Part shown: positions 1 through 64,000 of the stretch, one piece after another | How the letters are laid out: the number at the start of each line of letters is the position of its first letter | Position numbering within the stretch: position 1 is the first letter of the stretch | Source of the DNA: Fimbriimonadia bacterium | GTDB taxonomy: Bacteria; Armatimonadota; Fimbriimonadia; Fimbriimonadales; JABRVX01 | Assembly (NCBI GenBank): GCA_041483895.1 | Contig: JBGPGO010000007.1 | Location: 1-64,000, forward strand | Reading direction: 5' to 3' | Length of the DNA stretch: 64,000 bases | Program-made: the position numbers and the translations under genes | Notes under the pieces: model-generated | What the model saw: the letters and a program-made list of their open reading frames with translations, nothing else | Told to the model about the DNA's origin: nothing | The model's database searches: none

Positions 1-128
1 TCCGTCGAACGGACACCCCCGGCCTCGGGCTCAATCTTTCAACCGGGAACTGACTCCCAGGGATTCCTTCGAGCACAGATCGAGGCCGGGTTCCTAGTGA
101 CTAGATTTCGGGATAAGAATAACACACA

Positions 129-155
129 AGGGATTCCTCGCAAGCTCGGAATGAC
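129..155. repeat. Half copy of the REP-like palindromic element (AGGGATTCCTCG-CAAGCTCGGAATGAC)
   Basis: Matches the right arm of the 6661-6750 inverted repeat with a 1-nt deletion. Confidence 0.75.
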
Positions 156-300
156 AACCCTCCGGCCCCGACGCGGTATTCTTGATCATCAAACCGTATC
201 AAATACGGGATGTGTCGGGGTCCACTGCCGCCGCAACGTGTGGCATGCCACTCACCAAGACCCCGACACTAGTTTGCAATCTGACCCTTGGGGTAACACT

Positions 301-567
301 ATGAAAGACTATCACATCAACGTGTTCTATAGCGAAGAGGACGGTGGCTATATCGCCGACATCCCCGATCTAAAACATTGCTCGGCGTTCGGCGCTACAC
401 CGGAAGAGGCCGTTCACGAGGTGCTGCTGGCCAAGACGCTCTGGATTGAGGCGGCGAAACACGAAGGCCTCCCAGTCCCCGCTCCCACATTCCGCCCGGC
501 GATCTACAAGGTCGTTGCGGAGCGCCGCCATGCTGAGTTTTTCGAAGCATCCCACTCATCGTTCTGA
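301..567 (+). CDS. HicB-like antitoxin (type II TA), no adjacent HicA seen
   Basis: YHINVFYSEEDGGYIADIPDLKHCSAFGATPEEAV...EGLPVPAP, a typical HicB N-terminal RNase H-like fold. Confidence 0.85.
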   Translation: MKDYHINVFYSEEDGGYIADIPDLKHCSAFGATPEEAVHEVLLAKTLWIEAAKHEGLPVPAPTFRPAIYKVVAERRHAEFFEASHSSF

Positions 568-689
568 GAGTGCCCGACGATTCCGGTAAGCAGAGCCGAC
601 GATGGCGGCGGTGCCGTGGGGACACCCCTACATATCGGTGCCGATATGGGCAGTACTTTTAGCGTCTACAACCCAAGTGACAATCGCAG

Positions 690-1880
690 CTATTTGGTCT
701 CCGTGCCATATTCGATGTCGAGGCGGATATTCTCATATTCATCCCTTAAGATCGCTATGAAGTTCTCGCCATTCGCTATCCGCTTCAAGTGGCTCAAATT
801 CAGCACTATTATCGAGATTCCATGCTGTTGCTGCATCTTTACAACCTCGCGCTTCGCAGCCCTAAGAGCGCCAGCACGTCTCCGATGGTTGCTAAACTCA
901 CCAGTGATGCCATCCCTCGCAAAAACTACGCCGCACTTACACCGTGCGGCATCCAATATCCTCCCAAACTTCGCGATGTAGGTAAATCCGACTGGCTTTT
1001 CCCAATCTTTGCATTCAACGATAACGTATCTGCCGATTTCTGATCGAAAGTCCAAGTAGTGTCCATCGAACGAAACAAGGACGTCGTAGTCGGAACCAGT
1101 TCCAGTCGTCACCCCGATTTTCGTCCTTGCACCCGGCACGCAATCAAACATGTATGACGCCAATAATTCAAGGTTCTTTCCAGAGTCCTTGCCAAGCCTC
1201 TCTATAAGGCGGGATGCGTAATCTTGGTTGATCTGGAAGACATGACACTCCGCTGGGGACGGAACGGTGCTCGTCCATGGGCCAACGGATCCTTGGACAT
1301 CTTGCAGTATCCGCTCTGCCCAGCGATCGCTAGCTTTCAATTCGCAAAATGCCTTGAAGGATCCCGCACAGAATTCGTCAATTTGCGGGATAGGGATACC
1401 GAAAGTGTATTGCAGCAATTTCGGTGTCCCGCGCGTTTCCCAATTGATAAATCCTTCGTCATCAACCGCGTCTTCTACGAGCGAAAGCATTGCTGATCGC
1501 AAAGCCAATGCGGAGTGACCCATTTTTAGGCGGAAAATGCTCAACCAGTACGGCGGGACGCCTTTATGGATATAGGCCCTTTTCCTGGTTTGAATTCTCT
1601 GCATGCGCGCATAAACAGCGGTGACGATCGAGATGGCCTGCGAGGTTAGGCCGAAGTCTGCGATTGCCCGCGCAAAATTGACATATTCGTACTGTGCCAC
1701 TGCTACATTGCGATCGCGGACCAGCAGCTCAGCCGCCATCACAAATCTTACGTCGACGTCGTAAGGAATCGAATAGCGTTGGTCCATGCCAATAATTCCG
1801 ACATGAGACTTCCATTTCTCTAGAGCGTACATCATGTCTGGGTCGAGGATCGTCATTCGATGCCTCGATAGCTCGCGCAA
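690..1880 (-). CDS. Protein with a C-terminal Mrr-like PD-(D/E)xK restriction endonuclease domain
   Basis: GKNLELLASYMF...DYDVLV...VIVECKDWEKPVG...GVVFARDGITG; start uncertain (may be 1856). Confidence 0.75.
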   Translation of the reverse strand: MRELSRHRMTILDPDMMYALEKWKSHVGIIGMDQRYSIPYDVDVRFVMAAELLVRDRNVAVAQYEYVNFARAIADFGLTSQAISIVTAVYARMQRIQTRKRAYIHKGVPPYWLSIFRLKMGHSALALRSAMLSLVEDAVDDEGFINWETRGTPKLLQYTFGIPIPQIDEFCAGSFKAFCELKASDRWAERILQDVQGSVGPWTSTVPSPAECHVFQINQDYASRLIERLGKDSGKNLELLASYMFDCVPGARTKIGVTTGTGSDYDVLVSFDGHYLDFRSEIGRYVIVECKDWEKPVGFTYIAKFGRILDAARCKCGVVFARDGITGEFSNHRRRAGALRAAKREVVKMQQQHGISIIVLNLSHLKRIANGENFIAILRDEYENIRLDIEYGTETK

Positions 1881-1911
1881 TTGAGGCTATATCCATAGTC
1901 GGCTTGCACGA

Positions 1912-1944
1912 AGTTAGCCTCAGTAGGAGGATCTGCTGAGGCAT
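1912..1944 (+). repeat. Palindromic element, copy 1 (GCCTCAGTAGG-AGGA-TCTGCTGAGGC)
   Basis: 11-bp stem with G-U pairs; an inverted copy is at 5267-5299. Confidence 0.7.
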
Positions 1945-1970
1945 TGTACCAATCATCCTGCGCCACGTTC

Positions 1971-1994
1971 GTTTCGGGAGTGAACTCCCGAAAC
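1971..1994. other. Perfect 10-bp hairpin GTTTCGGGAG-TGAA-CTCCCGAAAC (REP-like or terminator-like)
   Basis: Perfect inverted repeat just downstream of the minus-strand gene ending at 2019; no adjacent U-tract on the minus strand. Confidence 0.5.
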
Positions 1995-2018
1995 ACCAAA
2001 AAAATCCTCAGCAGTACG

Positions 2019-3125
2019 TTAGAATTCTTCAGGCCTGTTCTCGCTTTCCGAACCCGGGCGCAATAGCTGCAGGTTGTCTATATCCAGGTCGGTTGGAGCC
2101 CGTAGGAACCGATTTGTCTCGCGCCGATCCCTTAGCCGGTTCTCCAGGCTCTCTATACCCCGATCCACTTGCTTTGAAATATCCGGTCGATATCCAGTTG
2201 GTAACGAAATGACATCGCCGCCGCCGATATGCACATCGAAGTGCCCTAAGAATCCCCAACGATTCTTCCGTCGACGGGTCAGTTTTCGCAAGCGCGCCAA
2301 AGAGCGATGAGAGCCAACCTTACTAAGTGCTTCGATTGCCGCAATATTAATGCCGTAGCTCCAATATGGAGAGAAACCGCACAGATTCTCAATTACACTC
2401 AAATCACCGGGCGAAAGAGTGGCGGAATGTCTAGCGTCAACAACACCCAAGAGCGCTATAAGGGTGTTCACGCCTTCTCCACTGACCACACCTGCCAATA
2501 CCGCTCTTCCCAATGGGGCGATCGCTCTAATGTCGCCAAGCCCCCGCAAAGCCATGGAAGCCCCTTTGCTCTCTTCGCGCCAGCACACCGTGAGATAGAG
2601 GATCGCGCCTATCGCCCAAAACGGCCACAAAATACCAATCCAATTGATGTCCGCGAAACCTGCAGCCAACAACGCTAAACCCACCAAAGTGCAGACAATC
2701 TGGACTCTTCGCCTTGACGTCGGTATTGTCTCCAGTAGTGATTTCAACGCCGGATCCCGATCCAGGATTCCTAACGCCTGGCCGATTTCGACGGCGTTGT
2801 CGGGATTGTCTTTGAGCTCATCGAGAAGACCGGGGAATACCGCTGATCTATATACGGACAGTCCGGCGTTCGCAGCTCCTGATACCCTCGTATTACTGCT
2901 TGTAGTGCACACACCCAAGGTTATTATGCGCTTCACCAAATCGCCGCGAATTATCTGCCGCCGTTTGCCGCAATTCTGACACTTCCAGAAGCCACCCCGA
3001 CTCGGCATTGGCTCCGGACAGCGTTCGCCACATTCCCGACAAAACGCGAGGAGCTTGTCCTCTTCGAATGGCGGAAGTGCGCAACTCGCTACGACTTCAG
3101 CCGACAAATGTGCCATAAGCGTCAC
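2019..3125 (-). CDS. Hypothetical membrane protein: N-terminal Zn ribbon, 2 TM segments, HEAT-like region, C-terminal xLRA..LLRP motif
   Basis: CRECG...CQNCG; hydrophobic pair; tail FLRAPTDLDIDNLQLLRPG. Confidence 0.65.
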   Translation of the reverse strand: MTLMAHLSAEVVASCALPPFEEDKLLAFCRECGERCPEPMPSRGGFWKCQNCGKRRQIIRGDLVKRIITLGVCTTSSNTRVSGAANAGLSVYRSAVFPGLLDELKDNPDNAVEIGQALGILDRDPALKSLLETIPTSRRRVQIVCTLVGLALLAAGFADINWIGILWPFWAIGAILYLTVCWREESKGASMALRGLGDIRAIAPLGRAVLAGVVSGEGVNTLIALLGVVDARHSATLSPGDLSVIENLCGFSPYWSYGINIAAIEALSKVGSHRSLARLRKLTRRRKNRWGFLGHFDVHIGGGDVISLPTGYRPDISKQVDRGIESLENRLRDRRETNRFLRAPTDLDIDNLQLLRPGSESENRPEEF

Positions 3126-4219
3126 ACCCGTATCACCGACCGGATTACCGCCCCCGTCTCCATCTCGTGGAAGGCATCCTCCACATCCCCAAGCCCAATC
3201 TCCCTCGTCACCATGCTATCCAGGTCCAACTGACCCGACATATACAGATCCGCCAGCAGGGGGAAGTCGTGGGACGGCAGCGTGTCGCCCGCGTGGCACA
3301 CATGCAGCGAGGCCTTGTTCCAATACACGCCCGTGTCCATGTCCGCCAAATCCAAAGTAACAGAAGCCCCCGTTTCCGGCAGTCCGATGTGCGTCGCCGT
3401 CCCCGCGTACGCCAACATGCGAATCGCCTGCTCGATGCACTGCGAAGTGCCCACCGCCTCGAACGCGAAATCCACCCCGTCCCCCGACAGCGCGCGCACC
3501 GCCGCGACCGGATCGCCCTCGCGCGCGTTCACCACATCCGTCGCGCCAAACTTGCGCGCCCACTCCAACTTGATCGGCATAACATCCACTCCGATAATCT
3601 GCTTCGCGTGGCACAGCTTGGCCCCTTGAATCACACTTAGGCCCACACCGCCGCAACCAATCACGGCAACGCGAGCGCCGCGCCACACCGGGGTGGTATT
3701 GAACGTCGCGCCGACACCCGTCACCACGCCGCACGCGATGAGGCATGCCTTCTCCAGCGGCACGTCGCTGCGCATCTTGATCGCGGCCTTGCTGTGTACC
3801 ACGGTATGCGTCGCCATCGTGCCACAACGCAACACCTGCGAGCACACCGCGCCGTCCGGTTTACGCTTCAAGCGAAGGCCGGGACGCAGCGCCATCCAAC
3901 ACCGCCGCGGATCGCCCCGCCTGCACGCGGGACACTGCTCGCACGGCGCTCGGTAGGCGATAACCACCGGGTCCCCCACAGAAAGATGCGTTACCCCGGC
4001 GCCCACCTCTTCGATATATCCCGCACCCTCGTGACCCAGCACGATCGGAAACTGCATCCCCATCCCATTCATGTTTTTGATATGCAGATCCGTGTGACAG
4101 ACGCCGCTGGCGACGATGCGCACCATCACCTCGTTCGGCCCCGGCGGATCGATGGTGATATCTTCCACAGTGGCCGGTTGGCCCGGCGCGTTTAGCAGTA
4201 CCGCTTTCCCTTCCATCAC
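3122..4219 (-). CDS. Zn-dependent alcohol dehydrogenase (class III / MscR-like)
   Basis: GVCHTD, GHEGAG, structural Zn CxxCxxC...C, GCGGVG Rossmann motif. Confidence 0.92.
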   Translation of the reverse strand: MMEGKAVLLNAPGQPATVEDITIDPPGPNEVMVRIVASGVCHTDLHIKNMNGMGMQFPIVLGHEGAGYIEEVGAGVTHLSVGDPVVIAYRAPCEQCPACRRGDPRRCWMALRPGLRLKRKPDGAVCSQVLRCGTMATHTVVHSKAAIKMRSDVPLEKACLIACGVVTGVGATFNTTPVWRGARVAVIGCGGVGLSVIQGAKLCHAKQIIGVDVMPIKLEWARKFGATDVVNAREGDPVAAVRALSGDGVDFAFEAVGTSQCIEQAIRMLAYAGTATHIGLPETGASVTLDLADMDTGVYWNKASLHVCHAGDTLPSHDFPLLADLYMSGQLDLDSMVTREIGLGDVEDAFHEMETGAVIRSVIRV

Positions 4220-5253
4220 CTAACCTTCTTAAGCAATGTGATACGTCCGATCGGCACCCACTCCACTACCAGTATGTCGCCGTTGTGCAGGAACTTTGCC
4301 GCGTGCGGATGGATGAACTTACCGGGAATAAAGTCGCTGCGAGGATGCCCGCGCAAATTCGAAGGATCGCCATCACCTAGCGATGCCACCACTTTATTAT
4401 TCTTATCTACTATGGTGACGACGCTGCGCAGGTCCGGCACCACCATCAGCTCGCCGCGGATATGGAAATGGCATGGCTGTCGCATCCCTTCCGTCGAGAA
4501 CTTGACATGCTTGCCGTCCAATGTGAAGTATTGCATCCGCGCGTTGGCCCGGTCCGCTACCACTATCAGTGGATTGTGCTTATCTCGATCATCCAGCCAG
4601 ATGCCATGCGCGTTGGATACCTTGCCAGGCTCCGTCCCCCGTCCGCCGAACACGCGCACAAACTCGCCCTTGATCGTCCACTGGGTGATCCAATCGGAGC
4701 CATACCCGTCGGTAACATAGAAGTCGCCATGCGGATGAAACGCCACGTTTGTGGGGACAAAAACAGGGTCCTTCGCGGGATAAACGCCCGCCTCCACGGG
4801 CACACCTTTTTCCCACATCACTTTGCCGTCCAGGTCGGTCTTTACCACCTGGCGATGCGCGATGTCGCAGTGATACAGATACTCGTGCCCGCTCTCCTTG
4901 CGCAGGTCCAGCCCGTGTCCGCCGCCGCGGAACCGCTCGCCCCAGGATTTTAGGAATTTTCCGTTTTTGTCGAACACCAAAATGGCGTCGCCCTTGGGGC
5001 TGTCCGGATGCACGGTGTGGCTGATGTAGATGCGGCCCTTTCCGTCTTGGGCGATGCCGTGGGTATCGCCCCACAGGATGTCGCTGGGGGGCTGGAGCCA
5101 GTCGTGGTGGCACTCATATTTGTGCTCTCCGCTGCCGACGATGATCTTCTTGTCCGGGTCCGTTGGGAGGCCGCGGACGATGCGCGCCATCGCCACTCCC
5201 GCCGCCGCCGTCCCTGCCTTCTTGATAAACTCGCGTCTGGTTATGTCGTCCAT
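4216..5253 (-). CDS. Tat-exported NHL-repeat beta-propeller protein (peptidylglycine-amidating-lyase-like)
   Basis: TRREFIK Tat signal; HGIAQD, PTNVAF, YVTDGYG, HGIWLD, VADRAN repeats. Confidence 0.85.
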   Translation of the reverse strand: MDDITRREFIKKAGTAAAGVAMARIVRGLPTDPDKKIIVGSGEHKYECHHDWLQPPSDILWGDTHGIAQDGKGRIYISHTVHPDSPKGDAILVFDKNGKFLKSWGERFRGGGHGLDLRKESGHEYLYHCDIAHRQVVKTDLDGKVMWEKGVPVEAGVYPAKDPVFVPTNVAFHPHGDFYVTDGYGSDWITQWTIKGEFVRVFGGRGTEPGKVSNAHGIWLDDRDKHNPLIVVADRANARMQYFTLDGKHVKFSTEGMRQPCHFHIRGELMVVPDLRSVVTIVDKNNKVVASLGDGDPSNLRGHPRSDFIPGKFIHPHAAKFLHNGDILVVEWVPIGRITLLKKVR

Positions 5254-5266
5254 GACTCAGGATTCG

Positions 5267-5299
5267 ATGCCTCAACAGGTCCTCCTGTTGAGGCTTACT
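5267..5299 (-). repeat. Palindromic element, copy 2 (GCCTCAACAGG-TCCT-CCTGTTGAGGC)
   Basis: Perfect 11-bp stem; inverted homologue of 1912-1944. Confidence 0.7.
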
Positions 5300-5645
5300 G
5301 TATCGAATGACCTTGCAGTAGCTCACCGAATGTGTCGGCGAGGAATTGGCTAATGTTGGAGGCTTGGCACATTGGGAGGGCATTGAACACGAGGACGAGG
5401 CAGTCTGTGAAGCGCCATTTGAGGCCGGACATGACCTCAAAGTCTAGCGTGGATTTGTAGAGGCACGGTGCGGTCTGCCAGTCCCCTGTACGGGAAAGCT
5501 TCGCCCGTGCGTTGATATCGTGCCATGCCAAAAAAGGTCTCGCAGCCTGGAGGATCATGTCGGCCTGCGCCAAGCATTGGTTCTCGAAAGCAGCCACGTC
5601 GGTGGCTGATTCGAAGGTTGGAGACTCTGGTTCCATTTGGGTCAT
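5295..5645 (-). CDS. Hypothetical protein
   Basis: ORF fills the gap between co-oriented genes; no motif recognised. Confidence 0.4.
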   Translation of the reverse strand: MTQMEPESPTFESATDVAAFENQCLAQADMILQAARPFLAWHDINARAKLSRTGDWQTAPCLYKSTLDFEVMSGLKWRFTDCLVLVFNALPMCQASNISQFLADTFGELLQGHSIQ

Positions 5646-5745
5646 CCCAATGAGGTTACCTCGAACTGGTGGTGGCCACACAACTCGGGTCTTCGTTGCT
5701 ATCGAATGGAAACCCTCAAGACAAACCGACCCGCGGCTACGGAAT

Positions 5746-6489
5746 TTAAATCTGCTTTCGCCGCCGAGCCAATAGCAGAGCCCCGGCGCCGAGCACCAAC
5801 ACCACAGACGGTTCCGGCACCACCTTCATGTTGTTGAAATACATGTCGTTCATGGAAATGTTGCCGACAGCAATCGCCTGCCCGACGTAGTAGTTCGAAA
5901 TCGGAGCGACCGCGTTCAACGTGTAGTTCGACGAAGTCATCAAATCCGTTACACTCACAATCGCGGTGGTCGCGCTCGTCCACATATACTCCACGTGCAG
6001 CCCGCCGTCGGTCGCGGGGATGGCCGTCCCCACCCGCCCGTTCGTATCTTGGAACCAATAGTTGGTCGCCGCGCCGTCCAGACCCAGGAAAATCGACCCG
6101 AGCCCCCACTGCTGCACCTGCGCGCCAGGAGGAATATGGCCCGTATCGATATCCCAGCTAACGACCCAACCGACCTGTACGGTCGCTGCGATGCCGCGAT
6201 AAAAATACGGGTAGGTGGGTCCCTGAACCGGGGCGTCGATTCCCCAGGCCCTGCCGGCCGAATTGATGCCCGGCCCGCCGAAAAACCCGTTTGTGTTGGA
6301 ATCGCCCACGAAGAACGTCCCGCCGCTGGGAAATATCTGCCACGGCAATAACCCGTAGCCACCGTTTTGGCCGTTGCTCCAACCGGAGTTATAAACCGGA
6401 TCGGCGGCGCTGTCAAAGGCGACGATGGCTGCGTTCGCCACACCCATGAGCATAAGAGCCATGCCCGAGAAAACTGTACGTGCGGTCAT
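5746..6489 (-). CDS. PEP-CTERM sorting-domain surface protein
   Basis: Signal peptide MTARTVFSGMALMLMGVANA; C-terminus VPEPSVVLVLGAGALLLARRRK. Confidence 0.92.
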   Translation of the reverse strand: MTARTVFSGMALMLMGVANAAIVAFDSAADPVYNSGWSNGQNGGYGLLPWQIFPSGGTFFVGDSNTNGFFGGPGINSAGRAWGIDAPVQGPTYPYFYRGIAATVQVGWVVSWDIDTGHIPPGAQVQQWGLGSIFLGLDGAATNYWFQDTNGRVGTAIPATDGGLHVEYMWTSATTAIVSVTDLMTSSNYTLNAVAPISNYYVGQAIAVGNISMNDMYFNNMKVVPEPSVVLVLGAGALLLARRRKQI

Positions 6490-6660
6490 TTCACTGACCT
6501 CGCTTCCGCTGTTTCCATCCAGTGCGGCGCGGTCCGTGCCACATTGTACGGCATTTTTCACGGTTTGGCCACATTGTGAGTAGACTTTCGGGCATGTTGT
6601 TCATGGTTATGGAGCGGTTCAAGGATGTGGAGCGGACGATGAACGCCATGATCAAAGACG

Positions 6661-6750
6661 GTCATTTCGAGCTTGTCGAGAAATCCCTTTCAAAAGGTTG
6701 TCAATAATCGGGGGCTTCTGAGAGGGATTCCTCGACAAGCTCGGAATGAC
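6661..6750. repeat. REP-like long inverted repeat (28-bp arms)
   Basis: GTCATTTCGAGCTTGTCGAGAAATCCCT ... AGGGATTCCTCGACAAGCTCGGAATGAC; both mismatches would be G-U pairs in one strand's RNA. Confidence 0.85.
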
Positions 6751-6800
6751 ACAATTATCGATAAAAGGGGTATCGCAAGGCGCCATCGAATTGAACCTAC

Positions 6801-7694
6801 ATGCTCCGAGCGTTGGCGCGGTTGGACTCGATCGACCCGCGATGGCTGTATCTCGCACTCATCGCGGCGGTTGCGTTGCCGCTGGCAATCGATGTGCCGC
6901 TGCCGAGCCGCATGGGATACGAAGCGCGCGGATACTACGATGCCATCGAGCGAGTTCCGAAGAATGGAATCGTACTGATCCATAGCGATTGGGATGCCGG
7001 TGTATTGGGTGAGTTGAAGGGACAGTTCACCGCCACCATCGATCACCTTTTCTCCCGCAGCATCAAGTTTGCCATTGTGACATCCAATCCGCAAGGAACG
7101 GCGTTTTCCGATTCAGTCACGAATCGGATGGCGAAGATCTATCACAAGCAGTACGGCAAAGATTGGGTGCAACTCGGATATATCATCCCTGGCAGCAACG
7201 TTCCCCAGGCCGTGCAGGCGTTGGCAAAGGACTTCCAAGGCCAAGCGCAGTATGAGATCCGATACCATACACCGATACGTGATATTCCATGGCTGCGGAA
7301 TGTTAGCAACGCGGGTGACTTCGCCCTCATCATTAATATCATCTATCAGCCGACGAAGGAATGGCTGCAGTTCGCCACCGCGGTCTACGGGACGCCGTAC
7401 ATCGCGGGCGTTGCGAGCATCGCCAGTTCCGACATGTATCCGCTGCTCACATCGGGTCAGCTCAAAGGCATGCTTGTCGGGGCGCGCGGCGGCGCGGAAT
7501 ATGAGGCTCGCCGGGGACTGCCCGCATTCGATAAAGAGCAACACACCAGGCAAAAGACGTGGGATGATCTTGCCTTTGCCACCAAGGTCATTAAGTCTCA
7601 GAGTTTTGCGCACATATGGCTGATATTGGGAGCCGTCATCGGCAATGTCGGTTTTTATGCCCGCCGTCGGCTCCAAACGAGGGAGCAGTCGTGA
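6801..7694 (+). CDS. Conserved hypothetical membrane protein (periplasmic domain between terminal TM helices)
   Basis: YGKDWVQLGY and GQLKGMLVGARGGAEYE motifs; overlaps the start of the next gene. Confidence 0.8.
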   Translation: MLRALARLDSIDPRWLYLALIAAVALPLAIDVPLPSRMGYEARGYYDAIERVPKNGIVLIHSDWDAGVLGELKGQFTATIDHLFSRSIKFAIVTSNPQGTAFSDSVTNRMAKIYHKQYGKDWVQLGYIIPGSNVPQAVQALAKDFQGQAQYEIRYHTPIRDIPWLRNVSNAGDFALIINIIYQPTKEWLQFATAVYGTPYIAGVASIASSDMYPLLTSGQLKGMLVGARGGAEYEARRGLPAFDKEQHTRQKTWDDLAFATKVIKSQSFAHIWLILGAVIGNVGFYARRRLQTREQS

Positions 7695-8500
7695 GCCGCC
7701 TCATTCTTCCCATCGCGGCAATTCTGACAATATTGATTGTCGCCGGTTTACGCGTTCACACATACGGGTATGACGAGATTAGGGTGTGGGTGGCGGCGAT
7801 CAGCACCTTGTCGGTCCTTAGCTTCTTATACAAGGAGAACAAGGTATATCGATTTGCCGAACATGTCATGCTGGGAACTTCTATTGGCTATAACGTCGCC
7901 GCCTCTATCATGGATCTCTTGCGGTCACAATGGTGGAATCCCATGCTGGACGGTTTTGACAAGCATAATTTTGGAGCGATCTTTTTCGGGCTTTCCGCAC
8001 TGTTATTTGGTCTGTTTTGGTATGGTCTTTTTCATCCAAAAACCGAATGGCTTTCCCGGATGGTGATGGGTGTTGTTTTTGGGGCGGGGGCGGGCTTGGC
8101 GATAAAGCAGCAGTTTGCGCTCAACATGCCACAAATCACCGATTCGTTCAAGGCGCCAATCGTCTTGAACGAGGTCGGGCGAGTGAACTGGCCGCATAGT
8201 GTCAACAACATGATATTCATCGTGGCACTATTGCTCACCGTCAACTTCTTTTTCTTCAGCTCGAATCATTCGGAGCGCGTCGGCCGCGTGGTCGAACGGA
8301 TTCAGGACCGGTTGCCGTTATTCTTGAAAGGTTTTTCAGGCCTGATAACCATGCTGTTTACCGGTCGATTTTGGCTGATGTTGGCGTTTGGGGTGTTTTT
8401 TGGAAATACTGTGATGACGCGATTGTCGGTTTTTATCGAACGGATTTGGTTCTTGATTCAAGGTTGGCTGCAGCCGATCATCACCAACGCGCCCCGCTAA
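7691..8500 (+). CDS. Conserved hypothetical polytopic membrane protein
   Basis: SFLYKENKVYRFAEH, GRFWLMLAFGVFFGNTVMTRLS; several TM segments; GTGA overlap with the upstream gene. Confidence 0.8.
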   Translation: MSRLILPIAAILTILIVAGLRVHTYGYDEIRVWVAAISTLSVLSFLYKENKVYRFAEHVMLGTSIGYNVAASIMDLLRSQWWNPMLDGFDKHNFGAIFFGLSALLFGLFWYGLFHPKTEWLSRMVMGVVFGAGAGLAIKQQFALNMPQITDSFKAPIVLNEVGRVNWPHSVNNMIFIVALLLTVNFFFFSSNHSERVGRVVERIQDRLPLFLKGFSGLITMLFTGRFWLMLAFGVFFGNTVMTRLSVFIERIWFLIQGWLQPIITNAPR

Positions 8501-9012
8501 AAGGGGCCCGCGTCCGCAGCGATCGTGATGCCGTCCGGCCGCACCTCGATTGAGGTCACGGTAATGGGGATTGGCAGATCGGAAAGATCGAGCAAGGGAT
8601 TTATTTGGCTCAAAACCGATTCGACCAACCTGCTGGGAGCTCCGAATCCGGCAACGCGGACCGATGTCGGCAGAAACTCAATCATGGCGCCGTTTGCCGC
8701 AACCAGCTTGCCGGTCGCCTCGATGCCGACGGAAATCAGACTTTGTACCTTCGCGGTCACGACGATGACGCCTTCGCCAAGCATCACATCGAGGTCCTTG
8801 ACATTTTCCGGCGGGTTGGTCTCCAAAAACCGGTATACGCTGGCCGCGCTGAGCTGAGCAACCAATTTTCCAGGTTCGGGGACATTGATGCGCTGAGATA
8901 TAGGATCGTATTCCAGGTTCTTGCCCGTTAGGGTGACATTGTCGATGAGCAGACCGTTTTCCAGCGTCAGATTCTGGATTTCGACCTTTACATTGGCGGC
9001 AGTGCTTTTCAC
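8497..9012 (-). CDS. LmeA/DUF2993-like beta-rich lipid-binding protein
   Basis: Beta-strand pattern ending INPLLDLSDLPIPITVTSIEVRPDGITI. Confidence 0.6.
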   Translation of the reverse strand: MKSTAANVKVEIQNLTLENGLLIDNVTLTGKNLEYDPISQRINVPEPGKLVAQLSAASVYRFLETNPPENVKDLDVMLGEGVIVVTAKVQSLISVGIEATGKLVAANGAMIEFLPTSVRVAGFGAPSRLVESVLSQINPLLDLSDLPIPITVTSIEVRPDGITIAADAGPF

Positions 9013-9040
9013 GTCACTCCATTTTGGCAGAAACCGGCGG

Positions 9041-9049
9041 TGCTATAAT
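9041..9049 (+). promoter_or_regulatory. Extended -10 promoter (TGcTATAAT) of tRNA-Arg
   Basis: Perfect TGnTATAAT ending 8 nt upstream of the tRNA. Confidence 0.7.
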
Positions 9050-9057
9050 TTGGATGT

Positions 9058-9133
<76 letters not shown>

Positions 9134-9168
9134 AAGCAATATCCTCCACTTTTACAGGTGAATCAGGG

Positions 9169-11058
9169 ATGATCCTTTTATTGATGGCCGCACTTCTGTC
9201 GGGGGTGAGCATGCAGCAGGTTCCAACGATCCGCGTGACCAAAGACCCACTCTTCGATGGCAAGATTTCGCCGCTCATCTACGGCGAGTTCGTCGAGTTC
9301 CTCAACGACCTGATCCCCGGGATGTGGGCGGAGAAGGTGCGAGACCGGTCGTTCGAGGGGCCGCTGCAGCCGACGCAGACCTGGCCGCCGGGCCAAGACT
9401 GGCTGGCGCCGCATTGGAAGAGCTTCGTGTGCGGGACAGGGAAGCTGCCGGATTGGCCGAACGGGGATCAGTTCGGGATGGTGGACGCCTCGGCGGATTT
9501 CGTCCTCGATGCCGTCCGGCCGTTTGCCGGTTCCTACTCCGCCCAGATCCGTGCGCATGGCGACGGCGGGTCGTTTCTGGCCGGCATCTCGCAAGAGGGG
9601 ATCTCGGTCAAGAAGGGTGAGAAAATCAATGTCAGCGCGTATCTCCGCGCGGACTCCAACGTGCACGTCACTGTCATGGTTGGGCGCCAGTATGGGACGT
9701 TTTTCCGGCGATACGGCTCGATGACTTGCACGGGTTTATCGCCGGATTGGAAGCGGTTTTCCGGCGAGTTCCTTTCTCCCGCAACGGATGACAATGCCAT
9801 GCTCGTGATCGCGGCGGATGCAGAGGGAATCTTTTGGACTGACAAGCCATCGCTCATGCCGTCGGACAGCGTACATGGCTGGCGCAAAGATGTTGTTGCC
9901 GCTTTCAAAGCGATGAAACCGGGCTGCATCCGATTTGGGGGATCATCCCTCATATTCTATCATTGGGAAACCGGAATCGGACCGCGGGATCAGCGCGCCG
10001 CATTTGAAAATAAGCCCTGGCATAACAGGGAGGAACATGACGTCGGGCTGCATGAGTTCTTGGGGTTTTGTGAGGCGGTCGGCGCGGAGCCGCTGATATG
10101 TCTTAACTCGAACGCAGAGAGTACTAATAGCATCCTCAATGAGATAGAGTATTGCAATGGCGCGGCGGACACTCCCTACGGAAAGAAACGCGCGGCGAAC
10201 GGGCATCCGGAACCGTTCCATGTCGAGTATTGGCAGGTGGGGAACGAGCAGGGCGGCAAGGAGTATGAGGACAAGCTGTTCGCCGTGTGCAAGGCGATAC
10301 GGGCGAAGTATCCGGACCTCCAACTGCTATCATCTTTCCCGTCCGATGCCATGCTGCGCGATCCCGCGGGTTCGCTTGATATTGTGTGCCCTCATTTCTA
10401 TGAGCCTTACACGCAGAATTTGGATAACTACTTCAAGCGCCTCTCCACCGACATTAAAGATCATGCCACGAACAAGAAGATGAAAATCGGAGTTACGGAA
10501 TGGAACCACTCGGCGGGAGATTGGGGATGGGGCCGATCCTGGCTGATGACGCAATTCAACGCGATCGACACCGCGAGATATCTGAATATGTTCCAACGGC
10601 TGGGTGACATGATTGTGATCGCCAATCGCTCGAACATCGTCAACAGCAGCGCGGCCGGGACGGTGCAGACCACGCCGTCGGACCTGTTCTTCACGCCCGC
10701 CTACTATGTGAAACGGGTGTATGGCAACGAGGCAGGGGACATCGCGCTAAAGGTGGAGGGCGGTGGTCCAGTGGATGTATCAGCCACGCGCCGATCGAGC
10801 GATGGCCAGATTGCGCTTTTCATTGTCAATCCCACGGACTCGGCCAACGGGTTCCTCGTTGATTGTAGGGCTTGGGGTCCCCTCAGCAATGGGCGTATTT
10901 GGTCGCTATCGGCTGATTCGATGGATGCGGTGAACTCGTTTGCGGAAAAGGATCGGGTGGCCCCGAAGGTCACGAAATTGGAATTTGTCAACGGGTGCCT
11001 AGTTGTCAAGTTGGCACCGTATTCGGTCAATGTCGTGATGATGTCGGCAGCGCGATAA
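9169..11058 (+). CDS. Secreted alpha-L-arabinofuranosidase-like glycoside hydrolase (GH51)
   Basis: ISPLIYGEFVE, IRFGG, YWQVGNE, IGVTEWN; signal peptide. Confidence 0.88.
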   Translation: MILLLMAALLSGVSMQQVPTIRVTKDPLFDGKISPLIYGEFVEFLNDLIPGMWAEKVRDRSFEGPLQPTQTWPPGQDWLAPHWKSFVCGTGKLPDWPNGDQFGMVDASADFVLDAVRPFAGSYSAQIRAHGDGGSFLAGISQEGISVKKGEKINVSAYLRADSNVHVTVMVGRQYGTFFRRYGSMTCTGLSPDWKRFSGEFLSPATDDNAMLVIAADAEGIFWTDKPSLMPSDSVHGWRKDVVAAFKAMKPGCIRFGGSSLIFYHWETGIGPRDQRAAFENKPWHNREEHDVGLHEFLGFCEAVGAEPLICLNSNAESTNSILNEIEYCNGAADTPYGKKRAANGHPEPFHVEYWQVGNEQGGKEYEDKLFAVCKAIRAKYPDLQLLSSFPSDAMLRDPAGSLDIVCPHFYEPYTQNLDNYFKRLSTDIKDHATNKKMKIGVTEWNHSAGDWGWGRSWLMTQFNAIDTARYLNMFQRLGDMIVIANRSNIVNSSAAGTVQTTPSDLFFTPAYYVKRVYGNEAGDIALKVEGGGPVDVSATRRSSDGQIALFIVNPTDSANGFLVDCRAWGPLSNGRIWSLSADSMDAVNSFAEKDRVAPKVTKLEFVNGCLVVKLAPYSVNVVMMSAAR

Positions 11059-11081
11059 AAGAGCAAATTCGCTGATGCGAT

Positions 11082-11981
11082 TCATAGGTCGGCGTCGCCG
11101 ACAACGTGCTCGGATGCGGGCCGGAGTAGAGTAGTCGTGTCGATCTCGTCCGTAGTCGAGGCTCGGAGCAACGTGGAACGATCTTTCATCAGAGAATCTC
11201 GTTCGCGAATCGTTCGTATGGCGTTGTCCGCCTGCTCTCGTAGGTCCGGTAGCCGTTTTGCAGCCGCCTCGATTTCTGCAGCTACCTCGGCATCGCCAAA
11301 TTGCGCCACAGCATGCATCGCGCCGCCGACAAGTATTTCGTCGGACTCTTCCAGCAACGCGAGGATTGCCGCCCGCTCATTTTTTCCAAACGATTGGGCA
11401 ACATCCTCCGTAACTTGGGCCAACGTGCCGCGCAAAACTTCGTCGGCGAACTTTCGCATGGACTTTGTCCGGCGAGCAATCGCCAACCCGCCGCATGCCG
11501 TCGCCTGCCTTGCAGCGGCCAGCGCACTCGCTGTTCTTCGTGCTCCGAGCCATGCGCCTATTGCGAACAATAGATAGATGAAGATGAGGACGGCGCTGGT
11601 AAAATCATCAAACTTCAAATGCTGGTATCTTTCCACCATCAACGCCCCGAAAAATATTGCGGAGGCAGCCAAGAGAATCAGCCATGTTTGCCTACGCCGA
11701 CTCTCACTCTTGTCAAGGGCGACGAGGGTTCGAATTGCGGATGGCGAGGCATGTTGTGCCAGAAGTCGGATAGCAATTTGGGATGCGGCTGCATAAAAGA
11801 TCTGGGTCCCAATCCACAACGATCTGTTGTTGGCAATCCTCCTGAGGATGGGGATCGCATCGTCACCCATCTCAGCTAGTTCGCGCTCAGCAGCCTTCGA
11901 GATGGATGGATTTTCACTTATCAGACGTCTCGCGAACTTCCTCGCCAATCGAAACTCCCGAAACCGTTTGCGGATATCCAA
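11082..11981 (-). CDS. HEAT-like membrane protein with a C-terminal LLRA..LLRP motif
   Basis: AAERELAEMGDDAIPIL; 2 TM segments; tail LLRASTTDEIDTTTLLRPAS. Confidence 0.7.
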   Translation of the reverse strand: MDIRKRFREFRLARKFARRLISENPSISKAAERELAEMGDDAIPILRRIANNRSLWIGTQIFYAAASQIAIRLLAQHASPSAIRTLVALDKSESRRRQTWLILLAASAIFFGALMVERYQHLKFDDFTSAVLIFIYLLFAIGAWLGARRTASALAAARQATACGGLAIARRTKSMRKFADEVLRGTLAQVTEDVAQSFGKNERAAILALLEESDEILVGGAMHAVAQFGDAEVAAEIEAAAKRLPDLREQADNAIRTIRERDSLMKDRSTLLRASTTDEIDTTTLLRPASEHVVGDADL

Positions 11982-11984
11982 TCG

Positions 11985-12506
11985 TTAAGTCCCGGTTATC
12001 CCCAAACTGTTGCCGCAGGAAGGGCAGAGGTAGAGATAGTTATAGATGGGGCTCTGATACCTTCCGCAAAGATACCAAGGGCGAATGGCCATCTTGTCCC
12101 CCAACATCATCACCCCGCCGCATTTTGGGCACGGGCAGTAGCGCCGCGATCGGACGTAGTAGACGTTGCCCGCGATGCTCAATCCGAGCGCAATGATAAC
12201 TACGGCAATCAACAGCGGCGTTGGATTGCTGATTGACCGGGCGAAACCGCGCAGACCGAAGACCAGCCCCACCCAACAAACGATGGCCACGCCGTGCAGA
12301 ATCCAGGAAATCTGCCGATCGTGCACGGCATCGTAGAGCAGTCGCCGGTCCGGCGCGGCCGGCATCACGGCCTGCGCGGCCTGATGCACATCTTGCCGTT
12401 GTTGGAACAGCGCCGCCCCGCACCACTCGCAGTTGCCGGTACCGTATTGCGTGTCCCGCCCGCACTGCGGACACTTGATTTCCGCGATGACGTTTGCCAC
12501 GGACAA
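11985..12506 (-). CDS. Double zinc-ribbon membrane protein, paralog A
   Basis: CPQCG..CEWCG, 2 TM segments, CPKCG..CPSCG. Confidence 0.75.
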   Translation of the reverse strand: MSVANVIAEIKCPQCGRDTQYGTGNCEWCGAALFQQRQDVHQAAQAVMPAAPDRRLLYDAVHDRQISWILHGVAIVCWVGLVFGLRGFARSISNPTPLLIAVVIIALGLSIAGNVYYVRSRRYCPCPKCGGVMMLGDKMAIRPWYLCGRYQSPIYNYLYLCPSCGNSLGITGT

Positions 12507-12518
12507 AGGATACCCGCC

Positions 12519-13034
12519 TCAAGATGCCGTGATACCAAGCGTGTGGCCGCAATTCGGGCAACGATAGATGTAGTTATACAGCATGTTTCGGTACTTGGTG
12601 ACCGCGTACCATGGCACGATTGGGATCGCCCGTTGCATAAGCATGACTCCGCCACAGACCGGACAGGGGCAATATCTGCGAAACCGCCCATAAAAAAAGC
12701 CTCCGATGGCGAAGAGTGCCACGCCGCCGCAAGCGAGGGCAATCAGAATCCATGGTCCCCATTTGGGTGGACTGTGCCGTCCACCCATGCCATATGCCAG
12801 CGCCAGGAAGCAGGCGATAGTGCCCAGACCAAAGATCCAAGAAATGATTCGGTCCACAAATGCGCCGAACAGCAAGCGGCGATCAGGTACTTCGGGCATC
12901 AGAGCCTTTGCCGCCTGATGCACGGCCTGCCTCTGTTGGAAGACGGGCGCTCCGCACCATTCGCAGTTGCCGGTTGCATACTGCGTCTCTCGCCCGCACT
13001 GCGGACACTTGATCTCGGAAATGGTCTTGCCCAC
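12519..13034 (-). CDS. Double zinc-ribbon membrane protein, paralog B
   Basis: CPQCG..CEWCG, 2 TM segments, CPVCG..CPNCG; tandem duplicate of paralog A. Confidence 0.75.
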   Translation of the reverse strand: MGKTISEIKCPQCGRETQYATGNCEWCGAPVFQQRQAVHQAAKALMPEVPDRRLLFGAFVDRIISWIFGLGTIACFLALAYGMGGRHSPPKWGPWILIALACGGVALFAIGGFFYGRFRRYCPCPVCGGVMLMQRAIPIVPWYAVTKYRNMLYNYIYRCPNCGHTLGITAS

Positions 13035-13081
13035 GAAAGGATGTTACCTGCGCAACGCAAACAGACCAACAGCGGGTAGTA

Positions 13082-14212
13082 TTGAGCGTGACATCACTAT
13101 TCATCATTCTTGCGACGGTTATGTCGCAGCACAACGGCTTCGACGATATCGTTGCCGCGGCGAAATTGATTCACTGGGATGACGCCTATTCGGAGTTGAA
13201 CGCGAACGATGCTCCGATCCCCATCGCCATGAAGCGCAAGTTTGTCGAAGATAATGTGGCAGTGATCCAGCGGGTTCGGAATGATCTGGAGGATCCTTCA
13301 GCGATACCTAATCTAAAGATGGGAGAATACGCTCCGTTCGGTTCTCTACGAGAATTCGCCCGACTCCTGGCGAGGCAGGAGGAAGTGCAGCTAGCGGACG
13401 GAAAGCGATTCGATGCGATCGAGACGATGCAGGTGGGCTGCGAGCTGGCTCAAAGGATGCAACACTATTCCATTATCAATGCGCTCGTCGCGTCGGGGAT
13501 CGAACGGATCGTTAGCCGGCCGATGGAGACTGCAATCTCGACACTAAGCGAACCGGAGGCGGCGCGCCTATTTGAGATATTGAACAAGAACACACGGTTC
13601 GCACCTGATTTCGTAGAGATATTCGTAGGCAGCGCCAATGAGGAAAAAGAAATGGTTGAACACCCGGCGGAGTTCATTGAATCCGATCCAATTGGAAAGA
13701 TGTTTCTTGGCGACAAAACGGACGAGATCCGAAAACAGGAACAAAACAGAACGGAGAAGGAGCGAGCGGAGATAGGAACCACTATTGATTGGGAACGCGC
13801 GGAAGCTCTTCGATTCGCGGTAATTGCCCCGGTGCCGGCCTGGCGGAGAGTACTGCCATCTGTACCTCGTCCTGAACTGCGACACGACCTGGCGGGCCTG
13901 CTTCAAAGCGACTTCGAAATGCAATGGAACTATCTTCAGGATTACGATCGTAATGTCGCACGTCGTCGGGTTTTTGCCGTCCGGGCCGCTATCGCGGTAT
14001 ATAAATGGCACAACTCGGTATTGCCCAAGGACCTGTCAAATCTCAACGAGCCGAATCTCATCACCAACCCGATAACTGGCAAGCCGTTCCAATACTGGCT
14101 CACCAAGGACAGCTATGAGTTGTCATTCACAGAGAACCCGGCCGAGGAAGAACCTGAGAACAGAGGTGTGAGCCGACGGCCCCGATGGGGTACCATCCCG
14201 ACCGGAGGATGA
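13082..14212 (+). CDS. Secreted hypothetical protein (helical; pseudopilin-like C-terminal motif)
   Basis: N-terminal signal-like segment; AIAVYKWHNSVLPKDLSNL...NPITGKPFQY. Confidence 0.65.
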   Translation: MSVTSLFIILATVMSQHNGFDDIVAAAKLIHWDDAYSELNANDAPIPIAMKRKFVEDNVAVIQRVRNDLEDPSAIPNLKMGEYAPFGSLREFARLLARQEEVQLADGKRFDAIETMQVGCELAQRMQHYSIINALVASGIERIVSRPMETAISTLSEPEAARLFEILNKNTRFAPDFVEIFVGSANEEKEMVEHPAEFIESDPIGKMFLGDKTDEIRKQEQNRTEKERAEIGTTIDWERAEALRFAVIAPVPAWRRVLPSVPRPELRHDLAGLLQSDFEMQWNYLQDYDRNVARRRVFAVRAAIAVYKWHNSVLPKDLSNLNEPNLITNPITGKPFQYWLTKDSYELSFTENPAEEEPENRGVSRRPRWGTIPTGG

Positions 14213-14213
14213 G

Positions 14214-14636
14214 ATGGACAAAGCCAAGGTTATTGAGTTATTGAACGGATGTTTGGGCTGGGAGTACCGGGCGCAGCTTCTCTACGCCCACTATGCCGAG
14301 TTTGTCGGCGGGGTCAGCACCGGTTGGCTGAAGGAGCATTTCGAGGAAGAGTCGGCAGAATCGATCGGGCACGCGCAAAAGGTGCGGGCGATCATCGCGC
14401 ACCTCGATGGGATCCCCACCGTCACCCCGGACCCGACCCCAATCCCCCACACGTTGGACGCTGTCGAGATGCTGAAGAACGCCCTCAAGACAGAGCGGAA
14501 GGCCGCCCAGGCCTACTCCGAGGTCATGCCCCTCATCAAGGAAGACCCCATTGCCACCCACGACATCATGCATATATACATGGACGAGGTTCGCTCGACC
14601 GAAGAGGTGGAACAGATTCTGCGGGGATCCATTTAA
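14214..14636 (+). CDS. Ferritin-like / bacterioferritin-family protein
   Basis: E..A...Y, ESIGH, E.KA...Y, DEVRS pattern of a four-helix bundle. Confidence 0.8.
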   Translation: MDKAKVIELLNGCLGWEYRAQLLYAHYAEFVGGVSTGWLKEHFEEESAESIGHAQKVRAIIAHLDGIPTVTPDPTPIPHTLDAVEMLKNALKTERKAAQAYSEVMPLIKEDPIATHDIMHIYMDEVRSTEEVEQILRGSI

Positions 14637-14637
14637 C

Positions 14638-15486
14638 ATGAGCGAAGATCATAACGAAGTATCGCGGCGGGATGTTTTGGCGCAAGGCCTGGGATCGGCA
14701 CTTGCGCTCGTCATGAGCCGGTTCGGCATGGCCCAGACCCCGCAAAAGTCAAAGGAGAAGGAGTTGTTCAAGGTCGGCCTGCAAAGCTATTCCTTCCGCA
14801 CGTACAATTTTGAGGATGCGGTCCTTCGCTCGCGAGACATCGGCATCCACTATTGGGAGTCTTTTCCGGACCACATTCCGATCACCGGCGAGGCACAGAA
14901 AATTCAAAAGGCGCTCGGGATTCTCAAGGCCGCCGACATCAGCCTCTTGACATTTGGCGTGTTGAGTTTCGATAAAGACACCGCGAAAAATCGCAGCTAC
15001 TTTGAATTTGCGAAAAAGATGGGGATACAGACTCTGAGCGCCGATCCCGATCCTGAATCGCTCAGCCAGCTATCGGAGTTGGTGCATGAATTTGATATTA
15101 ATATCGCCATTCACAATCATGGCCCGCAAGACCGCCACGGCCACATCGCGCAGGTGCAGAAGGCGATGGAGGGGCAGCACAAGCGCATCGGCGCGTGCGT
15201 CGACACCGGCCACTATCTGCGCTCGGGCGAGGACCCGGTGACGGCGATCAAGACATTCGGCCAGCGCGTGTACGGGCTGCATCTTAAGGACTTCCTAAAG
15301 GGCACCGACATCGAGAAAGTTACCGGCGATGGAGACTTGGACCTGCATGGAGTATTGGTGGCATTGCGGGAGGTCGGGTACACGGGCGTCCTTTCCACCG
15401 AATACGAATTGGATGAGTCGGCGCCGGTTCCCGGCGTTCAGCGTTGCCTAGCCAATACTCGTGCAGCCGTCGCGAAGTTGGCCTAG
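14638..15486 (+). CDS. Tat-exported sugar phosphate isomerase/epimerase (TIM barrel)
   Basis: SRRDVL Tat motif; IAIHNHG, CVDTGH, LHLKD, STEYE. Confidence 0.88.
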   Translation: MSEDHNEVSRRDVLAQGLGSALALVMSRFGMAQTPQKSKEKELFKVGLQSYSFRTYNFEDAVLRSRDIGIHYWESFPDHIPITGEAQKIQKALGILKAADISLLTFGVLSFDKDTAKNRSYFEFAKKMGIQTLSADPDPESLSQLSELVHEFDINIAIHNHGPQDRHGHIAQVQKAMEGQHKRIGACVDTGHYLRSGEDPVTAIKTFGQRVYGLHLKDFLKGTDIEKVTGDGDLDLHGVLVALREVGYTGVLSTEYELDESAPVPGVQRCLANTRAAVAKLA

Positions 15487-16397
15487 TGCTCCCAGGTCCA
15501 GTGGAACTGCAGCCATCGCACGTCGCCGTTCGTTGAGCCGGCGACGCCGGATTCTATGGCCACCTGTGGCGTGATCTGATACCCGAGTCCAAAGACTGTG
15601 CTGTGGAAATCGCCAAGCTCTCCGGATCGATCGGACCAGCCATAGTATCCGACCCACGGCATCCACTTGCCAAAGCCCTGATAGGCCGTCTTAACAAATC
15701 CGAATCGGAACGGCGTGTTGCCACGATTGTGCGCCTCGATCGCCTCGCCGGAAACATTCCAATGATGCAGCGAGACCGATGCATCGGCGCCAATCGCCTT
15801 ATCGTGACTGCTGTTGAACATCAGCCCGCGGCCGGACGCCCAGGACACGCCGACGTTGACGCCTTTCGCTACGTCCGCACAGATGCGAAGATAGGTGTTG
15901 TTTGTGTACGTATCAAAGTTCTGATTGCTCGATACACTGGCGCTGATCGCTTTGTGATTCCATTGTGCCATCATGCCTGTCTTCGGCTCATACTCCCACT
16001 CCTGCAACCCGAATGGCACCCAATACTTGCCGGCGCGGAAAGCGAATTCGCCGAACGACTTTTCATACCATGCTTCAGCCGGCTGCTCAAATCCTGTGTT
16101 CCGCGCTGTAAAGTTTCTTCCAGCGCCGAGGCTTACCTTTGCTGATTGGCCGCCTGTGCCATTCCATGCCACATACATGTTTGAAGGCAGACTAGTAGAT
16201 TCGCCGGCCCACACTCCATCGCGAGTGCGCCGCATCGCGGGCAGGTTTGTGAATCCAAAATACGCGTCCCAGCCGGCGCGGAACGGACTTTCCATTATTG
16301 GAACGGTCTCGTTAGAAATCTGCGCGGGCACGTTTGCCCTGCCATGCACTTGACCTGTTACTAATACCGCGAACCAGACACCACTGAATGTCCACAT
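15483..16397 (-). CDS. Putative outer-membrane beta-barrel / porin-like protein
   Basis: Signal peptide, RAGKYWVPFG, alternating aromatic strands, C-terminal WLQFHWTW. Confidence 0.65.
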   Translation of the reverse strand: MWTFSGVWFAVLVTGQVHGRANVPAQISNETVPIMESPFRAGWDAYFGFTNLPAMRRTRDGVWAGESTSLPSNMYVAWNGTGGQSAKVSLGAGRNFTARNTGFEQPAEAWYEKSFGEFAFRAGKYWVPFGLQEWEYEPKTGMMAQWNHKAISASVSSNQNFDTYTNNTYLRICADVAKGVNVGVSWASGRGLMFNSSHDKAIGADASVSLHHWNVSGEAIEAHNRGNTPFRFGFVKTAYQGFGKWMPWVGYYGWSDRSGELGDFHSTVFGLGYQITPQVAIESGVAGSTNGDVRWLQFHWTWEH

Positions 16398-16588
16398 GAT
16401 GCGCTACCTCCACCAATCTGTCGCCAGGTAGGTTCCATATTTCCTGGTACAGTATCCCGGATTAGCTACCTGGATTACCGGCATTCGGTCGGTGAATCTG
16501 TGGCTTGCCAAATCGCTTTCCGTCCGGTAAACTCTCCATTCCTTTAGACGTATAAACTATTTAGCTGACTTAACCAAATGGAGCGTCA

Positions 16589-18172
16589 ATGAAACGGTGG
16601 CTTTACGTTGTGGCCGGTGCGGCAATACTGTTCGGCCTGATCGGGTGGCGGGTCGTTTCGAAGAGCCGTGATGCGGCGGAACTCAAGACTTCGCAACAGA
16701 AGCGGCTTCAGGCGCCGGTTCGCGTTGTTTTGGACACGGCCGGTCCGAGGGAGATTACCCAGCATTTAGAGGCGGTAGGCTCCCTCGAATCGCCATACAG
16801 CGTCAAGCTCTCGCCGAAGGTTGCCGGGCGGATCGACTATTTGCAGGTGCGCGAGGGGGATGCCGTGACGCCCGGCATGCAGCTAATCCGTATCGATCCG
16901 ACCGCGGTTGAGGCCGAGGTGCTGCAAGCCCAGGCAGCCCTCGCGGAAGCGCGGTCCCGATACACTCAGGCTCTTCTCACGCAGAACCCCAACGATGTTG
17001 GAGTGAAAACCCAGATCCGCCAGCAACAGGCCGCAAATTCAAGCGCGGAGGCGGACTTCAAGCAGGCGAGCGAGAACTACGCCTCACAGGTCGCCGCCGC
17101 GGATTCCGGCGTTGTTGATGCCGATGCCAAGGTTGCCGGCGCGAAATCGGGGATCAAGAGCGCGGAAGCCGATCTGAATGGCGCTAAGGCAAACCTCGAC
17201 AACGCGAAATCCAAGTTCAATCGAGTCAACGATTTGTATCACAAGGGATATATCGCCGCGCAGGATGTAGACGACGCCCGGACAACCGTCTCTGTTCAGG
17301 AGAGTCAATATGGGTCGAGCCAGAGCCGATTGGCTGTGGCGAAATCCGCGCTTGATTCCGCCGTGGCCCAACAGAAAGCCGCGCAGAACCAGGCCTCGAT
17401 TGTAAAGAAGAAGGGCGTGGCCGATATCGAGGCTTCGCGCGCGAAGCTGACACAAGCGGGAGCCTCGCTGGATTTGGCAAAGTCAAACACTGCGCAGACG
17501 GCCGCCTACAAAGCGAATCTCGCCGCGCTCAAATCCGGAGTTGCCGTTGCGGAAGCCCAGCTTGGCCAGGCCATCGCGCACCGAGCCGACACGGTGTTGA
17601 CGTCGCCGATCAAGGGCTCGGTGACGGCCCGGGCAGCCGATCCCGGAAGCATCGTTACGGCAGGTCAGCCGATCCTCACCATCCAATATCTCGACTGGCT
17701 GTACGTGACGGCATCGCTGCCGGTGGAGGACAGCGGCCAGGTGCACATCGGCCAGGATGCGGATGTAATCATCGATGCACTGCCGGGTCAGAAGTTCGAA
17801 GGGATGATTTCGCAGATCAATCCCTCCGCCGATCCGACAAGCCGGCAGTTCACTCTCCAACTGAAGTTGATGAACCCTGACCACAAGCTGCGGGCTGGAA
17901 TGTATGCCCGAGTGCAGATCGTTACGGAGCGGACTCCGGCTGCCGTGGTGGTTCCCAGGGAAGCGGTAACCGCACAAGATGGCAACTCCGTCGTCCGGGT
18001 TGTGGACGCGCAGAATGTTGTGCACGTTCGGTCCGTGAAGTTGGGGCCGTCGGATGATAAAGGGGTTCAGGTCCTCGAAGGCGTGGAGGCGGGTGACAAG
18101 GTGGTCGTGCTCTCCTATGCGCCGGTTCGCGACGGCCAAACAGTGACCGCAGGCAAGGGAGCCGCGAAATGA
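16589..18172 (+). CDS. RND efflux periplasmic adaptor (MFP) with a long coiled coil
   Basis: SPKVAGRI..VREGD and SPIKGSV lipoyl halves, LRAGMYARV. Confidence 0.93.
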   Translation: MKRWLYVVAGAAILFGLIGWRVVSKSRDAAELKTSQQKRLQAPVRVVLDTAGPREITQHLEAVGSLESPYSVKLSPKVAGRIDYLQVREGDAVTPGMQLIRIDPTAVEAEVLQAQAALAEARSRYTQALLTQNPNDVGVKTQIRQQQAANSSAEADFKQASENYASQVAAADSGVVDADAKVAGAKSGIKSAEADLNGAKANLDNAKSKFNRVNDLYHKGYIAAQDVDDARTTVSVQESQYGSSQSRLAVAKSALDSAVAQQKAAQNQASIVKKKGVADIEASRAKLTQAGASLDLAKSNTAQTAAYKANLAALKSGVAVAEAQLGQAIAHRADTVLTSPIKGSVTARAADPGSIVTAGQPILTIQYLDWLYVTASLPVEDSGQVHIGQDADVIIDALPGQKFEGMISQINPSADPTSRQFTLQLKLMNPDHKLRAGMYARVQIVTERTPAAVVVPREAVTAQDGNSVVRVVDAQNVVHVRSVKLGPSDDKGVQVLEGVEAGDKVVVLSYAPVRDGQTVTAGKGAAK

Positions 18173-21100
18173 GTCTCGCACGATTCTCCGTTTCGCGCCC
18201 GGTTGCTGTTACGATGCGCATCGCGGCGCTTGTGCTTCTCGGCGCCATCTGTCTGACCAAACTTCCGATTGACCTCTTGCCCAAGATATCTCTTCCCATT
18301 GTCGCGGTCAACACCGCCTGGCCCAACGTCGCTCCGGAAGAGATGGAGACACAGGTGACGCGCATCATCGAGCAGGCCGTCTCCTCCGCTCCGAACGTTT
18401 ATCAGGTCAGCTCCACATCAAGTCTCGGCCAATCGACGGTGCGCGTACAATTCAATTGGGGTACCGACATTGGGCAGGCCGCGGTGGATGTGATGCAGCT
18501 TGTTCAGCGCGCGCGGAATCAGCTTCCCAACGACCCGACGCTTCAGGTGCCATCGGTCTTCAAATACGATCCCTCGCAGCTCCCGATCCTGATCATGGCG
18601 GCCTCCGGGATCGACGATCCGGTGAAGCTGCGAACGATTCTGGTGAACGAGATCGGCCCGATGATCGAGTCCGCGGATGGGGTGGCGGCGGCGACAATCA
18701 CGGGCGGCGACCAGCGCAGCATCATCGTCGACGTGGACCCCAAAAAGCTCCAGGCCTATAACCTTTCCCTCGACGATATTTCCCAGCGACTGAGCCAGGA
18801 GAACATCAACCAGCCGGCGGGGATCGCGAAAGAGGGAAAGACGGAGCTCACGATCCGCGCGATCGGTTATTTTGATTCCCCGCAGGATGCGGCCCGTGTT
18901 CCGGTTGGCAACTTTGCCGGAAAAGTTGTCACCGTTGGCGACATCGCGACGATAAGAGATTCGCATCAAGAGACTCGAATCTTGACGCGATTGAATGGCA
19001 AATCGGCCGTCGGCGTGATCATCACCAAACAGAGTGATGCCAATACGGTGGCGACCGCCGAGAACGTGCGGCAAAAGATATTGGATATCAATCGGCTCTA
19101 TCCCGACATCAAATTCGGGATTGCCTACAACCAGGCCGGGTTCATCTCAAATTCCATTCACGACCTGATGACAACGGCGATGATTGGCGCGACCCTGGCC
19201 ATCATCATTCTTCTGTTTTTCTTGCGCAACGTTCGAAGCACCCTGGTTGTCGCAATGTCAATTCCCGTCTCTATCATTTCCACGTTTGCGTTGCTCTATT
19301 TCTGCGGGTTCACGCTTAATACAATCTCGCTCAGCGGGTTGGCTTTGGCGACCGGACTGATCGTCGATGACGCGGTGGTGGTGCTCGAGAACATTTTTCG
19401 GCACATCGAGCGGGACAAACGCACTCCGGTGGACGCCGCCGTGTCCGCTTCCAATGAAATCATATCCGCAGTCGTCGCTTCCACACTCACAATCATCGTC
19501 GTGTTCATCCCATTGTTTTTCATCAAGGGGCAGGCCGGGCAGACATTCAGTCAGTTCGCGCTCGTCGTTATCTTCTCCATCTCCATCTCTCTGCTCGATG
19601 CCGCAACTGTCGTGCCCATGCTGGCCTCGCGCCTCATCAAGGACACGCATGTACATGACGACACTGTTCCAAATCCAACACTGATGCAGCGATTTTTCAA
19701 TTGGTCGGGAAGTCGATTCAATGCCTTGGACACAGCATACCGCCGAGGTCTGAAATGGGCGATTCACCATCGCAAGGTCATCATCGGATTCGCGGCGGTC
19801 ACGACGCTGGCCTCGCTGTTAATCGTCCCCATGATCGGAAGCGAGATGCTGCCGCAGACCGACAGCGGCGATTTCAACGTTAACATCAAATATCCCGTTG
19901 GCACAGCTCTAACTGTGACGAATGCGGGTGTGCGACAGGCCGAAAAGATTTTGATGGATGATCCGGATGTGGAAACCGTGTTCTCGGCGGCCGGCACCAA
20001 CTTGGGAATTCGCGGCGCCACAAGCGCACAAACATCCTATCAGGGGTCCGCTTCGGTCCGACTTAAAGATAACCGGCGGCGCAAAACGCAGGACGTGATC
20101 AAAGACTTGCAGCGGAAGCTGGCCTCCATCGCCGGCGCCAGGATCATCGTCACGCCATACGACCTCGTCTCTCAGATATTGACGGGAAATGCCACGAACA
20201 TGGAAGTGGACGTATTCGGGCAGAATTTGACAGCGCTCACCTCAACGGCGAAAGCCGTGATGGAGCGGCTGAGAACGGTGCCGGGCCTCGAGAGCGTCGA
20301 CCTGGGTGTCCAGGACGCCACGCCGGAACTGCAATGGAAAGTAGACCGCCGCAAGGCACAGCTTTTCGGCCTCAACTTCTCCGACATTGCCAACGTGCTG
20401 ACGACAAGCACCAGCGGCAAGCTATCGAGCTACTATCAGGAAAACGGCTTCCAGTACCCGATCTATGTCCAAATGCCGGAGGACGAGCGAAAATCGGTGG
20501 ATTCGCTGTTCAATCTGCCGCTGTCGACGAGCTCAGGAAAGCAGGTGCTGTTAGGGCAGGTCGCGCAACCGGTGTATGGCTTGGGACCAAACCAAGTGAC
20601 GCGCCAGGATCGCCAGAGGTTTATCTCCGTCACGGGCCGGTTGCAGGATCGGCCGGAGAGCGAAGTGCAGGCGGACATAACAAAGTCGCTGTCCGCCATG
20701 AGCTTTACGCAAGGAACCTATTGGAGTTTTGGGACGCAGCAGAAGCGGCGGGCGGAGGAGTTCTCGGGTCTTGGTCTGGCTGTTTTCCTTGCCATCGCTC
20801 TCATTTACATGCTGCTGGCATCGCAGTTTGAGTCGTTTGTATATCCGCTGATTGTTTTGACCAGCGTACCCCTCTGTGCTGTTGGTGTCGTGCTGGCCTT
20901 GTTCCTGACAGGCCGCAACTTTGGACTCACAGCATTTATCGGTCTGCTGATGTTGATTGGAATCGTCGTTAAGAATGGCATCCTGCTCGTCGACTACACA
21001 AATCGGCTTCGGGGTCGTGGCATGCCCAGAGATGAGGCGATCCTGACGGCGGGCCCCACACGACTTCGGCCGATCCTCATGACATCCTGCGCGGCGGTTC

Positions 21101-21363
21101 TCGGCATGTTTCCATTGGCATTGGCCCTCGGTCGCGGATCGGAAACACAGGCGCCGCTTGCCACCGCCGTCATCGGAGGGCTGATCACTTCGACGGTCCT
21201 TACCCTCTTCGTCGTCCCCGTTGTTTACACGTTGTTTGACGATTTGGCTCGACGGCGACGCAAGGATGACCGCGACTTGGCGCAATCATCGCTTGGACCG
21301 GGGGCCCTAGTGCCGCTTGTCCCGAGCGGAGCCGAGGGAACCGGGGAGGCGCTCGATGAATGA
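18169..21363 (+). CDS. RND efflux permease (AcrB/AcrD/AcrF family)
   Basis: GLIVDDAVVVLENI, GIVVKNGILLVD, RLRPILMT. Confidence 0.96.
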   Translation: MSLARFSVSRPVAVTMRIAALVLLGAICLTKLPIDLLPKISLPIVAVNTAWPNVAPEEMETQVTRIIEQAVSSAPNVYQVSSTSSLGQSTVRVQFNWGTDIGQAAVDVMQLVQRARNQLPNDPTLQVPSVFKYDPSQLPILIMAASGIDDPVKLRTILVNEIGPMIESADGVAAATITGGDQRSIIVDVDPKKLQAYNLSLDDISQRLSQENINQPAGIAKEGKTELTIRAIGYFDSPQDAARVPVGNFAGKVVTVGDIATIRDSHQETRILTRLNGKSAVGVIITKQSDANTVATAENVRQKILDINRLYPDIKFGIAYNQAGFISNSIHDLMTTAMIGATLAIIILLFFLRNVRSTLVVAMSIPVSIISTFALLYFCGFTLNTISLSGLALATGLIVDDAVVVLENIFRHIERDKRTPVDAAVSASNEIISAVVASTLTIIVVFIPLFFIKGQAGQTFSQFALVVIFSISISLLDAATVVPMLASRLIKDTHVHDDTVPNPTLMQRFFNWSGSRFNALDTAYRRGLKWAIHHRKVIIGFAAVTTLASLLIVPMIGSEMLPQTDSGDFNVNIKYPVGTALTVTNAGVRQAEKILMDDPDVETVFSAAGTNLGIRGATSAQTSYQGSASVRLKDNRRRKTQDVIKDLQRKLASIAGARIIVTPYDLVSQILTGNATNMEVDVFGQNLTALTSTAKAVMERLRTVPGLESVDLGVQDATPELQWKVDRRKAQLFGLNFSDIANVLTTSTSGKLSSYYQENGFQYPIYVQMPEDERKSVDSLFNLPLSTSSGKQVLLGQVAQPVYGLGPNQVTRQDRQRFISVTGRLQDRPESEVQADITKSLSAMSFTQGTYWSFGTQQKRRAEEFSGLGLAVFLAIALIYMLLASQFESFVYPLIVLTSVPLCAVGVVLALFLTGRNFGLTAFIGLLMLIGIVVKNGILLVDYTNRLRGRGMPRDEAILTAGPTRLRPILMTSCAAVLGMFPLALALGRGSETQAPLATAVIGGLITSTVLTLFVVPVVYTLFDDLARRRRKDDRDLAQSSLGPGALVPLVPSGAEGTGEALDE

Positions 21364-21808
21364 TCAAACTCTTCAGCGGGCCGCAAATCTGGAAGATCTT
21401 CTTCCCAAAATCCTGCGGAGTCTTACCGAAATATCGACCGATCCGCTCGCCGACATCTCCCTCTCCCAACTTCGCGTTTTGCGAATCATATCCGAATGCG
21501 GCGGTACGCCAACCGCGATAAGCCAGGACCTTGGACTGACGGTCAGCGCCGTGACGCAAATCGCGAATCGATTGGAGCGGCGAGGCCTGATCGCACGATC
21601 GGACGATCCGGTTGATCGCCGCATCAAGCATTTGGCTCTGTCGGACAGTGGACGGGAGCTGATGAAGCGACGTCGAGAAATGCGGACGCGGCGGGCGGCG
21701 GCTATCCTTTGCCGACTGCCGGAGGGCCGTCAAGACGAACTTTTACGGTCCCTGAACGAACTGTTATGGGCATCGAACGCCGACACGGAAGTTGAGGAAG
21801 GCTCTTGA
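21356..21808 (+). CDS. MarR-family transcriptional regulator
   Basis: SQLRVL...SAVTQIANRLERRGLIAR..DPVDRR. Confidence 0.92.
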   Translation: MNDQTLQRAANLEDLLPKILRSLTEISTDPLADISLSQLRVLRIISECGGTPTAISQDLGLTVSAVTQIANRLERRGLIARSDDPVDRRIKHLALSDSGRELMKRRREMRTRRAAAILCRLPEGRQDELLRSLNELLWASNADTEVEEGS

Positions 21809-23151
21809 ATCCATTGATCTTTTTGGCGGCGATTTCGGCATGCCTGCAGACGCAAACACCGCCGATAAAACCAAACCTGCAAGAGGTGCCGATTCCCCCT
21901 GCCATCACCTTGGAAGGGCCGGAAAAGGTCGAGATTTCGAATGCTCCGATCACCGCGGATGAGGCGGCGCGCATCGCTGTCGCCAAGAGTCCCGTGGTGG
22001 AGGGCGTGCGGCAGGACGCCAACGCGGCGGCAGGCAGGACCCGCCAGAGCCGCGCCGGCCTGAACCCTTCCATGTCACTTTCTTCGGCTGCAACGCAGTT
22101 GAAGGCGATCGACGAATCCGCAACGACAAGCGGCAATCGAGTGGGAAGTCTGACGCAGGGTATCCAATCCAGCTTGACGGTCCGGCTGCTCGTTCTCGAT
22201 TTCAATCATGCGCGTGACCTGATGAGGCAAGCGACGTCGTTTGAAGACTCCGCAATCCGAAATATTACGAGAGCGGAATCCGACACGGCCCTGCTTGCGA
22301 AGCTGGCATTTTACACCTTTGCGCAGAACACACAGCTCGTCTTGGTTAATGAGGCAAACGTAAAGAGCCGTCAAGCGCAGGTCGATCTCGCGCAAGCACG
22401 GTTGGACTCTGGACTTGGCGCGCCCGCCGATCTCGTCCAAGCGAACACGAACCTGGCCGATGCGGTGCAGTCGTTGAACATCGCGCGAAATGCCGCACTG
22501 ACCTCGCGCATTTCACTGGCGCAAACGATGGGCATCGACCCGCGAACGCCCATCAATCTAGCGGACACGCACGAAGCGCAGGCCGCAGAGCAGCCGCTAA
22601 GCAAACTCGTGGAGACAGCGCTCTCCCAAAGGCCGGAAATCCATCAGGCGGACGACCTGATCGCCGCCGCAAAATATGGAATCGGCATCGCGCGGACGAC
22701 GGACAGACCGAGTCTATCGCTCAGCGCCGGTCTGTCCGCTCGCGGCGAGGAAGACCCATTTCGCGGCGCGACCGGCCTGGCAACGTTGACCCTATCCTGG
22801 CCGATCTCCGATGGCGGTCTGACAACAGGCAGAGTGCAGGAGGCGAAGGCCAACTTGCGAATCGCGCAGGCAGCCCGGCGCCAGACGGAACTTACCGTTA
22901 TCCAAGACGTATCGGCGTCGCTGGTGCAGCTCCAATCTGCCCAGCAGCGCGTCGGCATCGCCCAAGCGGAAGTGAAAAATGCCGAAGAGAGCGTGCGACT
23001 GTCCGAGGGAAGATATCAGGCAGGTCTCGTGACATTTATCGAGGTGACCGCCGCGCAGGCCGCGCTTGTGGTGGCGCAGACCAACGCAACGAACGCGGTT
23101 TTCGCAGTGGATCAGGCGCGCGCCACACTGCGGAGGGCAGTAGCAGATTAG
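21805..23151 (+). CDS. TolC-family outer membrane efflux protein
   Basis: Two OEP repeats; ALSQRPEI, RYQAGLVTFIEV. Confidence 0.9.
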   Translation: MNPLIFLAAISACLQTQTPPIKPNLQEVPIPPAITLEGPEKVEISNAPITADEAARIAVAKSPVVEGVRQDANAAAGRTRQSRAGLNPSMSLSSAATQLKAIDESATTSGNRVGSLTQGIQSSLTVRLLVLDFNHARDLMRQATSFEDSAIRNITRAESDTALLAKLAFYTFAQNTQLVLVNEANVKSRQAQVDLAQARLDSGLGAPADLVQANTNLADAVQSLNIARNAALTSRISLAQTMGIDPRTPINLADTHEAQAAEQPLSKLVETALSQRPEIHQADDLIAAAKYGIGIARTTDRPSLSLSAGLSARGEEDPFRGATGLATLTLSWPISDGGLTTGRVQEAKANLRIAQAARRQTELTVIQDVSASLVQLQSAQQRVGIAQAEVKNAEESVRLSEGRYQAGLVTFIEVTAAQAALVVAQTNATNAVFAVDQARATLRRAVAD

Positions 23152-23843
23152 CTCTCCGTCGGCATATGCATGTACATCGACTGTAACGCGATGCGTCCGG
23201 GACCGGAAAATCTGTTCCAGAATATCTGTCCGGCGCTTGCAAACAGTCCGCTGGAAAACTTCTGGAAGATCGTCTCCATGGACACGGAGCGATCCTTATA
23301 GACCCATCCGCCCGGCTCGATATCGATCTGCTCGCCCGGTTGCAAATTCACTTCGAACACATTGCCGTACCCATGCAGCCACAGAATCCCTTCACGGTCG
23401 GGACAGTAAAAGGTGTCGATGAAAAAGCCCGTGCCGCTGAACAGAAGGTTGGCAACGCCCTTCACCCGCTGAAAGGTGTATTCAATGTTATCCGTTGCGG
23501 CAAGAAACTGGTGCTCGCGAACATCCACGCCCTGACCCTGGTTGAGGTGAAGCGCGAAAACATGGCCAACGCCGTCGCGGCTGAATGCGATGCGGCCGGG
23601 ACCGCTCGCGACCGTCATGAAGACCGGCATGCCGGAAAGAATCCGCTTGATAGCGCCCTTCAGCGGCTTCAAACCGATGTCTACCCGCGGGTCTTTCCAC
23701 AAGAGGATGTGGTGCTCGAAGAAAACCGGCATCGCGGACAGCTCAACATGGAGAGCGGGTACAAGCTCTCCTTCGATGTGATAGGTTACGCCGGCAAACG
23801 TTTCGTCACGGGCGGCGGTCGGGAGCAGGGTTGGAACGGGCAC
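23148..23843 (-). CDS. AIM24-family protein
   Basis: YHIEGELVP, GPGRIAF, FSGPGRIALQSM. Confidence 0.85.
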   Translation of the reverse strand: MPVPTLLPTAARDETFAGVTYHIEGELVPALHVELSAMPVFFEHHILLWKDPRVDIGLKPLKGAIKRILSGMPVFMTVASGPGRIAFSRDGVGHVFALHLNQGQGVDVREHQFLAATDNIEYTFQRVKGVANLLFSGTGFFIDTFYCPDREGILWLHGYGNVFEVNLQPGEQIDIEPGGWVYKDRSVSMETIFQKFSSGLFASAGQIFWNRFSGPGRIALQSMYMHMPTES

Positions 23844-23942
23844 TTTCTTGTTACCTCCAATGAGTTACAACCCTTATTCGCCGTGCCCAGAGCCTACCCT
23901 TTATCACGTGTAGTTATTCGGACCTTTTCATCAGGCCATTTC

Positions 23943-24157
23943 ATTGAAGATCGCATTGTCAAACGCCGCGCTGTGTTGGGGTCCTCGTCCACAGATACCC
24001 TTGGCCCGACGACACCAAAGACCCCAACACAAGCACTCTCTATTGATGATCGCATCGTCAGCCCGCGCGCTGTGTTGGGGTCCTCGTCCACAGATACCCT
24101 TGGCCAGGCGATAACAAAGACCCCAACACTTTGCCCATTGACGACGGCGTCGTCAAC
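23943..24157. repeat. Tandem ~99-bp direct repeat (2 copies plus a partial third), each copy with GTGTTGGGGTC...GACCCCAACAC inverted arms
   Basis: Units start at 23943 and 24042; partial unit at 24137. Confidence 0.9.
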
Positions 24158-24181
24158 AACGTAAACTCGGCCTGGTGATCT

Positions 24182-24850
24182 ATGCGCGCACAAAATTCTC
24201 TGACTCCGGTCTTGATCGGCTTTGATGCCCGATCGATGATTGCACCAGAGGCTCTGTGGAATCAGGAGCGTCGAGAAACGTATCTTCTCCGCCCTGAACT
24301 CCCGATCCCGATGTCGCTCGACGACTGGGGCTGGCCTTCTGTCCTTGACGACGTGTGGGAGAAGATGCCCGGTTGGCTCGGCCATAACATGCCATTATGG
24401 GAAGAGCTTGATCAACTCCAGACCGTATTGAGTTCCGAAGTCTGTGATTCGGTCGATCCGTATTGGCTGGTTGCTTTCACCGTTATGGTTGACGCCAAGA
24501 GTATTGATCGGATCAGAGAAACTGAATATAAGTCGGTAGGTGATAATGAAGCGCCGCCCAGGCTCTTCCCGACCAAGCCGCCGGATATCCAACATGGTTG
24601 GACGTTCCTCGGATACGATGTCGCCGACGGCAGCATCAGCGGCCTCAGCAACTGCGGGTATACAGAGGAGGACGATCCCCCGAAATTGCGCCGCGAGTGG
24701 GGTCCAAAACTCAATGGCTACGGTCTGCTGATGGACCTCCAGGACGCCGTCGAATTCACCGCCTTCACGGACGAGAGGGTAAAGGAGCACGCCCCATTTT
24801 TCATCTACGGGATTTGGCTGATCGAGAAAGTTGAAGGGATGCGAGGCTGA
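24182..24850 (+). CDS. Hypothetical protein
   Basis: Protein-like composition; WTFLGYDVADGSISGLSNCGY, LNGYGLL, EHAPFFIYGIW. Confidence 0.7.
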   Translation: MRAQNSLTPVLIGFDARSMIAPEALWNQERRETYLLRPELPIPMSLDDWGWPSVLDDVWEKMPGWLGHNMPLWEELDQLQTVLSSEVCDSVDPYWLVAFTVMVDAKSIDRIRETEYKSVGDNEAPPRLFPTKPPDIQHGWTFLGYDVADGSISGLSNCGYTEEDDPPKLRREWGPKLNGYGLLMDLQDAVEFTAFTDERVKEHAPFFIYGIWLIEKVEGMRG

Positions 24851-25001
24851 AAGGAACCCATTGGTCCCAAAGACCCAAAGAGTAGACAAGCGTCTATGCC
24901 TCGTGGTACACTCTCCCCAATGCGTGCACGCAGTCGGTCGGAAAAGTAGTCACATGTGACTATCATCCGGGACGAAGCGGATAGATACCTGCCCTAGAGG
25001 T

Positions 25002-25152
25002 CTGCCCTGAGCGGAGCCGATGGGCAAGTGCATCCGAAAGTAGAGTTCCGGTTTTGGGTGGGGTGGTTACCGTCAACGGTATTGAATCAAGCAACAGCGA
25101 AGGGCTTGTCCCGAGCGCAATCGAGGGGCTTGTCTAGAGCGAACGAGAGGGA
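25002..25152. repeat. Cluster of ~24-bp REP-like units (CTTGTCCCGAGCG-N4-CGAGGG type)
   Basis: Units near 25002, 25104 and 25128; a further copy lies at 21315-21339. Confidence 0.65.
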
Positions 25153-25319
25153 TCAGACCGGCACTGGCCACCCTCCCAACCAAATCAATTACAGGAAAAA
25201 CCTCATCCTGCCGGATGGCGGGACGCTTCTTGCTGCCTTCCACCCGTATCTTCGCGGCCACTCGGTAGACGCGGGCCGTCTCGCCGATTCCTATCGATCA
25301 CAAATTCCAAGGCCCGCCG

Positions 25320-26084
25320 TCAAGCGACCGCGCCTGCGGCGATCTCCGTCTTCCCCTCCTGCCGCAGGCCATCCAGCGCCAATTTGTAGGCCGGCATCTC
25401 GTCCTTGTCCGGAACGAAGATCATGGCGACGGTGAGCAGGCCGGCGTTGCGGGCGACGGCATCCATAATCACGCGGGCCGCAAAGCCCTTATCGTCCCGG
25501 TCGCCGGAATATTCAAAATCGCTGGAAAAGTCCGCCAAGATAACCCCATCGGCCTGATGCTTTCCCGCTTCGTAGATGGCATGGTCATAGGCTTTCGCCG
25601 CGACGGCAGGCGAGGTCAGGCCGTTGTCATCGAAAATGTTCACCGCAATGATCTCCTTGGCCTTGAATCGTCCCCCAAAGACAGAGCGCGCCTCGCACGG
25701 GTCCAGGTCGCCCAGCTCGCGCAACATGTCTTGAATGACATCGCCGCCCTCGTCCCTCACCATCTTACCGGTAGTCTTCCCTATCCAGCCGTCGGCCTTC
25801 GTCGCCACAATAATCGCTCCGGCGTTCAGCTTTTTCAGCGTCGTCCCCGGCTTGTTGAATAGCTGCACGCGCACGTCCCGGTATACGACCTCGTCATCCG
25901 GCTGGACATAGGTCATCTTGTGGACGAGAAAGCATAGGAAGAGCACACCAAGGATGATGATGGCGAGCGCGACCATGTTCATCCACTCGCTGCCGAGCCG
26001 TTCGACGGGAGTGTTGAAGAACTGGGCGTAACCACCGACGGCGGCAAGAGACAGCATGATGAGAGCAGCGAATTTGTAGGACAC
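25320..26084 (-). CDS. Membrane-anchored macro-domain-like protein
   Basis: Signal peptide and TM helix, then AGAIIVATKADGWIGKTTGK..G..IQ..L...EARSVFGGRFKAKEIIAV resembling a degenerate macro fold; GGAGG RBS upstream of the GTG start. Confidence 0.6.
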   Translation of the reverse strand: MSYKFAALIMLSLAAVGGYAQFFNTPVERLGSEWMNMVALAIIILGVLFLCFLVHKMTYVQPDDEVVYRDVRVQLFNKPGTTLKKLNAGAIIVATKADGWIGKTTGKMVRDEGGDVIQDMLRELGDLDPCEARSVFGGRFKAKEIIAVNIFDDNGLTSPAVAAKAYDHAIYEAGKHQADGVILADFSSDFEYSGDRDDKGFAARVIMDAVARNAGLLTVAMIFVPDKDEMPAYKLALDGLRQEGKTEIAAGAVA

Positions 26085-26150
26085 GGTTCGGAAGACCTCC
26101 ACGCGGCTATTATGGCCCGGATTGACGGAACCGAGCAACTTCAAGAAAGA

Positions 26151-26188
26151 CCCCCACCCTAACCCTCCCCCGCAAGCGGGGGAGGGAA
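26151..26188. repeat. REP-like palindrome CCCCCACCCTAA-CCCTCCCCCGC-AA-GCGGGGGAGGG
   Basis: Perfect 11-bp stem; resembles the widespread 'PHPNPPPQAGEG'-translating intergenic repeat. Confidence 0.75.
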
Positions 26189-26223
26189 TTAAGACCATAG
26201 TACTCGGGAGGTGGAATAAGACC

Positions 26224-27150
26224 TTAGAACGGGGTGCCGGTGGTGTGCGTGAGGTTGTGGTACTCGGCCATGATCTTGCGGGTGATCGGGCCCGGGACGC
26301 CGCCGCCAATCGGCCGGGAGTCCAGCGAAATCATCCCGATGATCTCCGCTGCGGTGCCGGTGAGGAACACCTCATCCGCGCTGACCACATCGAACATCGT
26401 AGTGCGCTCTTCAACCACGTCGTGGCCCAAGTTGGCCGCGATGTCCATAACAACCCGGCGCGTGATTCCGTTCAAAATGCCGCAGGCGGTCGTCGGCGTC
26501 GAGACCTTGTTGCCGTGGATGACGAAGATGTTGTCGCCCGTCGCCTCCGCCACATGGCCCTCGGTATTCAGCATCAAGCCCTCGCCCGCCCCCTGGCGAT
26601 TTGCCTCAAGCTTCGCTTGGATGTTCGCCACATATCGGCCGATGGTCTTGATTTGCGGGTCGAGGCACTGGGCCGGGAACACGCGCGTCGAGCAGGTGAT
26701 CACTTTAAGTCCTTCTTGATACTGCTGCTCATTATAAAGCCGTAAGAAATTCACCATTACCATGACGTTGGGCGTCTGGTTGATTTTCCACGGATCGAGG
26801 CCCAAACCGGTCCCCCGCGAAACATTGAGCCGCACGTAGCCATCGGTCAAGTCGGCCTGAGGGCAGACATTGAGAATAATCTCGCGAAGCTCTTCAACAG
26901 GCATCATCCCGCGGATGTCCAGCATGTTGACACCATCGTACAGCCGGCTAAGATGCTCATCCAGCTTGAAAATCCTGCGATCGTAGAAACGAATCCCTTC
27001 GAATAGGCCGTCCCCGTACAGATGGGCGTGGTCGGCCGCCGGCGTGGTGGCTTCGGCAAGCGGCTTGATCGTGCCGTTGAGCCATACGATGGGGCCGGTC
27101 GTGGTAGGGCTAATTACAGCCTGGGATTCCAATGAACTCATCGTTGCCAT
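26224..27150 (-). CDS. ilvE: Branched-chain amino acid aminotransferase
   Basis: LYGDGLFEGIR, EATGDNIF, ILNGITR, ADEVFLTGTAAE. Confidence 0.93.
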   Translation of the reverse strand: MATMSSLESQAVISPTTTGPIVWLNGTIKPLAEATTPAADHAHLYGDGLFEGIRFYDRRIFKLDEHLSRLYDGVNMLDIRGMMPVEELREIILNVCPQADLTDGYVRLNVSRGTGLGLDPWKINQTPNVMVMVNFLRLYNEQQYQEGLKVITCSTRVFPAQCLDPQIKTIGRYVANIQAKLEANRQGAGEGLMLNTEGHVAEATGDNIFVIHGNKVSTPTTACGILNGITRRVVMDIAANLGHDVVEERTTMFDVVSADEVFLTGTAAEIIGMISLDSRPIGGGVPGPITRKIMAEYHNLTHTTGTPF

Positions 27151-27251
27151 AGATCCTCCTCATTGAGGTGTTGTCCCTTCGTTGGGGCTATCTGCATCAT
27201 AACCCAAAGATCGGTCTCTTGGCCACCCCAGGGGACTGCTGGTACAGACAA

Positions 27252-28409
27252 TTATTCGAGGCGCCTAAGCCGATCTCCTGCCGCATCCAGGGTTTCATCC
27301 CGCTTGCAAAAGCAGAATCGGACGTTCTGAGAGCCAAGCCTGGGTTCGCTGAAAAAGCTGCTCCCCGGCACGACGGCAACTCCGATCTCTTCAATCAGAC
27401 GCCGGGTGAAGGCCACGTCGTCCGATGCGCCGAACCCAGAGATGTCGGTCCAAATGTAATACGCTCCTTGTGGGGGAAAGCACCGGAAGCCTGCCCTATC
27501 AAGATCCGGAAGAAGGCGGTCCCGGCGTGCCTGATAGCCCTGCGCAAGCTTATTGTAATAGTCATCCGGCAGGTTTAAGGCGACCGCGCCGGCCTGCTGG
27601 AGCGGGGCGGCCGCTCCGACCGTGACGAAATCATGAACCTTCCGGATCGCGCCGGTAACTTCGGGCGGAGCGATGGCCCAGCCAACCCGCCAGCCGGTGA
27701 CGGAATAGGTTTTGGATAGGCTGTTGATCGTGACCGTCCGTTCGCGCATGCCGTCCAAGGTTGCGATGGGGATATGCTTCGTTCCGTCGTAAGTGATGTA
27801 CTCGTAAATCTCGTCCGATAACGCGATCACGTCGAATTCGATGCACAGGTCCGCGATGGCGCGCAGCTCCTCATGAGAGAACACTTTGCCGGTCGGATTG
27901 TTTGGGGAGTTGAAGATGACGGCCTTGGTTTTTGGTCCGAACGCGGCACGAAGCTCGTCCGGGTCCAACTGAAAGTAGGGCGGGCGGAGCGACACGTAAC
28001 GCGATTTCGCGCCACAGAGAATCGCATCGGGCCCATAGTTTTCGTAGAACGGCTCGAAGACCACCACCTCGTCCCCCGGATTGACAATGGCGAGGAGAGA
28101 AGAAAGCATCGCCTCCGTCGAGCCGCAACAGACCGTAATCTCCCGCTCCGGGTCAACCTCCATGCCGTAGCTTTTGGCGAAGCGTGCAGCAATCGCATCT
28201 CGCAACGGTTTGGCCCCCCAGGTGATGGCATATTGATTGAAATCGCTTTGCAGGGCCTCGCATGCGGCGTCCTTGATTTCTTGCGGGCAGGGGAAGTCGG
28301 GGAAGCCTTGGGCAAGATTGACCGCGCCGTGCTTGGCAGCGACGCGGGTCATCTCGCGGATCACGCTCTCAGTGAATCCGGAGGCTTTTTCCGAAACAAA
28401 CCGGTGCAT
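27252..28409 (-). CDS. Class I/II PLP-dependent aminotransferase
   Basis: NLAQGFPDF, NSPNNPTG, SDEIYE, SLSKTYSVTGWRVG. Confidence 0.95.
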   Translation of the reverse strand: MHRFVSEKASGFTESVIREMTRVAAKHGAVNLAQGFPDFPCPQEIKDAACEALQSDFNQYAITWGAKPLRDAIAARFAKSYGMEVDPEREITVCCGSTEAMLSSLLAIVNPGDEVVVFEPFYENYGPDAILCGAKSRYVSLRPPYFQLDPDELRAAFGPKTKAVIFNSPNNPTGKVFSHEELRAIADLCIEFDVIALSDEIYEYITYDGTKHIPIATLDGMRERTVTINSLSKTYSVTGWRVGWAIAPPEVTGAIRKVHDFVTVGAAAPLQQAGAVALNLPDDYYNKLAQGYQARRDRLLPDLDRAGFRCFPPQGAYYIWTDISGFGASDDVAFTRRLIEEIGVAVVPGSSFFSEPRLGSQNVRFCFCKRDETLDAAGDRLRRLE

Positions 28410-28461
28410 TGTGGGAGGTTACCTTATGGCCCCGTTGGTTTCTTGGTGGCCATCAAATAGA

Positions 28462-28788
28462 TCAGATGGATCGCGCGAAGGAAGCTGTAACATCCGCCGA
28501 TAAGCGCCAGGAACTGGCCGATGCTTGGCGGACCATGCTCAGCAAGCCCACCAACGACAAGAAACGGGAGACGAAAAAGAAGGGCAATGGATGGTGTGTG
28601 AACATCGCGATGCCGGCGGCAGCGAAAACCAGTCCAAAAAAGATCGGTATGGTGATGAAGGCGCTATTATAATTCGGGGCTACGCCGTTGTGCGGGAAAA
28701 GGCTTACAGCAATGGCACCGGCAATATATAACATTCCCAACGCCATGACAGCATCTAGAGTTTTCCAAGGGTCTGGGCGCCATTTCAT
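28462..28788 (-). CDS. Small hypothetical membrane protein
   Basis: About 3 TM segments. Confidence 0.5.
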   Translation of the reverse strand: MKWRPDPWKTLDAVMALGMLYIAGAIAVSLFPHNGVAPNYNSAFITIPIFFGLVFAAAGIAMFTHHPLPFFFVSRFLSLVGLLSMVRQASASSWRLSADVTASFARSI

Positions 28789-28858
28789 TCGGTTAACATA
28801 CCAGACTTTTCGCCGACGGGTCTTCACTGGCACGAGCTCTGCGGGACTCGTCCTTGTG

Positions 28859-29179
28859 ATGAACGTTAAGTATCGCCCGTTGCCGCATTCTCTGTTGCTC
28901 CTTGCCATCGGTCTCATCGATCTGGTCACCACAATTCTGCTGGTAGAAACCGGGCTATGCCGCGAGCTGAACCCCCTCATGGCGCCGTTGCTGAATCAAC
29001 ACTGGCTCGTATTTGCGCTGGTCAAGAGTCTAACCCTGGTCGTGGCATTCGCGGCAGGCGAATGGTATCGGAAGCGGGACGAGCGGTTCGTGAAGCTGGC
29101 CATGAGCGCCGGCGCGATCACCTACCTGGTCGTCTGGGTGTTCTGGTTCGTCAGCGGCTGGAATCCTATGGGCGTTTAG
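28859..29179 (+). CDS. DUF5658-like small membrane protein
   Basis: DLVTT.....G...ELNPLM...L. Confidence 0.75.
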   Translation: MNVKYRPLPHSLLLLAIGLIDLVTTILLVETGLCRELNPLMAPLLNQHWLVFALVKSLTLVVAFAAGEWYRKRDERFVKLAMSAGAITYLVVWVFWFVSGWNPMGV

Positions 29180-29628
29180 GACAGGAAAACCCGGACCACT
29201 CCAAACAGCACCGTTGCCACCGCGACTCCAATAAAAGCGTTTTGCACCCAGTACAATCGGCCAACAATCCGCCGCCCCGTGATGACCGAGTAGCCGCTTG
29301 CCACCCCAAGAATACCAATGTAAAGAAACAGCAGGGGCCCAATCGCGTGCGCGCGAAACGCCGTACACGGCTGCAAATGCGCCATCGCCGAGAAGCTGGT
29401 TGTGAGGCCGCAGGTGGGGCATGGTTTGTGGAACGCCGCATAAAATCCGCACGGCGGCAACCCGAGCTGCAAGTGCGTACCATGCAGCTGCGGCGACGGA
29501 TGCAGGTAGAGCGCCACTCCGATCAGCAGCAGCCATAATGAGAAGAGAATCGTTTCCGTCTTCAGTTCCCTTCTCGGAACGGCGACGGTCCAAAACGGCC
29601 TCATTCGATAGCCTGATATCGAGCTCAC
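29176..29628 (-). CDS. DUF2752-family membrane protein
   Basis: LGLPPCGF....KPCPTCGLTTSF. Confidence 0.85.
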   Translation of the reverse strand: MSSISGYRMRPFWTVAVPRRELKTETILFSLWLLLIGVALYLHPSPQLHGTHLQLGLPPCGFYAAFHKPCPTCGLTTSFSAMAHLQPCTAFRAHAIGPLLFLYIGILGVASGYSVITGRRIVGRLYWVQNAFIGVAVATVLFGVVRVFLS

Positions 29629-29700
29629 GAGTACAGTTTATCACGTCATGCGTCCTCGCTGGGCAGGACGAGCCACATTGAGGTACGAATAGAGGAGCAA

Positions 29701-31599
29701 GTGAGCGCATTCATTCTTCTGGCGGCAATCCTGTCCATGGCAAATAGCAATATCCAAGCGCCGGACCTCGGCGAGATCCAGCGCGTTTCCGACCAAGGCC
29801 CGTTTCATCCCACCTGGGCGTCCCTTTCGGCCCTGAAAGTTCCCGACTGGTACCTGGACGGAAAATTTGGGATCTTCATCCACTGGGGCGTCTATTCCGT
29901 GCCGGCGTATGGCAGCGAGTGGTATCCGAGGCAGATGTATCAACAGGGCTCGGCGGAATTCAAACACCATGTGTCGACCTATGGTTCGCAAAAGTTGTTC
30001 GGATATAGGGATTTTATTCCGCAATTCAAGGCCGAGCGCTTCGATCCGGATGCTTGGGCGGCGTTGTTCAAGGAGGCTGGGGCGAAATTTGTCGTGCCGG
30101 TTGCCGAGCACCACGACGGCTTTGCCATGTATGATTGCTCCCTGTCTGACTGGTGCGCCGCAAAGATGGGGCCCAAGCGCGACATCATCGGCGATTTGGC
30201 AAAAGCGTTGCGCAAACAAAAGTTGGTGTTGGGTCTCTCGAGTCATCGGGCCGAGCACTGGTGGTTTTTCAATGGCGGCCGCGCGTTTGACAGCGATGTG
30301 GCCGATCCCAAGAACGCCGGCCTCTATGGACCCGCGCGACCGGAGAACGAACCACCAAGCCAAGAGTTCTTGGATGATTGGCTGCGTCGCACATGCGAGC
30401 TAGTCGATAAGTACAAACCGCAACTGGTTTGGTTTGATTGGTGGATCGAGCAGCCGGCATTCAAGCCCTATCTGCAGAAATTCGCCGCCTACTACTATAA
30501 CAGTGTGAAAGGCGCGGCGATCAACTACAAGAATGCTGCTTTCCCTCGCAAGGCTGCCGTCTTGGATCTGGAGCGCGGGCAGCTCGCCGGCACAAGTCCC
30601 ACCTATTGGCAGACAGATACTTCGATATCCAATAATTCGTGGGGATATGTCGTTCCGCAGCATTATAAATCCGCCGAATCGATTGTCGGCGATTTGGTGG
30701 ATATTGTCAGCAAAAACGGCGCGCTTCTTCTAAATATCGGTCCGAAGCCGGACGGAACGATCCCGGATGAAGAGCAGCAGATCCTCCGCGACGTGGGAAA
30801 GTGGTTGCGGGTGAACGGCGAGGCCATCTATGGAACCCGGCCCTTTCTAGTTTTCGGTGAGGGGCCAACCAAAGTGGGCGGCGGAATGTTCACGGACACA
30901 AACCGAGCAGCATTTACCGGTGAGGATTTCCGGTTCACCGTCAAAAAGAACACACTGTATGCGATCTGCTTGGCTTGGCCGGGCAAGGTCGCCCACGTCC
31001 GATCGTTGGCGGACAAAAATCTGCGGTTCGGCGGCACGGTCACGAAAGTGGAGCTGCTGGGACACAAGGAGGGCCTTCGATGGTCGAACGGACCGGGCGG
31101 GCTGACGATTGAAGTTCCGGACGAGAAACCATGTGACTATGCGTTCGTGTTTCGGATTTCGGGACTGAAAAACATTCAATTCGGCGGTCCAATCCGTGCG
31201 GATTCCTCCGGACAGTTCATTCTGCCGGCTGCATTGGCGGAGCTTCACGGCGCAAAATTGCAAATCGAGTCGCAAGGCGGCCGGCAGGACATTGGATTTT
31301 GGGATGATCCTTCTGAATGGGTCAGTTGGCAAGTGGAGGAGATCAAGAACGGTGAGTATGACGTTGAGTTGGATGTAGCGGCCGCGGCGGGGGATTCGGT
31401 GGCTGTGGTCGGAATCGGCGATGAGAAGCAGACCGTTGCCATACCCAAAACCGCTGCCTGGTCAGAGTTCCGCACGATCCATTGCGAACCAATAACGGTC
31501 GACAAAAGCGGCGCGGCTACAATAACCGTCCATGCATCTTCAGCTGGCGACTGGCACGCGATCAATTTGGCCGAGATCCGTTTGATTCCGCGAAAATGA
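29701..31599 (+). CDS. Alpha-L-fucosidase (GH29) with a C-terminal CBM6/35-like module
   Basis: KFGIFIHWGVYSVP, EHHDGF, VWFD, DIVSKNGALLLNIGP. Confidence 0.94.
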   Translation: MSAFILLAAILSMANSNIQAPDLGEIQRVSDQGPFHPTWASLSALKVPDWYLDGKFGIFIHWGVYSVPAYGSEWYPRQMYQQGSAEFKHHVSTYGSQKLFGYRDFIPQFKAERFDPDAWAALFKEAGAKFVVPVAEHHDGFAMYDCSLSDWCAAKMGPKRDIIGDLAKALRKQKLVLGLSSHRAEHWWFFNGGRAFDSDVADPKNAGLYGPARPENEPPSQEFLDDWLRRTCELVDKYKPQLVWFDWWIEQPAFKPYLQKFAAYYYNSVKGAAINYKNAAFPRKAAVLDLERGQLAGTSPTYWQTDTSISNNSWGYVVPQHYKSAESIVGDLVDIVSKNGALLLNIGPKPDGTIPDEEQQILRDVGKWLRVNGEAIYGTRPFLVFGEGPTKVGGGMFTDTNRAAFTGEDFRFTVKKNTLYAICLAWPGKVAHVRSLADKNLRFGGTVTKVELLGHKEGLRWSNGPGGLTIEVPDEKPCDYAFVFRISGLKNIQFGGPIRADSSGQFILPAALAELHGAKLQIESQGGRQDIGFWDDPSEWVSWQVEEIKNGEYDVELDVAAAAGDSVAVVGIGDEKQTVAIPKTAAWSEFRTIHCEPITVDKSGAATITVHASSAGDWHAINLAEIRLIPRK

Positions 31600-32861
31600 C
31601 GCAAAAACCGATTCACGAACGATTGCCGCTGCGAACAGCAATGAGTTTTCGTAAGCCGATGCCAAATCCCATCGTGATCGCGCTGGGACGTATGGTGTTA
31701 CCATTGCTATTGCGATGGAAAGAGGGAATTGTCGGCGTAGAGTATCTCCCGGACGAGTTGCGCCGAATTAAGAACCTGGCGCCGGAACGCATTGTGCTGA
31801 CTCCCAATCATCCTACGCACGCGGAGCCGCTTGTGCTGTTCCACCTATCCAAGACCATTCGCTTCCCCTTCGCCTACATATCAAATCGGGAGGCGTTTGA
31901 TCGCTGTGGCGGCCTCTTTGGATGGCTATTGCAGCGAATCGGTGTGTACTCAGTGATACGTGGCATGCCGGACCGAGACTCTTTTCGCATGACCAGAAAA
32001 CTGTTAGTCGATGGTCCCAACAAGTTAGTGGTATTTCCGGAAGGGGAAGATTACAGTCAGAACGATACACTTCTTCCCTTCCAATCCGGCCTGTTCCAAC
32101 TACTGTTCTATGCGTGCGACGATATGACTTTCAATCACGCCCTGTATGTCCAACCCGTTGCGGTCAAGTATCATTACGTGGACGCAGCGAGGCGAGAGAT
32201 TGACAAGTCAATGACCAGATTGGAGCGTGCTCTGCAGTTGCGTGGCGAGCCACCCCCTGACACGTACGATCGCTTGCGCCGCATTGGCGAATCGGTAGTG
32301 ACAACCGCGGAAACAATGTATGGATTGGAACACGGAACCTTAGACGATATGAATCCACGCATCGACGCGATCAAGGAGGCGATGATTGTGCGAGTCGCCG
32401 ATGCGGTTGGCCTCGATCGATCGTCGTTGGGCCGCACGTTGCCCGATCGAATGCGCACACTGATCAACACGGTCCATAGCGTCACAAAGGTCCAGGCGGA
32501 GCCAGAATCGATCTATCAGGTCCGATTGTTGCTGCAAGAGCGCGACCGCATTCGACCGCTGTTGCATGATCTCAATCGTCTGTCGAACTGGATCGCGGTG
32601 AAGGATGAATATGTGCGCGTGAAGCCGACGACGGAACGGATGATGGATACGCTTTCCAGGCTGGAGATCGAGGTTTTGGGCAAGGTGCGAATTGGCGCCA
32701 AGAAACGATGTTTTGTGCGATTTGCTGATCCATTTGACTTGCGCGACTATGCCGAATCATACGCCAACGATAGGCGATCCGCGGTTCGGGACGTCACGAT
32801 GCGAACGGAACAAGCGGTTCAGGCGCTCTTGGATGAAATGAACGAGACTTTCTCCAGGTAG
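31596..32861 (+). CDS. 1-acyl-sn-glycerol-3-phosphate acyltransferase family protein
   Basis: PNHPTHAE, GVYSVIRG, VFPEG. Confidence 0.88.
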   Translation: MTQKPIHERLPLRTAMSFRKPMPNPIVIALGRMVLPLLLRWKEGIVGVEYLPDELRRIKNLAPERIVLTPNHPTHAEPLVLFHLSKTIRFPFAYISNREAFDRCGGLFGWLLQRIGVYSVIRGMPDRDSFRMTRKLLVDGPNKLVVFPEGEDYSQNDTLLPFQSGLFQLLFYACDDMTFNHALYVQPVAVKYHYVDAARREIDKSMTRLERALQLRGEPPPDTYDRLRRIGESVVTTAETMYGLEHGTLDDMNPRIDAIKEAMIVRVADAVGLDRSSLGRTLPDRMRTLINTVHSVTKVQAEPESIYQVRLLLQERDRIRPLLHDLNRLSNWIAVKDEYVRVKPTTERMMDTLSRLEIEVLGKVRIGAKKRCFVRFADPFDLRDYAESYANDRRSAVRDVTMRTEQAVQALLDEMNETFSR

Positions 32862-33721
32862 TCGATTGTCGATGATAAGATATCACGCTGGCGATGAAGA
32901 TCAGCGAGAGCATGATCGGATACTCGCCGCGCCAGGTTGCGCCTTTCTTCGGAAGGTGAAGACTGACACGAAGCGGTCTTTTGGTAGATGCACCAATCCG
33001 CTGTAGTTGCGGCGATAACGGATCGCTCCGGCCCTTGGATCAGTTGCATTCCCGACACTTCGAGAAGCTCCTTATACAAAAAACCGTAGTAGGCAGACTC
33101 CGGTCGATGGAAGGGGCCAGGATTGTATAGGTCCACTGCCAGGTATAGTTGTCCGCCGGTTTCAAGATGGCATGATAGATCGACTAGCAGTCCCGGCAGA
33201 TCTTCGACATGTTCGGCGACATCATAGCAACTAATAGCATCAAATCGCTCTTCCGGCAAGGATCTCGCATCAACGATTCGTATCTTTTGGCCGCGAGTAT
33301 GATATCTCCAGGCAGCGAAATCGGTCTGAATTCCGGGCACGTCGGCATGTGTCACTTCGAAACCTACCAACGCATGTGCAAGGCAATCTCGCCCAATTCC
33401 TGCGCCGACATCCAAATACCGAACACCTCGTAAGTTCTTCGCGTTTTGCAGGGCGACGGCCGTGCGCGCTGTTAGATGGCGGACGCGAGCATTGCCTGCC
33501 AAGAGAGCGAATAGAAACTCCTCGGAATCTTCGTAGAGTTCAGAGTTGTGGATGTCCGGGGGAGTGGCTTGTGCCGTTTCGCATCGGGTGACGACATCCT
33601 CAACCGGTTCGCCCTTGTAGTCTGCGTACTCGGTCAGAATATCCAGATAGGGATCGTCCACCTTGTAACGGGTCAACTTTCGAACCCATTCAAATTCATT
33701 TTGCGCCGGCTCCATGCACAC
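32819..33721 (-). CDS. Class I SAM-dependent methyltransferase
   Basis: YLDVGAGIG, FDAISCYDVAEHV, LETGG. Confidence 0.85.
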   Translation of the reverse strand: MCMEPAQNEFEWVRKLTRYKVDDPYLDILTEYADYKGEPVEDVVTRCETAQATPPDIHNSELYEDSEEFLFALLAGNARVRHLTARTAVALQNAKNLRGVRYLDVGAGIGRDCLAHALVGFEVTHADVPGIQTDFAAWRYHTRGQKIRIVDARSLPEERFDAISCYDVAEHVEDLPGLLVDLSCHLETGGQLYLAVDLYNPGPFHRPESAYYGFLYKELLEVSGMQLIQGPERSVIAATTADWCIYQKTASCQSSPSEERRNLARRVSDHALADLHRQRDILSSTIDYLEKVSFISSKSA

Positions 33722-34065
33722 CTCCGATTCAATTATCGGCTTAACCTCGTCTAGTTACCTGGCGTCGCACACGATAGATGCGGAAGGTAGTAGATCCCAG
33801 GGGTCGGGTAGAAATGCCGGCAAATTGGTAGTCTGTGCGTGTTGACGGTTCCAGCTCGCTGGGACAGGATGGATATGGAGGTTGTCGCGCGATCTAATCG
33901 CTGTAATGCCTGCTTCGATTTATGTCCCCATCGAGTGCGCAGATCGACCGGCTGCGAGCGGTCCCACCGTCCGCCAACCGGCAGAGGTCCTTGTTGGGCG
34001 CCCCGGCTCAACTGACGTGTACCGGGCCAACGGACCTAGCTGGCCGGCGGGCTTGTCCCGACAAG

Positions 34066-34094
34066 TTGACGATCCTGGGGGCCAAGGGTATAAT
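34066..34094 (+). promoter_or_regulatory. Sigma70 promoter of tRNA-Asn
   Basis: TTGACG-17 bp-TATAAT. Confidence 0.85.
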
Positions 34095-34106
34095 TCGCCG
34101 CACCGT

Positions 34107-34182
34107 TCCTCGGTAGCTCAGTTGGTAGAGCAGCTGACTGTTAATCAGCGGGTCGTAGGTTCGAGTCCTACCCGAGGAGCCA
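34107..34182 (+). tRNA. tRNA-Asn (GUU); island attachment site
   Basis: TCCTCGG/CCGAGGA acceptor stem, GCTGA-CTGTTAA-TCAGC anticodon arm, T-loop, CCA. Confidence 0.97.
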
Positions 34183-34240
34183 AGTTTCCAAGTACGAAGC
34201 CGATCGTTCCTCTGCGCATTTTGTGCTTTCCCACTTACCT

Positions 34241-34263
34241 TTGACACCTTTTTTGACACGCTT
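34241..34263 (+). promoter_or_regulatory. Putative integrase arm-type site pair (TGACAC-N6-TGACAC)
   Basis: TTGACACCTTTTTTGACACGCTT; the same doublet recurs at 35866, 61446 and 61680. Confidence 0.7.
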
Positions 34264-34450
34264 TGGGCGCGGGGGTTTTCCGAGTTTTCCGAGGCTTCTT
34301 AACGTGCGCGCGAGGCGGAATCGGTTGGTTTGGACCGGAGTGTTCGTTCCTTACATGACTCGCCTCGATCTTCCAGACAGTCGTCGCCGGTCAGGACGCA
34401 ATCTAGGAACTTTTCACGCAATCATGTCTGCCTAGGAGGTGGCGCAAATC

Positions 34451-35638
34451 ATGGCGAAGAGACGATCCAATGGCGAAGGAACAATTACGCAAAGGAAGTG
34501 CGACGGCCGATGGGAGGCTCGGCTGTTCCTCGGCTACATAGGCGGCAAACGAAAGTGGAAGTTCCTGCACGCCGCGACAAAGGAAGTGGCGGTGAAGAAG
34601 CTGCGCGAGGCGCAGGTCCAGCACGCTCGCGGCGTCAACGTCGCACCGGAAAGGCAGACGCTAGAGCAGTTCCTCTGGCGCTGGCACGAAGAGGTCGTGA
34701 AACTCCGAAACCGACCGAAGACAATTCTCTCTTACGAGCAACTGATCCGCGTCCACCTCGTGCCCTCACTCGGACGCTTCACTCTCCAGAAGCTAAGTCC
34801 ACAAGATGTTCAGATGTTCCTCAACGAACGGTATCGCTCCGGCCTCTCGCCCCGGACCGTTCAGTATCTGCGTGGCGTGCTCCGTTGCGCCCTGAACGAT
34901 GCTCTTCGTTGGGACCTCGTGCATCGAAACGTGGCAACACTTGCCCAACCGCCAAAGGGCCAACGCAAAGAGATGACGGCGCTTGGACCCGAGGAGGTGA
35001 AGCGCTTCCTCATTGCCGCCGAGGGCCACCGGCTGGAGGGCTTCTTCGCGCTCCTCATGGCGACCGGCATACGACTCGGCGAAGCGCTGGGCCTCAAGTG
35101 GGAGGACGTCGATTTCGACAAGGCGACGTTGACGGTGAGAAAGCAACTCCAGCGCCTGAAGGGTTCCGTATCGCTTATCGATCCAAAGACGGACCGCGCC
35201 CTGCGCACCATCCCGATCGCGCCGTTCGCGATCGAAGCTCTTCGCGGGCATCGCTCTCGCCAACTCGAAGAGCGATTGAGGAATGCGGGCAAGTGGGAAG
35301 ATCAAGGGTTCGTCTTCTGCACTCAGGTCGGCACTCCGGCGGATGAGCGGAAGATACGAAACGGCTTGCGGGAGATTCTCAATTCGGCGGGCCTTCCCAA
35401 GATGCGCGTCCACGACCTTCGCCACACCTGCGCGACCCTGCTCCTCTCGCGCAACGTCAACCCTCGCGTCGTGCAAGAGGTCCTTGGCCACTCGAACATT
35501 AGCCTGACGCTCGGCACGTATAGCCACGTACTGCCGACGCTCGCCAGGGAAGCGGCGGACCAGATGCAGGCGGCCGTTGCAGGCTCGCCGCGCCCCACGG
35601 CCTTGCGACCATCCGGCTCATTTCTAGCCCGGCCATAG
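34451..35638 (+). CDS. int: Tyrosine integrase (phage/ICE type)
   Basis: KRRSNGEGTI N-terminus; TGIRLGE, HDLRH, LGHS, TYSH catalytic residues intact. Confidence 0.96.
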   Translation: MAKRRSNGEGTITQRKCDGRWEARLFLGYIGGKRKWKFLHAATKEVAVKKLREAQVQHARGVNVAPERQTLEQFLWRWHEEVVKLRNRPKTILSYEQLIRVHLVPSLGRFTLQKLSPQDVQMFLNERYRSGLSPRTVQYLRGVLRCALNDALRWDLVHRNVATLAQPPKGQRKEMTALGPEEVKRFLIAAEGHRLEGFFALLMATGIRLGEALGLKWEDVDFDKATLTVRKQLQRLKGSVSLIDPKTDRALRTIPIAPFAIEALRGHRSRQLEERLRNAGKWEDQGFVFCTQVGTPADERKIRNGLREILNSAGLPKMRVHDLRHTCATLLLSRNVNPRVVQEVLGHSNISLTLGTYSHVLPTLAREAADQMQAAVAGSPRPTALRPSGSFLARP

Positions 35639-35908
35639 AACAATCAAGTGATAATTGCGGACGCATGCCCATGGAGTCGCACAATCTCTGCCGAATTACT
35701 TTCAAGACGCTCGCTCCTAATGGCTGGACGGGTAATAGTGCTTCAGGTTCAAGTTTTGTAGAATCGTCTGCCAAAATCCGCCAAACGGCGCCACCTGCCC
35801 CCATGTCCGAGTCAGCGGGTAACTCGGTAGGTTTTGAGTACCAATAGCGCCGGTTTGAGCGCGAGTGACACGCAAGTTGACACTCATCGTAGACCGTGCG
35901 AATCCAAA

Positions 35909-36319
35909 TCACATGTTGCCGTCGGTCATGGAGAACATCTGTCCTCCGGCGTTGTAGCTGTAGGCGCGAGTGTTGCCAATCTGGTCCTTCTCCGTGGCCT
36001 TCCTGTTCATGGAATCGTAGGTGAACGTCATATAGTGGCCGCGCGGATCCCGCACCGTGGTCAAATTGCCCACGTCGTCGTAATAGAGGGTCGTGATCTG
36101 GCTGGCCGCGTCCACCGTGTAGCTGACGCGGTTGAAATTGACATCGTACACCCGCTCCGTCACGTTCCCCATGGCATCGCGAGTGTACCGGAGATTGCTG
36201 GAGTTGTCGTAGGCAAACGTCGTGTTCTTGCCGAGCTGATCGGTGAGCGTGGTCAGCCGCCCCATACTGTCGTATTGCCGGCCGACTGTGTTGCCCAGCG
36301 GGTCTGTCGTGGTCAGCAA
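35909..36319 (-). pseudogene. Orphan RHS/YD-repeat fragment
   Basis: Tandem YD repeats (YDSMGRLT, YDNSSN, YDDVGNLT, YDSMNR), truncated at both ends. Confidence 0.85.
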
Positions 36320-36373
36320 ACGCTACTCTTCATCACGAGGAAATGGGCCGAGGTGATAAACTGTCAATTAGCT

Positions 36374-36823
36374 TCATCTTTCCCTTTTGAGGAATAAGAT
36401 ACTCCACAGACAATAGCCGAAAAGTACAAAGGCAGGTATCCCAAGGAGAGCCACTACAGATGTGTCTCTCGAGGGGGTCTCCGAGAATGCAGTCAATTGC
36501 ATCGCGTACAAAATCTCAATTATGGCTACTGGGAAGCACAGGACAAAAGCAGTAATGGGTCCCCAAGCCCGCTCTCGTTGAATTCCGATTCCTGCTATCA
36601 TGAGGCCGACGCCCCAGCTCGATAATAATAGTCCGTTTGCGAGGCCGAATCCGGAAGAAAGCCCAAAGATGGGATTAACACCTGTTGCGAGTGCAGTCCA
36701 AATCATCAGAATGTTCCAACTGACACCGATCAGCATGGCTAATAGTCCAAAGATAGTCGAGTGCCTAGAGAAATCGATTTGCTTTGACAACGGCTCCCCT
36801 TTAGGTCGTGAAGACGACCCCAC
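36374..36823 (-). CDS. Small 4-TM protein, putative RHS immunity protein
   Basis: Lies directly downstream of, and overlaps, the RHS toxin; function inferred from position. Confidence 0.6.
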   Translation of the reverse strand: MGSSSRPKGEPLSKQIDFSRHSTIFGLLAMLIGVSWNILMIWTALATGVNPIFGLSSGFGLANGLLLSSWGVGLMIAGIGIQRERAWGPITAFVLCFPVAIIEILYAMQLTAFSETPSRDTSVVALLGIPAFVLFGYCLWSILFLKRER

Positions 36824-37877
36824 CGAGACATTGATTCTTGAGATCTAGGTCATTGCACATATATGCTGCGGTGCAAATTGCTGCCCGCACACACCGTGCC
36901 GGATCTGGAGTTGAAAGCAAGGAGCATCCCTCATCGATGCAGCTCTTTGCGGCGGCGCACAGTTGCTCATCACACTGAAAAATCCCAAAACTCGAGAACA
37001 GCCCCAAAAATCCACCGACGTCACTATAGCATTGATCGTGGGCCCAGCAGGCCGCATCAATGCAATCTATCGGCTCGCCATATCCTGGATTATTGCCGCC
37101 ACAATAGCGACCATAACGGAAGAAAACATCGCCGGGCCTCCAGAAAACTGGCCCCCAACCCCCTGGTGGTTCCGGTGAACCGGGCCCCCATGGATTGGTC
37201 CTCGGACGCGGTCGTCGTGGTGGTGGCGTGCCGCCACCGAAGATGGGAGGCAACGAAACCCAGATTGGGCTCGGTGCAACAGGGAATCCTGGCGCAAAAG
37301 GCGGTACAAACGGTCCAGATGGTTTGGGCGCCCAAGGTTTGCAGCGAGCGTAATAATTGGAGGCCCATGCATCGCATGCAATATCGCACAGCATTCTGGC
37401 GATGCCCTCGAGGGAGTTGCACCCCCAACAGAACGTCCAGAGCGCATCGTTCTCGCTCTTGCATGTGACTCCCATTGCGAACCATAACCCACTCGGATCA
37501 ATGCCAAATGTCGGTCTGTTATCGACGTACGCGTACAGGTTTTGGCCTCCGGAGTATCCGATCGGATCGGCGGTCTGGAATCTGGCGCGATCAGTAGAGT
37601 AGTAACGCCGGCGAAGGAACTTTAGGCCGGAAGTCGTGCCATCGTCGTAGTAACCATAGCGGCCGATGAACTTGAACGGCGTGTCGTATTGGGCAGGAAG
37701 GGTGTTCGATAGGATATTGCCCCAGGCATCGTACTTGACTTCGCCCCTCGCATTCCCGTCCGTGTCGTAGAGGCCGGTTGTGGAGCCGTCAGCATCGAAG
37801 GTGTAGTAGCTCGCGACGCCGTCCCGTTCTTCCATCAGAAGCTGTCCGTTTGCGTAAATATATTTAACTCCCGCCAT
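36801..37877 (-). CDS. RHS repeat-associated core plus C-terminal phospholipase A2-like toxin domain
   Basis: RRRYYSTDRARFQTADPIG...NLYAYVDNRPTFGIDPSGL; YGRYCG...DCIDAACWAHDQCY. Confidence 0.88.
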   Translation of the reverse strand: MAGVKYIYANGQLLMEERDGVASYYTFDADGSTTGLYDTDGNARGEVKYDAWGNILSNTLPAQYDTPFKFIGRYGYYDDGTTSGLKFLRRRYYSTDRARFQTADPIGYSGGQNLYAYVDNRPTFGIDPSGLWFAMGVTCKSENDALWTFCWGCNSLEGIARMLCDIACDAWASNYYARCKPWAPKPSGPFVPPFAPGFPVAPSPIWVSLPPIFGGGTPPPRRPRPRTNPWGPGSPEPPGGWGPVFWRPGDVFFRYGRYCGGNNPGYGEPIDCIDAACWAHDQCYSDVGGFLGLFSSFGIFQCDEQLCAAAKSCIDEGCSLLSTPDPARCVRAAICTAAYMCNDLDLKNQCLGGVVFTT

Positions 37878-38030
37878 TATGCCTTCTCCTCCAGCAGGTC
37901 TTCCCCGTCCCAGATCATGGTTCGGATTGTTGTCCCCGGTTCCTGCTTCGTCCTTCGCTTTCCATCCCCGGCGTAAGTATGGCTGCTCCGGGTCCCGCCG
38001 ACATACAGGATCGACACTTGCCGGTCTGCA
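37877..38030 (-). pseudogene. RHS fragment upstream of the core, in a different frame
   Basis: HTYAGDGKRRTK....RTMIWDGEDLLEE; its 5' part is cut off by the next gene. Confidence 0.7.
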
Positions 38031-38034
38031 TGCC

Positions 38035-40206
38035 TTACTCGATCCGAATCTCGAATAACCGCATTTCCCCTGCGGCGAGGCGCCCCGTTTGTCCTTGCCA
38101 CTGGCCGCTCGTAATGACTGCGCCGCGCGACCTGCCGTCTCCGCCAAACTCCGTCACCCGATACCGCCCGGAAGGCGACTTGAGCCAAGCCGACAGGTTG
38201 CAGGAGAACTTGACAGACCTCGCGGGGCCGTCGTTGACCACGACCATCAGAGCCCGGTCGGGGAGCACGTAAGACGTCAAATGCGCCGGGGACGGCTCCG
38301 AGAGCAGGCACTCGCCGATTAGCACGCCGTCCGTGAAGTACTTCAAGAACCGCTTGCGCAGCGCCGCGCATTGCTTCAATGCCTTGCTGAACGCGGGATG
38401 GTTCACAATCGAATCCGACCCGTTTGTGGACTCGGGCTTGCGCGGCATGACGCACAAATACAGGTTGTCGGCGAACGCCCGCTTGACTGCGAGCGGCGAG
38501 GAGTCGATGCAGTAGTTCAGCCTCGGCGAGGGGAACACGCTCGTCAGCGGGCAGAAGTCCTTGCCCTTGTACGGTCCCCAGTTCCACGTGTAGTCAAGGA
38601 TGTTGGAGTCAAGTTCCCAGTTCCGCAGTTCCTCGCCTGAGAAGGTGGATTCCGGGTCGCGCCGCTTGGCATAGGCGCGGATCAGCGACGTCACGGAGTT
38701 CATGTTGGGCGGCGGGACGTTCGTGGTCAGGTACTGGTCGAAGCAGACCGAGGCCACGCCCAGGTCGATCAGGTGCATGCAACCCTCCAGGATGTCTTCT
38801 GCCCATTTGACGCCCGCAGGCCCTGCCTGCACGCTGGCGAACTGGCTGGCATAACCCGACATCGTTCGCGGGACCAGTTCCGAATGGTAGGTCCAGGCGC
38901 CGTCGCTCGTCACTCGCAACCCGTAGCGGGGCGCTGCCTCCGCGCCTATCAGCAGCACGCCGATGAACGGAACAGCGTTTACGCCGAACTTTTTGCAGGC
39001 GGCCACGGCATCGGCCATGTCCTTCTCGGCGCCGATGTTCGGATACGGCTTGGGCATGGGCCGCTGAAGGTCGTCGCGAAACGACCAGAACATCAGCTCG
39101 TCCAGGCCGTGCTCCTTCGACTCCTTGGCCAGCGCGGGCAGGTCTTTGAACCTGTAGACCGGGTCCTTGGGGTCGGCGGCCTGATACTGCGACATCCAGA
39201 CTGTACGGAAGCCGAGCCCTTCGCGAACGTGCTTCGGCACAGGCCAATCGCGCTTGAAATGGGTCTTCGCAAAGGCTCGATACGGCTCGATGCCCTTGGC
39301 CCAGCCGCCAGTGTGCGGGGTCAGCCAGAACTCGCCGCTTTCCCATTTCTCGCCAACGTTGATCGTGGCCGCGTGCAGGACCATCAGGCGGAGCTTCTGC
39401 TCGACCTCCGAATGCTGGAGCATCACGGGCAACTCGGGGTCCCAGCCCCACCTTCTGGGGAACAGGCTGAAGCCGCCCTTCAGTCCGCCAAAGTCCATCC
39501 ACCGGACGATCATGTCGCTAAGGTGCAGCCCGCCGGAAGTGTATTGCACCGAGTACGACGACGAGGGCTGTACGTAGTGCCAGACGCGCGATTCCTCCGT
39601 GGGCGCAAGCTGCACGAACGGCTGCATGCCGAACGCGCAGGTGCGAAAGGTCGTATTGGCCCGCCCTGCGAACGGCAGGAGCCCACTGAAGTCCGGGAAG
39701 ATCACCTGCCGGACCGGGGTCTTTGACCGGTTCTCGACCGTGCATGCCATGATCACCGAGCGCCCGTCCCTGGCTGCCTTCAGCGTGACGGTCGCCGAGA
39801 CGTCGCCCTCGACCTTGGCCCAGTCGCGGCTCATGCCGAGCTGGTCCCAGTGGACGGTTACGGCGTCCTTGCTGACGTATATCTTCGCGCCGTGCGAGAA
39901 GCGCGATGCGCGGCGTAACGGTTCGAACTCGTGAATTGGAGTGGCGAGGTCGAGGATCGTGGCCCGTCCGGGCTTGGATCTCAGCATGTCGATCCCAGCG
40001 TACCGAAGATGCAGGATGCTGCCGGTGTCGGCGTCGAGTGTGATAGCCAGACCGTTGAGGTTTGCGGTGACTGCGCCGGCGTTGCCCTTCCCGATCGCCC
40101 CGCTTGGGGAGGGCCAGGCCGCGGCCAGGGTGAGGAGGCAGAAAAGAGCGCGATTGACGGTGAGGCTCGGGCCGTGGAACATTGCGACCATTATTGCACG
40201 GCCCAC
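38035..40206 (-). CDS. Secreted glycoside-hydrolase-like protein (DUF6259-like)
   Basis: Signal peptide, beta-sandwich N-terminus, TIM-barrel-like core (KESKEHGLDELMFW, VCFDQ). Confidence 0.6.
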   Translation of the reverse strand: MGRAIMVAMFHGPSLTVNRALFCLLTLAAAWPSPSGAIGKGNAGAVTANLNGLAITLDADTGSILHLRYAGIDMLRSKPGRATILDLATPIHEFEPLRRASRFSHGAKIYVSKDAVTVHWDQLGMSRDWAKVEGDVSATVTLKAARDGRSVIMACTVENRSKTPVRQVIFPDFSGLLPFAGRANTTFRTCAFGMQPFVQLAPTEESRVWHYVQPSSSYSVQYTSGGLHLSDMIVRWMDFGGLKGGFSLFPRRWGWDPELPVMLQHSEVEQKLRLMVLHAATINVGEKWESGEFWLTPHTGGWAKGIEPYRAFAKTHFKRDWPVPKHVREGLGFRTVWMSQYQAADPKDPVYRFKDLPALAKESKEHGLDELMFWSFRDDLQRPMPKPYPNIGAEKDMADAVAACKKFGVNAVPFIGVLLIGAEAAPRYGLRVTSDGAWTYHSELVPRTMSGYASQFASVQAGPAGVKWAEDILEGCMHLIDLGVASVCFDQYLTTNVPPPNMNSVTSLIRAYAKRRDPESTFSGEELRNWELDSNILDYTWNWGPYKGKDFCPLTSVFPSPRLNYCIDSSPLAVKRAFADNLYLCVMPRKPESTNGSDSIVNHPAFSKALKQCAALRKRFLKYFTDGVLIGECLLSEPSPAHLTSYVLPDRALMVVVNDGPARSVKFSCNLSAWLKSPSGRYRVTEFGGDGRSRGAVITSGQWQGQTGRLAAGEMRLFEIRIE

Positions 40207-40630
40207 CCTCAGCGCGGAGGCAACCGGCGCATTGGAGCCGCCGCGTATCCCGCCTCACCGTGTCCGGTGCGTAGGCCATGGCCTCCACGGCCGCCACTCC
40301 GCCCGGCCAGGCCGCCTTTGCCCGCAACCCGAAACTGGGCGATCAAGCCGTTCACAAGATCGATGCGTTTCAAACGATTGGTAGGGCGAAGATGGAATTG
40401 GTGGTGCGACGTGGAAAGGCGTGCGTGTCGGCAGACGCCAAAATGGCTTCGGCACCATCCAGCGCCTCTACCCACTTTGGCAAGCACGCCATAAGATTGA
40501 GGGCCGGCGCGCCGAGCAGCCAGATCCCCATGCCGGTCCATCCCACAACAAGCACAGAGACGGTGGTTTCAGATTCTTAGGCTGAAAAGAAGGCAGTGCC
40601 AACCACACCGGCTCGGGCGACCGCTGACTC

Positions 40631-43600
40631 CTAAGGCTGTCTCTCAACTGCCTCTCGGATGGCGGGGACGAAATGCGCCCTGCAGGTGACCTCGACATCA
40701 GCTGCAATGACCGCGGTAACCCGGAGTTGCACCTTGCGGGGGCGCTCATCGGGACCAAGGACGAGGCGCCAGCCTTGCCACGGACTCGGAAAAGTCCATT
40801 GCCCGAGAATAGGAGCCAACCGGACCTCCGCGCCATCGACCGTGCCGGCGGCGGCAAAGAGATTGCCTACGTTTCCAACAGGGACAACCATCTCGTTCCG
40901 GTGCATTTCGACGGTCACGGCAACGATCCCACCGGCCTTTGTGGCCGGGACGGTGCACTCGACCAAAAGGGCACGCTTTGGCCGCTGCACTTTATCTTGA
41001 TCAACCGGCGGCGAAGGAGCCTTCTCAGGGGCAATGGGCTCAACGCGAACCGGCAAGTCGACGCTGGGCTCTGCAAACCGCTGGGACTGTTCATTTCTCG
41101 TGAACTCGCGTCCTAGCGAAGGCTTGCCGCCCGCTGGAACGAGTTCCAACAAAACGACCTCGAATGGGCTCAGCGCGATCTTTGGCGACTGGGTCGTCGA
41201 ACCCAGAAAAGCTTGTGTCGGGTACCACTGATATACTCCCGAAACGCCTTTGACAGCCGGCAACGGAAGCTCGACATTCTGCCATGTGCAGTTGTTCAGA
41301 GCCACGAAGGCGCGCGCTCCGTCGCTGCACAGATACCCGTAGGGCTCGTGCTTCCACGGATCGCCAAGAACCCGAACGGGATTGGCGAAGCACTTCGGGT
41401 TGGCCCGCATCAGTGCGGCAAAATCCGCGAACTGTTTGCGTTCGGGCTGGGTCATCCAGTCGCGGTCCGACCAGGGCTGAAGCAAGAGGCTGCCCCGGCA
41501 CATGTCCATGACCGTGCCCTCCTGCCAGCGCTCCTTGCCAATCGAGCTGTTAAAGCCCCAATTGGAGAGCCACACTCCAAGGGAGTCCTTTCCAAGCGGC
41601 GGGACATCCGCACAATAGGCTTGGGCCTGGTCCAGCACGAGCGTGACGCTGTCTCGTGCATAGAGCGACGGGCTGTCGCTGGGGCTGGCGGCCTCTATCC
41701 AGAACCCTGGCTCGAATAGCGTGTCGGCATGGAGCAGCCACCAGGGCGAGCGGTGTCCCCAATAGAGCATCAGCAGAGCTTCGGGGCACGCTTGGTCCAG
41801 TATGTCCAAGGTCTTGATGATGCTGTCGTTGATGGCCTCTGTGGAGTAGACGCCAGCCAGGTGACCGTGGTGTGGGTTGTAGCAGATCGGGCAGTTCCCG
41901 TCGAACTTGAGGACGCGGGCGCCGCTTTTCAAGTGACTTAGCGCCGCAGAACGAAGCATCTCTTCGTAGAGTCCTTCCGCCTCACAAAAGATCACCCGGT
42001 CGCCGAGGCCGTAGGATCGATCCGAGTTCAAGCTATCCGATGCAACAGGGTTGCCGGTGATGGACCACCAGTAGTTGGCGGTGTCCCACCACACGCCGTA
42101 GGGAATGCGATTCAGGGCCCTCTTTATCGGGGCAAAGCCGTTCGGAAAGCGCTTGGGGTCCGGGCGCTCCAGGTCGCCGTTTCGATCGATCCAGAGCTCG
42201 ATCATGAACGCGTCGAAGCAGCACCCGGTCTCCTTCTCCGATTCCTGCATCTTCGCGACAAGGTAGAGGTTATCGGCTTCCGTTCCGCCCCAGTAGTCGC
42301 CGCTGGGCCAGCTTCCGAACGTCTCGAAAATGGCGTAGGGCCTGTCATGCCCACGCACGACGCGGCGCATTCGAGACTTGACGTGGGCGAGGAACGCCTG
42401 TCTTGCCTTTCCCGCCGGCGCGACCCCTAAGACAGTCTCCATGCAGTCGAGCCTTTGGCCGGGGGATAGCGCTCTGCCCGGGTATTGGCGCAGGCGAACC
42501 GTTCCGTTCTCCCCCATCGCCCACCCCGAAGGGTGTGCCAGCGACGCGAAGAACTGGCCGTCCAAATACACCGGGAAGCCCTGATCGCCGTCCGAGACCT
42601 CGGCCGAAGTCACGTAGCGAGCGAGCCGAACGTTGAGTACGCGTCTTGTCGAGCGCCCCTTGTTCACGATGCTCACGAACTTGTGCAGGACGGGTTCCGC
42701 TATTTTCCAGCGGTAGATGACGGTGGCCCGCAGCGCCGGCTGCGCGCTTGACAGATGGACACGGCATTCGCCTGCCGCCCCTTGCGAGATTGTCTCGACC
42801 TTGACGACTTTCATCGAAGGCGTGATCGTGTGCTTCCCGATCAAGACGTATTGCTCGAACTGCGGAGGCCAGCAAAAACTGTTCTCCAGGCTGTGCAGCT
42901 TCATCGGATCAACCGCGTCGAGTTCCTTGGTGCGGGCCACGTACCCCGAAAGCTGCAGCGCGACGATATTCTCCCGGCCAAAGCGCAGGCACCTGTATCC
43001 GGCGCTCTTGGGGGTCAAGACGAATTGCCCGGGCTCGGGCCACCGCCCCTGCGTCCTCCTCACGGCGATCTCCTGGCCGTTCACGAAGACGCGCATGTAG
43101 CGATAGTCGAACAGCCCGAACCCGCCGAGAACCAGCGTGACAGCCTTGCCTTCGGCGTCGCGCGGCAGGAAAACGTGAGTCCGCGCCCAGCGGTATTCGT
43201 CGAACAGTCCAGACTCCTTCTGCGACGGCAGGAGAACGGTCGTTTGGCCGGACCAGCTGGTGTCGTCATGTTCCGGGAGGTATGCCTTGACTCCATAGCC
43301 ATGCTCCTCGTCGGGCCCGCAGGGTTTGTAGCCCGTGTCGATGATCCGCCAGCCGGTGATGGGAATGCGCCTATCCGAAGCGTCGAGGTCCAGTTGCAGC
43401 TCTGGGTTGTTTCCCAACGCCAGCTTCTTACCCGTCAGGCGGTTGATCCAGGCTGTTGCGCGAAGACCATGTGCGGTGTCGAGCTCAAAAACGAACGAAG
43501 GGGAGCGCATTTGTAAAGCGTTTCCATTGAGACCAACCTCGCACTTGGGCGATTCCTTCGCAGTGGCACCCGCATTCCTTGTCCTTGGACCGGTGGCCAA

Positions 43601-43666
43601 CCCCGGTGTCGCGAGAACCGCAACGAGAGCCAGCACTGATCCGACCTGTCCAAAACGTATCTGCAT
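40631..43666 (-). CDS. Secreted alpha-galactosidase-like (GH27/36 clan) multidomain protein
   Basis: FDAFMIELW, RFPNGF, YGVWW, VLKFDG; galactose-binding-like insert (VFVNGQEI). Confidence 0.65.
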   Translation of the reverse strand: MQIRFGQVGSVLALVAVLATPGLATGPRTRNAGATAKESPKCEVGLNGNALQMRSPSFVFELDTAHGLRATAWINRLTGKKLALGNNPELQLDLDASDRRIPITGWRIIDTGYKPCGPDEEHGYGVKAYLPEHDDTSWSGQTTVLLPSQKESGLFDEYRWARTHVFLPRDAEGKAVTLVLGGFGLFDYRYMRVFVNGQEIAVRRTQGRWPEPGQFVLTPKSAGYRCLRFGRENIVALQLSGYVARTKELDAVDPMKLHSLENSFCWPPQFEQYVLIGKHTITPSMKVVKVETISQGAAGECRVHLSSAQPALRATVIYRWKIAEPVLHKFVSIVNKGRSTRRVLNVRLARYVTSAEVSDGDQGFPVYLDGQFFASLAHPSGWAMGENGTVRLRQYPGRALSPGQRLDCMETVLGVAPAGKARQAFLAHVKSRMRRVVRGHDRPYAIFETFGSWPSGDYWGGTEADNLYLVAKMQESEKETGCCFDAFMIELWIDRNGDLERPDPKRFPNGFAPIKRALNRIPYGVWWDTANYWWSITGNPVASDSLNSDRSYGLGDRVIFCEAEGLYEEMLRSAALSHLKSGARVLKFDGNCPICYNPHHGHLAGVYSTEAINDSIIKTLDILDQACPEALLMLYWGHRSPWWLLHADTLFEPGFWIEAASPSDSPSLYARDSVTLVLDQAQAYCADVPPLGKDSLGVWLSNWGFNSSIGKERWQEGTVMDMCRGSLLLQPWSDRDWMTQPERKQFADFAALMRANPKCFANPVRVLGDPWKHEPYGYLCSDGARAFVALNNCTWQNVELPLPAVKGVSGVYQWYPTQAFLGSTTQSPKIALSPFEVVLLELVPAGGKPSLGREFTRNEQSQRFAEPSVDLPVRVEPIAPEKAPSPPVDQDKVQRPKRALLVECTVPATKAGGIVAVTVEMHRNEMVVPVGNVGNLFAAAGTVDGAEVRLAPILGQWTFPSPWQGWRLVLGPDERPRKVQLRVTAVIAADVEVTCRAHFVPAIREAVERQP

Positions 43667-43971
43667 ATCAGCCAACGTTACCAGAATCCGGCGGTTGGCA
43701 TGTTCGAGGGTGGTCAAGCGCCCCCCTACGATGTCGTTGTTGCAGTTCCTGGCTCGCGAAGGCATTCAATCAATCGGTACCCGGTCGTTACCAGCAGCGT
43801 CGCGCTAGGAGCGATGGACGCATCGGCTCGTCAGATCATGTTCCTCCATTCCACATAAAGTGAACTTGTAGAGGCGGACCGCCACTAAGATTCGACCACA
43901 ACTCCCCGCCATCAAGAGGATGCATGACTCCGATAGAGAAGGGTGTTTCGTCTGATGAGGAGGATGACCGC

Positions 43972-46758
43972 TTGAGTTCGCTCCATTCGCGCACCATCGT
44001 TGCCTTTTTGGCTGTCTGCGCTTTCGGCCAATCCCTCACTCCGTATCGGGACATGCAAGATATGCCGAAGGCGCTCCGGGCGTACCCGGTTGCGATGCCA
44101 AGGGACATATCGTTTGAGGCGGTAGTAAAGAGCCAACCGTTTCCGGCGATGAAGTACCCGGTGCCGATCATCGGTTGGAAGGAGCATCCCGAGGAGGTGC
44201 ATGTGACGCCGAACGGGGCCCTAGTCTTTCCTCGTCCGGGAGTCCCACGAGGTCTGTACCTGACTCCATTTCTCGGCGACGCACCGTTTTCGTTGGAGAA
44301 GGTGAATCGGCACCTTGTTGACGGCTACATGCCAGGCATCGAGAGTGAGTGGTCGGTCAGTGATCTTCGCGTGCGGCAGCTTGCCTTTTGCACGTTGCTC
44401 GGCAGTGACACAGTGAAGACCGGACGGGAGCCGTTGGTCGCGTTCACTCGCTATCGTGTCGAAAATCCATCCAAGAAGAGCCGCACGGTACGACTTTGGC
44501 TGAATTTTGGGGAAGCGGTCATGGGGCAAAGCATGGCCTCGGTACCACCGCCCTATCTGCGAACCCTTCGCTTCCAGAGACCGTTTGTGATGGAGCCCGA
44601 AGATACGGTTGCCGCCTGTGTTTTATCTCATGGCAGGGTCGGTTTCCGTCCCCTCTCGCTACCAACCCGGACTGATGACTCTCGTTACACGACCATCAAT
44701 GTACATGGCGAAGCCATGGGGCCGGACGTGCCCATCGACGTCGTGCGCGAGGGAGGTGCGGTGCGAGTAGGCAGGTGGAGATCGGAGCGCGGCTTCGATG
44801 TCCACATGGAGGCGTCCATGGGCCACAGCGTGCCGGTCGCGGCCGAAGTGGACATCGTATCGCCAGGTGGTGAGATGATCCATCTTGGCACCCTGTATCG
44901 CGGCGGGCTGTCCGAGACCAAGCGGGGCGAATTCATCAAAGCGGGTGAGCACTCTGCACCCATTCCGTGGTCCCTGCTTGCGTCCGTGTTGCCCCAGGGT
45001 CCCAGCAAAATCGTGGTCCGAGGCAGGTATCCGGTGGGTAACGCGGTCGCGCCAGTCGGATCGTGGGAATCAACATTCTATGTGACCGAGCCGGGAGTTC
45101 CGCCAAATTTCAAGCGACCCCTTCGCGGTGATAAGACAGAAAACAGCCTATTTGTCGATCTGCCTCTTCCGCCAAGCGGGTCAGCCACTGTGGACATCGC
45201 CATCCCGTACTTTCCGCTTGCCCGATCTGCCGCAGCCAAACTCGCTAGCCTCAATCTCGATCATGAACTGAGGCGCTTCCGACGTTATTGGGAGAAGGAA
45301 CTCAACCGAAACGCTGAGTTCATCGTGCCCGAAAAGCGAATACGTGACTCCGTTCGCGCCTGCCTTGCGAACAATCTCATACTGACGGATCACGATCCCA
45401 AGACCGGCCTCCTTTTGATGCATCCGGATGCAACCGCTTACGAAAGTGTCTGGGCCGGTGACAGCGGAGTCATCCTGCAGGCAATGGACCGAATGGGCTA
45501 TCACGCAGAGGCGGCGAGTTGGGCGCGGTTCTTTCTCCGCTACCAGGGCACGCGCAGGCCGGACGGGGCATCGAAGAGCGTCGACGGTTTCTACACCGGG
45601 AACGCCGGACCCCGATGGATGTGTGAGAACGGCTTCATCCTCTGGGCTCTTTCGGAACACTACAAACTAACCCGTGACGCACGGTGGCTTCGAACGGTTG
45701 CGCCGAGCATGATAAAGGGATGCGACTGGATTGTTCGCGAGCGGGCCGCCACCAAAGGCGATCCGGATGCCCGCCACTACGGGTTGTTGCCGAAAGGTGC
45801 GCCATCCGATATCGGGGTTTGGGACTATTGGTACTGGACGGACACCTACTCCTACATGGGCTTGCGCGGTGCGGCGGATGCGCTCGCTGATATCGGGATG
45901 GCTTCTGAAGCGAATCGGTTGAGAACGGAGGCCGAAGACTATAAGACGTGCATACGGCGTTCCGTCGAACGGTCCATCGTTAGGGAGGTCTCCCCGCCAT
46001 TTATCCCACCCAGTCCGTACACGAATCAGCCGCCAACCTTCGACCGTCTGGCGTCGTGGTGGTACTCCATCTGCAGCCCCATCTACATGGTGGAAGCAGG
46101 CCTCCTCAGCAAGTCCGAACCGTGGACGGCGGACATCGAGTATTGGCTGGAACGATACGGGTTGTATTCCGGACTGTGCGCGTTTGGCGGCGGATTGGTA
46201 GACCCACATTACGTGTACAACCAATCGCTGGTTCAACTGCTTCGCGGCGAGACGGACAAGTTCCTCTGGACGTTCTACAGCCTCTTCGCCTATGGCCAGT
46301 CGAGGGACACCTACGCAACCATTGAAGGAATGAACCTCTTGACCGGCTCCAACGGCGATGATTGGGCGGCCAACCGCCAGCCGCACATGCACTCGAACAG
46401 CCGGGTGCTGGACATGGTTCGAATCGCGCTTGTTTTGGAGGAAGGGGACATGCTGCATCTGATGGCGGGGACCCCAAGGGCATGGCAGGCTTCAGGAAAA
46501 GTGATCGAGGTGCGAAAAGCCCCGACCTACTTTGGTGACGTGGGCTTCAGAAGCGTGTCGTACGGCAAACGGGTCCGTGTGACGATCCAGCCGCCCACCC
46601 TTCGCGCGGCGAAACTGGTCGTTCATATTCGGCCACCTTCCACGGTTGGACCAATCCGTTCCGTCACAGTAAACGGAAGGCCATGGAAGCAGTTCCAAGA
46701 CGAAAAAGTGATGCTTGGTGCGCGGCGCTCTAAAACCACCGTCGTATGCAGATTCTAG
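43972..46758 (+). CDS. Secreted six-hairpin (alpha/alpha)6 glycosidase-like protein
   Basis: YESVWAGD, LWALSEHYKLTRD..WL, YGLLP, PHMHS, APTYFG; TTG start after GAGGAGG. Confidence 0.7.
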   Translation: MSSLHSRTIVAFLAVCAFGQSLTPYRDMQDMPKALRAYPVAMPRDISFEAVVKSQPFPAMKYPVPIIGWKEHPEEVHVTPNGALVFPRPGVPRGLYLTPFLGDAPFSLEKVNRHLVDGYMPGIESEWSVSDLRVRQLAFCTLLGSDTVKTGREPLVAFTRYRVENPSKKSRTVRLWLNFGEAVMGQSMASVPPPYLRTLRFQRPFVMEPEDTVAACVLSHGRVGFRPLSLPTRTDDSRYTTINVHGEAMGPDVPIDVVREGGAVRVGRWRSERGFDVHMEASMGHSVPVAAEVDIVSPGGEMIHLGTLYRGGLSETKRGEFIKAGEHSAPIPWSLLASVLPQGPSKIVVRGRYPVGNAVAPVGSWESTFYVTEPGVPPNFKRPLRGDKTENSLFVDLPLPPSGSATVDIAIPYFPLARSAAAKLASLNLDHELRRFRRYWEKELNRNAEFIVPEKRIRDSVRACLANNLILTDHDPKTGLLLMHPDATAYESVWAGDSGVILQAMDRMGYHAEAASWARFFLRYQGTRRPDGASKSVDGFYTGNAGPRWMCENGFILWALSEHYKLTRDARWLRTVAPSMIKGCDWIVRERAATKGDPDARHYGLLPKGAPSDIGVWDYWYWTDTYSYMGLRGAADALADIGMASEANRLRTEAEDYKTCIRRSVERSIVREVSPPFIPPSPYTNQPPTFDRLASWWYSICSPIYMVEAGLLSKSEPWTADIEYWLERYGLYSGLCAFGGGLVDPHYVYNQSLVQLLRGETDKFLWTFYSLFAYGQSRDTYATIEGMNLLTGSNGDDWAANRQPHMHSNSRVLDMVRIALVLEEGDMLHLMAGTPRAWQASGKVIEVRKAPTYFGDVGFRSVSYGKRVRVTIQPPTLRAAKLVVHIRPPSTVGPIRSVTVNGRPWKQFQDEKVMLGARRSKTTVVCRF

Positions 46759-47573
46759 CCTTTCAGCGCCCCTGCCACCATGCTCTCATAGATTCGATCG
46801 CGCAGGATCCAGTAGATGATGAGAATCGGCGCCATCACGATGGCAAGCCCGGCAAACAGCGCTCCCCAATCGCTTTGGTAGTGCTCCACCATGACCAGGT
46901 TCGCGATGCCAAGTGGCAAGGTGCGATTTTCTTCACTCACAATCAAGACGAGAGCGAGTGGGTACTCGTTCCAAAGTCCAATGGCGTTGAATACCGCCAC
47001 TACCAAGAGGCCGGGCCTGGCGAGGGGGAGCATTACACGCCAGAACACCGTGGCATGTCCGCCGCCATCGATCATCGCTGCCTCCCCCAATTCCGCCGGC
47101 AGCGAATGGAAGAAGCCGGTAAGAACGAAGATGGTAAACGGCAAAGAGTAGGCTACGTAGACAAGCACCAGGCCTGGAAGCGAATCAAGCAAACCGAGCG
47201 TGTTCATCAGAAAGAACAGCGGCACAATCGCAAGGAATATCGGGAACATCATGCCACCGAGAAAACCGGTGAACAGCCAACTACTGCCGGGGAACGGGTA
47301 CCGTGCGAAGACGTAGGCCGCCATTGCGCCGCATGGTAGGAGAATAGTCAGCGTTGCGAGCGTGACGAAGACGCTGTTGAGGAAGTAGCGGGCAATGCCG
47401 GCCTCCTCCCACGAGCGAACGTAGTTGGACCATTGTGGCGACTTTGGGATTCCCCAAGGCGAGGCGAAGATTTCCGGCGAAGTTTTCAGCGACGTGACCA
47501 ACACCCACAAAAGCGGAATAACAACAGAGAGCGCAAATAGGAATAGGAGGAATTTCGTTATAGTGCGGATCAC
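46755..47573 (-). CDS. Carbohydrate ABC permease (NgcG-like)
   Basis: EAAMIDGG EAA loop; WNEY; TLPLGI. Confidence 0.93.
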   Translation of the reverse strand: MIRTITKFLLFLFALSVVIPLLWVLVTSLKTSPEIFASPWGIPKSPQWSNYVRSWEEAGIARYFLNSVFVTLATLTILLPCGAMAAYVFARYPFPGSSWLFTGFLGGMMFPIFLAIVPLFFLMNTLGLLDSLPGLVLVYVAYSLPFTIFVLTGFFHSLPAELGEAAMIDGGGHATVFWRVMLPLARPGLLVVAVFNAIGLWNEYPLALVLIVSEENRTLPLGIANLVMVEHYQSDWGALFAGLAIVMAPILIIYWILRDRIYESMVAGALKG

Positions 47574-48461
47574 TTACGTCCTCGCGCCTTGCGGATCGCG
47601 GCGGAAGGCGGCGACCACCATCCCACTAAGCAGCAGCACGACAACCAGGTTTGCCACAGCCAGGGCGGTCGCGAATCCAAAATCACTATTCTTGAACGCC
47701 TGCTCATAGAGATACGTCAGCATCACTTCAGTGTGGCGATCGGGTCCGCCTTGCGTCATGAGAAAGACAAGGGCGAAGATATTGAGCGCATTGATCACAA
47801 GGTAGATCATAGCTACTCGCAATACAGCCCAAAGCATGGGCAGCGTCACTCGCCAGAGCAGAGCAAGGCCATGTGCACCGTCTAGCGTTGCCGCTTCCCG
47901 CACCTCATCCGGGATGGTCTGCAGACCCGCAGAAAACAACATAATGTAGAAGCCAAGAGCATGCCAAACAAACGCGACTCCGACCGCAGGCAGCGCCGTA
48001 CCCGATGTTCCCAACCAGGGGACCGCCAGCTTTTCAAGTCCGACGTTGCGCAGTGTCGCGTTCATGATGCCAAAGGATGGGTTGAAAATGAACATCCATA
48101 GAATTGCGACGACGACCAGTGGCGTGACTTGTGGAAAGAGATATACTCCGCGCAGAACCCGAGCCGACCGGCTGTTGCCTCGAACGCCATGTGCGATGGC
48201 AAGGGAGAGAACGAGAATTATGCCGCCCGCGCCTATCAGCAGAGCAAGGTTGTGGGCAAGCGATTGCCAGAACACCGGATCTCCGAAGAGGCGCGAGAAA
48301 TTGTCGAACCCGACGAAAACTCGAACTTGAGAAACGCCTCTCCAACGATAGAGGGACATGAGGAAGGCTTGCGCAACGGGCCAAATGACAAAGAGAAGAT
48401 AAAGTGCTGTCGCAGGGAGAAGAAAAGTAACTATGAACCCGAAACGTCGGCGTTTAGTCAC
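47574..48461 (-). CDS. Carbohydrate ABC permease (NgcF-like)
   Basis: FVGFDNF, EAATLDGA, GGPDRHTEV. Confidence 0.93.
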   Translation of the reverse strand: MTKRRRFGFIVTFLLPATALYLLFVIWPVAQAFLMSLYRWRGVSQVRVFVGFDNFSRLFGDPVFWQSLAHNLALLIGAGGIILVLSLAIAHGVRGNSRSARVLRGVYLFPQVTPLVVVAILWMFIFNPSFGIMNATLRNVGLEKLAVPWLGTSGTALPAVGVAFVWHALGFYIMLFSAGLQTIPDEVREAATLDGAHGLALLWRVTLPMLWAVLRVAMIYLVINALNIFALVFLMTQGGPDRHTEVMLTYLYEQAFKNSDFGFATALAVANLVVVLLLSGMVVAAFRRDPQGART

Positions 48462-49773
48462 GCACAACCCGATGCTTGGGGATGCTTGCGTCTTGCCGCA
48501 CTTTCTCGGCGGCATCCTCCGCGCGCCGCACAAACTGCTCCGGTGTGGCTTCACCGTTGAGCAGTGCGGTCATCGCGTTTTCCAGTGCCTTGCCGACCGA
48601 CGGATACCATTGTGTGAACTGGATTGACCATACTGCCTTTGAGTTGCGAAACGCGGCAGCGGCCCCTGTAAGGTAGGAAGGAATGTTCGTTTGATCGCTG
48701 CCCCGAACGGACATCAGCGTGCCCTTTTCGGACACAAACTGCTTCGCCTTTTCCGGCGTTGTAAGGTATTTATAAAAATCGATCGCGATGTCCCGATGTT
48801 TTCCCTTTGACGGCACGACCCACGGTTCGATGCCGATGCAGATCGCGGTTGGATCGCCGGTTCCTCCCGCGACGATCGGGGGTGGCATATACTGCATTTC
48901 GAATCGGGGTGGCAGTTGCTTGCTCATCTCTGAGTGTAGCCATGTGCCGCAGGGAATCATTGCCGCGCGCCCGCCGACAAATTCCATCTGCGCTTCAGTG
49001 TGGCTCATCCCAACGGCGCCCTCTTGGAAGAATCCCCGGTCCCGCAACTGCTTGATCATCTTAGCAGCCTGCAAGAATGCCTGAGACTTCCAAGCGCCGG
49101 GTCGCAGCTCCTGTGCCGCGTTGAATGCTTCGACACCGCCGATGCTGATCGCCCAAGGATACAGGAGGCCGGTGAGAACGTATTGCGGATACTTGCCCTG
49201 GAAAGTGATTGGCGCGATGCCCGCGGCCTTGATCTTGTCGCAAAGCGCCAGCAGCTCTTCGAACGTCTTTGGCGCGCTCCAACCGTGGTCCGCAAACAGC
49301 TTTGGGTTGTACCACCAACCCATAACGTTGAAAAAGTATGGGAGCATGTATCGCTTACCATCGTACTGGCCCATCGTCATGAGAGATGGTTCGAACGCAT
49401 CGATCCACTTTCCCTTACCGTCGTACGCAGGCGTGGCGAGGTACTCATCGAGAGGGATCACTTGGTCTTCGTAAATCAGGGACCAATAGTCCATGTCCCA
49501 GCCCGGCCAGGTGAGATCCGGTGGGGTTCCGGCGACAAATCGTGGACGGAGCTGCTCCCAGATCCTGGGGTTGCCCCAGACGCGCAACTTGACGTTTGGG
49601 TGCTTTGACTCATACTCGCGCGCAGCCGTTTCGAAGAAGTCGATCCCGTAGCCGCCTTGAAAGAGCGCAACCTCAACATCCGCGCCGGATCCGGATCTGG
49701 CTTGCTTCTCACTGCAGCCGGCAAGGCAAAGGCAGGCAAGGACAGTGGCGAGCAATCGGCATTGTTTGGTCAC
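48454..49773 (-). CDS. Sugar ABC substrate-binding lipoprotein (NgcE-like)
   Basis: LAGC lipobox; VALFQGGYG, FVAGTPPD, MIPCGTWL. Confidence 0.9.
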   Translation of the reverse strand: MTKQCRLLATVLACLCLAGCSEKQARSGSGADVEVALFQGGYGIDFFETAAREYESKHPNVKLRVWGNPRIWEQLRPRFVAGTPPDLTWPGWDMDYWSLIYEDQVIPLDEYLATPAYDGKGKWIDAFEPSLMTMGQYDGKRYMLPYFFNVMGWWYNPKLFADHGWSAPKTFEELLALCDKIKAAGIAPITFQGKYPQYVLTGLLYPWAISIGGVEAFNAAQELRPGAWKSQAFLQAAKMIKQLRDRGFFQEGAVGMSHTEAQMEFVGGRAAMIPCGTWLHSEMSKQLPPRFEMQYMPPPIVAGGTGDPTAICIGIEPWVVPSKGKHRDIAIDFYKYLTTPEKAKQFVSEKGTLMSVRGSDQTNIPSYLTGAAAAFRNSKAVWSIQFTQWYPSVGKALENAMTALLNGEATPEQFVRRAEDAAEKVRQDASIPKHRVVRD

Positions 49774-49959
49774 AGGGCAGCTTTCGGCATATGCAGAAGC
49801 AGGTCCTGCGTCCGGTGCATGCTCCAAATATTGGCCCTCGATGGGAGCTTTGCAATCAGATTGGTCGCACTGCGGTGTGTGTCGCGGGTTGGTCCGGTCC
49901 AGAGAGGGCGCGACAGACTTTGGAGCACATGGAATGCGTGGCTCAGCGGTTTGGGTCAG

Positions 49960-50265
49960 CTTCCGGGCAGTGGCGACGGTCTGTTTTCGTTGCCCGCGCC
50001 TGTCGGGGTGTTGGACTTGTCGGTGAACGGGACGCATTGGCTGCGGCGGACCGTTGGCGAGTTCAACACGACCGGCGGCAACGCGAGCATGGGAACTGTA
50101 CCGCTGATCAACGGCGACGCACACGAAGACAGCATCGTCGATCTGTTCGACTTGGTCCTGATCCTCCTCGACTTCGCCACCGCCGGCCCAACCGGCGACG
50201 GAAGCGTCGACCTGTACGAACTTTCCATCGTTCTCGCCAACTTCAGCATGATCGACGAACCGTAG
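49960..50265 (+). pseudogene. Orphan C-terminal dockerin-like domain fragment
   Basis: THWLRRT...LINGDAHEDSIVDLFDL...GDGSVDLYELSIVLANF; no credible 5' gene. Confidence 0.7.
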
Positions 50266-50313
50266 CGTTCCTGAGAGCGGTACCGTTGGCTGGATGACGA
50301 CATTGATGCGGCA

Positions 50314-51249
50314 TCACGCCAGCTCGGACAGCAGTCGGCTCGTCCTGCCCGGCAGGTGTTCCCGTGCATCGTCGTAGATCATCAGCGTCTCCAGTTTGGA
50401 ATGGCGGCTGAGCTTCTGCGCGCCGCGCACGTCGCCGTTGGTGGCGTGGAGGTAGGCGGTGATGCTGGTGTGCCGCCACTTGTGCGGACTGAAGTTCTGG
50501 ATGCCGGCCTTCTTGGCATAGTGCTTTACCATGAACGCAAGGCCGACGCCGGTGATGCCGGATGGCTGGCCGGCGCAAGAGAGGAACAGTTCCGGTCGGC
50601 TATCGTTCCGACATGCGAGGTAGTCGCCGATCGCTTCTATGGCCTTATCGCTCAGTGTCATCAGCACCTTCTGAGTCCCTTTGCCTTTGCCACGGACGGC
50701 TAGCGTCTTCGCATCCGGATCGAAGTCGGCCTTCGTCAGATTGCAGATCTCCTGCCTGCGAAGCGCCAGTTCCCAGAACAACCGGAGGATCGCCGCATCG
50801 CGCTTCCCCTTGACGGTAAAGGTGTTCGGCAGCATGAGCATCGCGGCCGCAGCGTCCTTGTCCACGCCCCTGGTGTCTCGATACTGCATTGTCTTCTCGC
50901 CCGGCACCAGTCCCTGCGGATTGACTTCCGTCAGCCCAAGCTGCCGCGCAACGCTCAGAAGCGAGCGGATGGCCGTTAGCCGACGATTGAGGGTCACCTC
51001 CGCCACGCCTTGCTCGATCTGCTGCATCTTGAAGGTGAGCATCGCCCGAACGACGCCGGTCGTCTCAAGCTTGAAGAACGCTCCGATTGTCTGCGGCGTT
51101 GGCTCGCTCCTGGCCACGACCCGGAAGAACAGCCCTAGATCCCGCTGGTAGGCCAGCCTCGTGACTTCGCTCCGCTTGGACTTCAGAAGGAACTCCAGTG
51201 CATCCGGCGCCACCGGACTCGGTTCTGTAAGTTTGAGTTCAATTGCCAT
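50314..51249 (-). CDS. XerC-like tyrosine recombinase / resolvase
   Basis: TRLAYQRDL, TLNRRLTAIRS, LALRRQE, GKG, PHKWRH, SRHS, IY; AGGAGG RBS. Confidence 0.93.
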   Translation of the reverse strand: MAIELKLTEPSPVAPDALEFLLKSKRSEVTRLAYQRDLGLFFRVVARSEPTPQTIGAFFKLETTGVVRAMLTFKMQQIEQGVAEVTLNRRLTAIRSLLSVARQLGLTEVNPQGLVPGEKTMQYRDTRGVDKDAAAAMLMLPNTFTVKGKRDAAILRLFWELALRRQEICNLTKADFDPDAKTLAVRGKGKGTQKVLMTLSDKAIEAIGDYLACRNDSRPELFLSCAGQPSGITGVGLAFMVKHYAKKAGIQNFSPHKWRHTSITAYLHATNGDVRGAQKLSRHSKLETLMIYDDAREHLPGRTSRLLSELA

Positions 51250-51263
51250 GGTCCTTGCCTCCT

Positions 51264-51295
51264 TTGGTATCGAAAAGGGCCATTATCGATACCAA
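51264..51295 (+). other. loxP/dif-like site S1: TTGGTATCGAAAA-GGGCCA-TTATCGATACCAA
   Basis: 13-6-13 palindrome abutting the recombinase RBS. Confidence 0.85.
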
Positions 51296-51411
51296 CACCA
51301 CATGTACTCGAGGGCTCCCACAGAAGTCCAGGCCGCGTGTAAGTGTCGATAGAAGTAAGTCGGTCGGCACGGATCGGGGGCATCCGGGGAATCCTACGCA
51401 ACAGAATGACG

Positions 51412-52737
51412 TCAAATGTCGATCTTGCTGCCAGATGTTGGCGCGATATCGAGGGCGAGTTCGATGGCCTGCTCCATTGTCAGCGCGCGTCCTTCCTGCC
51501 AGGCGGACGCGAAGGCTTCTTCGCCCAGAGCGGCGCGCGCGTCGGCGAGCTGAACGTCATGGCGGATGCGATCGTTCGGCGACAACGGTGAACCGCTTTG
51601 CACCCGCATCACCTCGACCGCGCTCCACAAACGCGCGGCCCGCGCCGCCTCCCCTTTCGAAAGCCAGAGAGCGGCAAAGGCCTGAAGCGAGTGTCCGATG
51701 AAGAAGGGGAGCCCAATTTTGCGAAGAATCGCCAAGCTCTGCTCATGCAGTTCTCTCGACGAGCCGAAGTCGCCCCGCTGTTGCGCGACGATTCCCAATT
51801 CGAGGAGCATGACCCCTATTCCCGGCCGGTCTCCAACCTCTCGCCGAATGGTCAAGCTTTCCTCAAAGAGGGCGCGCGCCGATTCGTAGTCGCCCCGTTC
51901 TTTTGCGATAATCCCTAGGTCGCCAAGCGAGTCCGCGATCCCGCGCCTGTCTCCCACCTCTCGCCGCAAGGTCAGGCTCTCTTCATAAAGCGCGAGCGCC
52001 GACTTCTGGTCGCTATGCGCTCTTGCGATGCCTCCAAGATTGTTGAGAGTGACCGCGATGCCCCGCTTGTCACCCAATTCTCGATAGAGCGACAGGCTCT
52101 CTTCATAAAATTCTCTCGCCGGCCCTAGATCGCCTTGCCGGCTGTAGGAGTTGCCCATATTGTTCAGAGAGCCGGCTATGCCCACCTCATCCCCTATCTC
52201 GCGAAAGACCGACAGGCTCTCCTCAAAGAGCGTCCGGGCTGCCCCATTGTCGTCCTGGAAGTGAGCCAAGCCGCCCGCCCCGTTCAACGCCTTCGCTCTC
52301 GCGGCCGTGCGACATCCACTTTCGTCCCCGGACAACACGATTCCGACCCGCTCGCGCCCCTCAACCAGATGCCCACGCACGGACCAGAAACGCCACAAGG
52401 CCCCAGCGAGACGCAGGGCCTCGGCGTCGTTCCGCAGCTCAAGGACTGATCTGAGGTTGTCATGATCGGACTCCAGTCGTTCCAGCCAAGCAGCCTGCTC
52501 CAGCCCCGTCAACTGCGGTTCCGCTTCCTCCGCCAGCGTCAAGTAGAAGCCACGGTGCCGGTCCCGAACGGCCTCGCCCTCGCCGCTCTCGAACAGACGA
52601 TCCCGCCCATACTGCCGCACGGTCTCCAATAGCCGATAGCGCGTCTGCCCGTTATCCTCTTCGGTCACAACGAGATTCTTGTCGACGAGGGAAGCGAGGA
52701 TTTCGCCTGCCTCGAAGGAGTCGATTGGCCCGCTCAT
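51412..52737 (-). CDS. Winged-helix + TPR sensor module 2 (C-terminal part of a STAND protein)
   Basis: LVDKNLV..RYRLLETVRQY, HDNLR, SLNNMG/TLNNLG TPRs, GRALTMEQAIELAL. Confidence 0.88.
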   Translation of the reverse strand: MSGPIDSFEAGEILASLVDKNLVVTEEDNGQTRYRLLETVRQYGRDRLFESGEGEAVRDRHRGFYLTLAEEAEPQLTGLEQAAWLERLESDHDNLRSVLELRNDAEALRLAGALWRFWSVRGHLVEGRERVGIVLSGDESGCRTAARAKALNGAGGLAHFQDDNGAARTLFEESLSVFREIGDEVGIAGSLNNMGNSYSRQGDLGPAREFYEESLSLYRELGDKRGIAVTLNNLGGIARAHSDQKSALALYEESLTLRREVGDRRGIADSLGDLGIIAKERGDYESARALFEESLTIRREVGDRPGIGVMLLELGIVAQQRGDFGSSRELHEQSLAILRKIGLPFFIGHSLQAFAALWLSKGEAARAARLWSAVEVMRVQSGSPLSPNDRIRHDVQLADARAALGEEAFASAWQEGRALTMEQAIELALDIAPTSGSKIDI

Positions 52738-54041
52738 GCCTCGTTCGCCTCTAATGCGAATTCAACAGCTTGTTCTGTCGTCATGAGGCGGCCCTCCTGC
52801 CATGCCTGGTAGAATGCGGCATCGTCTCCCATATCGGCCCGGGCTGAGCTCACGCGTCGATCGTACTTCGATATTTCGCACGGCATTAGGGGTGATCCGA
52901 TCTCTTTGCGTAGACGTTCCGACGCGCCCCAGATTTGGGCGGCTCGAGGAGGATGGGCGAGTGGCGCCAGTTGTTCCAGCGAGCCGGCGATGCCCCTCGG
53001 ATCACCAAGTTCCTGCCATATTTTCACACTCTCCTTGAGTAGCTGCTGTCCAGCAATGCGGTCATCCAGTTCTCCTGCCACAGCACCAAGGCCTTGAAGC
53101 GCATTGGCGATTGTCCGCCGGTCGCCAAGGTCCCGAGCGATGGTCAGGCTTTCAGATTGCAGCGCTTCGGACATCGAGTACTCGCCACGATGCAAGGCCA
53201 CAAACCCTAGGTTGCATAGCGCCATGGCAATACCCAACCTGTTGCCGGCTTCCCTCATGATCGCCAGGCTCTCCTGATGCATGGTCCAAGCGGTTGGGTA
53301 ATCGACCTGCTCGGTGGCCATAATGCCGAGGTTGCCCAGCGCAACAGCAACGCCATACCGGTCATCGAGTTCTCGAAAGATCGCGAGGCTCTCCTCGAAC
53401 ACGGCTCGCGCATTCAGATGATCGCCCTGTGCCTTCGCCACATTCCCGAGACTGTTCAGTGAAACGGCAACCCCGAGACGGTCGCCGAGTTCCCTCCTGA
53501 TCGCCAAGCCCTCTGCCAACAGCTCTAGAGCGGCTGTATAGTCGCCTTGCTGTGAGGCCAACGAACCGGCGCCGTTAAGCGCCAATGCACGGACCGACCC
53601 AGATTGTCCGCCCGGTTCGACAGCCAGAAGTCCGGTGAGCCAATCACGTCCTTCGCTGATATGCCCACGGATCCACCAGAATCGCCAGAGAGCACCGGCC
53701 AGCCGGAGGCCCAAATCATTTCCGTCACATTGCTCGCGGCACCATTTTAGAGCCGACCGAAGGTTGTCATGCTCTATTTCGAATCGTTCCAGCCAAACCC
53801 CCTGGTCGGGCCCCGACAACTGGGGCACGGCTTCTTCCGCAAAGGCCAGAAAGTTATCTCTGTGTTTAGTCCGCCACTCATCGCTCTCACCGGTCTCCAA
53901 CAAACGCTCTCCTGCGTACTGTCGCACGGTTTCCAACAGACGAAAGCGCGTATGTCCACCTTCCTCTTCAGTCACAACCAGATTCTTGTCGACAAACGAG
54001 CCGAGTAAGTCAAGGACTTCCCGGGTTTCTATGGCGTTCAT
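52734..54041 (-). CDS. Winged-helix + TPR sensor module 1 (C-terminal part of a STAND protein)
   Basis: FVDKNLV..RFRLLETVRQY, HDNLR, TPRs, GRLMTTEQAVEFAL. Confidence 0.88.
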   Translation of the reverse strand: MNAIETREVLDLLGSFVDKNLVVTEEEGGHTRFRLLETVRQYAGERLLETGESDEWRTKHRDNFLAFAEEAVPQLSGPDQGVWLERFEIEHDNLRSALKWCREQCDGNDLGLRLAGALWRFWWIRGHISEGRDWLTGLLAVEPGGQSGSVRALALNGAGSLASQQGDYTAALELLAEGLAIRRELGDRLGVAVSLNSLGNVAKAQGDHLNARAVFEESLAIFRELDDRYGVAVALGNLGIMATEQVDYPTAWTMHQESLAIMREAGNRLGIAMALCNLGFVALHRGEYSMSEALQSESLTIARDLGDRRTIANALQGLGAVAGELDDRIAGQQLLKESVKIWQELGDPRGIAGSLEQLAPLAHPPRAAQIWGASERLRKEIGSPLMPCEISKYDRRVSSARADMGDDAAFYQAWQEGRLMTTEQAVEFALEANEA

Positions 54042-54042
54042 T

Positions 54043-55509
54043 TCACTCCGGATCCGAGCAGACGGATTCGGCTGCTTCGAGCGTCCAGCCGCCCGAGAAA
54101 ACGGACAGCCTACGCAACATCGTTTGTTCCTTCTCGCTCAGCAGGTCGTAGCTCCAGTCGATCAGCGCGCGCAGGGTCTGTTGTCGCGGCAGTGCGGTGC
54201 GGCTGCCGCCGGTGAGGAACCGGAAGCGGTCGTGCAGCCGATCATTGATTTCCTCCACCGAGAGCGCCCGCACCCGCGCCGCCGCAAGTTCGATTGCGAG
54301 CGGAATGCCGTCGAGATGGTGGCACAGCGAGACTAGCGCCGGCGCGTTTGCATTCGTTATCTCGAAGTCTAGGCGTGCCATGCGGGCGCGGTCGATGAAC
54401 AGTTGCGCCGATGCGAATTGCGAGAGCCGCTCGATCGTGTACGTCTGCTTCGGGTCCGGAGTCTCTAGCGAAGGGACTCGGTAGCTTTGCTCGCCCGTGA
54501 TGCCCAACGCCTCGCGGCTGCTGGCTAAGATCTTCACGCCAGGACATGAGCGAATAATTGCGTCCGCGACCTTTGCGCATTCTTCGAGCAGGTGCTCGCA
54601 GTTATCGAGCACGAGCAAGAGATTCTTTTTCTTAAGCCACTCGACCAGCGTCTGCGAAATCGATTTGCCTGGCTCTTCCTTCGCCCCCAGCACGTTTGCC
54701 ACTGCCTGCGGGACCAGATTAGGATCGCTGAGAGACGCCAATTCCACGAGCCATACTCCATCTCCGGTGCCATCCAGGAGATCGGCCGCTACCTGCACCG
54801 AGAGGCGGGTCTTTCCGCAGCCGCCGGAGCCGGTGAGCGTAACGAGGTGATTGGTTTCGACGAGACTTTTGACCTCCTCGACCGCCTTCTCGCGGCCGAT
54901 GAGCGAAGTGGTTTGTTGGGGCAGGTTGTTGGGGAGCTCGGGGTTGTTGAGTGAGCGCAATGGCGGAAAATCGTCTGGTAGATCAGGGTGTAGGAGTTGA
55001 AACACCGTCTCCAACCGCCCCAGGTCCTTCAGGCGGTGCTCGCCCAGATCTCGGAACATCACGGATTCCGGCAGGTTGTCGCGACACAGGTCGTAGGCCA
55101 CGCCAGAAACCAGGGTCTGACCGCCGTGTCCGATCGCGAGTAGCCGGGCGGTGCGGTTCAGCGGCTGGCCAAAGTAGTCCTCGTCGCGGAATTCGACTGC
55201 GCCGGTGTGCAATGCCATGCGAACTTTGATAGGTGTCCCTTCTGCCCACGGCTCCGATACCATTGCAAGCTGGGCGGCGAGAACCGCGGAGACCGCTTCC
55301 GGCGCCGTCGCGAACGCCGCGCAAAATGCGTCTCCAACTGTCTTGAAGATATGGCCCCGCGCGGCCGTTATGGCATCCCGAATCAGGGAGTCGTGACGAG
55401 CAACGGCCAGACGCATCTCTTCGGGTTGTGCCTCCCAGAGAGTTGTGCTCCCCTCGATGTCCGTGAACAAGAAGGTGACGGTACCGAAAGGAGGCTGTGC
55501 TGGGCTCAT
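54043..55509 (-). CDS. Class III adenylate/guanylate cyclase + NB-ARC/STAND NTPase (ends before the winged-helix/TPR part)
   Basis: TFLFTDIEGST, KTVGD, YFGQPLNRTAR; GSGGCGKT, LLVLDNCEH, LDGIPLAIELAAAR. Confidence 0.92.
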   Translation of the reverse strand: MSPAQPPFGTVTFLFTDIEGSTTLWEAQPEEMRLAVARHDSLIRDAITAARGHIFKTVGDAFCAAFATAPEAVSAVLAAQLAMVSEPWAEGTPIKVRMALHTGAVEFRDEDYFGQPLNRTARLLAIGHGGQTLVSGVAYDLCRDNLPESVMFRDLGEHRLKDLGRLETVFQLLHPDLPDDFPPLRSLNNPELPNNLPQQTTSLIGREKAVEEVKSLVETNHLVTLTGSGGCGKTRLSVQVAADLLDGTGDGVWLVELASLSDPNLVPQAVANVLGAKEEPGKSISQTLVEWLKKKNLLLVLDNCEHLLEECAKVADAIIRSCPGVKILASSREALGITGEQSYRVPSLETPDPKQTYTIERLSQFASAQLFIDRARMARLDFEITNANAPALVSLCHHLDGIPLAIELAAARVRALSVEEINDRLHDRFRFLTGGSRTALPRQQTLRALIDWSYDLLSEKEQTMLRRLSVFSGGWTLEAAESVCSDPE

Positions 55510-55697
55510 GTCTCATTGTACTCCTTGCTACTGAGCGATACGAATGAAACGAGCAACCACGGCGCTTATTCAGCGACGAGGTCCTTCCGGGGCAGATTGG
55601 ATAGTTACCGAGCGTAACAATTCCCGATTTAAGCTTTAGGGCCGTCGTGAAATGGGCTCTCGAAAGAGACTTCTTAGGAGTCGTCCTCCTTGGCCTT

Positions 55698-55727
55698 ACC
55701 TATCGATAACGTCCATTTTCGATAGGT
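55698..55727 (+). other. loxP/dif-like site S2: ACCTATCGATAA-CGTCCA-TTTTCGATAGGT
   Basis: 12-6-12 palindrome with the same core as S1. Confidence 0.85.
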
Positions 55728-55764
55728 TGACCGTCGTGGCAACGGACCGTGGTCCAACCCGGCG

Positions 55765-56103
55765 CTAGCTTCCAAGAAGTCGAGCGAAATCCAAGATGTC
55801 GGCAACGAGTGCGTCATCGACCGAGTCAGTACCGTGTAGAACGAAGTGGTAACGGTGTTTTGGGCCGTAGACCTCAAATCGGCGTAGAATCGGGAGCGAT
55901 CCAAGGGGTTCGCGCCATAACATGATGCCTTGATCTTGGCTGCTGGCGTACAGAAGAATCCGCCGGCCTAAGACAATCTTGGCGTTGCGATCCGTTTGCC
56001 GATGATCGACCTCGATTGCAAGTCCTTCGGCTCGAATCCCCAGAAGCAAGGTTCCTAGAGCAGCCATCCGCCGATCGACGTCTACGTGGTCAACTGATGC
56101 CAT
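55765..56103 (-). CDS. Hypothetical protein downstream of hsdR
   Basis: Co-oriented ORF with a GGAAGGG RBS-like sequence; no motif recognised. Confidence 0.45.
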   Translation of the reverse strand: MASVDHVDVDRRMAALGTLLLGIRAEGLAIEVDHRQTDRNAKIVLGRRILLYASSQDQGIMLWREPLGSLPILRRFEVYGPKHRYHFVLHGTDSVDDALVADILDFARLLGS

Positions 56104-56120
56104 TGATGCCACCCTTCCAA

Positions 56121-59100
56121 TTAAGCCACCGCCCATTCACTACTCAAAGCCTCAGCTTGCTCCAAGACAGTCTGCGTCGCTTTCTCCTGCTTATCCGGCG
56201 GGTAGCCGTACTTGCGCAGTATCCGCTTGACAATCAGCCGCAAGTGAGCGCGGACGTTCTCACGGATGGTCCAGTCGATGGTCACGTTCGCCCGGACAGC
56301 CGTTACAAGTTCCTGCGCGATTGTCCGCAGCGTATCGTCGCCCAAGACCTTGACGGCAGAATCGTTCGTCTCCAAGGCATCGTAGAAGGCCAGCTCGTCC
56401 TCGGACAGCCCCATCTTCTCACCACGCGCCTCTGCTTCGCGCAGCTCCCGCGCTAGCTTGATCAATTCTTCAATGACTTGCGCAGCCTCAATCGCCCGGT
56501 TCCGGTACTTCCGAAGCGTGTCCTCAAGCATCTCGGCAAACGAACGCGCCTCTACCACATTCTTGCGCCCGCGCCTGCCAATCTCCCCCGCCAACAGTTT
56601 TCGAAGAAGCTCAACCGCCAAGTTCCGTTGCGGCATGTTGGCGACCTCAGCCAAGAACTCATCGGACAGGATCGATATGTCCGGCTTTTCCAGACCGGCG
56701 GCGGCGAAAACGTCCATTACCCCCTCGGATGCAATTGCTCGCGAAACGATCTGCCGCACCGCATGGTCGATCTCTTCTTCCGTCCGCGCCCGATCTGGAT
56801 CACCCTTGGAAAGCGCCGCCGCGACCGCCTGGAAGAACGCTACGTCGTCTCGAATCCGTAACGCCTCAGGATGCGGCACCGAAAGCGCAAACGCCTTCGA
56901 CAGATCCCGCGCCGCGCGCACGAACCGCTCCTTCCCATCCTCTTGCGCCAAGATGTGTTCCTGCGCTCCGGGGAGAAGGCTCAGCCGCTCACTGGGAGAC
57001 TGCGACATCCATGCCGACCAGTCGAATCCATGGAACATGCCGCAGCAGATCTCGTACTTCTCCAGCATGACGGCAACCGCTTCGTCCTGATCTAGAGCCG
57101 GTGCGCCGGTCCCACCGCTCTTGGTGTAGGTGGCCAGCGCTTGTTTCAACTCATGCGCGATACCGAGATAGTCCACCACCAACCCACCGGGCTTATCTTT
57201 GAACACCCGGTTCACCCGCGCGATTGCCTGCATCAGGCCGTGCCCGCGCATCGGCTTGTCCATATACATCGTGTGCAATGACGGCGCATCGAATCCCGTC
57301 AGCCACATATCGCGCACCAGCACGATTTTGAACGGATCGTCGGGATTGCGGAATCGATTAGCGAGCTTCTCGCGACGGCCCTTGTTGCGGATATGCTCCT
57401 GCCAATCGACAGTGTCGCTTGCCGAGCCGGTCATCACGACCTTCATGGCGCCCTTATCGTCGTCCGAGTTGCCCCACTCGGGTCGCAACTTCACAAGCTC
57501 TCCGTAAAGCTCGACGGCGATTCTGCGGCTCATGCACACGATCATCGCCTTGCCTTCCATCGCGTCAAGCCGCTGCTCATAGTGCTGAACGATGTCCTCG
57601 GCGATTAGCCGGATGCGCTTCTCCGACCCAACAATGGCTTCTAGCTGCGCCCATTTCGTCTTTAGCTTTTCCTTCTGCGATATCTCCTCGCCTTCGGTTA
57701 CCTCTTCGAACTTCGGATCGATCCTGGGCCGCTCTGCTTCATCGAGTTCGAGCTTCGCCAGCCGACTCTCGTAATAGATCGGCACGGTTGCCTGGTCCTC
57801 GACCGCCTGCCGAATGTCGTAAATGCTCATGTAGTCATCGAACACCGCCCGCGTATTCTTGTCTGTCAGTTCGACCGGTGTTCCGGTAAAGCCGATAAAC
57901 GATGCATTTGGCAGTGCGTCGCGCATATGGCGGGCGAACCCATCAATGAAATCGTACTGGCTCCGGTGCGCCTCGTCCGCGATGACGACGATGTTGTGCC
58001 GGTCCGATAGGACAGGATGCTGATCGCCTTTGTCTTCCGGGAAGAACTTATGGATCGTCGTGAACACGACTCCGCCGGCATTCACCGACAGCTTCTTCCG
58101 CAGGTCAGCGCGATCGGTCGCCTGAACCGGCGGCTGGCGCAGCAGTTCCTGGCAGGCGGAAAACACCCCGAACAGCTGATCGTCAAGATCGTTCCGATCC
58201 GTCAGAACGACCAGCGTCGGATTCTCCATCGCAGCTTCAGTAATAACGCGAACGGCATAGAAAGCCATCGTTAGGCTCTTGTCGGACCCTTGCGTGTGCC
58301 AGACGACGCCAATCCGCCGATCGCCCGGTTTGCCTCCTGCCTGGTGCTTTGCCATATAGCCGCTCTTCTGCTCCCGCACAACGTCCGTCCGCAATTGCGC
58401 CGTGCGAACCGTCTCCTCTATCCCAACATTGACAGCGTGAAACTGGTGGTATCCCGCCATCTTCTTGACGATCTTGCCACCGCCCGAATCTTCGAAGACG
58501 ATGAAATGCCTGAGCATCGAAAGCAGACGGCGTTTCTCGAAAATTCCTTGGATGACAACTTGCAATTCCGGTAACCTCGAATCCGCAACGCTATCTCCCG
58601 TGATCGCCTTCCACGGCTTGAACCACTCCTTCCCGGCGCTGAGGGTGCCGACGCGCGCCTGTAAACCATCGGAGATGACGAGCAGTTCGTTGAAAGAAAA
58701 GAGCGTCGGAAGCTCGGCCTTGTAAGTCGGAATTTGGTCATATGCCGTCCAGATGGTGGCATTCTCATCGGCGGCGTTCTTCAGTTCGAAAAGAGCAATC
58801 GGCAGTCCGTTGATGAAGACGACAATATCTTGTCGTCGGGTGTGCTTATTCTCAACGACGGTGTATTGGTTAACGGCCAGCCAGTCGTTGTTATCCGGAT
58901 TGTCAAAATCTATGATCCGAGCCTGCTCCCCCTTGATCGTTCCGTCGGCTCGCTTGAATTCCACGGTGACGCCGTCCACCAACATTCTGTGCAAGGCGCG
59001 ATTTCTTGTCTCGACCGTCGTTCCTTCGCTGCGGGCAATTTTCCGAAAGGCATTCTCAATTGCATCTACCGGCAGCGACGGGTTCAAAGTGACCAGTGCT

Positions 59101-59270
59101 TGTCGTAGCCTTACCTCGAGAATAACCTGTCCGTAATCCTCGCGCTAGGCGAACAGCCCTTCCGGTGCAATCTCCAAGCCGTTTTGGATAGCGTAGTCCA
59201 GGTCTTTCAGCCACGCAAGGGCGGCGTCCTCAACCTGTGATTCGACGAAGCTTGACAGTCCTGCACCCCA
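56121..59270 (-). pseudogene. hsdR: Type I restriction enzyme R subunit, inactivated
   Basis: [35 protein letters not shown]; in-frame TAG at 59145-59147; Walker A reads QGSDKS instead of QGSGKS. Confidence 0.9.
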
Positions 59271-59273
59271 ATG

Positions 59274-59743
59274 CTATTCAGTTGACAATTTCAAGTATAC
59301 AGTGTTTCCCGTGTGAGTATCGTAACGATGTACACTAACAAGCCCGCCTGCGACATAGTCGAACCACTTCTCGCCAGTAACAAGCACCAGTTTCGCGGCA
59401 CGGGCACAGGCAGCAATCCAAATGTCATTATCGCGATTGGGAACCGCTGGCTTGGATTCAATCTTGACTCTGTACTGAATCGCTGCATACGCATTGACGA
59501 CTTCGTCTCGGTGGATCTCAACCATCGTGGCCCTCCGAAGTCGATGCTGCTGTCAGATATCGTGCTCGTGTTCCAGTTTCTTTGCCTTGCAAGAAACGCT
59601 ACCTCACCGATTGTCACTGAGCTAATGAATATCGGTGTGTGCGATTGAAGCCCCAACTTCGAAGCAAGCTGTTGACCCACTTCGCGGTTGCGTGCAAGAT
59701 ATACGATCGCATTCGTATCAAGGAGATACTCGTGCTCTGGCAT
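59274..59743 (-). pseudogene. PIN/VapC-family nuclease, frameshifted
   Basis: YLLDTNAI...ISSVTIGEV in one frame; DNDIWIAACA...LVTGEKWF in another. Confidence 0.85.
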
Positions 59744-59744
59744 G

Positions 59745-60698
59745 TTACCGAAGCGTCTCGAGGAGTTTCGTCAATTCCTCATCCGTCTCGTCGCCGGGCC
59801 AGGTCCCTATCCAATCACCGATCGTCAGTGCACCACGATTGCGAAGACGCAGCTCATTAATGATCGCTCCTGCGCTCGGCAATTCGGTGAACACGGCATC
59901 CCGAACCTCAGCAGGACGCACAACCATAGCTTCCAGCCGCAACTGCTTGCCGTTCGGCTTGTATATTAGATCCCCGTCGACCGCCACTGGTTCCCGACTA
60001 GTTATGTAGTGGCCAAGTCGCTCTGGATCGGAACCTACCCAAACTCCGCGCAGGCGTTCCTGACCATCTTTGATAAGAAGCTCAAACGAAGATTCGGAAA
60101 CACGGACCATATCGAGCCGTCCCACAATTCGGACTCTCTGCGGATCCGGAGTTTTCTCCAGCAGCAAACATGCGTGATCGGCTAGCGCCTTGTCAGCAGG
60201 CTCTCGTGTCGTACGGGCCACGTTGGGAAATGCGAGATATTCAACACCTTCCTTACCTGCTCCCTTCATTCTCGCAAAGTCCTCAAGTAGATCCGTGTCG
60301 TATCGACTGCTTTCCTCAACTTCGTGTTGAACATCGACGACCGCGTCCAGCAAATACTCAAATGCCGTGTCGTCTGGGTTAAGTGGTTCGCCAAAAAGTG
60401 CGGGTTGTTCAAGAAGCTTGGGTGCAGCTTCCTTTATGGTGGGTGCGCAATAAACTAACCCGTCTTGGGACCAGCCCTTTTCGAAGATCTCCCAAATCGG
60501 CCGAATGACGGATTCCGGCCTCCCAACTTTCCTGCTAATGGAAACGACGCGCATTCTTGTGCTTCGCCGGAGGCTCTCCTCGACCCAGCGCGACACAAAG
60601 CGCCCGGCGCGAGGGGTCGCCATCCCGTCGCGTACCCCGCGTCCTTTGACTTGCACCACTCTCTCAACTAGTTGCAGCTTCACACCTCCTCTGTTCAA
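59745..60698 (-). CDS. Hypothetical protein upstream of PIN (possible antitoxin partner)
   Basis: C-terminus IGTWPGDETDEELTKLL; 1 nt from the PIN start. Confidence 0.65.
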   Translation of the reverse strand: MNRGGVKLQLVERVVQVKGRGVRDGMATPRAGRFVSRWVEESLRRSTRMRVVSISRKVGRPESVIRPIWEIFEKGWSQDGLVYCAPTIKEAAPKLLEQPALFGEPLNPDDTAFEYLLDAVVDVQHEVEESSRYDTDLLEDFARMKGAGKEGVEYLAFPNVARTTREPADKALADHACLLLEKTPDPQRVRIVGRLDMVRVSESSFELLIKDGQERLRGVWVGSDPERLGHYITSREPVAVDGDLIYKPNGKQLRLEAMVVRPAEVRDAVFTELPSAGAIINELRLRNRGALTIGDWIGTWPGDETDEELTKLLETLR

Positions 60699-60753
60699 TA
60701 TACATCATTGGAATGGCGGCAAAACGCTCCAGTCTTACGTTTGAGACCAATTG

Positions 60754-61212
60754 TCATATGACTTCCGCAACTGCCCGCTCAGCATCGGCGATTCGGATCT
60801 TGCCAGAAATCAACTTTGGCACCAAGGTATCACGCAGAGTTGCAATGGTTCGTGACTCAAGGGCGTTTAAGACATATTTCGCCATGAGCGGTCCAATAAC
60901 GCCATCAAGAGCAAATATGTCCACTCGGACAAGCATATTGTCGCGCAGAAATGTCGCCTCGAAAATTGCCGGCACTTCGGTCGTCAGGATCTCGTGAGTT
61001 CTTTGGGCAGCATCCTCGTTCGACAACTCCCAAGTTGGTACGAGCACTCCACCCGGAAACAGTTCTTGCGCCAGGTTTCCGATGCGCTTCCCTGATTCCA
61101 TCCTTGCCTGTGTAGCGCTCGAAGGTGGAGCCTTCTCTTCCGGCATGTGGATTGTCATCCATAGTGCCTTCGGGCAGTTCTCGGCCGTAGTGAACAAAGA
61201 CTTTGTTAGCAT
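60754..61212 (-). pseudogene. Deletion fusion: DUF2779-like PD-(D/E)xK protein N-terminus joined to the HsdS C-terminus
   Basis: MLTKS...CPKALW...G..IG.LAQELFPGG...IFEATF...VRVDI, then ESRTIATLRDTLVPKLISGKIRI. Confidence 0.75.
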
Positions 61213-61443
61213 GAGTTCAACCATTCGCTCTCTAGCTCTAATACTCGATAAGTGACCCAGATTCCTTTTCGGCCCTCGTATGATTCCGACTGCCGCTTTC
61301 AAAGCTGCCACGCGACCACTTTCAGGAGCCAGAGACCAAGGTGGTTGAGCGATCAATGCGTTGGATAATAACGGGTGCTCGACTCGTTGACCACTCCGAT
61401 TCGTCCAATTCGGCGTCAGAAGTCCGCCAGCGTCCATCTGGGT

Positions 61444-61697
61444 GCGTGTCAAAATGAGTGTCAAGCGGTCGAAATTGCAGGTTGAAAGGTTACGTCAGAA
61501 GGTTACAATTAGCTTCAAAAACGGCTGGCTCCTCGGGTAGGACTCGAACCTACGACCCGCTGATTAACAGATGCGAGGACCGCCGTCCATTACGCGACAC
61601 TTACGTCCGATTAGCGCACATACGTCCGCGACATCGTTCCGTTATGTATCCATAAGTCCGTAGGCGTCCATTACAAAGCGTGTCAAATTGGTGTCAA
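61444..61697 (-). other. attP-like junction: 45-bp tRNA-Asn 3' core (61526-61570) with arm-type doublets on both sides, inverted relative to the tRNA
   Basis: Exact reverse complement of 34138-34182; GTGTCA doublets at 61446/61458 and 61680/61691. Confidence 0.9.
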
Positions 61698-61746
61698 CAG
61701 TCTTGGCCGCAGGGGCAGATGACGCTCACAGGAGAAATCGCAACCG

Positions 61747-61778
61747 CAGCTATCGATAATGGACGTTATCGACAGCTG
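61747..61778 (-). other. loxP/dif-like site S3: CAGCTATCGATAA-TGGACG-TTATCGACAGCTG
   Basis: 13-6-13 palindrome; the spacer is the reverse complement of the S2 spacer. Confidence 0.85.
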
Positions 61779-61781
61779 GCA

Positions 61782-62812
61782 CTATCCCGGTGGTGCTTCA
61801 TATCCGAAGAATCGAGAAAAGATCCGCTTGTACTCCTCCGTTTGCTCTTGGTCTGGCGGGAATACCTCAGCTACCGTGTCGGCACTCATGTCGATCAACG
61901 ATTCGGTTGTAACAAATGAGCGAAGGTCCTCGCGATCAAGAATTGATTTCACACCACGATTCCAAATGAACAGCTTGAGACCTGCGTTCTTCACGGCATC
62001 TTCGATGACCGCATTGATATGCTCGTCACCGAATCCATAACCAACTATCATCAGGCGAACGTCCCTGCATGAAGCACGGATCGAAATTGGTTGTGAAATT
62101 GCTGAAGTATCGGAAAAGCTGCAATTTGCACAGGTTTGGAACCGCCCATGATTAGCATCCCATCTCCGGTGATTGATCGCCAATTCGCGGAGCCATGCAG
62201 CTTGACGTAATTGAATCGACCGACAAAACTGGATTGGATCGTCGGATCGAGTTCGACCATCAACTCGTGGAGAGTAGACCCTTGGGGCGATGCAAACCAT
62301 GGCTGGCTTGTTCCCAGTTGCCATTTTGCGGGTCTAGGATCACCTGGCAGAATCAGATCACATCGCGGGCGAGAGCCGTTGAAATACGTTCGCTCCACAA
62401 GCAGGTCCTGATTCGTCGTAAAGAAGAATCCGGTGTCAATCGATTTGTCCCAGCCCATTCCCATGAATGCCTGTATGAGATGGCTCCAGTACTTGGAGCC
62501 GACAGGCTTTGGACCGGCCCTGCGCATGGTGTCGTCCATTCCAATAAAGGCTGCAACAATCGCCTTTTCCAATGCGCAGGCAGATGCCGGAGATTGCTTC
62601 CTTGTCTCGTCCAGCGCTAGTTCATAGTCATTCGGGTTGTTCTTAAGAAGCTCTCGTACGTTTGGATGTCCTGCCAGCGCGGGGTGTCCAAAGACCTGTA
62701 TGCAAATTTCAGTCGCCAATCGCCCCCAGGGATCCTTGCTGAAGCCAGCGCCAGTCAATAGCACGGCACGTGATGTCTTGCCAGTTGGTTTCATCGCTAA
62801 CCAATTCTGCAA
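61782..62812 (-). pseudogene. SIR2-like (SIR2_2) protein, frameshifted near 62060
   Basis: LLTGAGFS, FTTNQD, VKLHGS in one frame; LMIVGYGFGDEHIN in another. Confidence 0.85.
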
Positions 62813-62885
62813 ACTGCGCAGCCAACCTGTAGGGGAGCGGAGTCAGACACACGATTCGCGACTTTGATGGCTGGGCTCGCCGATC

Positions 62886-62951
62886 GTGGACTTCTTCGCG
62901 ATCCCCCGAGTACATGTCGTTTTGGTATCCATGATGGCGCTCTTGATAGGT
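62886..62951 (-). repeat. Degenerate site S4 plus ~35-bp flank: inverted copy of the recombinase leader (51264-51330)
   Basis: TGGACTTCT..CGAGTACATGT.GT.TTGGTATC.AT.ATGGC.C shared with the reverse complement of 51277-51330. Confidence 0.75.
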
Positions 62952-63120
62952 GAGTTGACCACGCCTTGGCCTCGTTGTTTCTGAGCAATTCTCTGCGCGG
63001 CGGTCGCACTCAGGAAGGAACCGGGACGCGAGGGCACGAGGTCAAAGAGATTGCGAATGCAGCCGTGTACGGCGAGTGAACCATGAAAGGACAATAGCGA
63101 CCTTCGGCAATTCTTGCAAA

Positions 63121-63216
63121 GGGTTCGGACTCGTACCGGAGCCCGCCGGCGTGGCTGCGTTCGCTGGCACCAGCCTAGGGCTCCTAGCCCTTCGGCGAAG
63201 CAAGGCCCGAAGGTAG
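63121..63216 (+). pseudogene. Orphan PEP-CTERM tail
   Basis: GFGLVPEPAGVAAFAGTSLGLLALRRSKARR*; the upstream frame is closed at 62944. Confidence 0.75.
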
Positions 63217-63234
63217 CGCGAATAATCCGCTAAC

Positions 63235-64000
63235 CTAGTCCACGATGACCGTCTGGTTGGTTTTGGGCGCAGTCGCCGGCCAGAGGAGCTTTTTGCCATC
63301 AGCCGTCCGAGCCACGATGTAGTACTCGAAATCCTCCTGCGCCGCAGGCAGTGTCGCCTGGTATACCGCGCGGCCCAGATGCCGGAGCTCGATCCTTTGG
63401 AACTGCCCTTTGCCGAGCGGGCGAAGGCACAAGTACGCTTCACTCGCCGGCAAGTTGTCAAGGATGGCCACACGGAGCGCGAGTGATTCCCCTTTGCGCG
63501 CTTGAGTGCGCACGGTCGGCACAACGATGCGCGTCGCGCCGGCGTAGTGGTTGGACGGGGCGGCATCAAGAGGAAGCGGTCTTTCGAGAGCCGCCGTGAT
63601 CTCATTGTCGTAGGCATCGAGCGTGTGCATGGTACGGCGGCTCTGCATCTCAAAATTTGCTATCGTGCCTAATTCCCCGGGGGTGTCACAGGCGGCGGCC
63701 TGGTATGTCATCAACTCCTCCCAGGCGCGCGCTATGGCGACACGAGACACCAACGCGTCGGAAGCCAGTTGCTTCCGCTTGGAGGTATCCGTCTCATTCT
63801 TCAGCGCCGCCGCCGCCCGATCCAACTCCGCCCGCAGGCAGCCCACTCGCGCAATCGCTTTGACTGCGCGATAGGTGTTGAGCCAGTAGTCGAAGCGCTC
63901 GAGATTGCCTGCTCCGCGTACGCGGGAACGCAGCTTAGCGAAGGACTCGACGAAGGCGAACTGCTTTTGGACGGTCTCCCACGGCACTCCGTTCGGCAAG
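63235..64000 (-). CDS. C-terminal part of a large glycoside-hydrolase-like protein (runs off the window)
   Basis: GAGNLERFDYWLN, TPGELGTIAN, C-terminal beta-sandwich WPATAP. Confidence 0.6.
   Translation of the reverse strand, partial: LPNGVPWETVQKQFAFVESFAKLRSRVRGAGNLERFDYWLNTYRAVKAIARVGCLRAELDRAAAALKNETDTSKRKQLASDALVSRVAIARAWEELMTYQAAACDTPGELGTIANFEMQSRRTMHTLDAYDNEITAALERPLPLDAAPSNHYAGATRIVVPTVRTQARKGESLALRVAILDNLPASEAYLCLRPLGKGQFQRIELRHLGRAVYQATLPAAQEDFEYYIVARTADGKKLLWPATAPKTNQTVIVD

Follow-up and report, generated by a model that had tools for sequence, protein, structure and literature searches.

Genes and sites at the locus

The window (the whole 64,000-nt stretch analysed here) lies on a contig, here called C7, of an uncultured Fimbriimonadia bacterium from sediment; C1, C4, C11, C13, C14 and C17 are other contigs of the same genome. 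Genes were called with our own greedy ORF maps and not with a trained gene finder. The features of the locus are listed in Table 1.

Table 1 Features of the locus. Positions are those of the window
Feature	Position	Strand	Description
tRNA-Asn gene	34107..34182	+	ARAGORN; attachment point of the composite island holding S1-S4
Phage-type integrase	34439..35638	+	399 aa; Pfam Phage_integrase, Phage_int_SAM_3; a different enzyme from the Xer-like one
Xer-like tyrosine recombinase, copy 'a'	50314..51249	-	Intact, 311 aa; Pfam Phage_integrase (71 bits) and SAM_1
S1	51264..51295	.	Leader-type, centre GGGCCA; between promoter-like flank and recombinase RBS
Leader flank 5' of S1	51296..51330	-	Promoter-like; conserved in four leaders and the S4 fossil
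Module 1	51412..55509	-	Cyclase-NB-ARC gene and two paralogous TPR genes (Pfam)
Paralogous TPR genes	52734-54041, 51412-52737	-	Module 1; Pfam
Adenylate/guanylate cyclase-NB-ARC gene	54043-55509	-	Module 1; Pfam
S2	55698..55727	.	Centre CGTCCA; polarity as S1; PWM 41.1
Module 2	55765..61464	-	123-aa ORF, HsdR, PIN-like 150 aa, 317-aa ORF, half-size HsdS (Pfam, NCBIfam, PADLOC)
HsdR	56121-59087	-	Module 2
Half-size HsdS	60754-61464	-	Module 2
tRNA-Asn 3' end copy (att core)	61526..61570	-	Perfect over 45 nt, inverted relative to the gene; flanked by GTGTCAA repeats
S3	61747..61778	.	Centre CGTCCA on the opposite strand (TGGACG); inverted relative to S2; PWM 41.2
Module 3a, SIR2-like gene	61782..62812	-	Two overlapping ORFs, 62812-62051 and 62324-61782
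S4	62887..62990	+	Fossil leader of a third recombinase copy, now lost, with flank, degenerate site (62922-62951) and degenerate gene start
Module 3b	63235..64000	-	3' part of a 981-aa malectin-domain gene, continuing to C7:66180

The initial annotation had described four related palindromes, one of them degenerate. S1, S2 and S3 were found at the positions given there and can be read directly in the sequence as 28-nt dif-like sites (NNTATCGAWAA-NNNCCA-TTWTCGATANN), with a 6-nt centre between two 11-nt arms whose inner ends are ATAA/TTAT. The pattern TCGAWAA-N6-TTWTCGA occurs without mismatch at all three. When up to two mismatches were allowed, the same three sites were the sole matches within the window, against 0.62 expected, and three matches were attained in 1 of 100 shuffles. 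S1 adjoins the AGGAGG of the 311-aa recombinase gene, as had been noted, and the ATG lies 17 nt beyond the end of the site. The 32 nt of S1 have identical copies at C7:66523, C4:151714 and C1:195114. S2 and S3 form an inverted repeat (92 % over 26 nt) and do share their centre, as claimed. The same-centre inverted pairs are S2/S3 and S1/C7:66523. In S2, arm variant and centre do not agree, a combination that cannot arise by simple reciprocal exchange.

S4 is indeed degenerate, scoring below 12, under the threshold, in a position weight matrix (PWM) built from the strong sites; when a single-stranded fold was looked for, S4 did not fold. It is nevertheless homologous to S1 and its flank, with which it forms a 58-nt inverted repeat (81 %). 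When it was aligned with the four recombinase leaders, the promoter-like flank was seen to be kept, while the site and the start of the recombinase gene were decayed. S4 is a decayed leader of a lost recombinase gene.

The gene blocks coincide with the intervals S1-S2, S2-S3 and S3-S4 on our ORF maps, as proposed earlier; stop codons lie close to two of the sites, 3 nt from S3 for the SIR2-like ORF and 37 nt from S2 for the ORF at 55765. Module 1 contains internal repeats spaced 1307 nt and gave a weak PADLOC match to PycC (E-value 1e-4). In the case of module 2, the type I restriction-modification label holds for HsdR and the half-size HsdS, but HsdM is absent from the module; genome-wide, N6_Mtase matches were found only at C4 and C17, and the module 2 HsdR is 24 % identical to the HsdR at C4. 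No second copy was found with which the half-size HsdS could swap. SIR2 matches are confined to the 3' ORF of the split SIR2-like gene. Beyond the malectin-domain gene, the leader site C7:66523 is followed by recombinase copy 'b' (C7:66568-67515).

The Xer-like recombinase

The gene adjoining S1 had been annotated as an intact XerC-like recombinase. An intact Xer-like tyrosine recombinase is supported by the Pfam domains (PF00589 and PF02899), the NCBIfam scores and the structure match, the closest solved structure being archaeal XerA (4a8e). Xer-type enzymes carry the catalytic residues R-K-H-R-H/W-Y. Of these, R, HxxR, H and Y fall within the alignment to 4a8e, and all three intact copies in the genome retain R, K, HxxR, H and Y. 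The XerC, XerD, XerA and XerS equivalog models gave 110, 88, 98 and 58 bits, below their cut-offs of 335, 330, 220 and 267, respectively, and XerA was the second-best NCBIfam match.

Eight recombinase loci were found in the genome, three intact and five fragmentary. Purifying selection on the intact copies is strong (dN/dS 0.059-0.085 at dS 0.63-0.92; 0.07-0.085 for copy 'a' against the other two), and despite this divergence at synonymous positions their leader sites are identical over 32 nt. Two further strong XerC/D-like genes lie separately at C14:24618 and C13:116437.

Genome-wide distribution and order of the sites

The exact site pattern occurs 20 times in the genome and its reversed control pattern not once; in 40 related genomes the exact pattern occurs 0-2 times each, and the full site in none. 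With a PWM score of at least 25 as the threshold, 27 sites in eight clusters were obtained, with nothing comparable elsewhere in 3.95 Mb. All 27 are thus clustered rather than scattered genome-wide, and 23 of them have one of the eight recombinase copies or fragments no more than 15 kb away.

Polarity tracks the recombinase gene in 21 of these 23 cases. It runs + + - - + + + on C7 and - - + + on C4, and all six sites on C11 are +. Leader-side sites match the polarity of the leader in 4/4 islands with a leader, and a mirrored second array lies downstream of the gene. The centres also follow a series: CGTCCA (the site neighbouring the leader, 4/4), GGGCCA in the leader, the recombinase gene, TCGCCA (the first downstream site, 5/6), and then TGTCCA and/or GAACCA or a similar xAACCA. 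The CCA half is invariant in every centre. Cargo in corresponding slots is unrelated between islands.

If the leader site alone were functional, in multimer or circular-form resolution and autoregulation, the remaining palindromes would be left over from lost recombinase cassettes or old integrations and would not work as module borders. S4 is exactly such a fossil, and the five fragments among the eight recombinase loci point the same way. However, S4 also illustrates how quickly a disused leader decays, while the 23 non-leader sites keep their 9-nt inner arms almost perfectly and form centre classes of their own. Except at C11:100274, a hybrid site to which a leader flank of the S1 type is joined, they have no leader flank, and their placement with respect to the recombinase gene is constant across several diverged islands. 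We consider this explanation unlikely.

The palindromes might instead be operators at which the recombinase or another dimeric island protein regulates genes without strand exchange. The place of S1 between a conserved promoter-like flank and an RBS would suit such a role, as would a promoter-like match at 55742-55715 on the minus strand, in which the right arm of S2 forms the -10 element facing the cyclase operon. The sites as a whole are placed otherwise: on the ORF maps, 8 of the 27 are flanked by convergent gene ends and at least seven have a stop codon within 30 nt, several of them following it by only a few nt, which is the placement of borders and not of operators. Moreover, Xer core sites have this same 11-6-11 arrangement with ATAA and TTAT at the inner ends, and a repressor model gives the hybrid site and the centre classes no role. 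We regard operators as very unlikely. The sites are intergenic in the ORF maps, and not inside coding sequence as are the inverted sites by which shufflons create protein variants.

We also considered a structural role, with the sites forming hairpins in single-stranded DNA or RNA like those of REP repeats, terminators or folded attC sites. S1-S3 do fold as single-stranded DNA (-7.1 to -10.4 kcal/mol, z about -4.8), and the outer variable positions are palindromic in 14 of 27 sites, where about eight are expected. But these positions are often mixed (CC..CC, GC..GG) with no clear covariation, the A/T difference between the arms is a mismatch in the stem, and the sequence is conserved beyond what pairing alone would require. 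None of the nine terminator-like matches in 50000-64000, a number not above that in shuffles, falls at a site, and there was no Rfam match. It is the most improbable of the explanations considered.

Homologues in other genomes

The leader site pattern directly precedes the recombinase match in 20 of 44 fetched homologue loci, and in others a variant could be seen by eye. Analogous leader sites (arm-AAA-NNNCYA-TTAT-arm) were observed in cyanobacterial plasmids, a Margulisbacteria-labelled contig, two genomes of the same family (G001 and G002) and a Deltaproteobacteria-labelled contig, so homologous recombinases in several phyla do carry an analogous motif in their leaders. In G001 the enzyme is 71 % identical and the arms are GGTCACG. 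The leader site is conserved across phyla, with arms that change with the enzyme.

Two complete cyanobacterial plasmids (15.6 and 20 kb) each contain one gene and one leader site, and the recombinase gene was found in 26 of 400 sampled other genomes of the phylum, mostly as a single copy. This usual pairing of a single gene with a single site among homologues fits a simple role in plasmid resolution and counts in favour of a functional leader site alone. Use of several sites may be a peculiarity of the present genome.

The tRNA-linked island family and its cargo

The initial annotation read the sites as a local array. The sites are real, but the array is not a one-off: it belongs to a multi-copy family of tRNA-linked islands with a fixed order of centres. 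The islands lie at tRNA-Asn, tRNA-Arg, tRNA-Lys and tRNA-His genes and share a backbone of phage-type integrase, ParB-methylase, small genes and recombinase. The 399-aa integrase is 44 % identical to that beside tRNA-Arg in the C11 island. Comparison of the islands gave identities of 90 % and 60 % for the ParB-methylases, 90 % for a small backbone gene and 81 % for a stretch of about 470 nt next to the xAACCA sites. The C7 and C11 islands each resemble two fused scaffolds.

The modules between sites are multi-gene, 1-14 kb long and in either orientation. Defence genes are among them, as had been proposed, but so are Kdp, RND efflux, glycan and metabolic genes, so the cargo is better described as general accessory DNA.

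Recombination-like footprints

Two features resemble the products of recombination. In the hybrid site C11:100274, the left arm and the 'TCG' are those of a TCGCCA site, while the right arm matches a leader site, as does the flank for about 40 nt; homology breaks within the site, to the right of 'TCG'. The second is the inverted copy of the tRNA-Asn 3' end. The only inverted repeats so placed that they could flip this core are the recombinase genes with S1/C7:66523, and S2/S3. Both footprints fit past site-specific recombination, and other histories are possible for each.

On C11, two GAACCA sites in direct order surround 14.7 kb, and the backbone flank is kept at the distal one only, which fits insertion at a GAACCA address. 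Four sediment metagenome runs, with short contigs at about 5x, contained no rearranged site junctions, a depth that cannot show rare forms.

Proposed role of the sites

Taking together the anatomy, distribution and conservation of the sites and the two footprints, we think it probable, with considerable room for doubt, that S1-S3 and the 24 other sites are core recombination sites of an Xer-like recombinase encoded by the tRNA-linked islands themselves. As predicted from sequence, the enzyme would bind the conserved arms, exchange strands at the sites and still be active there; at its own leader site it would probably also repress itself. Sites with the same centre would recombine, so that circles could be inserted, segments deleted or inverted, or the cargo of island copies exchanged slot by slot, and unlike centres would keep neighbouring modules from being lost. 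The DNA between successive sites would be cargo that varies from copy to copy. S2 and S3 would bound an invertible 6-kb segment, the meeting point of two head-to-head scaffolds, and S1 would pair with the identical inverted leader site C7:66523. Against this role, the fixed order and polarity of the sites could descend from an ancestral island and have no present function. The mismatch between arm variant and centre in S2 also weighs against it.

Because differing centres block exchange in classical tyrosine recombination, most adjacent pairs, including S1/S2, should be inert. S1 and S2 are direct by polarity, as the initial annotation stated, but the excision of the cyclase operon that it derived from this is doubtful, since the centres are GGGCCA and CGTCCA.

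A more specific version, which we offer tentatively and would not bet on, is that the islands carry out recombinase-mediated cassette exchange in nature, with each six-base centre acting as the address of a slot: double crossovers between like-centred sites would swap cargo, and unlike neighbours would prevent self-deletion. Island copies in different cells or replicons could then swap cargo slot by slot. The invariant CCA and the breakpoint in C11:100274 would permit an occasional one-strand exchange between different addresses, which might be a route for the capture of new DNA.

Comparison with known systems

In the dif modules of Acinetobacter, the host XerC and XerD act, the XerC and XerD arms of each site are distinct, and neighbouring sites alternate in orientation. 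The islands described here are similar to these Rep_3 plasmid dif (pdif) modules in that many dif-like 11-6-11 sites bound accessory modules with mixed cargo. They differ in having a dedicated single recombinase beside its own site, near-symmetric arms and a chromosomal, tRNA-linked location, and in that the sites keep one polarity along an array and reverse it at the recombinase gene, with no alternation. Rearrangements between sites with like spacers characterize the Acinetobacter modules; in the islands described here, the two footprints are the candidates for such events. In the published accounts consulted, these dif modules, on plasmids of one genus, were the only counterpart found and are called unique to Acinetobacter. 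If the proposed role is correct, the dif-module idea would no longer be confined to Acinetobacter plasmids and host XerC/XerD, and would cover chromosomal islands that belong to a distant phylum and have a recombinase of their own.

Integrons also have a leader site at a tyrosine recombinase and same-polarity sites between accessory genes, with defence cargo; chromosomal integrons are reported to carry defence cassettes (bioRxiv 10.1101/2024.07.02.601686). The earlier suggestion of an integron-like system was not borne out in that, on the defining features tested, the islands are not integrons. The IntI models scored 23.2 bits against a cut-off of 265 (TIGR02249) and 20.5 against 435 (NF011946), matching only the last ~55 residues. 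Integron attC sites are 57-141 nt long imperfect hairpins defined by structure and not by sequence, whereas the sites here are 28-32 nt long with 9-nt inner arms conserved in sequence over 27 copies. Unlike integrons, the islands have arrays on both sides of the recombinase gene and multi-gene modules in either orientation.

XerA/dif, XerS/difSL, XerH/difH and Cre/loxP are alike in that the site adjoins the gene, and XerA is the closest structure. These single-recombinase systems have one site per replicon and resolve dimers, in contrast to the 27 sites and eight gene copies of this genome. The plasmid-type resolution pair of one gene and one site is seen in the two cyanobacterial plasmids and not here. 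Should the sites turn out to be inert, the locus remains a clear case of how a plasmid-type resolution gene has multiplied within one genome.

Recombinase-mediated cassette exchange with heterospecific lox/FRT spacers is an engineered laboratory method. The likeness lies in common arms, differing centres and the pairing of like-centred sites, by which a segment flanked by two different centres can be swapped but not lost, and by analogy the islands may hold its natural equivalent. A naturally heterospecific family of short-site recombinases could serve as a tool.

Gain and replacement of cargo at island hotspots are mostly unexplained, and here such hotspots are marked by putative sites of an island-encoded enzyme. 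If the proposed role is true, cargo turnover would be a defined reaction with the rule that like centres pair. The phage-type integrases and the fused appearance of the C7 and C11 islands resemble tandem accretion at tRNA genes. In known composite islands the repeats found inside are the integrase's own att sites, whereas here the cargo is subdivided by sites that go with a second enzyme, of Xer-like type.

A genome-wide family of palindromic sites

When the 64-kb window was searched with the pattern TCGAWAA-N6-TTWTCGA, allowing up to two mismatches, only S1, S2 and S3 were found, against 0.62 matches expected. The initial annotation had located these three dif-like palindromes correctly, and all of them match the pattern with no mismatch. 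The window opens a 210-kb contig (C7) of a 3.95-Mb genome in 43 contigs. Genome-wide, the exact pattern gave 20 matches, of which 19 are true sites, and the reversed control pattern gave none. A whole-genome scan with a site matrix had also been proposed; at a score of 25 or more it recovered 27 sites in eight clusters (contigs C1, C2, C4, C6, C7 and C11), with nothing comparable outside these clusters in the 3.95-Mb genome, and 23 of the 27 are no more than 15 kb away from a recombinase locus. Each site has two 11-nt arms and a 6-nt centre, by which it is named here; oriented on the invariant CCA, the consensus reads NNTATCGAAAA-NNNCCA-TTATCGATANN. The full site is absent from 40 related genomes, in which the exact pattern has 0-2 chance matches per genome.

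The fourth palindrome, S4, is degenerate as described, but it is not a site of the S1-S3 kind: it falls below the threshold of the weight matrix made from the strong sites and does not fold. A 58-nt inverted repeat (81 %) pairs its region with S1 and the S1 flank. When S4 was aligned with the four recombinase leaders (the stretches before the start codons), the promoter-like flank was kept, and the site and gene start were decayed. From these features together with the inverted repeat, we infer that S4 is what remains of the leader of a third recombinase gene that has since been lost.

That the palindromes are hairpin elements is very improbable, as terminator signal, Rfam match and clear covariation are all absent at the sites. 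A function as operators is improbable as well, since convergent gene ends enclose eight of the 27 sites.

Coordinates of the sites, recombinase genes and associated features
Feature	Contig	Position (strand)	Remark
ABC-transporter binding protein	C7	48454-50124
Recombinase, copy a	C7	50314-51249	intact
Recombinase, copy b	C7	66568-67515	intact
Recombinase, copy on C4	C4	150749-151696	intact
S1	C7	51264-51295	leader site of copy a
S2	C7	55698-55727	centre CGTCCA
S3	C7	61747-61778	centre CGTCCA
S4	C7	62922-62951	degenerate
Leader site of copy b	C7	66523	identical to S1, inverted
Sites following copy b	C7	69638, 73902, 79097
Cyclase-NB-ARC and TPR genes	C7	51412-55509 (-)
Promoter-like match at S2	C7	55715-55742 (-)
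HsdR/HsdS/PIN block	C7	55765-61464 (-)
SIR2-like gene	C7	61782-62812 (-)	ORFs 62812-62051 and 62324-61782
tRNA-Asn-end unit, 34 kb	C7	34100-34330
tRNA-Asn-end unit, 61.5 kb	C7	61380-61700
Inverted copy of tRNA-Asn end	C7	61526-61570	45 nt
tRNA-Asn-end unit, 81.7 kb	C7	81640-81870	L047:17640-17870
ParB-N/DNA-methylase fusion	C7	80275-81567	island backbone end
ParB-N/DNA-methylase fusion	C4	135500-137332	island backbone end
ParB-N/DNA-methylase fusion	C11	134522-135817	island backbone end
Hybrid site	C11	100274
Recombinase fragment, N-terminal	C1	195159-195623	breaks at 195623
Recombinase fragment	C6	16010	break
Recombinase fragment	C11	124098	break
SIR2-SAVED and SMODS-domain genes	C1	195982-198695	L054:12983-15696
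Complete type I system	C4	158695-166361	beside site 158640

The recombinase and its leader

The gene behind S1 encodes a 311-aa protein with Phage_integrase and SAM_1 domains. It had been called an intact XerC-like gene; it is intact and resembles XerC, as well as XerA and XerD, but scores far under all the curated cut-offs, including those for IntI. Among solved structures, that of archaeal XerA is the nearest to it. Two stronger XerC/D-like genes are present on contigs C14 and C13, and therefore the island recombinase is not the housekeeping pair. The genome contains three intact copies and five fragments, and the repeated unit consists of the gene and ~60-85 nt of leader, no more. With dS at 0.63-0.92, dN/dS at 0.059-0.085 and the catalytic positions conserved, the intact copies diverged long ago and have been maintained since. 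Despite this divergence, the 32-nt leader site is identical across all four leaders. No half-site was found directly after the recombinase stop codons (best PWM score below 0). Three fragments, on C1, C6 and C11, break at nearly the same point (residues ~135-156), which may reflect a recurrent breakpoint within the gene.

Homologues in other genomes

The leaders of homologues had been suggested as a further place to look for the site. Among 44 homologue loci from other genomes (mostly Nostocales; up to 10 kb read per side), the site pattern stands just ahead of the recombinase match in 20, and variants seen by eye in further loci have lineage-specific arms around a constant inner AAA-NNNCYA-TTAT. 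The near-full-length homologues share 37-54 % identity. The closest named record with a homologue is a Fimbriimonadales MAG, and the source genome probably belongs to Armatimonadota. In G001, a genome of the same family but another genus, the enzyme is 71 % identical and is preceded by a site with GGTCACG arms at the same distance to the start codon, with a second site elsewhere; three small G001 contigs with a site or integrase have the recombinase alone in common with the source genome.

The gene was found in 26 of 400 sampled other genomes of the phylum, mostly in single copy. Two complete cyanobacterial plasmids (15.6 and 20 kb) carry one gene and one site each, and plasmid matches are mostly one per record. 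The ancestral state thus seems to have been a single recombinase with a single site, as on plasmids, and this genome shows an expansion of that pair.

When metagenomes were scanned with the site pattern, six loci were obtained. One contig (L059, GC 43 %) has a 39 %-identical recombinase at 3-704 and same-family sites at 759 and 7154, 6.4 kb apart; it represents a second small multi-site system, independent of the first. The other five had no recombinase within up to 10 kb per side (three of these contigs are only 3.5 kb). Viral contigs contain two homologues with 39-41 % identity.

Polarity, order of centres and cargo

Sites on the leader side of a recombinase gene run in the same polarity as the leader site, and those downstream in the opposite one, in 21 of 23 cases; both exceptions lie upstream of a 5'-truncated recombinase fragment. 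The site adjoining the leader (centre GGGCCA) is CGTCCA in 4/4 cases, with the fossil S4 in between at copy b of C7. The first downstream site is TCGCCA in 5/6, followed by TGTCCA and/or GAACCA, CAACCA or TAACCA. S2 and S3 have the same centre and opposite polarity, in agreement with the earlier claim of inverted sites with identical spacers, because two such scaffolds meet head to head in the window.

Matching slots in different islands contain unrelated DNA. Cyclase-NB-ARC-TPR, malectin and SIR2, and CHAT-NB-ARC genes are found, together with a sigma factor gene accompanied by unknown ORFs and a lectin-domain gene, a beta-helix giant protein, the Kdp operon, an RND efflux pump, and OsmC, acyl-CoA dehydrogenase and MetE-like genes. 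Thus, the modules do include defence genes, as first proposed, but not exclusively. Leaders apart, the flanks of sites with like centres show no relationship: flank identity averages 31 % for like-centred pairs (leader pairs included) and 25-27 % for unlike-centred pairs.

A tRNA-linked island family

Beyond the last xAACCA site, backbone genes are common to the islands. The ParB-N/DNA-methylase fusions of C7 and C4 are 90 % identical, and that of C11 is 60 % identical to either; a small backbone gene is 90 % identical between C11 and C4, and ~470 nt directly adjoining two xAACCA sites are 81 % identical. A fourth, distant fusion copy lies on C39. The final genes of the C11 island are those for a DUF3854/DUF927 protein, a phage-type integrase and tRNA-Arg, and the C7 island starts with tRNA-Asn and an integrase 44 % identical to that of C11. 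Two further site clusters adjoin tRNA-Lys and tRNA-His. Because of the common backbone and the tRNA linkage, we infer that the sites are internal features of a multi-copy island family.

Three related tRNA-Asn-end units were observed on C7, in which a tRNA-Asn end is accompanied by ~50 nt of flank and by the repeat TTGACAC-N5-TTGACACGC. In the 61.5-kb unit, which is inverted, the 45-nt core is perfect and carries the repeat on either side, resembling attP. The 81.7-kb unit, just before the core PFOR gene, has ~8 nt of the tRNA end left, and 28 nt of it match the 61.4-kb flank perfectly. Probably, the C7 island is a composite that has undergone rearrangement.

Possible footprints of recombination

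Three structures were found that bear on past exchange. The first is a hybrid site on C11. Its left arm and the first three bases of its centre are those of a TCGCCA site, and its right arm and ~40 nt of flank are of the recombinase-leader type; thus homology breaks inside the site, right of 'TCG'. Deletion between a TCGCCA site and a leader site of the same polarity would leave exactly this structure. Secondly, the last 45 nt of tRNA-Asn have a perfect inverted copy at 61526-61570. Integration produces direct repeats, and therefore at least one inversion had one end between the att cores. The sole suitable inverted repeats in C7:30-90 kb are S2/S3 and the recombinase genes with S1 and the leader site of copy b (965 nt, 86 %). 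Thirdly, two direct-order GAACCA sites on C11 lie around 14.7 kb, with backbone flank at the distal site only, the arrangement that insertion at this address would give.

Each footprint could have other histories; taken together, the three argue for genuine exchange of strands at the sites. In S2, arm variant and centre are discordant, a combination for which reciprocal exchange cannot account.

Parts of 51000-60999 are contained in 23 sediment metagenome runs, and four of these (X1, X4, X5 and X6; short contigs, ~5x depth) were compared with C7:49001-69000. One contig spans S3 unchanged. Contigs end at the repeated leader site and the tRNA core, as expected at repeats. No joint in the four runs, whose short contigs are blind to rare forms, falls at a site; joint 1562/18197 is internal to the two paralogous genes, and the remaining ones have sides of less than 40 nt. 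In the nearest genomes (G001 and G002, same family but another genus), synteny is limited to the PFOR gene (~C7:82.1 kb) and what lies to its right. With the ABC-transporter binding protein as query, no match was found in these two genomes, and no empty site is definable in them.

Proposed mechanism and related systems

The most probable reading, held with moderate confidence, is that the recombinase binds the arms of all sites, probably represses itself at its leader and exchanges like-centred sites, and that unlike centres would keep neighbouring modules together. The predicted events are inversion between S2 and S3 (55.7-61.7 kb) and between S1 and the leader site of copy b (51.3-66.5 kb). 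Excision of the cyclase operon between S1 and S2 as a direct pair had been suggested; because their centres differ, it is not predicted to occur readily. That the leader site alone is functional and all other sites are relics is unlikely.

Of the two likenesses first drawn, that to pdif sites is the closer, and among the tested features that define an integron only the polar array was found. Acinetobacter plasmid dif modules are the system most alike in working, and rearrangements between their like-spacer pdif sites are reported to have been shown experimentally (PMC13141974). Unlike in those modules, the enzyme is dedicated, single and self-encoded, polarity does not alternate, and the islands are chromosomal and belong to a distant phylum. 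A limited literature search returned no account of a cargo system that has several sites and encodes its own Xer-like enzyme.

Gene blocks between the sites

The blocks between sites are as the initial annotation described, except that the type I R-M block S2-S3 lacks HsdM. It contains HsdR, a PIN-like gene, two unknown ORFs (one of 317 aa) and a half-size HsdS, and no matching HsdM was found in the genome; the block is either a decayed or an unusual type I system. A system beside another site on C4, the only complete type I system of the genome, was considered as the source of the missing hsdM and rejected as unrelated (HsdR 24 % identical).

The SIR2-like gene is broken into two ORFs that overlap and lie in different frames, with SIR2 models matching the 3' ORF only, and is either a frameshifted pseudogene or an assembly error. 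At S2, a promoter-like match takes its -10 hexamer from the right arm (GAAAAT) and is directed towards the cyclase operon; the sites may be a source of outward promoter elements. In this operon, the gene for cyclase-NB-ARC precedes two paralogous TPR genes that are translationally coupled and share ~77 % DNA identity in blocks at 1307-nt spacing. The set looks like a STAND sensor with its repeat domain split off and duplicated. On C1, a SIR2-SAVED gene and a SMODS-domain (nucleotidyltransferase) gene form a CBASS-like pair directly after the N-terminal recombinase fragment.

Follow-up and report, generated by a model that had tools for sequence, protein, structure and literature searches.

STAND/NLR switches have been treated as one sensor hard-wired to one ATPase. 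In the portion of the published account drawn on here, PH0952 and MalT share the NBD-HD-WHD-arm-TPR order and the fold of the proteins studied below, and each is one polypeptide with a DNA-binding effector (PMC6468293, PDB 6mfv). Fused cyclase-NB-ARC-TPR proteins from the same phylum as the locus (e.g. G535:C90) share its domains and motifs and have N-halves 50-83% identical to that of ORF1. The locus lies in the window (the whole 64,000-nucleotide stretch of DNA that was analyzed), and sequence comparisons and structure models suggest that it probably encodes a two-chain STAND (AP-ATPase/NB-ARC-type) adenylyl cyclase with alternative sensor subunits. Its features are as follows.

ORF1, 54043..55509, minus strand: putative N-subunit, 488 aa, C-terminal end EAAESVCSDPE
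Junction 1, 54039..54045, minus strand: GAG TGA A ATG, with GGAG 4 nt before the ATG
ORF2, 52734..54041, minus strand: putative sensor subunit 1, 435 aa
VDKNLVVTEE-coding stretch of ORF2, 53962..53993, minus strand (ORF3 counterpart, 52655-52686)
Junction 2, 52734..52737, minus strand: ATGA overlap of ORF2 and ORF3
ORF3, 51412..52737, minus strand: putative sensor subunit 2, 441 aa, with the architecture and start point of ORF2

The earlier note on this DNA had described a cyclase and NTPase ORF ending in EAAESVCSDPE, followed by two paralogous ORFs that start at the same homologous position. The coordinates and overlaps match this description, ORF2 and ORF3 are 47% identical, each opens with the missing half of the winged-helix domain, and TGA-A-ATG and ATGA are present at junctions 1 and 2, respectively, as claimed. 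The ATGA overlap suggests coupled translation, and the sensor genes of a second locus (L062) overlap in the same manner.

ORF1 matches PF00211 at residues 6-168 and, above the cut-off, NB-ARC (PF00931) at 208-414; it comprises a class III cyclase domain, NBD, HD1, and the first winged-helix half (H8, H9, S6, and H10) and ends in VCSDPE. Residues D17, K56, D60, R97, D111, N118, and R122 align with those of Ma1120 and trypanosome (GRESAG) adenylyl cyclases; across 35 split N-halves N118 is at least 90% conserved and the others are invariant. We take these to include the two metal-binding Asp (D17 and D60), the adenine-specifying Lys/Asp (K56 and D111), and the catalytic Asn/Arg (N118 and R122). 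The residue set of a class III adenylyl cyclase is present, and the domain is predicted to be one. Walker A (227-234), D302, R332, and GIP (401-403) are intact, with G227, G230, G232, K233, D302, R332, G401, I402, and P403 invariant in the same 35 N-halves; with its Walker A, Walker B, sensor-1 Arg, and GxP in HD1, ORF1 has the sequence features expected of an AP-ATPase/NB-ARC-type STAND protein. Near its end, position 486 is Asp in all 46 split rows (some of them found with a pattern that required Asp) and in 30 of 145 fused rows, which mostly have Gly there.

ORF2 and ORF3 carry TPR families (Pfam), and ORF2 consists of the second winged-helix half (H11, wing, and H12), the arm, and the TPR region. 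In a weak tree, ORF2 groups with the C-half of the fused relative from G535 (support 0.81; 50% identity, dN/dS 0.16) and ORF3 with a zinc-ribbon stand-alone sensor, P0012 (support 0.985); ORF3 is also 57% identical to the stand-alone P0027. The tail of ORF2, FALEANEA, was considered as a remnant of WTLEAAE, a candidate that was rejected, as ALE is the normal C-terminus of these sensors.

Junction 1 falls in the loop between winged-helix helices H10 and H11, which is loop 485-494 in a model of the fused relative that is 83% identical to ORF1 (helices named by reading this model against PMC6468293). The model (pLDDT 92) matches 6mfv and Apaf-1, with the NBD-HD-WHD-arm-sensor fold, and its best fold match is the STAND-TPR protein 6mfv (Foldseek, E 5e-14); an Atlas search returned HTH_77 clusters only, at 0.90 or less. 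At our locus the NOD and sensor are not whole in one polypeptide, as a stop and restart lie within the WHD, and half a winged-helix domain alone would be expected to expose its core. Modeling of the NTPase with each sensor module had been proposed. For ORF3, a complex of ORF1 190-488 with ORF3 1-300 scored 0.76 in three runs, versus 0.00 for the best of three controls; of solved complexes, 116 of 157 pass the mark applied, as do 2 of 215 mismatched pairs, and this mark is roughly applicable to our self-made alignments. The runs share at least 78% of contacts, the pLDDT of the partner is at least 86, and the modeled interface includes ORF1 226-229 (the start of the P-loop) and 446-488. ORF1 and ORF3 would in this model rebuild the winged-helix domain, which we read as compatibility and not as binding because the halves of split genes often score well through their resemblance to single-chain STANDs of solved structure. 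At the position apparently equivalent to the MHD histidine, as judged from secondary structure, 28 of 43 free C-halves and 92 of 196 fused ones have LLET, and no xHD motif is found among the common variants; because LLET occurs in both forms, an AfsR-like ADP latch is not supported here.

Contigs from four runs, one of which may be the source sample, were compared with the junctions. Junction 1 is spanned in 4/4 runs, with at least 31 letters on each side, no gaps, and a depth of 3-6.

X1 contig, 53571-54134: 0 other letters
X2 contig, 53545-54214: 0 other letters
X3 contig, 53991-54674: 0 other letters
X4 contig, 53723-54175: 1 other letter

Junction 2 is spanned in two of the four runs (X1 and X2), and X3 reaches only 27 letters on one side. 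Gap-free coverage of junction 1 in all four runs excludes an assembly artefact there and confirms the stop and restart at 54035-54055, where a check of the reads had been called for.

The cut is not confined to this genome. Among 113 homologs of ORF1 that contain the GGW anchor (ORF1 itself excluded; 6 more lack the anchor), 36 end 16-23 residues past it, within the same 8 residues, which is a positional pile-up and not a frequency because proteins longer than 854 aa were left out of the search. About 1.5 ends would be expected per 8 residues, since the ends of the 76 later-ending homologs scatter across 393 residues. Two of the homologs, P0123 (80%) and P0124 (79%), end at the same residue as ORF1; most of the homologous protein matches come without genomic context, and what links P0123 to the stand-alone P0027 is the equal size of their contigs (both 96,981). 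No split form is present among the top 150 representatives at 50% clustering, where fused forms dominate; the genome itself has three intact fused cyclase-STAND paralogs, and the two genomes of its own family have one distant fused match each. A DNA search of 41 relatives found no orthologous locus, returning partial matches of 63-80% only. With strict in-frame-stop patterns, the genome collection yields 5 loci and the metagenome collection 1; a looser stop pattern matches 15 of 401 genomes, but most of these matches are out of frame or fall at TGG, and no frequency can be derived from either search. From the shared end point, we conclude that the cut recurs among related bacteria at the level of sequence. 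A literature search found no description of this split.

Where genomic context is available, the N-half is accompanied by free C-halves in several arrangements. The search for loci with this split point and multiple TPR modules that the earlier note had suggested yielded both the 36 shared cuts and L062, in which one N-half is followed by three tandem C-halves, the third frameshifted. The split N-half of G095 has a C-half adjoining it, and in G014 the order is reversed, with the C-half encoded upstream of the N-half, which no frameshift can explain. The N-halves of G040, G572, G319, G575, G576, and G577 are without a neighboring free C-half, and these genomes carry 1-6 free C-halves elsewhere (six in G575). 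The neighbors of L060-L064 are housekeeping-like genes, as judged by eye.

A free C-half is present in 10/10 genomes with a split N-half, compared with 0 clear cases and 1 ambiguous case (G121:C282, on a 1.2-kb contig) in 27 genomes without one; kin are not independent, and the controls were hand-picked; 5 of them are fragmented (220-930 contigs), and in 10 the absence of a split N-half was judged from the best 6 candidates. A single split N-half was found in each of the five genomes checked. Loci under several handles were counted once, and the counts were made after leaving out fragments starting inside H10 (P0116 and P0120), genes broken elsewhere (G095:C45, G234, G329, G346:C2, G382:C21, and G411 C26/C44/C53/C60), those at contig ends (G354 C89/C90 and G321:C149), G575:C12 (408-aa frame not recovered), and G575:C78 (126-aa frame). 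A zinc ribbon is present at the N-terminus of some free C-halves (9 of the best 120 homologs of ORF3, plus L161 and L172); a zinc-ribbon query at E<=1e-14 found none in 401 genomes and is uninformative because it missed even the known G319 case.

Both halves are under purifying selection, as seen in the split N-halves of G530/G531 (pN 0.13, pS 0.76) and G549/G040 (dN/dS 0.19), the free C-halves of G575/G577 (pN 0.23, pS 0.74), and the ORF2/ORF3 pair (dN/dS 0.195). The split N-halves do not form one clade (AU p 4.7e-6, for 16 split and 13 fused rows hand-chosen from 191), and in the weak tree mentioned above the free C-halves are interspersed with fused ones.

The three ORFs are enclosed exactly by two palindromic sites, next to a recombinase gene.

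9-6-9 site, 55701..55724, no strand: TATCGATAA-N6-TTTTCGATA, upstream of ORF1, a candidate tyrosine-recombinase site by inferred function
Second 9-6-9 site, 51268..51291, no strand: downstream of ORF3, candidate
Tyrosine recombinase adjoining the module, 50314..51249, minus strand: PF00589 and PF02899, outside the STAND system

With up to 2 mismatches, 25 such sites occur on 6 contigs, compared with 0 in 2 base-shuffled genomes, and 7 further copies or fragments of the recombinase (76-91% identity) are present in the genome. The module lies next to the recombinase and a type I hsdR pseudogene with an in-frame TAG near its start, in keeping with the decay of neighboring genes noted earlier. Upstream of ORF1, a promoter scan picked out a single 9/12 site, which was not counted as evidence.

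The recurrence of the cut among related bacteria raises the possibility that several exchangeable detectors feed a single switch. Either ORF2 or ORF3 would complete the switch by supplying ORF1 with the second WHD half, the arm, and a TPR sensor. By analogy with PH0952 and MalT, the sensor subunit would keep the NBD closed through contacts made by its wing tip, H12, arm, and TPR; once a ligand bound the TPR, these contacts would be released, allowing nucleotide exchange and oligomerization, whereupon the cyclase domains would pair and make cAMP. Several sensors acting on one ORF1 would form an OR-gate in which many inputs feed one output. The set of sensors could change by gain, loss, or re-fusion while the enzyme stayed as it is, and the three genes may travel as one module between the candidate recombinase sites. 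The interpretation in the earlier note holds in part: its main proposal, one NTPase with interchangeable sensors, is supported by comparative evidence, namely the recurring cut, the co-occurring free halves, the three-module genome, the reversed order, selection, and the model. With less assurance, we lean toward a broader reading in which each genome has one cyclase-STAND hub and a chromosome-wide library of sensors completes it in trans, with a two-chain NOD core and a helper/sensor logic arising by repeated, reversible WHD fission.

A simple frameshift at junction 1 had also been raised. In this form a one-base change broke a once-fused ORF1-ORF2, ORF3 is a leftover, and the module decays with its island, whatever other genomes do. 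The closest relative of ORF1 with known context, G535 (83%), is fused, its C-half is the one with which ORF2 groups, and its linker is as long as junction 1 would be if one base were removed and the frame read on; the broken hsdR next door favors decay, and sporadic breaks exist in the family (G234, G329, G346, G411 C60/C53/C26/C44, and G382). However, those breaks sit at other positions, whereas the one at junction 1 falls in the same loop as in 36 other proteins and yields a stop, GGAG, and ATG at once. The linker DNA is unlike that of G535, P0123 and P0124 end at the residue of ORF1, none of the three ORFs is interrupted, and the catalytic motifs are intact. A real lineage-specific frameshift is possible but unlikely.

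The halves may also be functional without being partners, with ORF1 unregulated or otherwise regulated and the free C-halves serving as decoys or dominant-negative regulators of fused paralogs. Such paralogs are present in all five split-N genomes listed and in this one, the free C-halves are widely diverged, some with a zinc ribbon, and the complex model can pass from likeness alone. This is nonetheless quite improbable, as genomes with many fused paralogs and no split N-half (G286, 27 matches; G235, 17; and G064, 42) have no free C-halves, and an unpartnered half of a winged-helix domain would probably leave its core exposed.

The two-chain reading also has to be set against mechanisms that would make a full-length protein. 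Between ORF2 and ORF3 the VDKNLVVTEE stretch is identical at 30/32 nt and 8/10 codons, compared with 85/204 codons over the genes, so an old short conversion there is possible. A spare C-terminal cassette exchanged through it, as the earlier note envisaged, is not supported: the stretch sits inside ORF2, so a crossover would not join ORF3 to ORF1; the fused relative of ORF1 also reads VDKNLVVTE; and none of the 15 joints listed, out of 16, links ORF1 to ORF3. No shufflon-type site was found between constant and variable parts, the 9-6-9 sites lying outside the three ORFs and the longest exact ORF2/ORF3 match being 14 nt. Although junction 1 is one base out of frame and a recombinase and candidate sites flank the module, production of a full-length protein by programmed +1 frameshifting at TGA-A, or by swapping in ORF3 at VDKNLVVTEE, is highly unlikely, given that homologous systems show gaps, reversed or divergent order, and unlinked genes.

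If the two-chain reading is correct, a cut within the NOD with several sensors per enzyme would be a different way to build receptor repertoires. It would offer a ready-made test system with a cAMP readout, in which the sensor-side half could be examined for a restraining or an enabling effect on the ATPase, orphan TPR sensors could be screened for ligands on one hub, and the same cut could be tried in other STANDs. In that case, real genes may also lie behind many short "TPR proteins" and "truncated cyclases" that are now annotated as fragments.

Among defense systems, PADLOC matched no Avs or other STAND model, giving only weak PycC (1e-4), mad8, and generic TPR matches; no NCBIfam family reached its cut-off, and none of the 10 proteins scanned had a Pycsar-type cNMP-binding family. 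In the parts of the reports used here, Avs and CARD-NLR (LypABC) defense STANDs have a TPR sensor, as this system does, and in some the effector is on a separate gene, but unlike here the ATPase and sensor are kept in one chain (PMC13581612, PMC13236601). AfsR, as far as its description was drawn on, is a bacterial switch of the NOD-TPR type whose latch follows the WHD wing, formed as a single chain with a SARP effector and an F/Y-HD motif where our proteins apparently have LLET (bioRxiv 10.64898/2026.09.02.748808). The fused cyclase-NB-ARC-TPR proteins of the phylum are likewise one chain, mostly with Gly at position 486 where the split form has Asp. Unlike PH0952 and MalT, the system described here is cut between WHD helices H10 and H11, has two alternative C-parts, and carries a predicted cyclase as its effector.

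Re-reading of the sequence reproduced the three ORFs proposed in the earlier note, including their ends and overlaps:

54043-55509, minus strand: ORF1, N-terminal half (488 aa) with class III cyclase and NB-ARC domains
52734-54041, minus strand: ORF2, C-terminal half (putative sensor subunit) with a TPR array
51412-52737, minus strand: ORF3, C-terminal half (putative sensor subunit) with a TPR array, 47% identical to ORF2

When the junctions were checked against contigs (contigs only, depth 3-6) from 4 runs, one of which may be the source sample, the ORF1/ORF2 junction (junction 1) was crossed without a gap in 4 of 4 runs and the ORF2/ORF3 junction (junction 2) was crossed in 2 of 4. Because contigs cross the junctions without a gap, the split is present in the DNA of the population. 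This genome also encodes three intact fused cyclase-STAND-TPR paralogues (896, 936, and 1003 aa).

A plain frameshift at junction 1 in this genome, the simple option also raised in the earlier note, is unlikely: the matching length of the linker in a fused relative and the broken nearby hsdR speak for it, but accidental breaks in other genomes sit at other positions. The earlier note's ALTERNATIVES, exchange via the stretch encoding VDKNLVVTEE, was not borne out, as no exact run exceeds 14 nt despite 30 of 32 nt matching, the peptide also occurs in the fused relative, the stretch sits inside ORF2, and an ORF1-ORF3 joint is absent among the joints listed.

The cut that separates the two chains recurs among homologues, as a search for the same split point revealed. 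From the best 120 ORF1 homologues of 268-854 aa, 113 besides ORF1 could be anchored, and 36 of these 113 terminate 16-23 residues past the GGW motif, usually with VC(A/S)D plus 2-4 residues; the length filter drops full-length fused proteins, so this value describes a pile-up and not a frequency. One of the 113 ends before that window, and the later-ending homologues (n = 76) are spread over 393 residues, giving 1.5 expected per such window. Across the phylum, fused forms predominate over split forms. Among the best 120 homologues of ORF3, classified from protein sequences alone and without genomic context, 14 besides ORF3 itself open with a Met lying 14-38 residues ahead of the LVDK anchor, and 9 bear an N-terminal zinc ribbon of their own. 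Fused forms or fragments account for 86, another 6 are ambiguous, and 4 lack the anchor. Free sensor halves in which an N-terminal zinc ribbon and a Pro/Ala-rich linker replace the ATPase half were seen in P0010, P0012, P0013, P0016, P0021, P0028, P0086, P0090, P0106, P0277, P0311, and P0315 and at loci L161 and L172. A further protein, P0321 (3933 aa), contains four NB-ARC-like stretches matching the N-half profile.

At least one free C-half was found in all 10 genomes carrying a split N-half (G000, the present genome, and G014, G040, G095, G319, G411, G572, G575, G576, and G577). The 27 genomes in which no split N-half was seen, including the near-complete, fused-paralogue-rich G286 (27 matches), G235 (17), and G064 (42), yielded no clear free C-halves and one ambiguous case. 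Fisher's p was 1.2e-7 for the first 10 versus 17 genomes, a comparison that includes non-independent kin, hand-picked controls, and five fragmented control genomes. Each of 5 split genomes checked (5/5) has one split N-half. The C-half is adjacent in G095, its gene precedes that of the N-half in G014, and at metagenome locus L065 a match to the C-half sits upstream in divergent orientation. Locus L062 (record titled Chthonomonadaceae) carries a single N-half with three C-halves in tandem; the first two share an ATGA overlap, and the third is frameshifted. In six genomes, unrelated genes directly follow the N-half and free C-halves lie elsewhere.

Free C-halves elsewhere in genomes with unrelated genes directly after the N-half
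G040: 2
G319: 1
G572: 1
G575: 6 (one at a contig start)
G576: 4
G577: 2

Purifying selection acts on pairs of split N-halves (G530/G531, pN 0.13, pS 0.76; G549/G040, dN/dS 0.19) and of free C-halves (G575/G577, pN 0.23, pS 0.74; 0.37-0.48 in more distant pairs), with near-saturated synonymous divergence. In a 191-row tree, split N-halves require 13 state changes and do not form one clade, and their monophyly is rejected when 29 hand-chosen rows are put to an AU test (p 4.7e-6); the large trees contain one fused row from G036, a genome marked as unpublished, on which none of the conclusions depends. The ORF1 clade (support 100) has five members, three split and two fused. In a weak tree of a short region, ORF2 clusters with the fused C-half of G535, and ORF3 falls beside a free sensor that has a zinc ribbon. 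Protein P0125 is an N-half joined to a C-half having an ORF3-type start. This mixed placement and P0125 indicate repeated fission and fusion at the winged-helix loop. In the N-half alignment, A378, A415, D427, E478, and D486 are far commoner in split than in fused forms, despite non-monophyly, and are possibly interface adaptations. Based on strong comparative support, the two-chain STAND cyclase appears to be a real, recurrent variant of a known protein family.

To place the cut in the fold, we modeled G535:C90, the closest fused relative with genomic context (N-half identity 83%, pLDDT 92), which in fold comes closest to the STAND-TPR protein PH0952 (6mfv) and next to Apaf-1. The cut maps to loop 485-494 of this model, flanked by helices 477-484 and 495-507, and, in the nomenclature of PMC6468293, would separate H10 from H11 within the winged-helix domain. 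That paper describes a resting-state NBD touched by the tip of the wing, the beginning of H12, the arm, and the TPR sensor, with the arm as the docking surface for H10. With the NBD on ORF1, most restraining elements would be carried by ORF2 or ORF3. The complex modeling proposed in the earlier note was successful for ORF3: ORF1 190-488 with ORF3 1-300 scored 0.76 (three runs; best control 0.00), with contact agreement of at least 78% and partner pLDDT of at least 86, above a mark that 116 of 157 solved complexes reached, against 2 of 215 mismatched pairs, and that is roughly applicable here (own alignments used). The modeled interface restores the winged-helix domain and extends to the ORF1 P-loop. 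Since split-gene halves tend to pass via likeness to solved single-chain proteins, the model indicates compatibility only.

The interval between two palindromic 9-6-9 sites, 51268-51291 and 55701-55724, is occupied exactly by the three ORFs. Sites of this kind, candidate tyrosine-recombinase sites of the form TATCGATAA-N6-TTTTCGATA, lie at the following places:

Window: 51268-51291, 55701-55724, 61751-61774
Also: C1, C2, C4, C6, C7 66-79 kb, C11 100-133 kb

A total of 25 were counted on 6 contigs, versus 0 in 2 shuffled genomes, and they lie close to copies of the tyrosine recombinase that adjoins the three ORFs, of which there are 8 copies or fragments. The ORFs' fit between sites and the proximity of sites to recombinase copies suggest that the three-ORF module is mobile cargo. 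PADLOC gave no hit to Avs or to any other STAND-type defence model. The array delimits gene-sized modules and, with the recombinase, resembles a dif-module-type cassette system. No 9-6-9 site was found at the other split-family loci scanned, so the sites do not characterize the split family as a whole. Another STAND-TPR gene (1064 aa; G000:C11 127676-130870) lies between sites at 126078 and 133051. The window also holds a type I hsdR (56121-59264) with an early in-frame TAG and an odd QGSDKS at the expected Walker A, with no intact hsdM or hsdS recognized adjoining it, and, in the same island, a PIN-like ORF (59291-59743; weak PF01850) and an adjoining 317-aa ORF (59745-60698).

Class III cyclases act as dimers, and the ORF1 cyclase has the canonical adenylyl-cyclase residues. 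ORF1 paired with either ORF2 or ORF3 probably forms a resting switch that a TPR ligand would release: ligand binding would let go the closing contacts, and nucleotide exchange and oligomerization would bring cyclase domains together to make cAMP. Every step past pairing is drawn by analogy from available accounts of PH0952, MalT, AfsR, and Avs7. A search of the available literature, including PMC13236601, PMC13581612, 10.64898/2026.09.02.748808, PMC7159879, PMC10907252, and PMC6468293, gave no account of a STAND that is split within its winged-helix domain and served by more than one sensor subunit, and the two-chain cyclase-STAND variant is apparently undescribed so far. PMC13581612 uses the term "split proteins" a single time, in its methods for Avs7/Dsr1, and its supplements may list split STANDs. 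The AfsR latch has an xHD-type motif, whereas the split and fused cyclase-STANDs here equally have LLET at the apparently equivalent position, and thus their off-state chemistry may differ from that of AfsR.

Follow-up and report, generated by a model that had tools for sequence, protein, structure and literature searches.

The sole tRNA-Asn gene of this genome most likely marks a locus of stacked tRNA islands in which an att junction has been inverted by a recombinase of the cargo modules, rec2 or its paralogue rec2'; of the explanations weighed below, this one accounts best for the locus as a whole. The window analysed here comprises 64,000 nt (C7:1-64000), and coordinates above 64000 refer to the same contig, C7, beyond the window. 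The assembly is of the metagenome type (3.95 Mb, 43 contigs, 95% complete).

The 3' part of tRNA-Asn (34138-34182) forms an attL core with the crossover region in the anticodon loop, and its copy lies on the opposite strand (Table 1). The two form an inverted repeat of 45 nt with 100% identity, 27,343 nt apart, and the copy begins exactly at the 7-nt anticodon loop. The original prediction, made from the sequence of the window, had described an exact 45-bp 3' copy on the opposite strand about 27 kb away, with doublets on both sides and inside the S2-S3 interval. All of these features were present, and S2 and S3 are inverted and share the spacer TGGACG. A second minus-strand tRNA-Asn, which would have explained the copy otherwise, was not found: the assembly, at 95% completeness, contains a single tRNA-Asn, and the 3' half of this gene recurs nowhere but at the copy itself. 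Four TGACAC doublets were detected in the window, compared with a mean of 0.03 in shuffled sequences (0 of 100 shuffles reached four), and six in the whole genome, five of them on C7. The gap between CCA and the doublet was 59 nt at tRNA-Asn and 62 nt at the copy, whose other doublet precedes the loop by 109 nt. The fifth doublet of C7, at 81767 (+), is identical to that at 61446 and is preceded by a direct 7-nt tRNA-Asn 3' end.

Table 1. Features of the tRNA-Asn locus (contig C7; positions of the window unless prefixed)
Feature	Position	Strand	Remarks
tRNA-Asn(GTT)	34107-34182	+	sole tRNA-Asn in assembly
Arm A	34242-34259	+	attL-type (P') TGACAC doublet of island 1; CCA+59
int1	34451-35638	+	tyrosine integrase, Tn916/Tn1549-like, N-terminal extension; catalytic R, K, HxxR, H, Y positions present
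Orphan doublet	35866-35883	+	arm-C-type half-sites in swapped order; RHS relic after it, no core; unexplained relic
Island 1 cargo	35909-50124		RHS relics, unknown ORFs, glycoside hydrolase-like gene, ABC sugar transporter
rec2	50314-51249	-	simple tyrosine recombinase without arm domain, 311 aa; catalytic motifs present
S1	51261-51298	-	dif/lox-like, spacer TGGCCC; inverted partner S4
Cargo 1	51412-55509	-	adenylate cyclase/NB-ARC/TPR gene, three ORFs
S2	55694-55731	-	dif/lox-like, spacer TGGACG
Orphan hsdR	56121-59087	-	short N-terminus; putative head of island 2, now inverted
152-aa ORF	60754-61212	-	ends in HsdS C-terminal fragment
Arm C	61437-61525	-	attL-type (P') arm of older island 2; doublet 61446-61463 at CCA+62
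tRNA-Asn 3' copy	61526-61570	-	exact, 45 nt; displaced tRNA half, junction core
Arm B	61571-61696	-	attR-type (P) arm of island 1; doublet 61680-61696, 109 nt before loop; motif as arm A
S3	61744-61781	+	dif/lox-like, spacer TGGACG; inverted to S2
Half-site relic	62887-62948	+	relic of rec2-adjacent left half-site; 81% like 51268-51330
S4	C7:66518-66555	+	spacer TGGCCC
rec2'	C7:66568-67515		85% paralogue, inverted relative to rec2

We searched 228 genomes of the order with a 25-nt pattern from the tRNA 3' half. Among the matches listed, all 20 adjacent pairs on the same contig and at most 100 kb apart, from 17 genomes, were direct; 16 consisted of a whole tRNA followed by a partial copy, three of two partial copies and one of two whole tRNAs. 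Left out of these counts were two pairs on opposite strands, separated by 228 and 448 kb, in which both members are whole tRNAs. The partial copies in relatives all retained the 7-nt loop and all lacked the 5' half. Six tRNA/copy pairs of relatives carried the same hexamer doublet twice, 57 to 60 nt after CCA at the tRNA and 99-110 nt ahead of the anticodon loop at the copy; TGACAC was used in three of them, each with an int1-like gene (34-36% identity) adjoining the copy. Further, tRNA-His att sites agreed in spacing (an attL in genome G001, an attR in genome G002). None of 21 partial copies in relatives carried both doublets, as the copy here does, and the copy here alone is inverted compared with the direct pairs; since the relatives share kinship, these counts of arms and orientation represent a pattern and not a statistical test. 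A TTTTGAACCTA-like motif after CCA was dropped as an attL marker, because in relatives it follows both tRNAs and attR copies. At a tRNA-Lys locus (L245, G374:C13:105827-105942), the tRNA 3' half is accompanied by an attL-type doublet and an ORF replaces the tRNA 5' half.

The inverted orientation of the copy and the doublets flanking it on both sides are not those of a simple attR, in agreement with the original prediction, which had read a two-armed junction here. The copy is chimeric, with an attR-type arm, a core and an attL-type arm, and these arms come from different elements. Arms A and B have one extended doublet motif in common; a different block, 28 nt long, occurs in both arm C and the arm at C7:81767. 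Positions 61437-61532 are 77% like C7:81698-81793, a match that covers the final 7 nt of tRNA-Asn; among 50 tRNA/tmRNA ends, only tRNA-Asn has this one. On the evidence of its arms, the copy is a tandem-island junction (attI) and not the attP of Int1 itself, because the two arms derive from different elements (B like A; C like the arm at C7:81.7 kb), and the second arm is of the C type, not of the A type. Of the two readings first proposed, an attP or a tandem-island junction, only the latter thus survived the match of arm C to the relic at C7:81.7 kb. The outer end of the second element (C7:81698-81793) is direct and is followed by the host OFOR/Nuo genes; its core is short and lends moderate support. 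In one respect the locus departs from an attI: the internal att is inverted, neither direct with the outer atts nor usable for excision. Taken alone, the att junction is ordinary tandem accretion.

Two minor features were noted in the arms. Inside arm C, a weak sigma70-like promoter match (61482-61509, +, 10/12; two in the region compared with 0.8 expected) faces across the core, and it could drive int from attP, since in canonical islands the integrase starts beyond the other arm. Arm B (61571-61680) contains two 9-mer copies identical to the S3 arm end plus spacer, possibly by chance (17 occurrences in the genome).

Island 1 is made up of arm A, int1, cargo and arm B. Int1 possesses the Pfam Phage_integrase and SAM_3 domains and, as in the IntTn916 subgroup, CB+CAT with catalytic residues. 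Its best solved match was 6en0 'Int protein' (E 6.6e-20), which we take to be Tn1549 Int. The N-terminal extension was conserved in six aligned homologues and had no significant Pfam match. An int1 search of metagenome contigs returned 79 loci, mostly distant (22-61% identity), none of which was used. In canonical relatives the integrase lies beside attR or is aimed at the tRNA; the placement of int1 differs, which suggests that island 1 itself was rearranged or is of another layout. Replication, relaxase and transfer families were not detected among the 59 ORFs of the window, and an HTH_17 excisionase was not detected on C7 (genome matches only on C3, C9, C26 and C11). The DNA of 36-55.6 kb, rec2 excepted, was not found in two genomes of the same family. 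The adenylate cyclase/NB-ARC/TPR gene (51412-55509) contains a 1307-nt internal duplication. Elsewhere in the window, a 36-nt inverted repeat followed by half an S-like arm (6661-6770) resembles a dispersed palindromic repeat family.

Island 2 extends from arm C to C7:81.7 kb, followed by the relic arm, and no integrase was found in it. Its tail begins at S3 (61744) and ends at about C7:81.8 kb, with the direct att relic about 20 kb to the right of the window; from C7:82.1 kb onwards come the core host genes OFOR and Nuo, which both same-family genomes have in colinear order. Contig C4 carries a sister island that begins with tRNA-Glu, resolvase, primase, hsdM, hsdS, hsdR, S(TGGACG), cargo and S(TGGCCC), and continues with a rec2 paralogue, an opposed S(TGGCGA), kdp, S(TGGTTC) and ParB/methylase; its terminus, a short tRNA-like end in direct orientation, is homologous to C7:81558-81721. 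From S3 to 81.8 kb, C7 follows the C4 gene order in the direction of the tRNA, and the C7 head (arm C, HsdS fragment, hsdR) is reversed between S2 and S3. This gene order argues for inversion of the hsdR block and the junction relative to their own island-2 tail, and it supports the inversion independently of the att copy, with the C4 island as a single template. A strain with the direct form was not found, and the pre-inversion state was reconstructed from this one sister island. The original prediction had proposed that related strains would reveal the true sequence downstream of the tRNA; the two same-family genomes were not syntenic at tRNA-Asn and provided no empty site. An hsdM was not found beside the hsdR/HsdS fragment of C7. 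The ORF with the HsdS fragment (60754-61212) has an unknown N-terminus and adjoins a PIN gene and the orphan hsdR.

The junction is nested in two inverted same-spacer pairs of S sites, S2/S3 (TGGACG) and S1/S4 (TGGCCC). A genome scan with the arms only yielded 26 sites, 24 of which had TGG at one spacer end. A PWM seeded on those sites gave 32 genome matches compared with 1-2 per shuffled genome; the matches were clustered, several beside tRNAs, and the one at C9:80607 (19 bits, within the shuffle range) was left out of the 31-site list. By these counts the S sites are real and polar, and the roughly 30 sites of the genome are probably the targets of a rec2-type simple tyrosine recombinase. 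Rec2 scored below all XerC/D/S cut-offs (110 bits, compared with a XerC cut-off of 335), and its nearest solved relative was an archaeal XerA-like protein; the closest named homologues were from Fimbriimonadia, and the host is presumably an Armatimonadota bacterium. The genome contains three whole rec2 copies and four fragments. Of 301 genomes of the phylum, 19 contained rec2; none of the 31 from the family behind most of the direct-island controls did. The S sites downstream of rec2 copies mostly point back at the gene.

In the known XerS/difSL arrangement, a dif-like site lies next to the gene of a simple tyrosine recombinase. Like such recombinases, rec2 encodes a CB+CAT protein of about 310 aa with an 11-6-11 site just upstream of the gene. 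Among its homologues elsewhere, many of them from cyanobacteria, the usual finding was a single imperfect 11-6-11 site about 60 nt upstream: the best repeat matched at 9 or more of 11 positions in 6 of 35 loci and in 0 of 35 in-gene controls, most of the remaining loci reached 8/11 at the same offset, and 34 of the 35 loci held one similar site. In contrast to these one-site loci, the present genome holds seven whole or fragmentary copies of the gene, and its sites, about 30 in number, form arrays. The exact S consensus had no match in G001 or G002, which possess their own arm variant with TGG-type spacers (three and two sites, respectively). A viral scan with the S consensus returned one locus, which was set aside as a palindromic site without TGG polarity. 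The accessible text of PMC8138268 distinguishes 'Cyan' and 'simple YR' groups of tyrosine recombinases.

The promoter-like left half upstream of rec2 is also joined to other spacers and cargo, a sign of past exchange. Within this half, two hexamers 17-18 nt apart are kept while the spacer drifts (51300-51345 and 62887-62948 in the window; C1:36305, C11:100269, C4:151709 and C1:195109 elsewhere in the genome). Further, rec2 and rec2' share a 74-nt identical run (50762-50835 and C7:66982-67055; p=0.0004 in codon-position shuffles), which is probably a product of gene conversion and suggests that homologous exchange also acted at the locus. A mid-gene mosaic of rec2 and rec2' was rejected, since the best breakpoints lay at the gene ends.

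From the observed anatomy, arm types, orientation anomaly, inverted same-spacer pairs and intact recombinase genes, we infer the following recombination history. The older island 2 would have integrated at tRNA-Asn and later lost its integrase, its order being arm C, hsdM/S/R, S(TGGACG), cargo, S(TGGCCC), recombinase, convergent S sites, ParB/methylase, a short att relic and host genes. Island 1 would then have integrated via Int1 at the anticodon loop, a well-supported step in which the tRNA was restored and the old tRNA half was displaced to the right end of island 1, creating the chimeric arm B-core-arm C. The recombinase/S module of island 1, lying in the opposite direction, would have placed two nested inverted same-spacer pairs round the junction, and rec2 or rec2' could then have recombined S2 with S3, or S1 with S4, and inverted the junction.

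Inverted attL and attR sites lead a tyrosine integrase to inversion, not to excision. Int1 would consequently be limited to inverting 27 kb. The original prediction had called the inverted state locked, which is imprecise: the island would be non-excisable, but Int1 should still be able to invert the 27 kb between its sites. If either flip were undone, a direct attR would result, and a circle of 21,767 or 22,108 bp without detected replication genes could be excised. Since the direct isomers would excise such a circle, the inverted isomer would keep its cargo, and survival of the non-excisable isomer would explain the arrangement without regulation. A second recombinase switching the island between excisable and locked states, as first proposed, agrees with the inverted same-spacer sites that bound the junction; a live switch is conceivable but found no support, as no alternative junction was detected among the contigs listed from four runs and no HTH_17 excisionase on C7. 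Because no alternative isomer appeared in the contigs of these shallow runs, a live switch explains the locus less well than an island trapped by inversion.

Besides the placement of int1 and the 74-nt run, two observations fit this history less well. The doublet at 35866 is unaccounted for in the two-island model, and the present symmetry of S2 and S3 (11/13 and 12/13) is higher than that of the flipped products (11 and 9), which is mildly against an S2xS3 exchange. The original prediction had taken this symmetry as an argument against a recent S2xS3 flip; it points mildly that way but is weak as a test, since the native mean is 8.8. Symmetric outer triplets occurred in 12 of 27 native sites, compared with 28% of random pairings. 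The prediction had also overlooked the outer pair, S1/S4, which flips the junction equally well and leaves S2 and S3 untouched; on an S1xS4 flip the symmetry argument is therefore silent.

Parts of the stretch were contained in 24 sediment runs, and the contigs of four runs (depth about 5; one run may be the source) were compared with the locus. Contigs without differences crossed S2 (run X3), S3 (X1 and X4), the arm C-core joint (X1) and the core-arm B joint (X4). The alternative orientation, restored attB and 27-kb inversion that the original prediction had suggested seeking were not found among the contigs listed, nor was any exchanged joint at an S site or the core, at a depth that drops rare forms. 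The sole opposite-strand joint (X3, inside rec2/rec2') was rejected as an isomer, as a contig of the same depth carried the alleles of the C4 paralogue at 6 of 6 listed positions. The local junctions are thus real, the global phasing is presumptive, and a live switch is conceivable though unseen in these contigs.

These contigs bear on whether the assembly itself misled us. An artefact in which the 45-nt core, the 33-nt S1/S4 run or the 74-nt run was resolved wrongly, the true island being direct, is conceivable for a metagenome-type assembly in 43 contigs, and none of the three repeats was bridged by a contig among those listed from the four runs. However, all three are shorter than a normal read, S2, S3 and both joints of the core were each crossed without differences, and the marker phase across the 74-nt run was consistent, so that an artefact is very improbable. 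The 74-nt run, together with a 50-nt run the longest identical runs of any paralogue pair, could also point to a RecA-type crossover between the inverted rec2 and rec2' that flipped a 16-kb block including the junction, with the S sites as bystanders. We consider such a crossover improbable: the rec2/rec2' pair shows no mid-gene mosaic, and rec2' resembles the C4 copy to either side of the run, at the 5' end as well as at a 12-nt indel, a pattern that agrees with conversion in the absence of a crossover.

The two events of the favoured history may instead, though this is rather unlikely, have occurred in the reverse order. An island-1 circle with its attP intact would have been captured backwards at an S site of island 2 by rec2, and Int1 would then have recombined attP with the tRNA site and inverted 27 kb. 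This order yields exactly the assembled end state; reversing the 27-kb core-to-core inversion makes S1-S4 co-directional, with one convergent switch as on C4, and arm B abuts S3, with 48 nt from the doublet to the site. Yet a free circle would have entered by a secondary route even though Int1 and its target were present, and direct Int integration is normal in relatives, where 16 of 16 tRNA/partial pairs are direct. Capture of a circle and accretion followed by a flip are the same two events in reversed order, with an identical sequence result. Finally, the copy might belong, as attR, to another island on the minus strand, with a tRNA-Asn located elsewhere or missing from the assembly, as its minus-strand order (ParB/methylase, S sites, rec2', S, arm B, core) resembles that of the C11/G001 island. 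This is highly improbable given the single tRNA-Asn of the assembly, the match of arm B to arm A, and the plus-strand tRNA-Asn 3' relic at the right end, a junction conserved with C4. Accretion followed by inversion through the S sites remains the reading we prefer.

Each ingredient of the preferred reading has a known counterpart, and the inversion of an attI by a cargo-module recombinase is the variant feature. Tandem accretion of ICE, IME and CIME elements with chimeric attI sites is known (ICESt1/CIME and IME_Sag2603_tRNAlys, in the accessible text of PMC5704250), as are Klebsiella composites at asn tDNA (accessible text of PMC4891358). As in the tandem elements described there, elements are stacked at a tRNA 3' end, the older one lacks an integrase and the junction carries the arms of two elements; in contrast to those descriptions, the present junction is inverted, the crossover is in the anticodon loop, the newcomer is tRNA-proximal and no conjugation genes were found. 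In Acinetobacter dif modules, one or three modules are inverted between inverse same-spacer sites, according to the accessible part of PMC13141974, which corresponds to the S2xS3 and S1xS4 exchanges, and 28-bp sites with 6-bp spacers bound cargo in both systems. The modules described in that part are plasmid-borne and served by host XerC/XerD, whereas the present sites lie in chromosomal islands with an element-encoded single recombinase, and their arms are near-palindromic, with polarity given by the conserved TGG of the spacer. Thus, 11-6-11 sites bounding modules with inverse identical-spacer pairs were found here, and distinct XerC/XerD arms were not.

The Mesorhizobium tripartite ICE3 comprises three sets of att sites and integrases, is under RDF control and carries transfer genes, as described in the accessible text of PMC5882170, where it is thought to have been born of inversions among single elements. 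It loosely resembles the present locus in having several recombinases and chromosomal states, with excision after a prior rearrangement. Unlike ICE3 as described there, the present locus, read from sequence alone, pairs a single integrase with a simple recombinase, its island yielded no RDF, and it lacks transfer functions; the RDF genes and conjugation module of a tripartite ICE had no counterpart in the HTH_17 search of C7 or among the window ORFs. In the mostly open-access literature, no report of an inverted attI arrangement or of a rec2-type site system was found.

The locus would be a natural case in which one mobile-element recombinase alters what another can do. Inversion by a cargo module would turn an excisable island into a resident, and att-finding tools restricted to direct repeats would miss such islands. 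The rec2 site system may be the larger prize, since a site that is normally single has multiplied in this lineage into arrays across the islands. It is possible, although doubtful, that rec2 forms with its roughly 30 TGG-polarised sites a working chromosomal counterpart of dif modules, served by a single recombinase. Such a system would shuffle cargo among tRNA islands, with 3-bp-homology exchange placing different cargo behind a fixed promoter-like half-site, and at tRNA-Asn it would reversibly gate Int1 excision. In that case there would be four S-site isomers, two of them excisable and each exporting different cargo (cyclase/NB-ARC/TPR or the 62-66 kb block). If active, the rec2 system would be a new gene-shuffling platform, a compact lox-like recombinase with natural spacer variants.

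Other islands with S-site arrays were located at tRNAs for Arg, His, Glu and Lys (C11:90000-142400, C1:36000-49150, C4:133800-170330 and C2:51800-61160, respectively). Short-range direct 3' duplicates of tRNA-Val, -Met, -Ala and -Leu (C3:68584-68622, C15:5163-5216, C28:6912-6945 and C2:158066-158088, respectively) point to further small islands.
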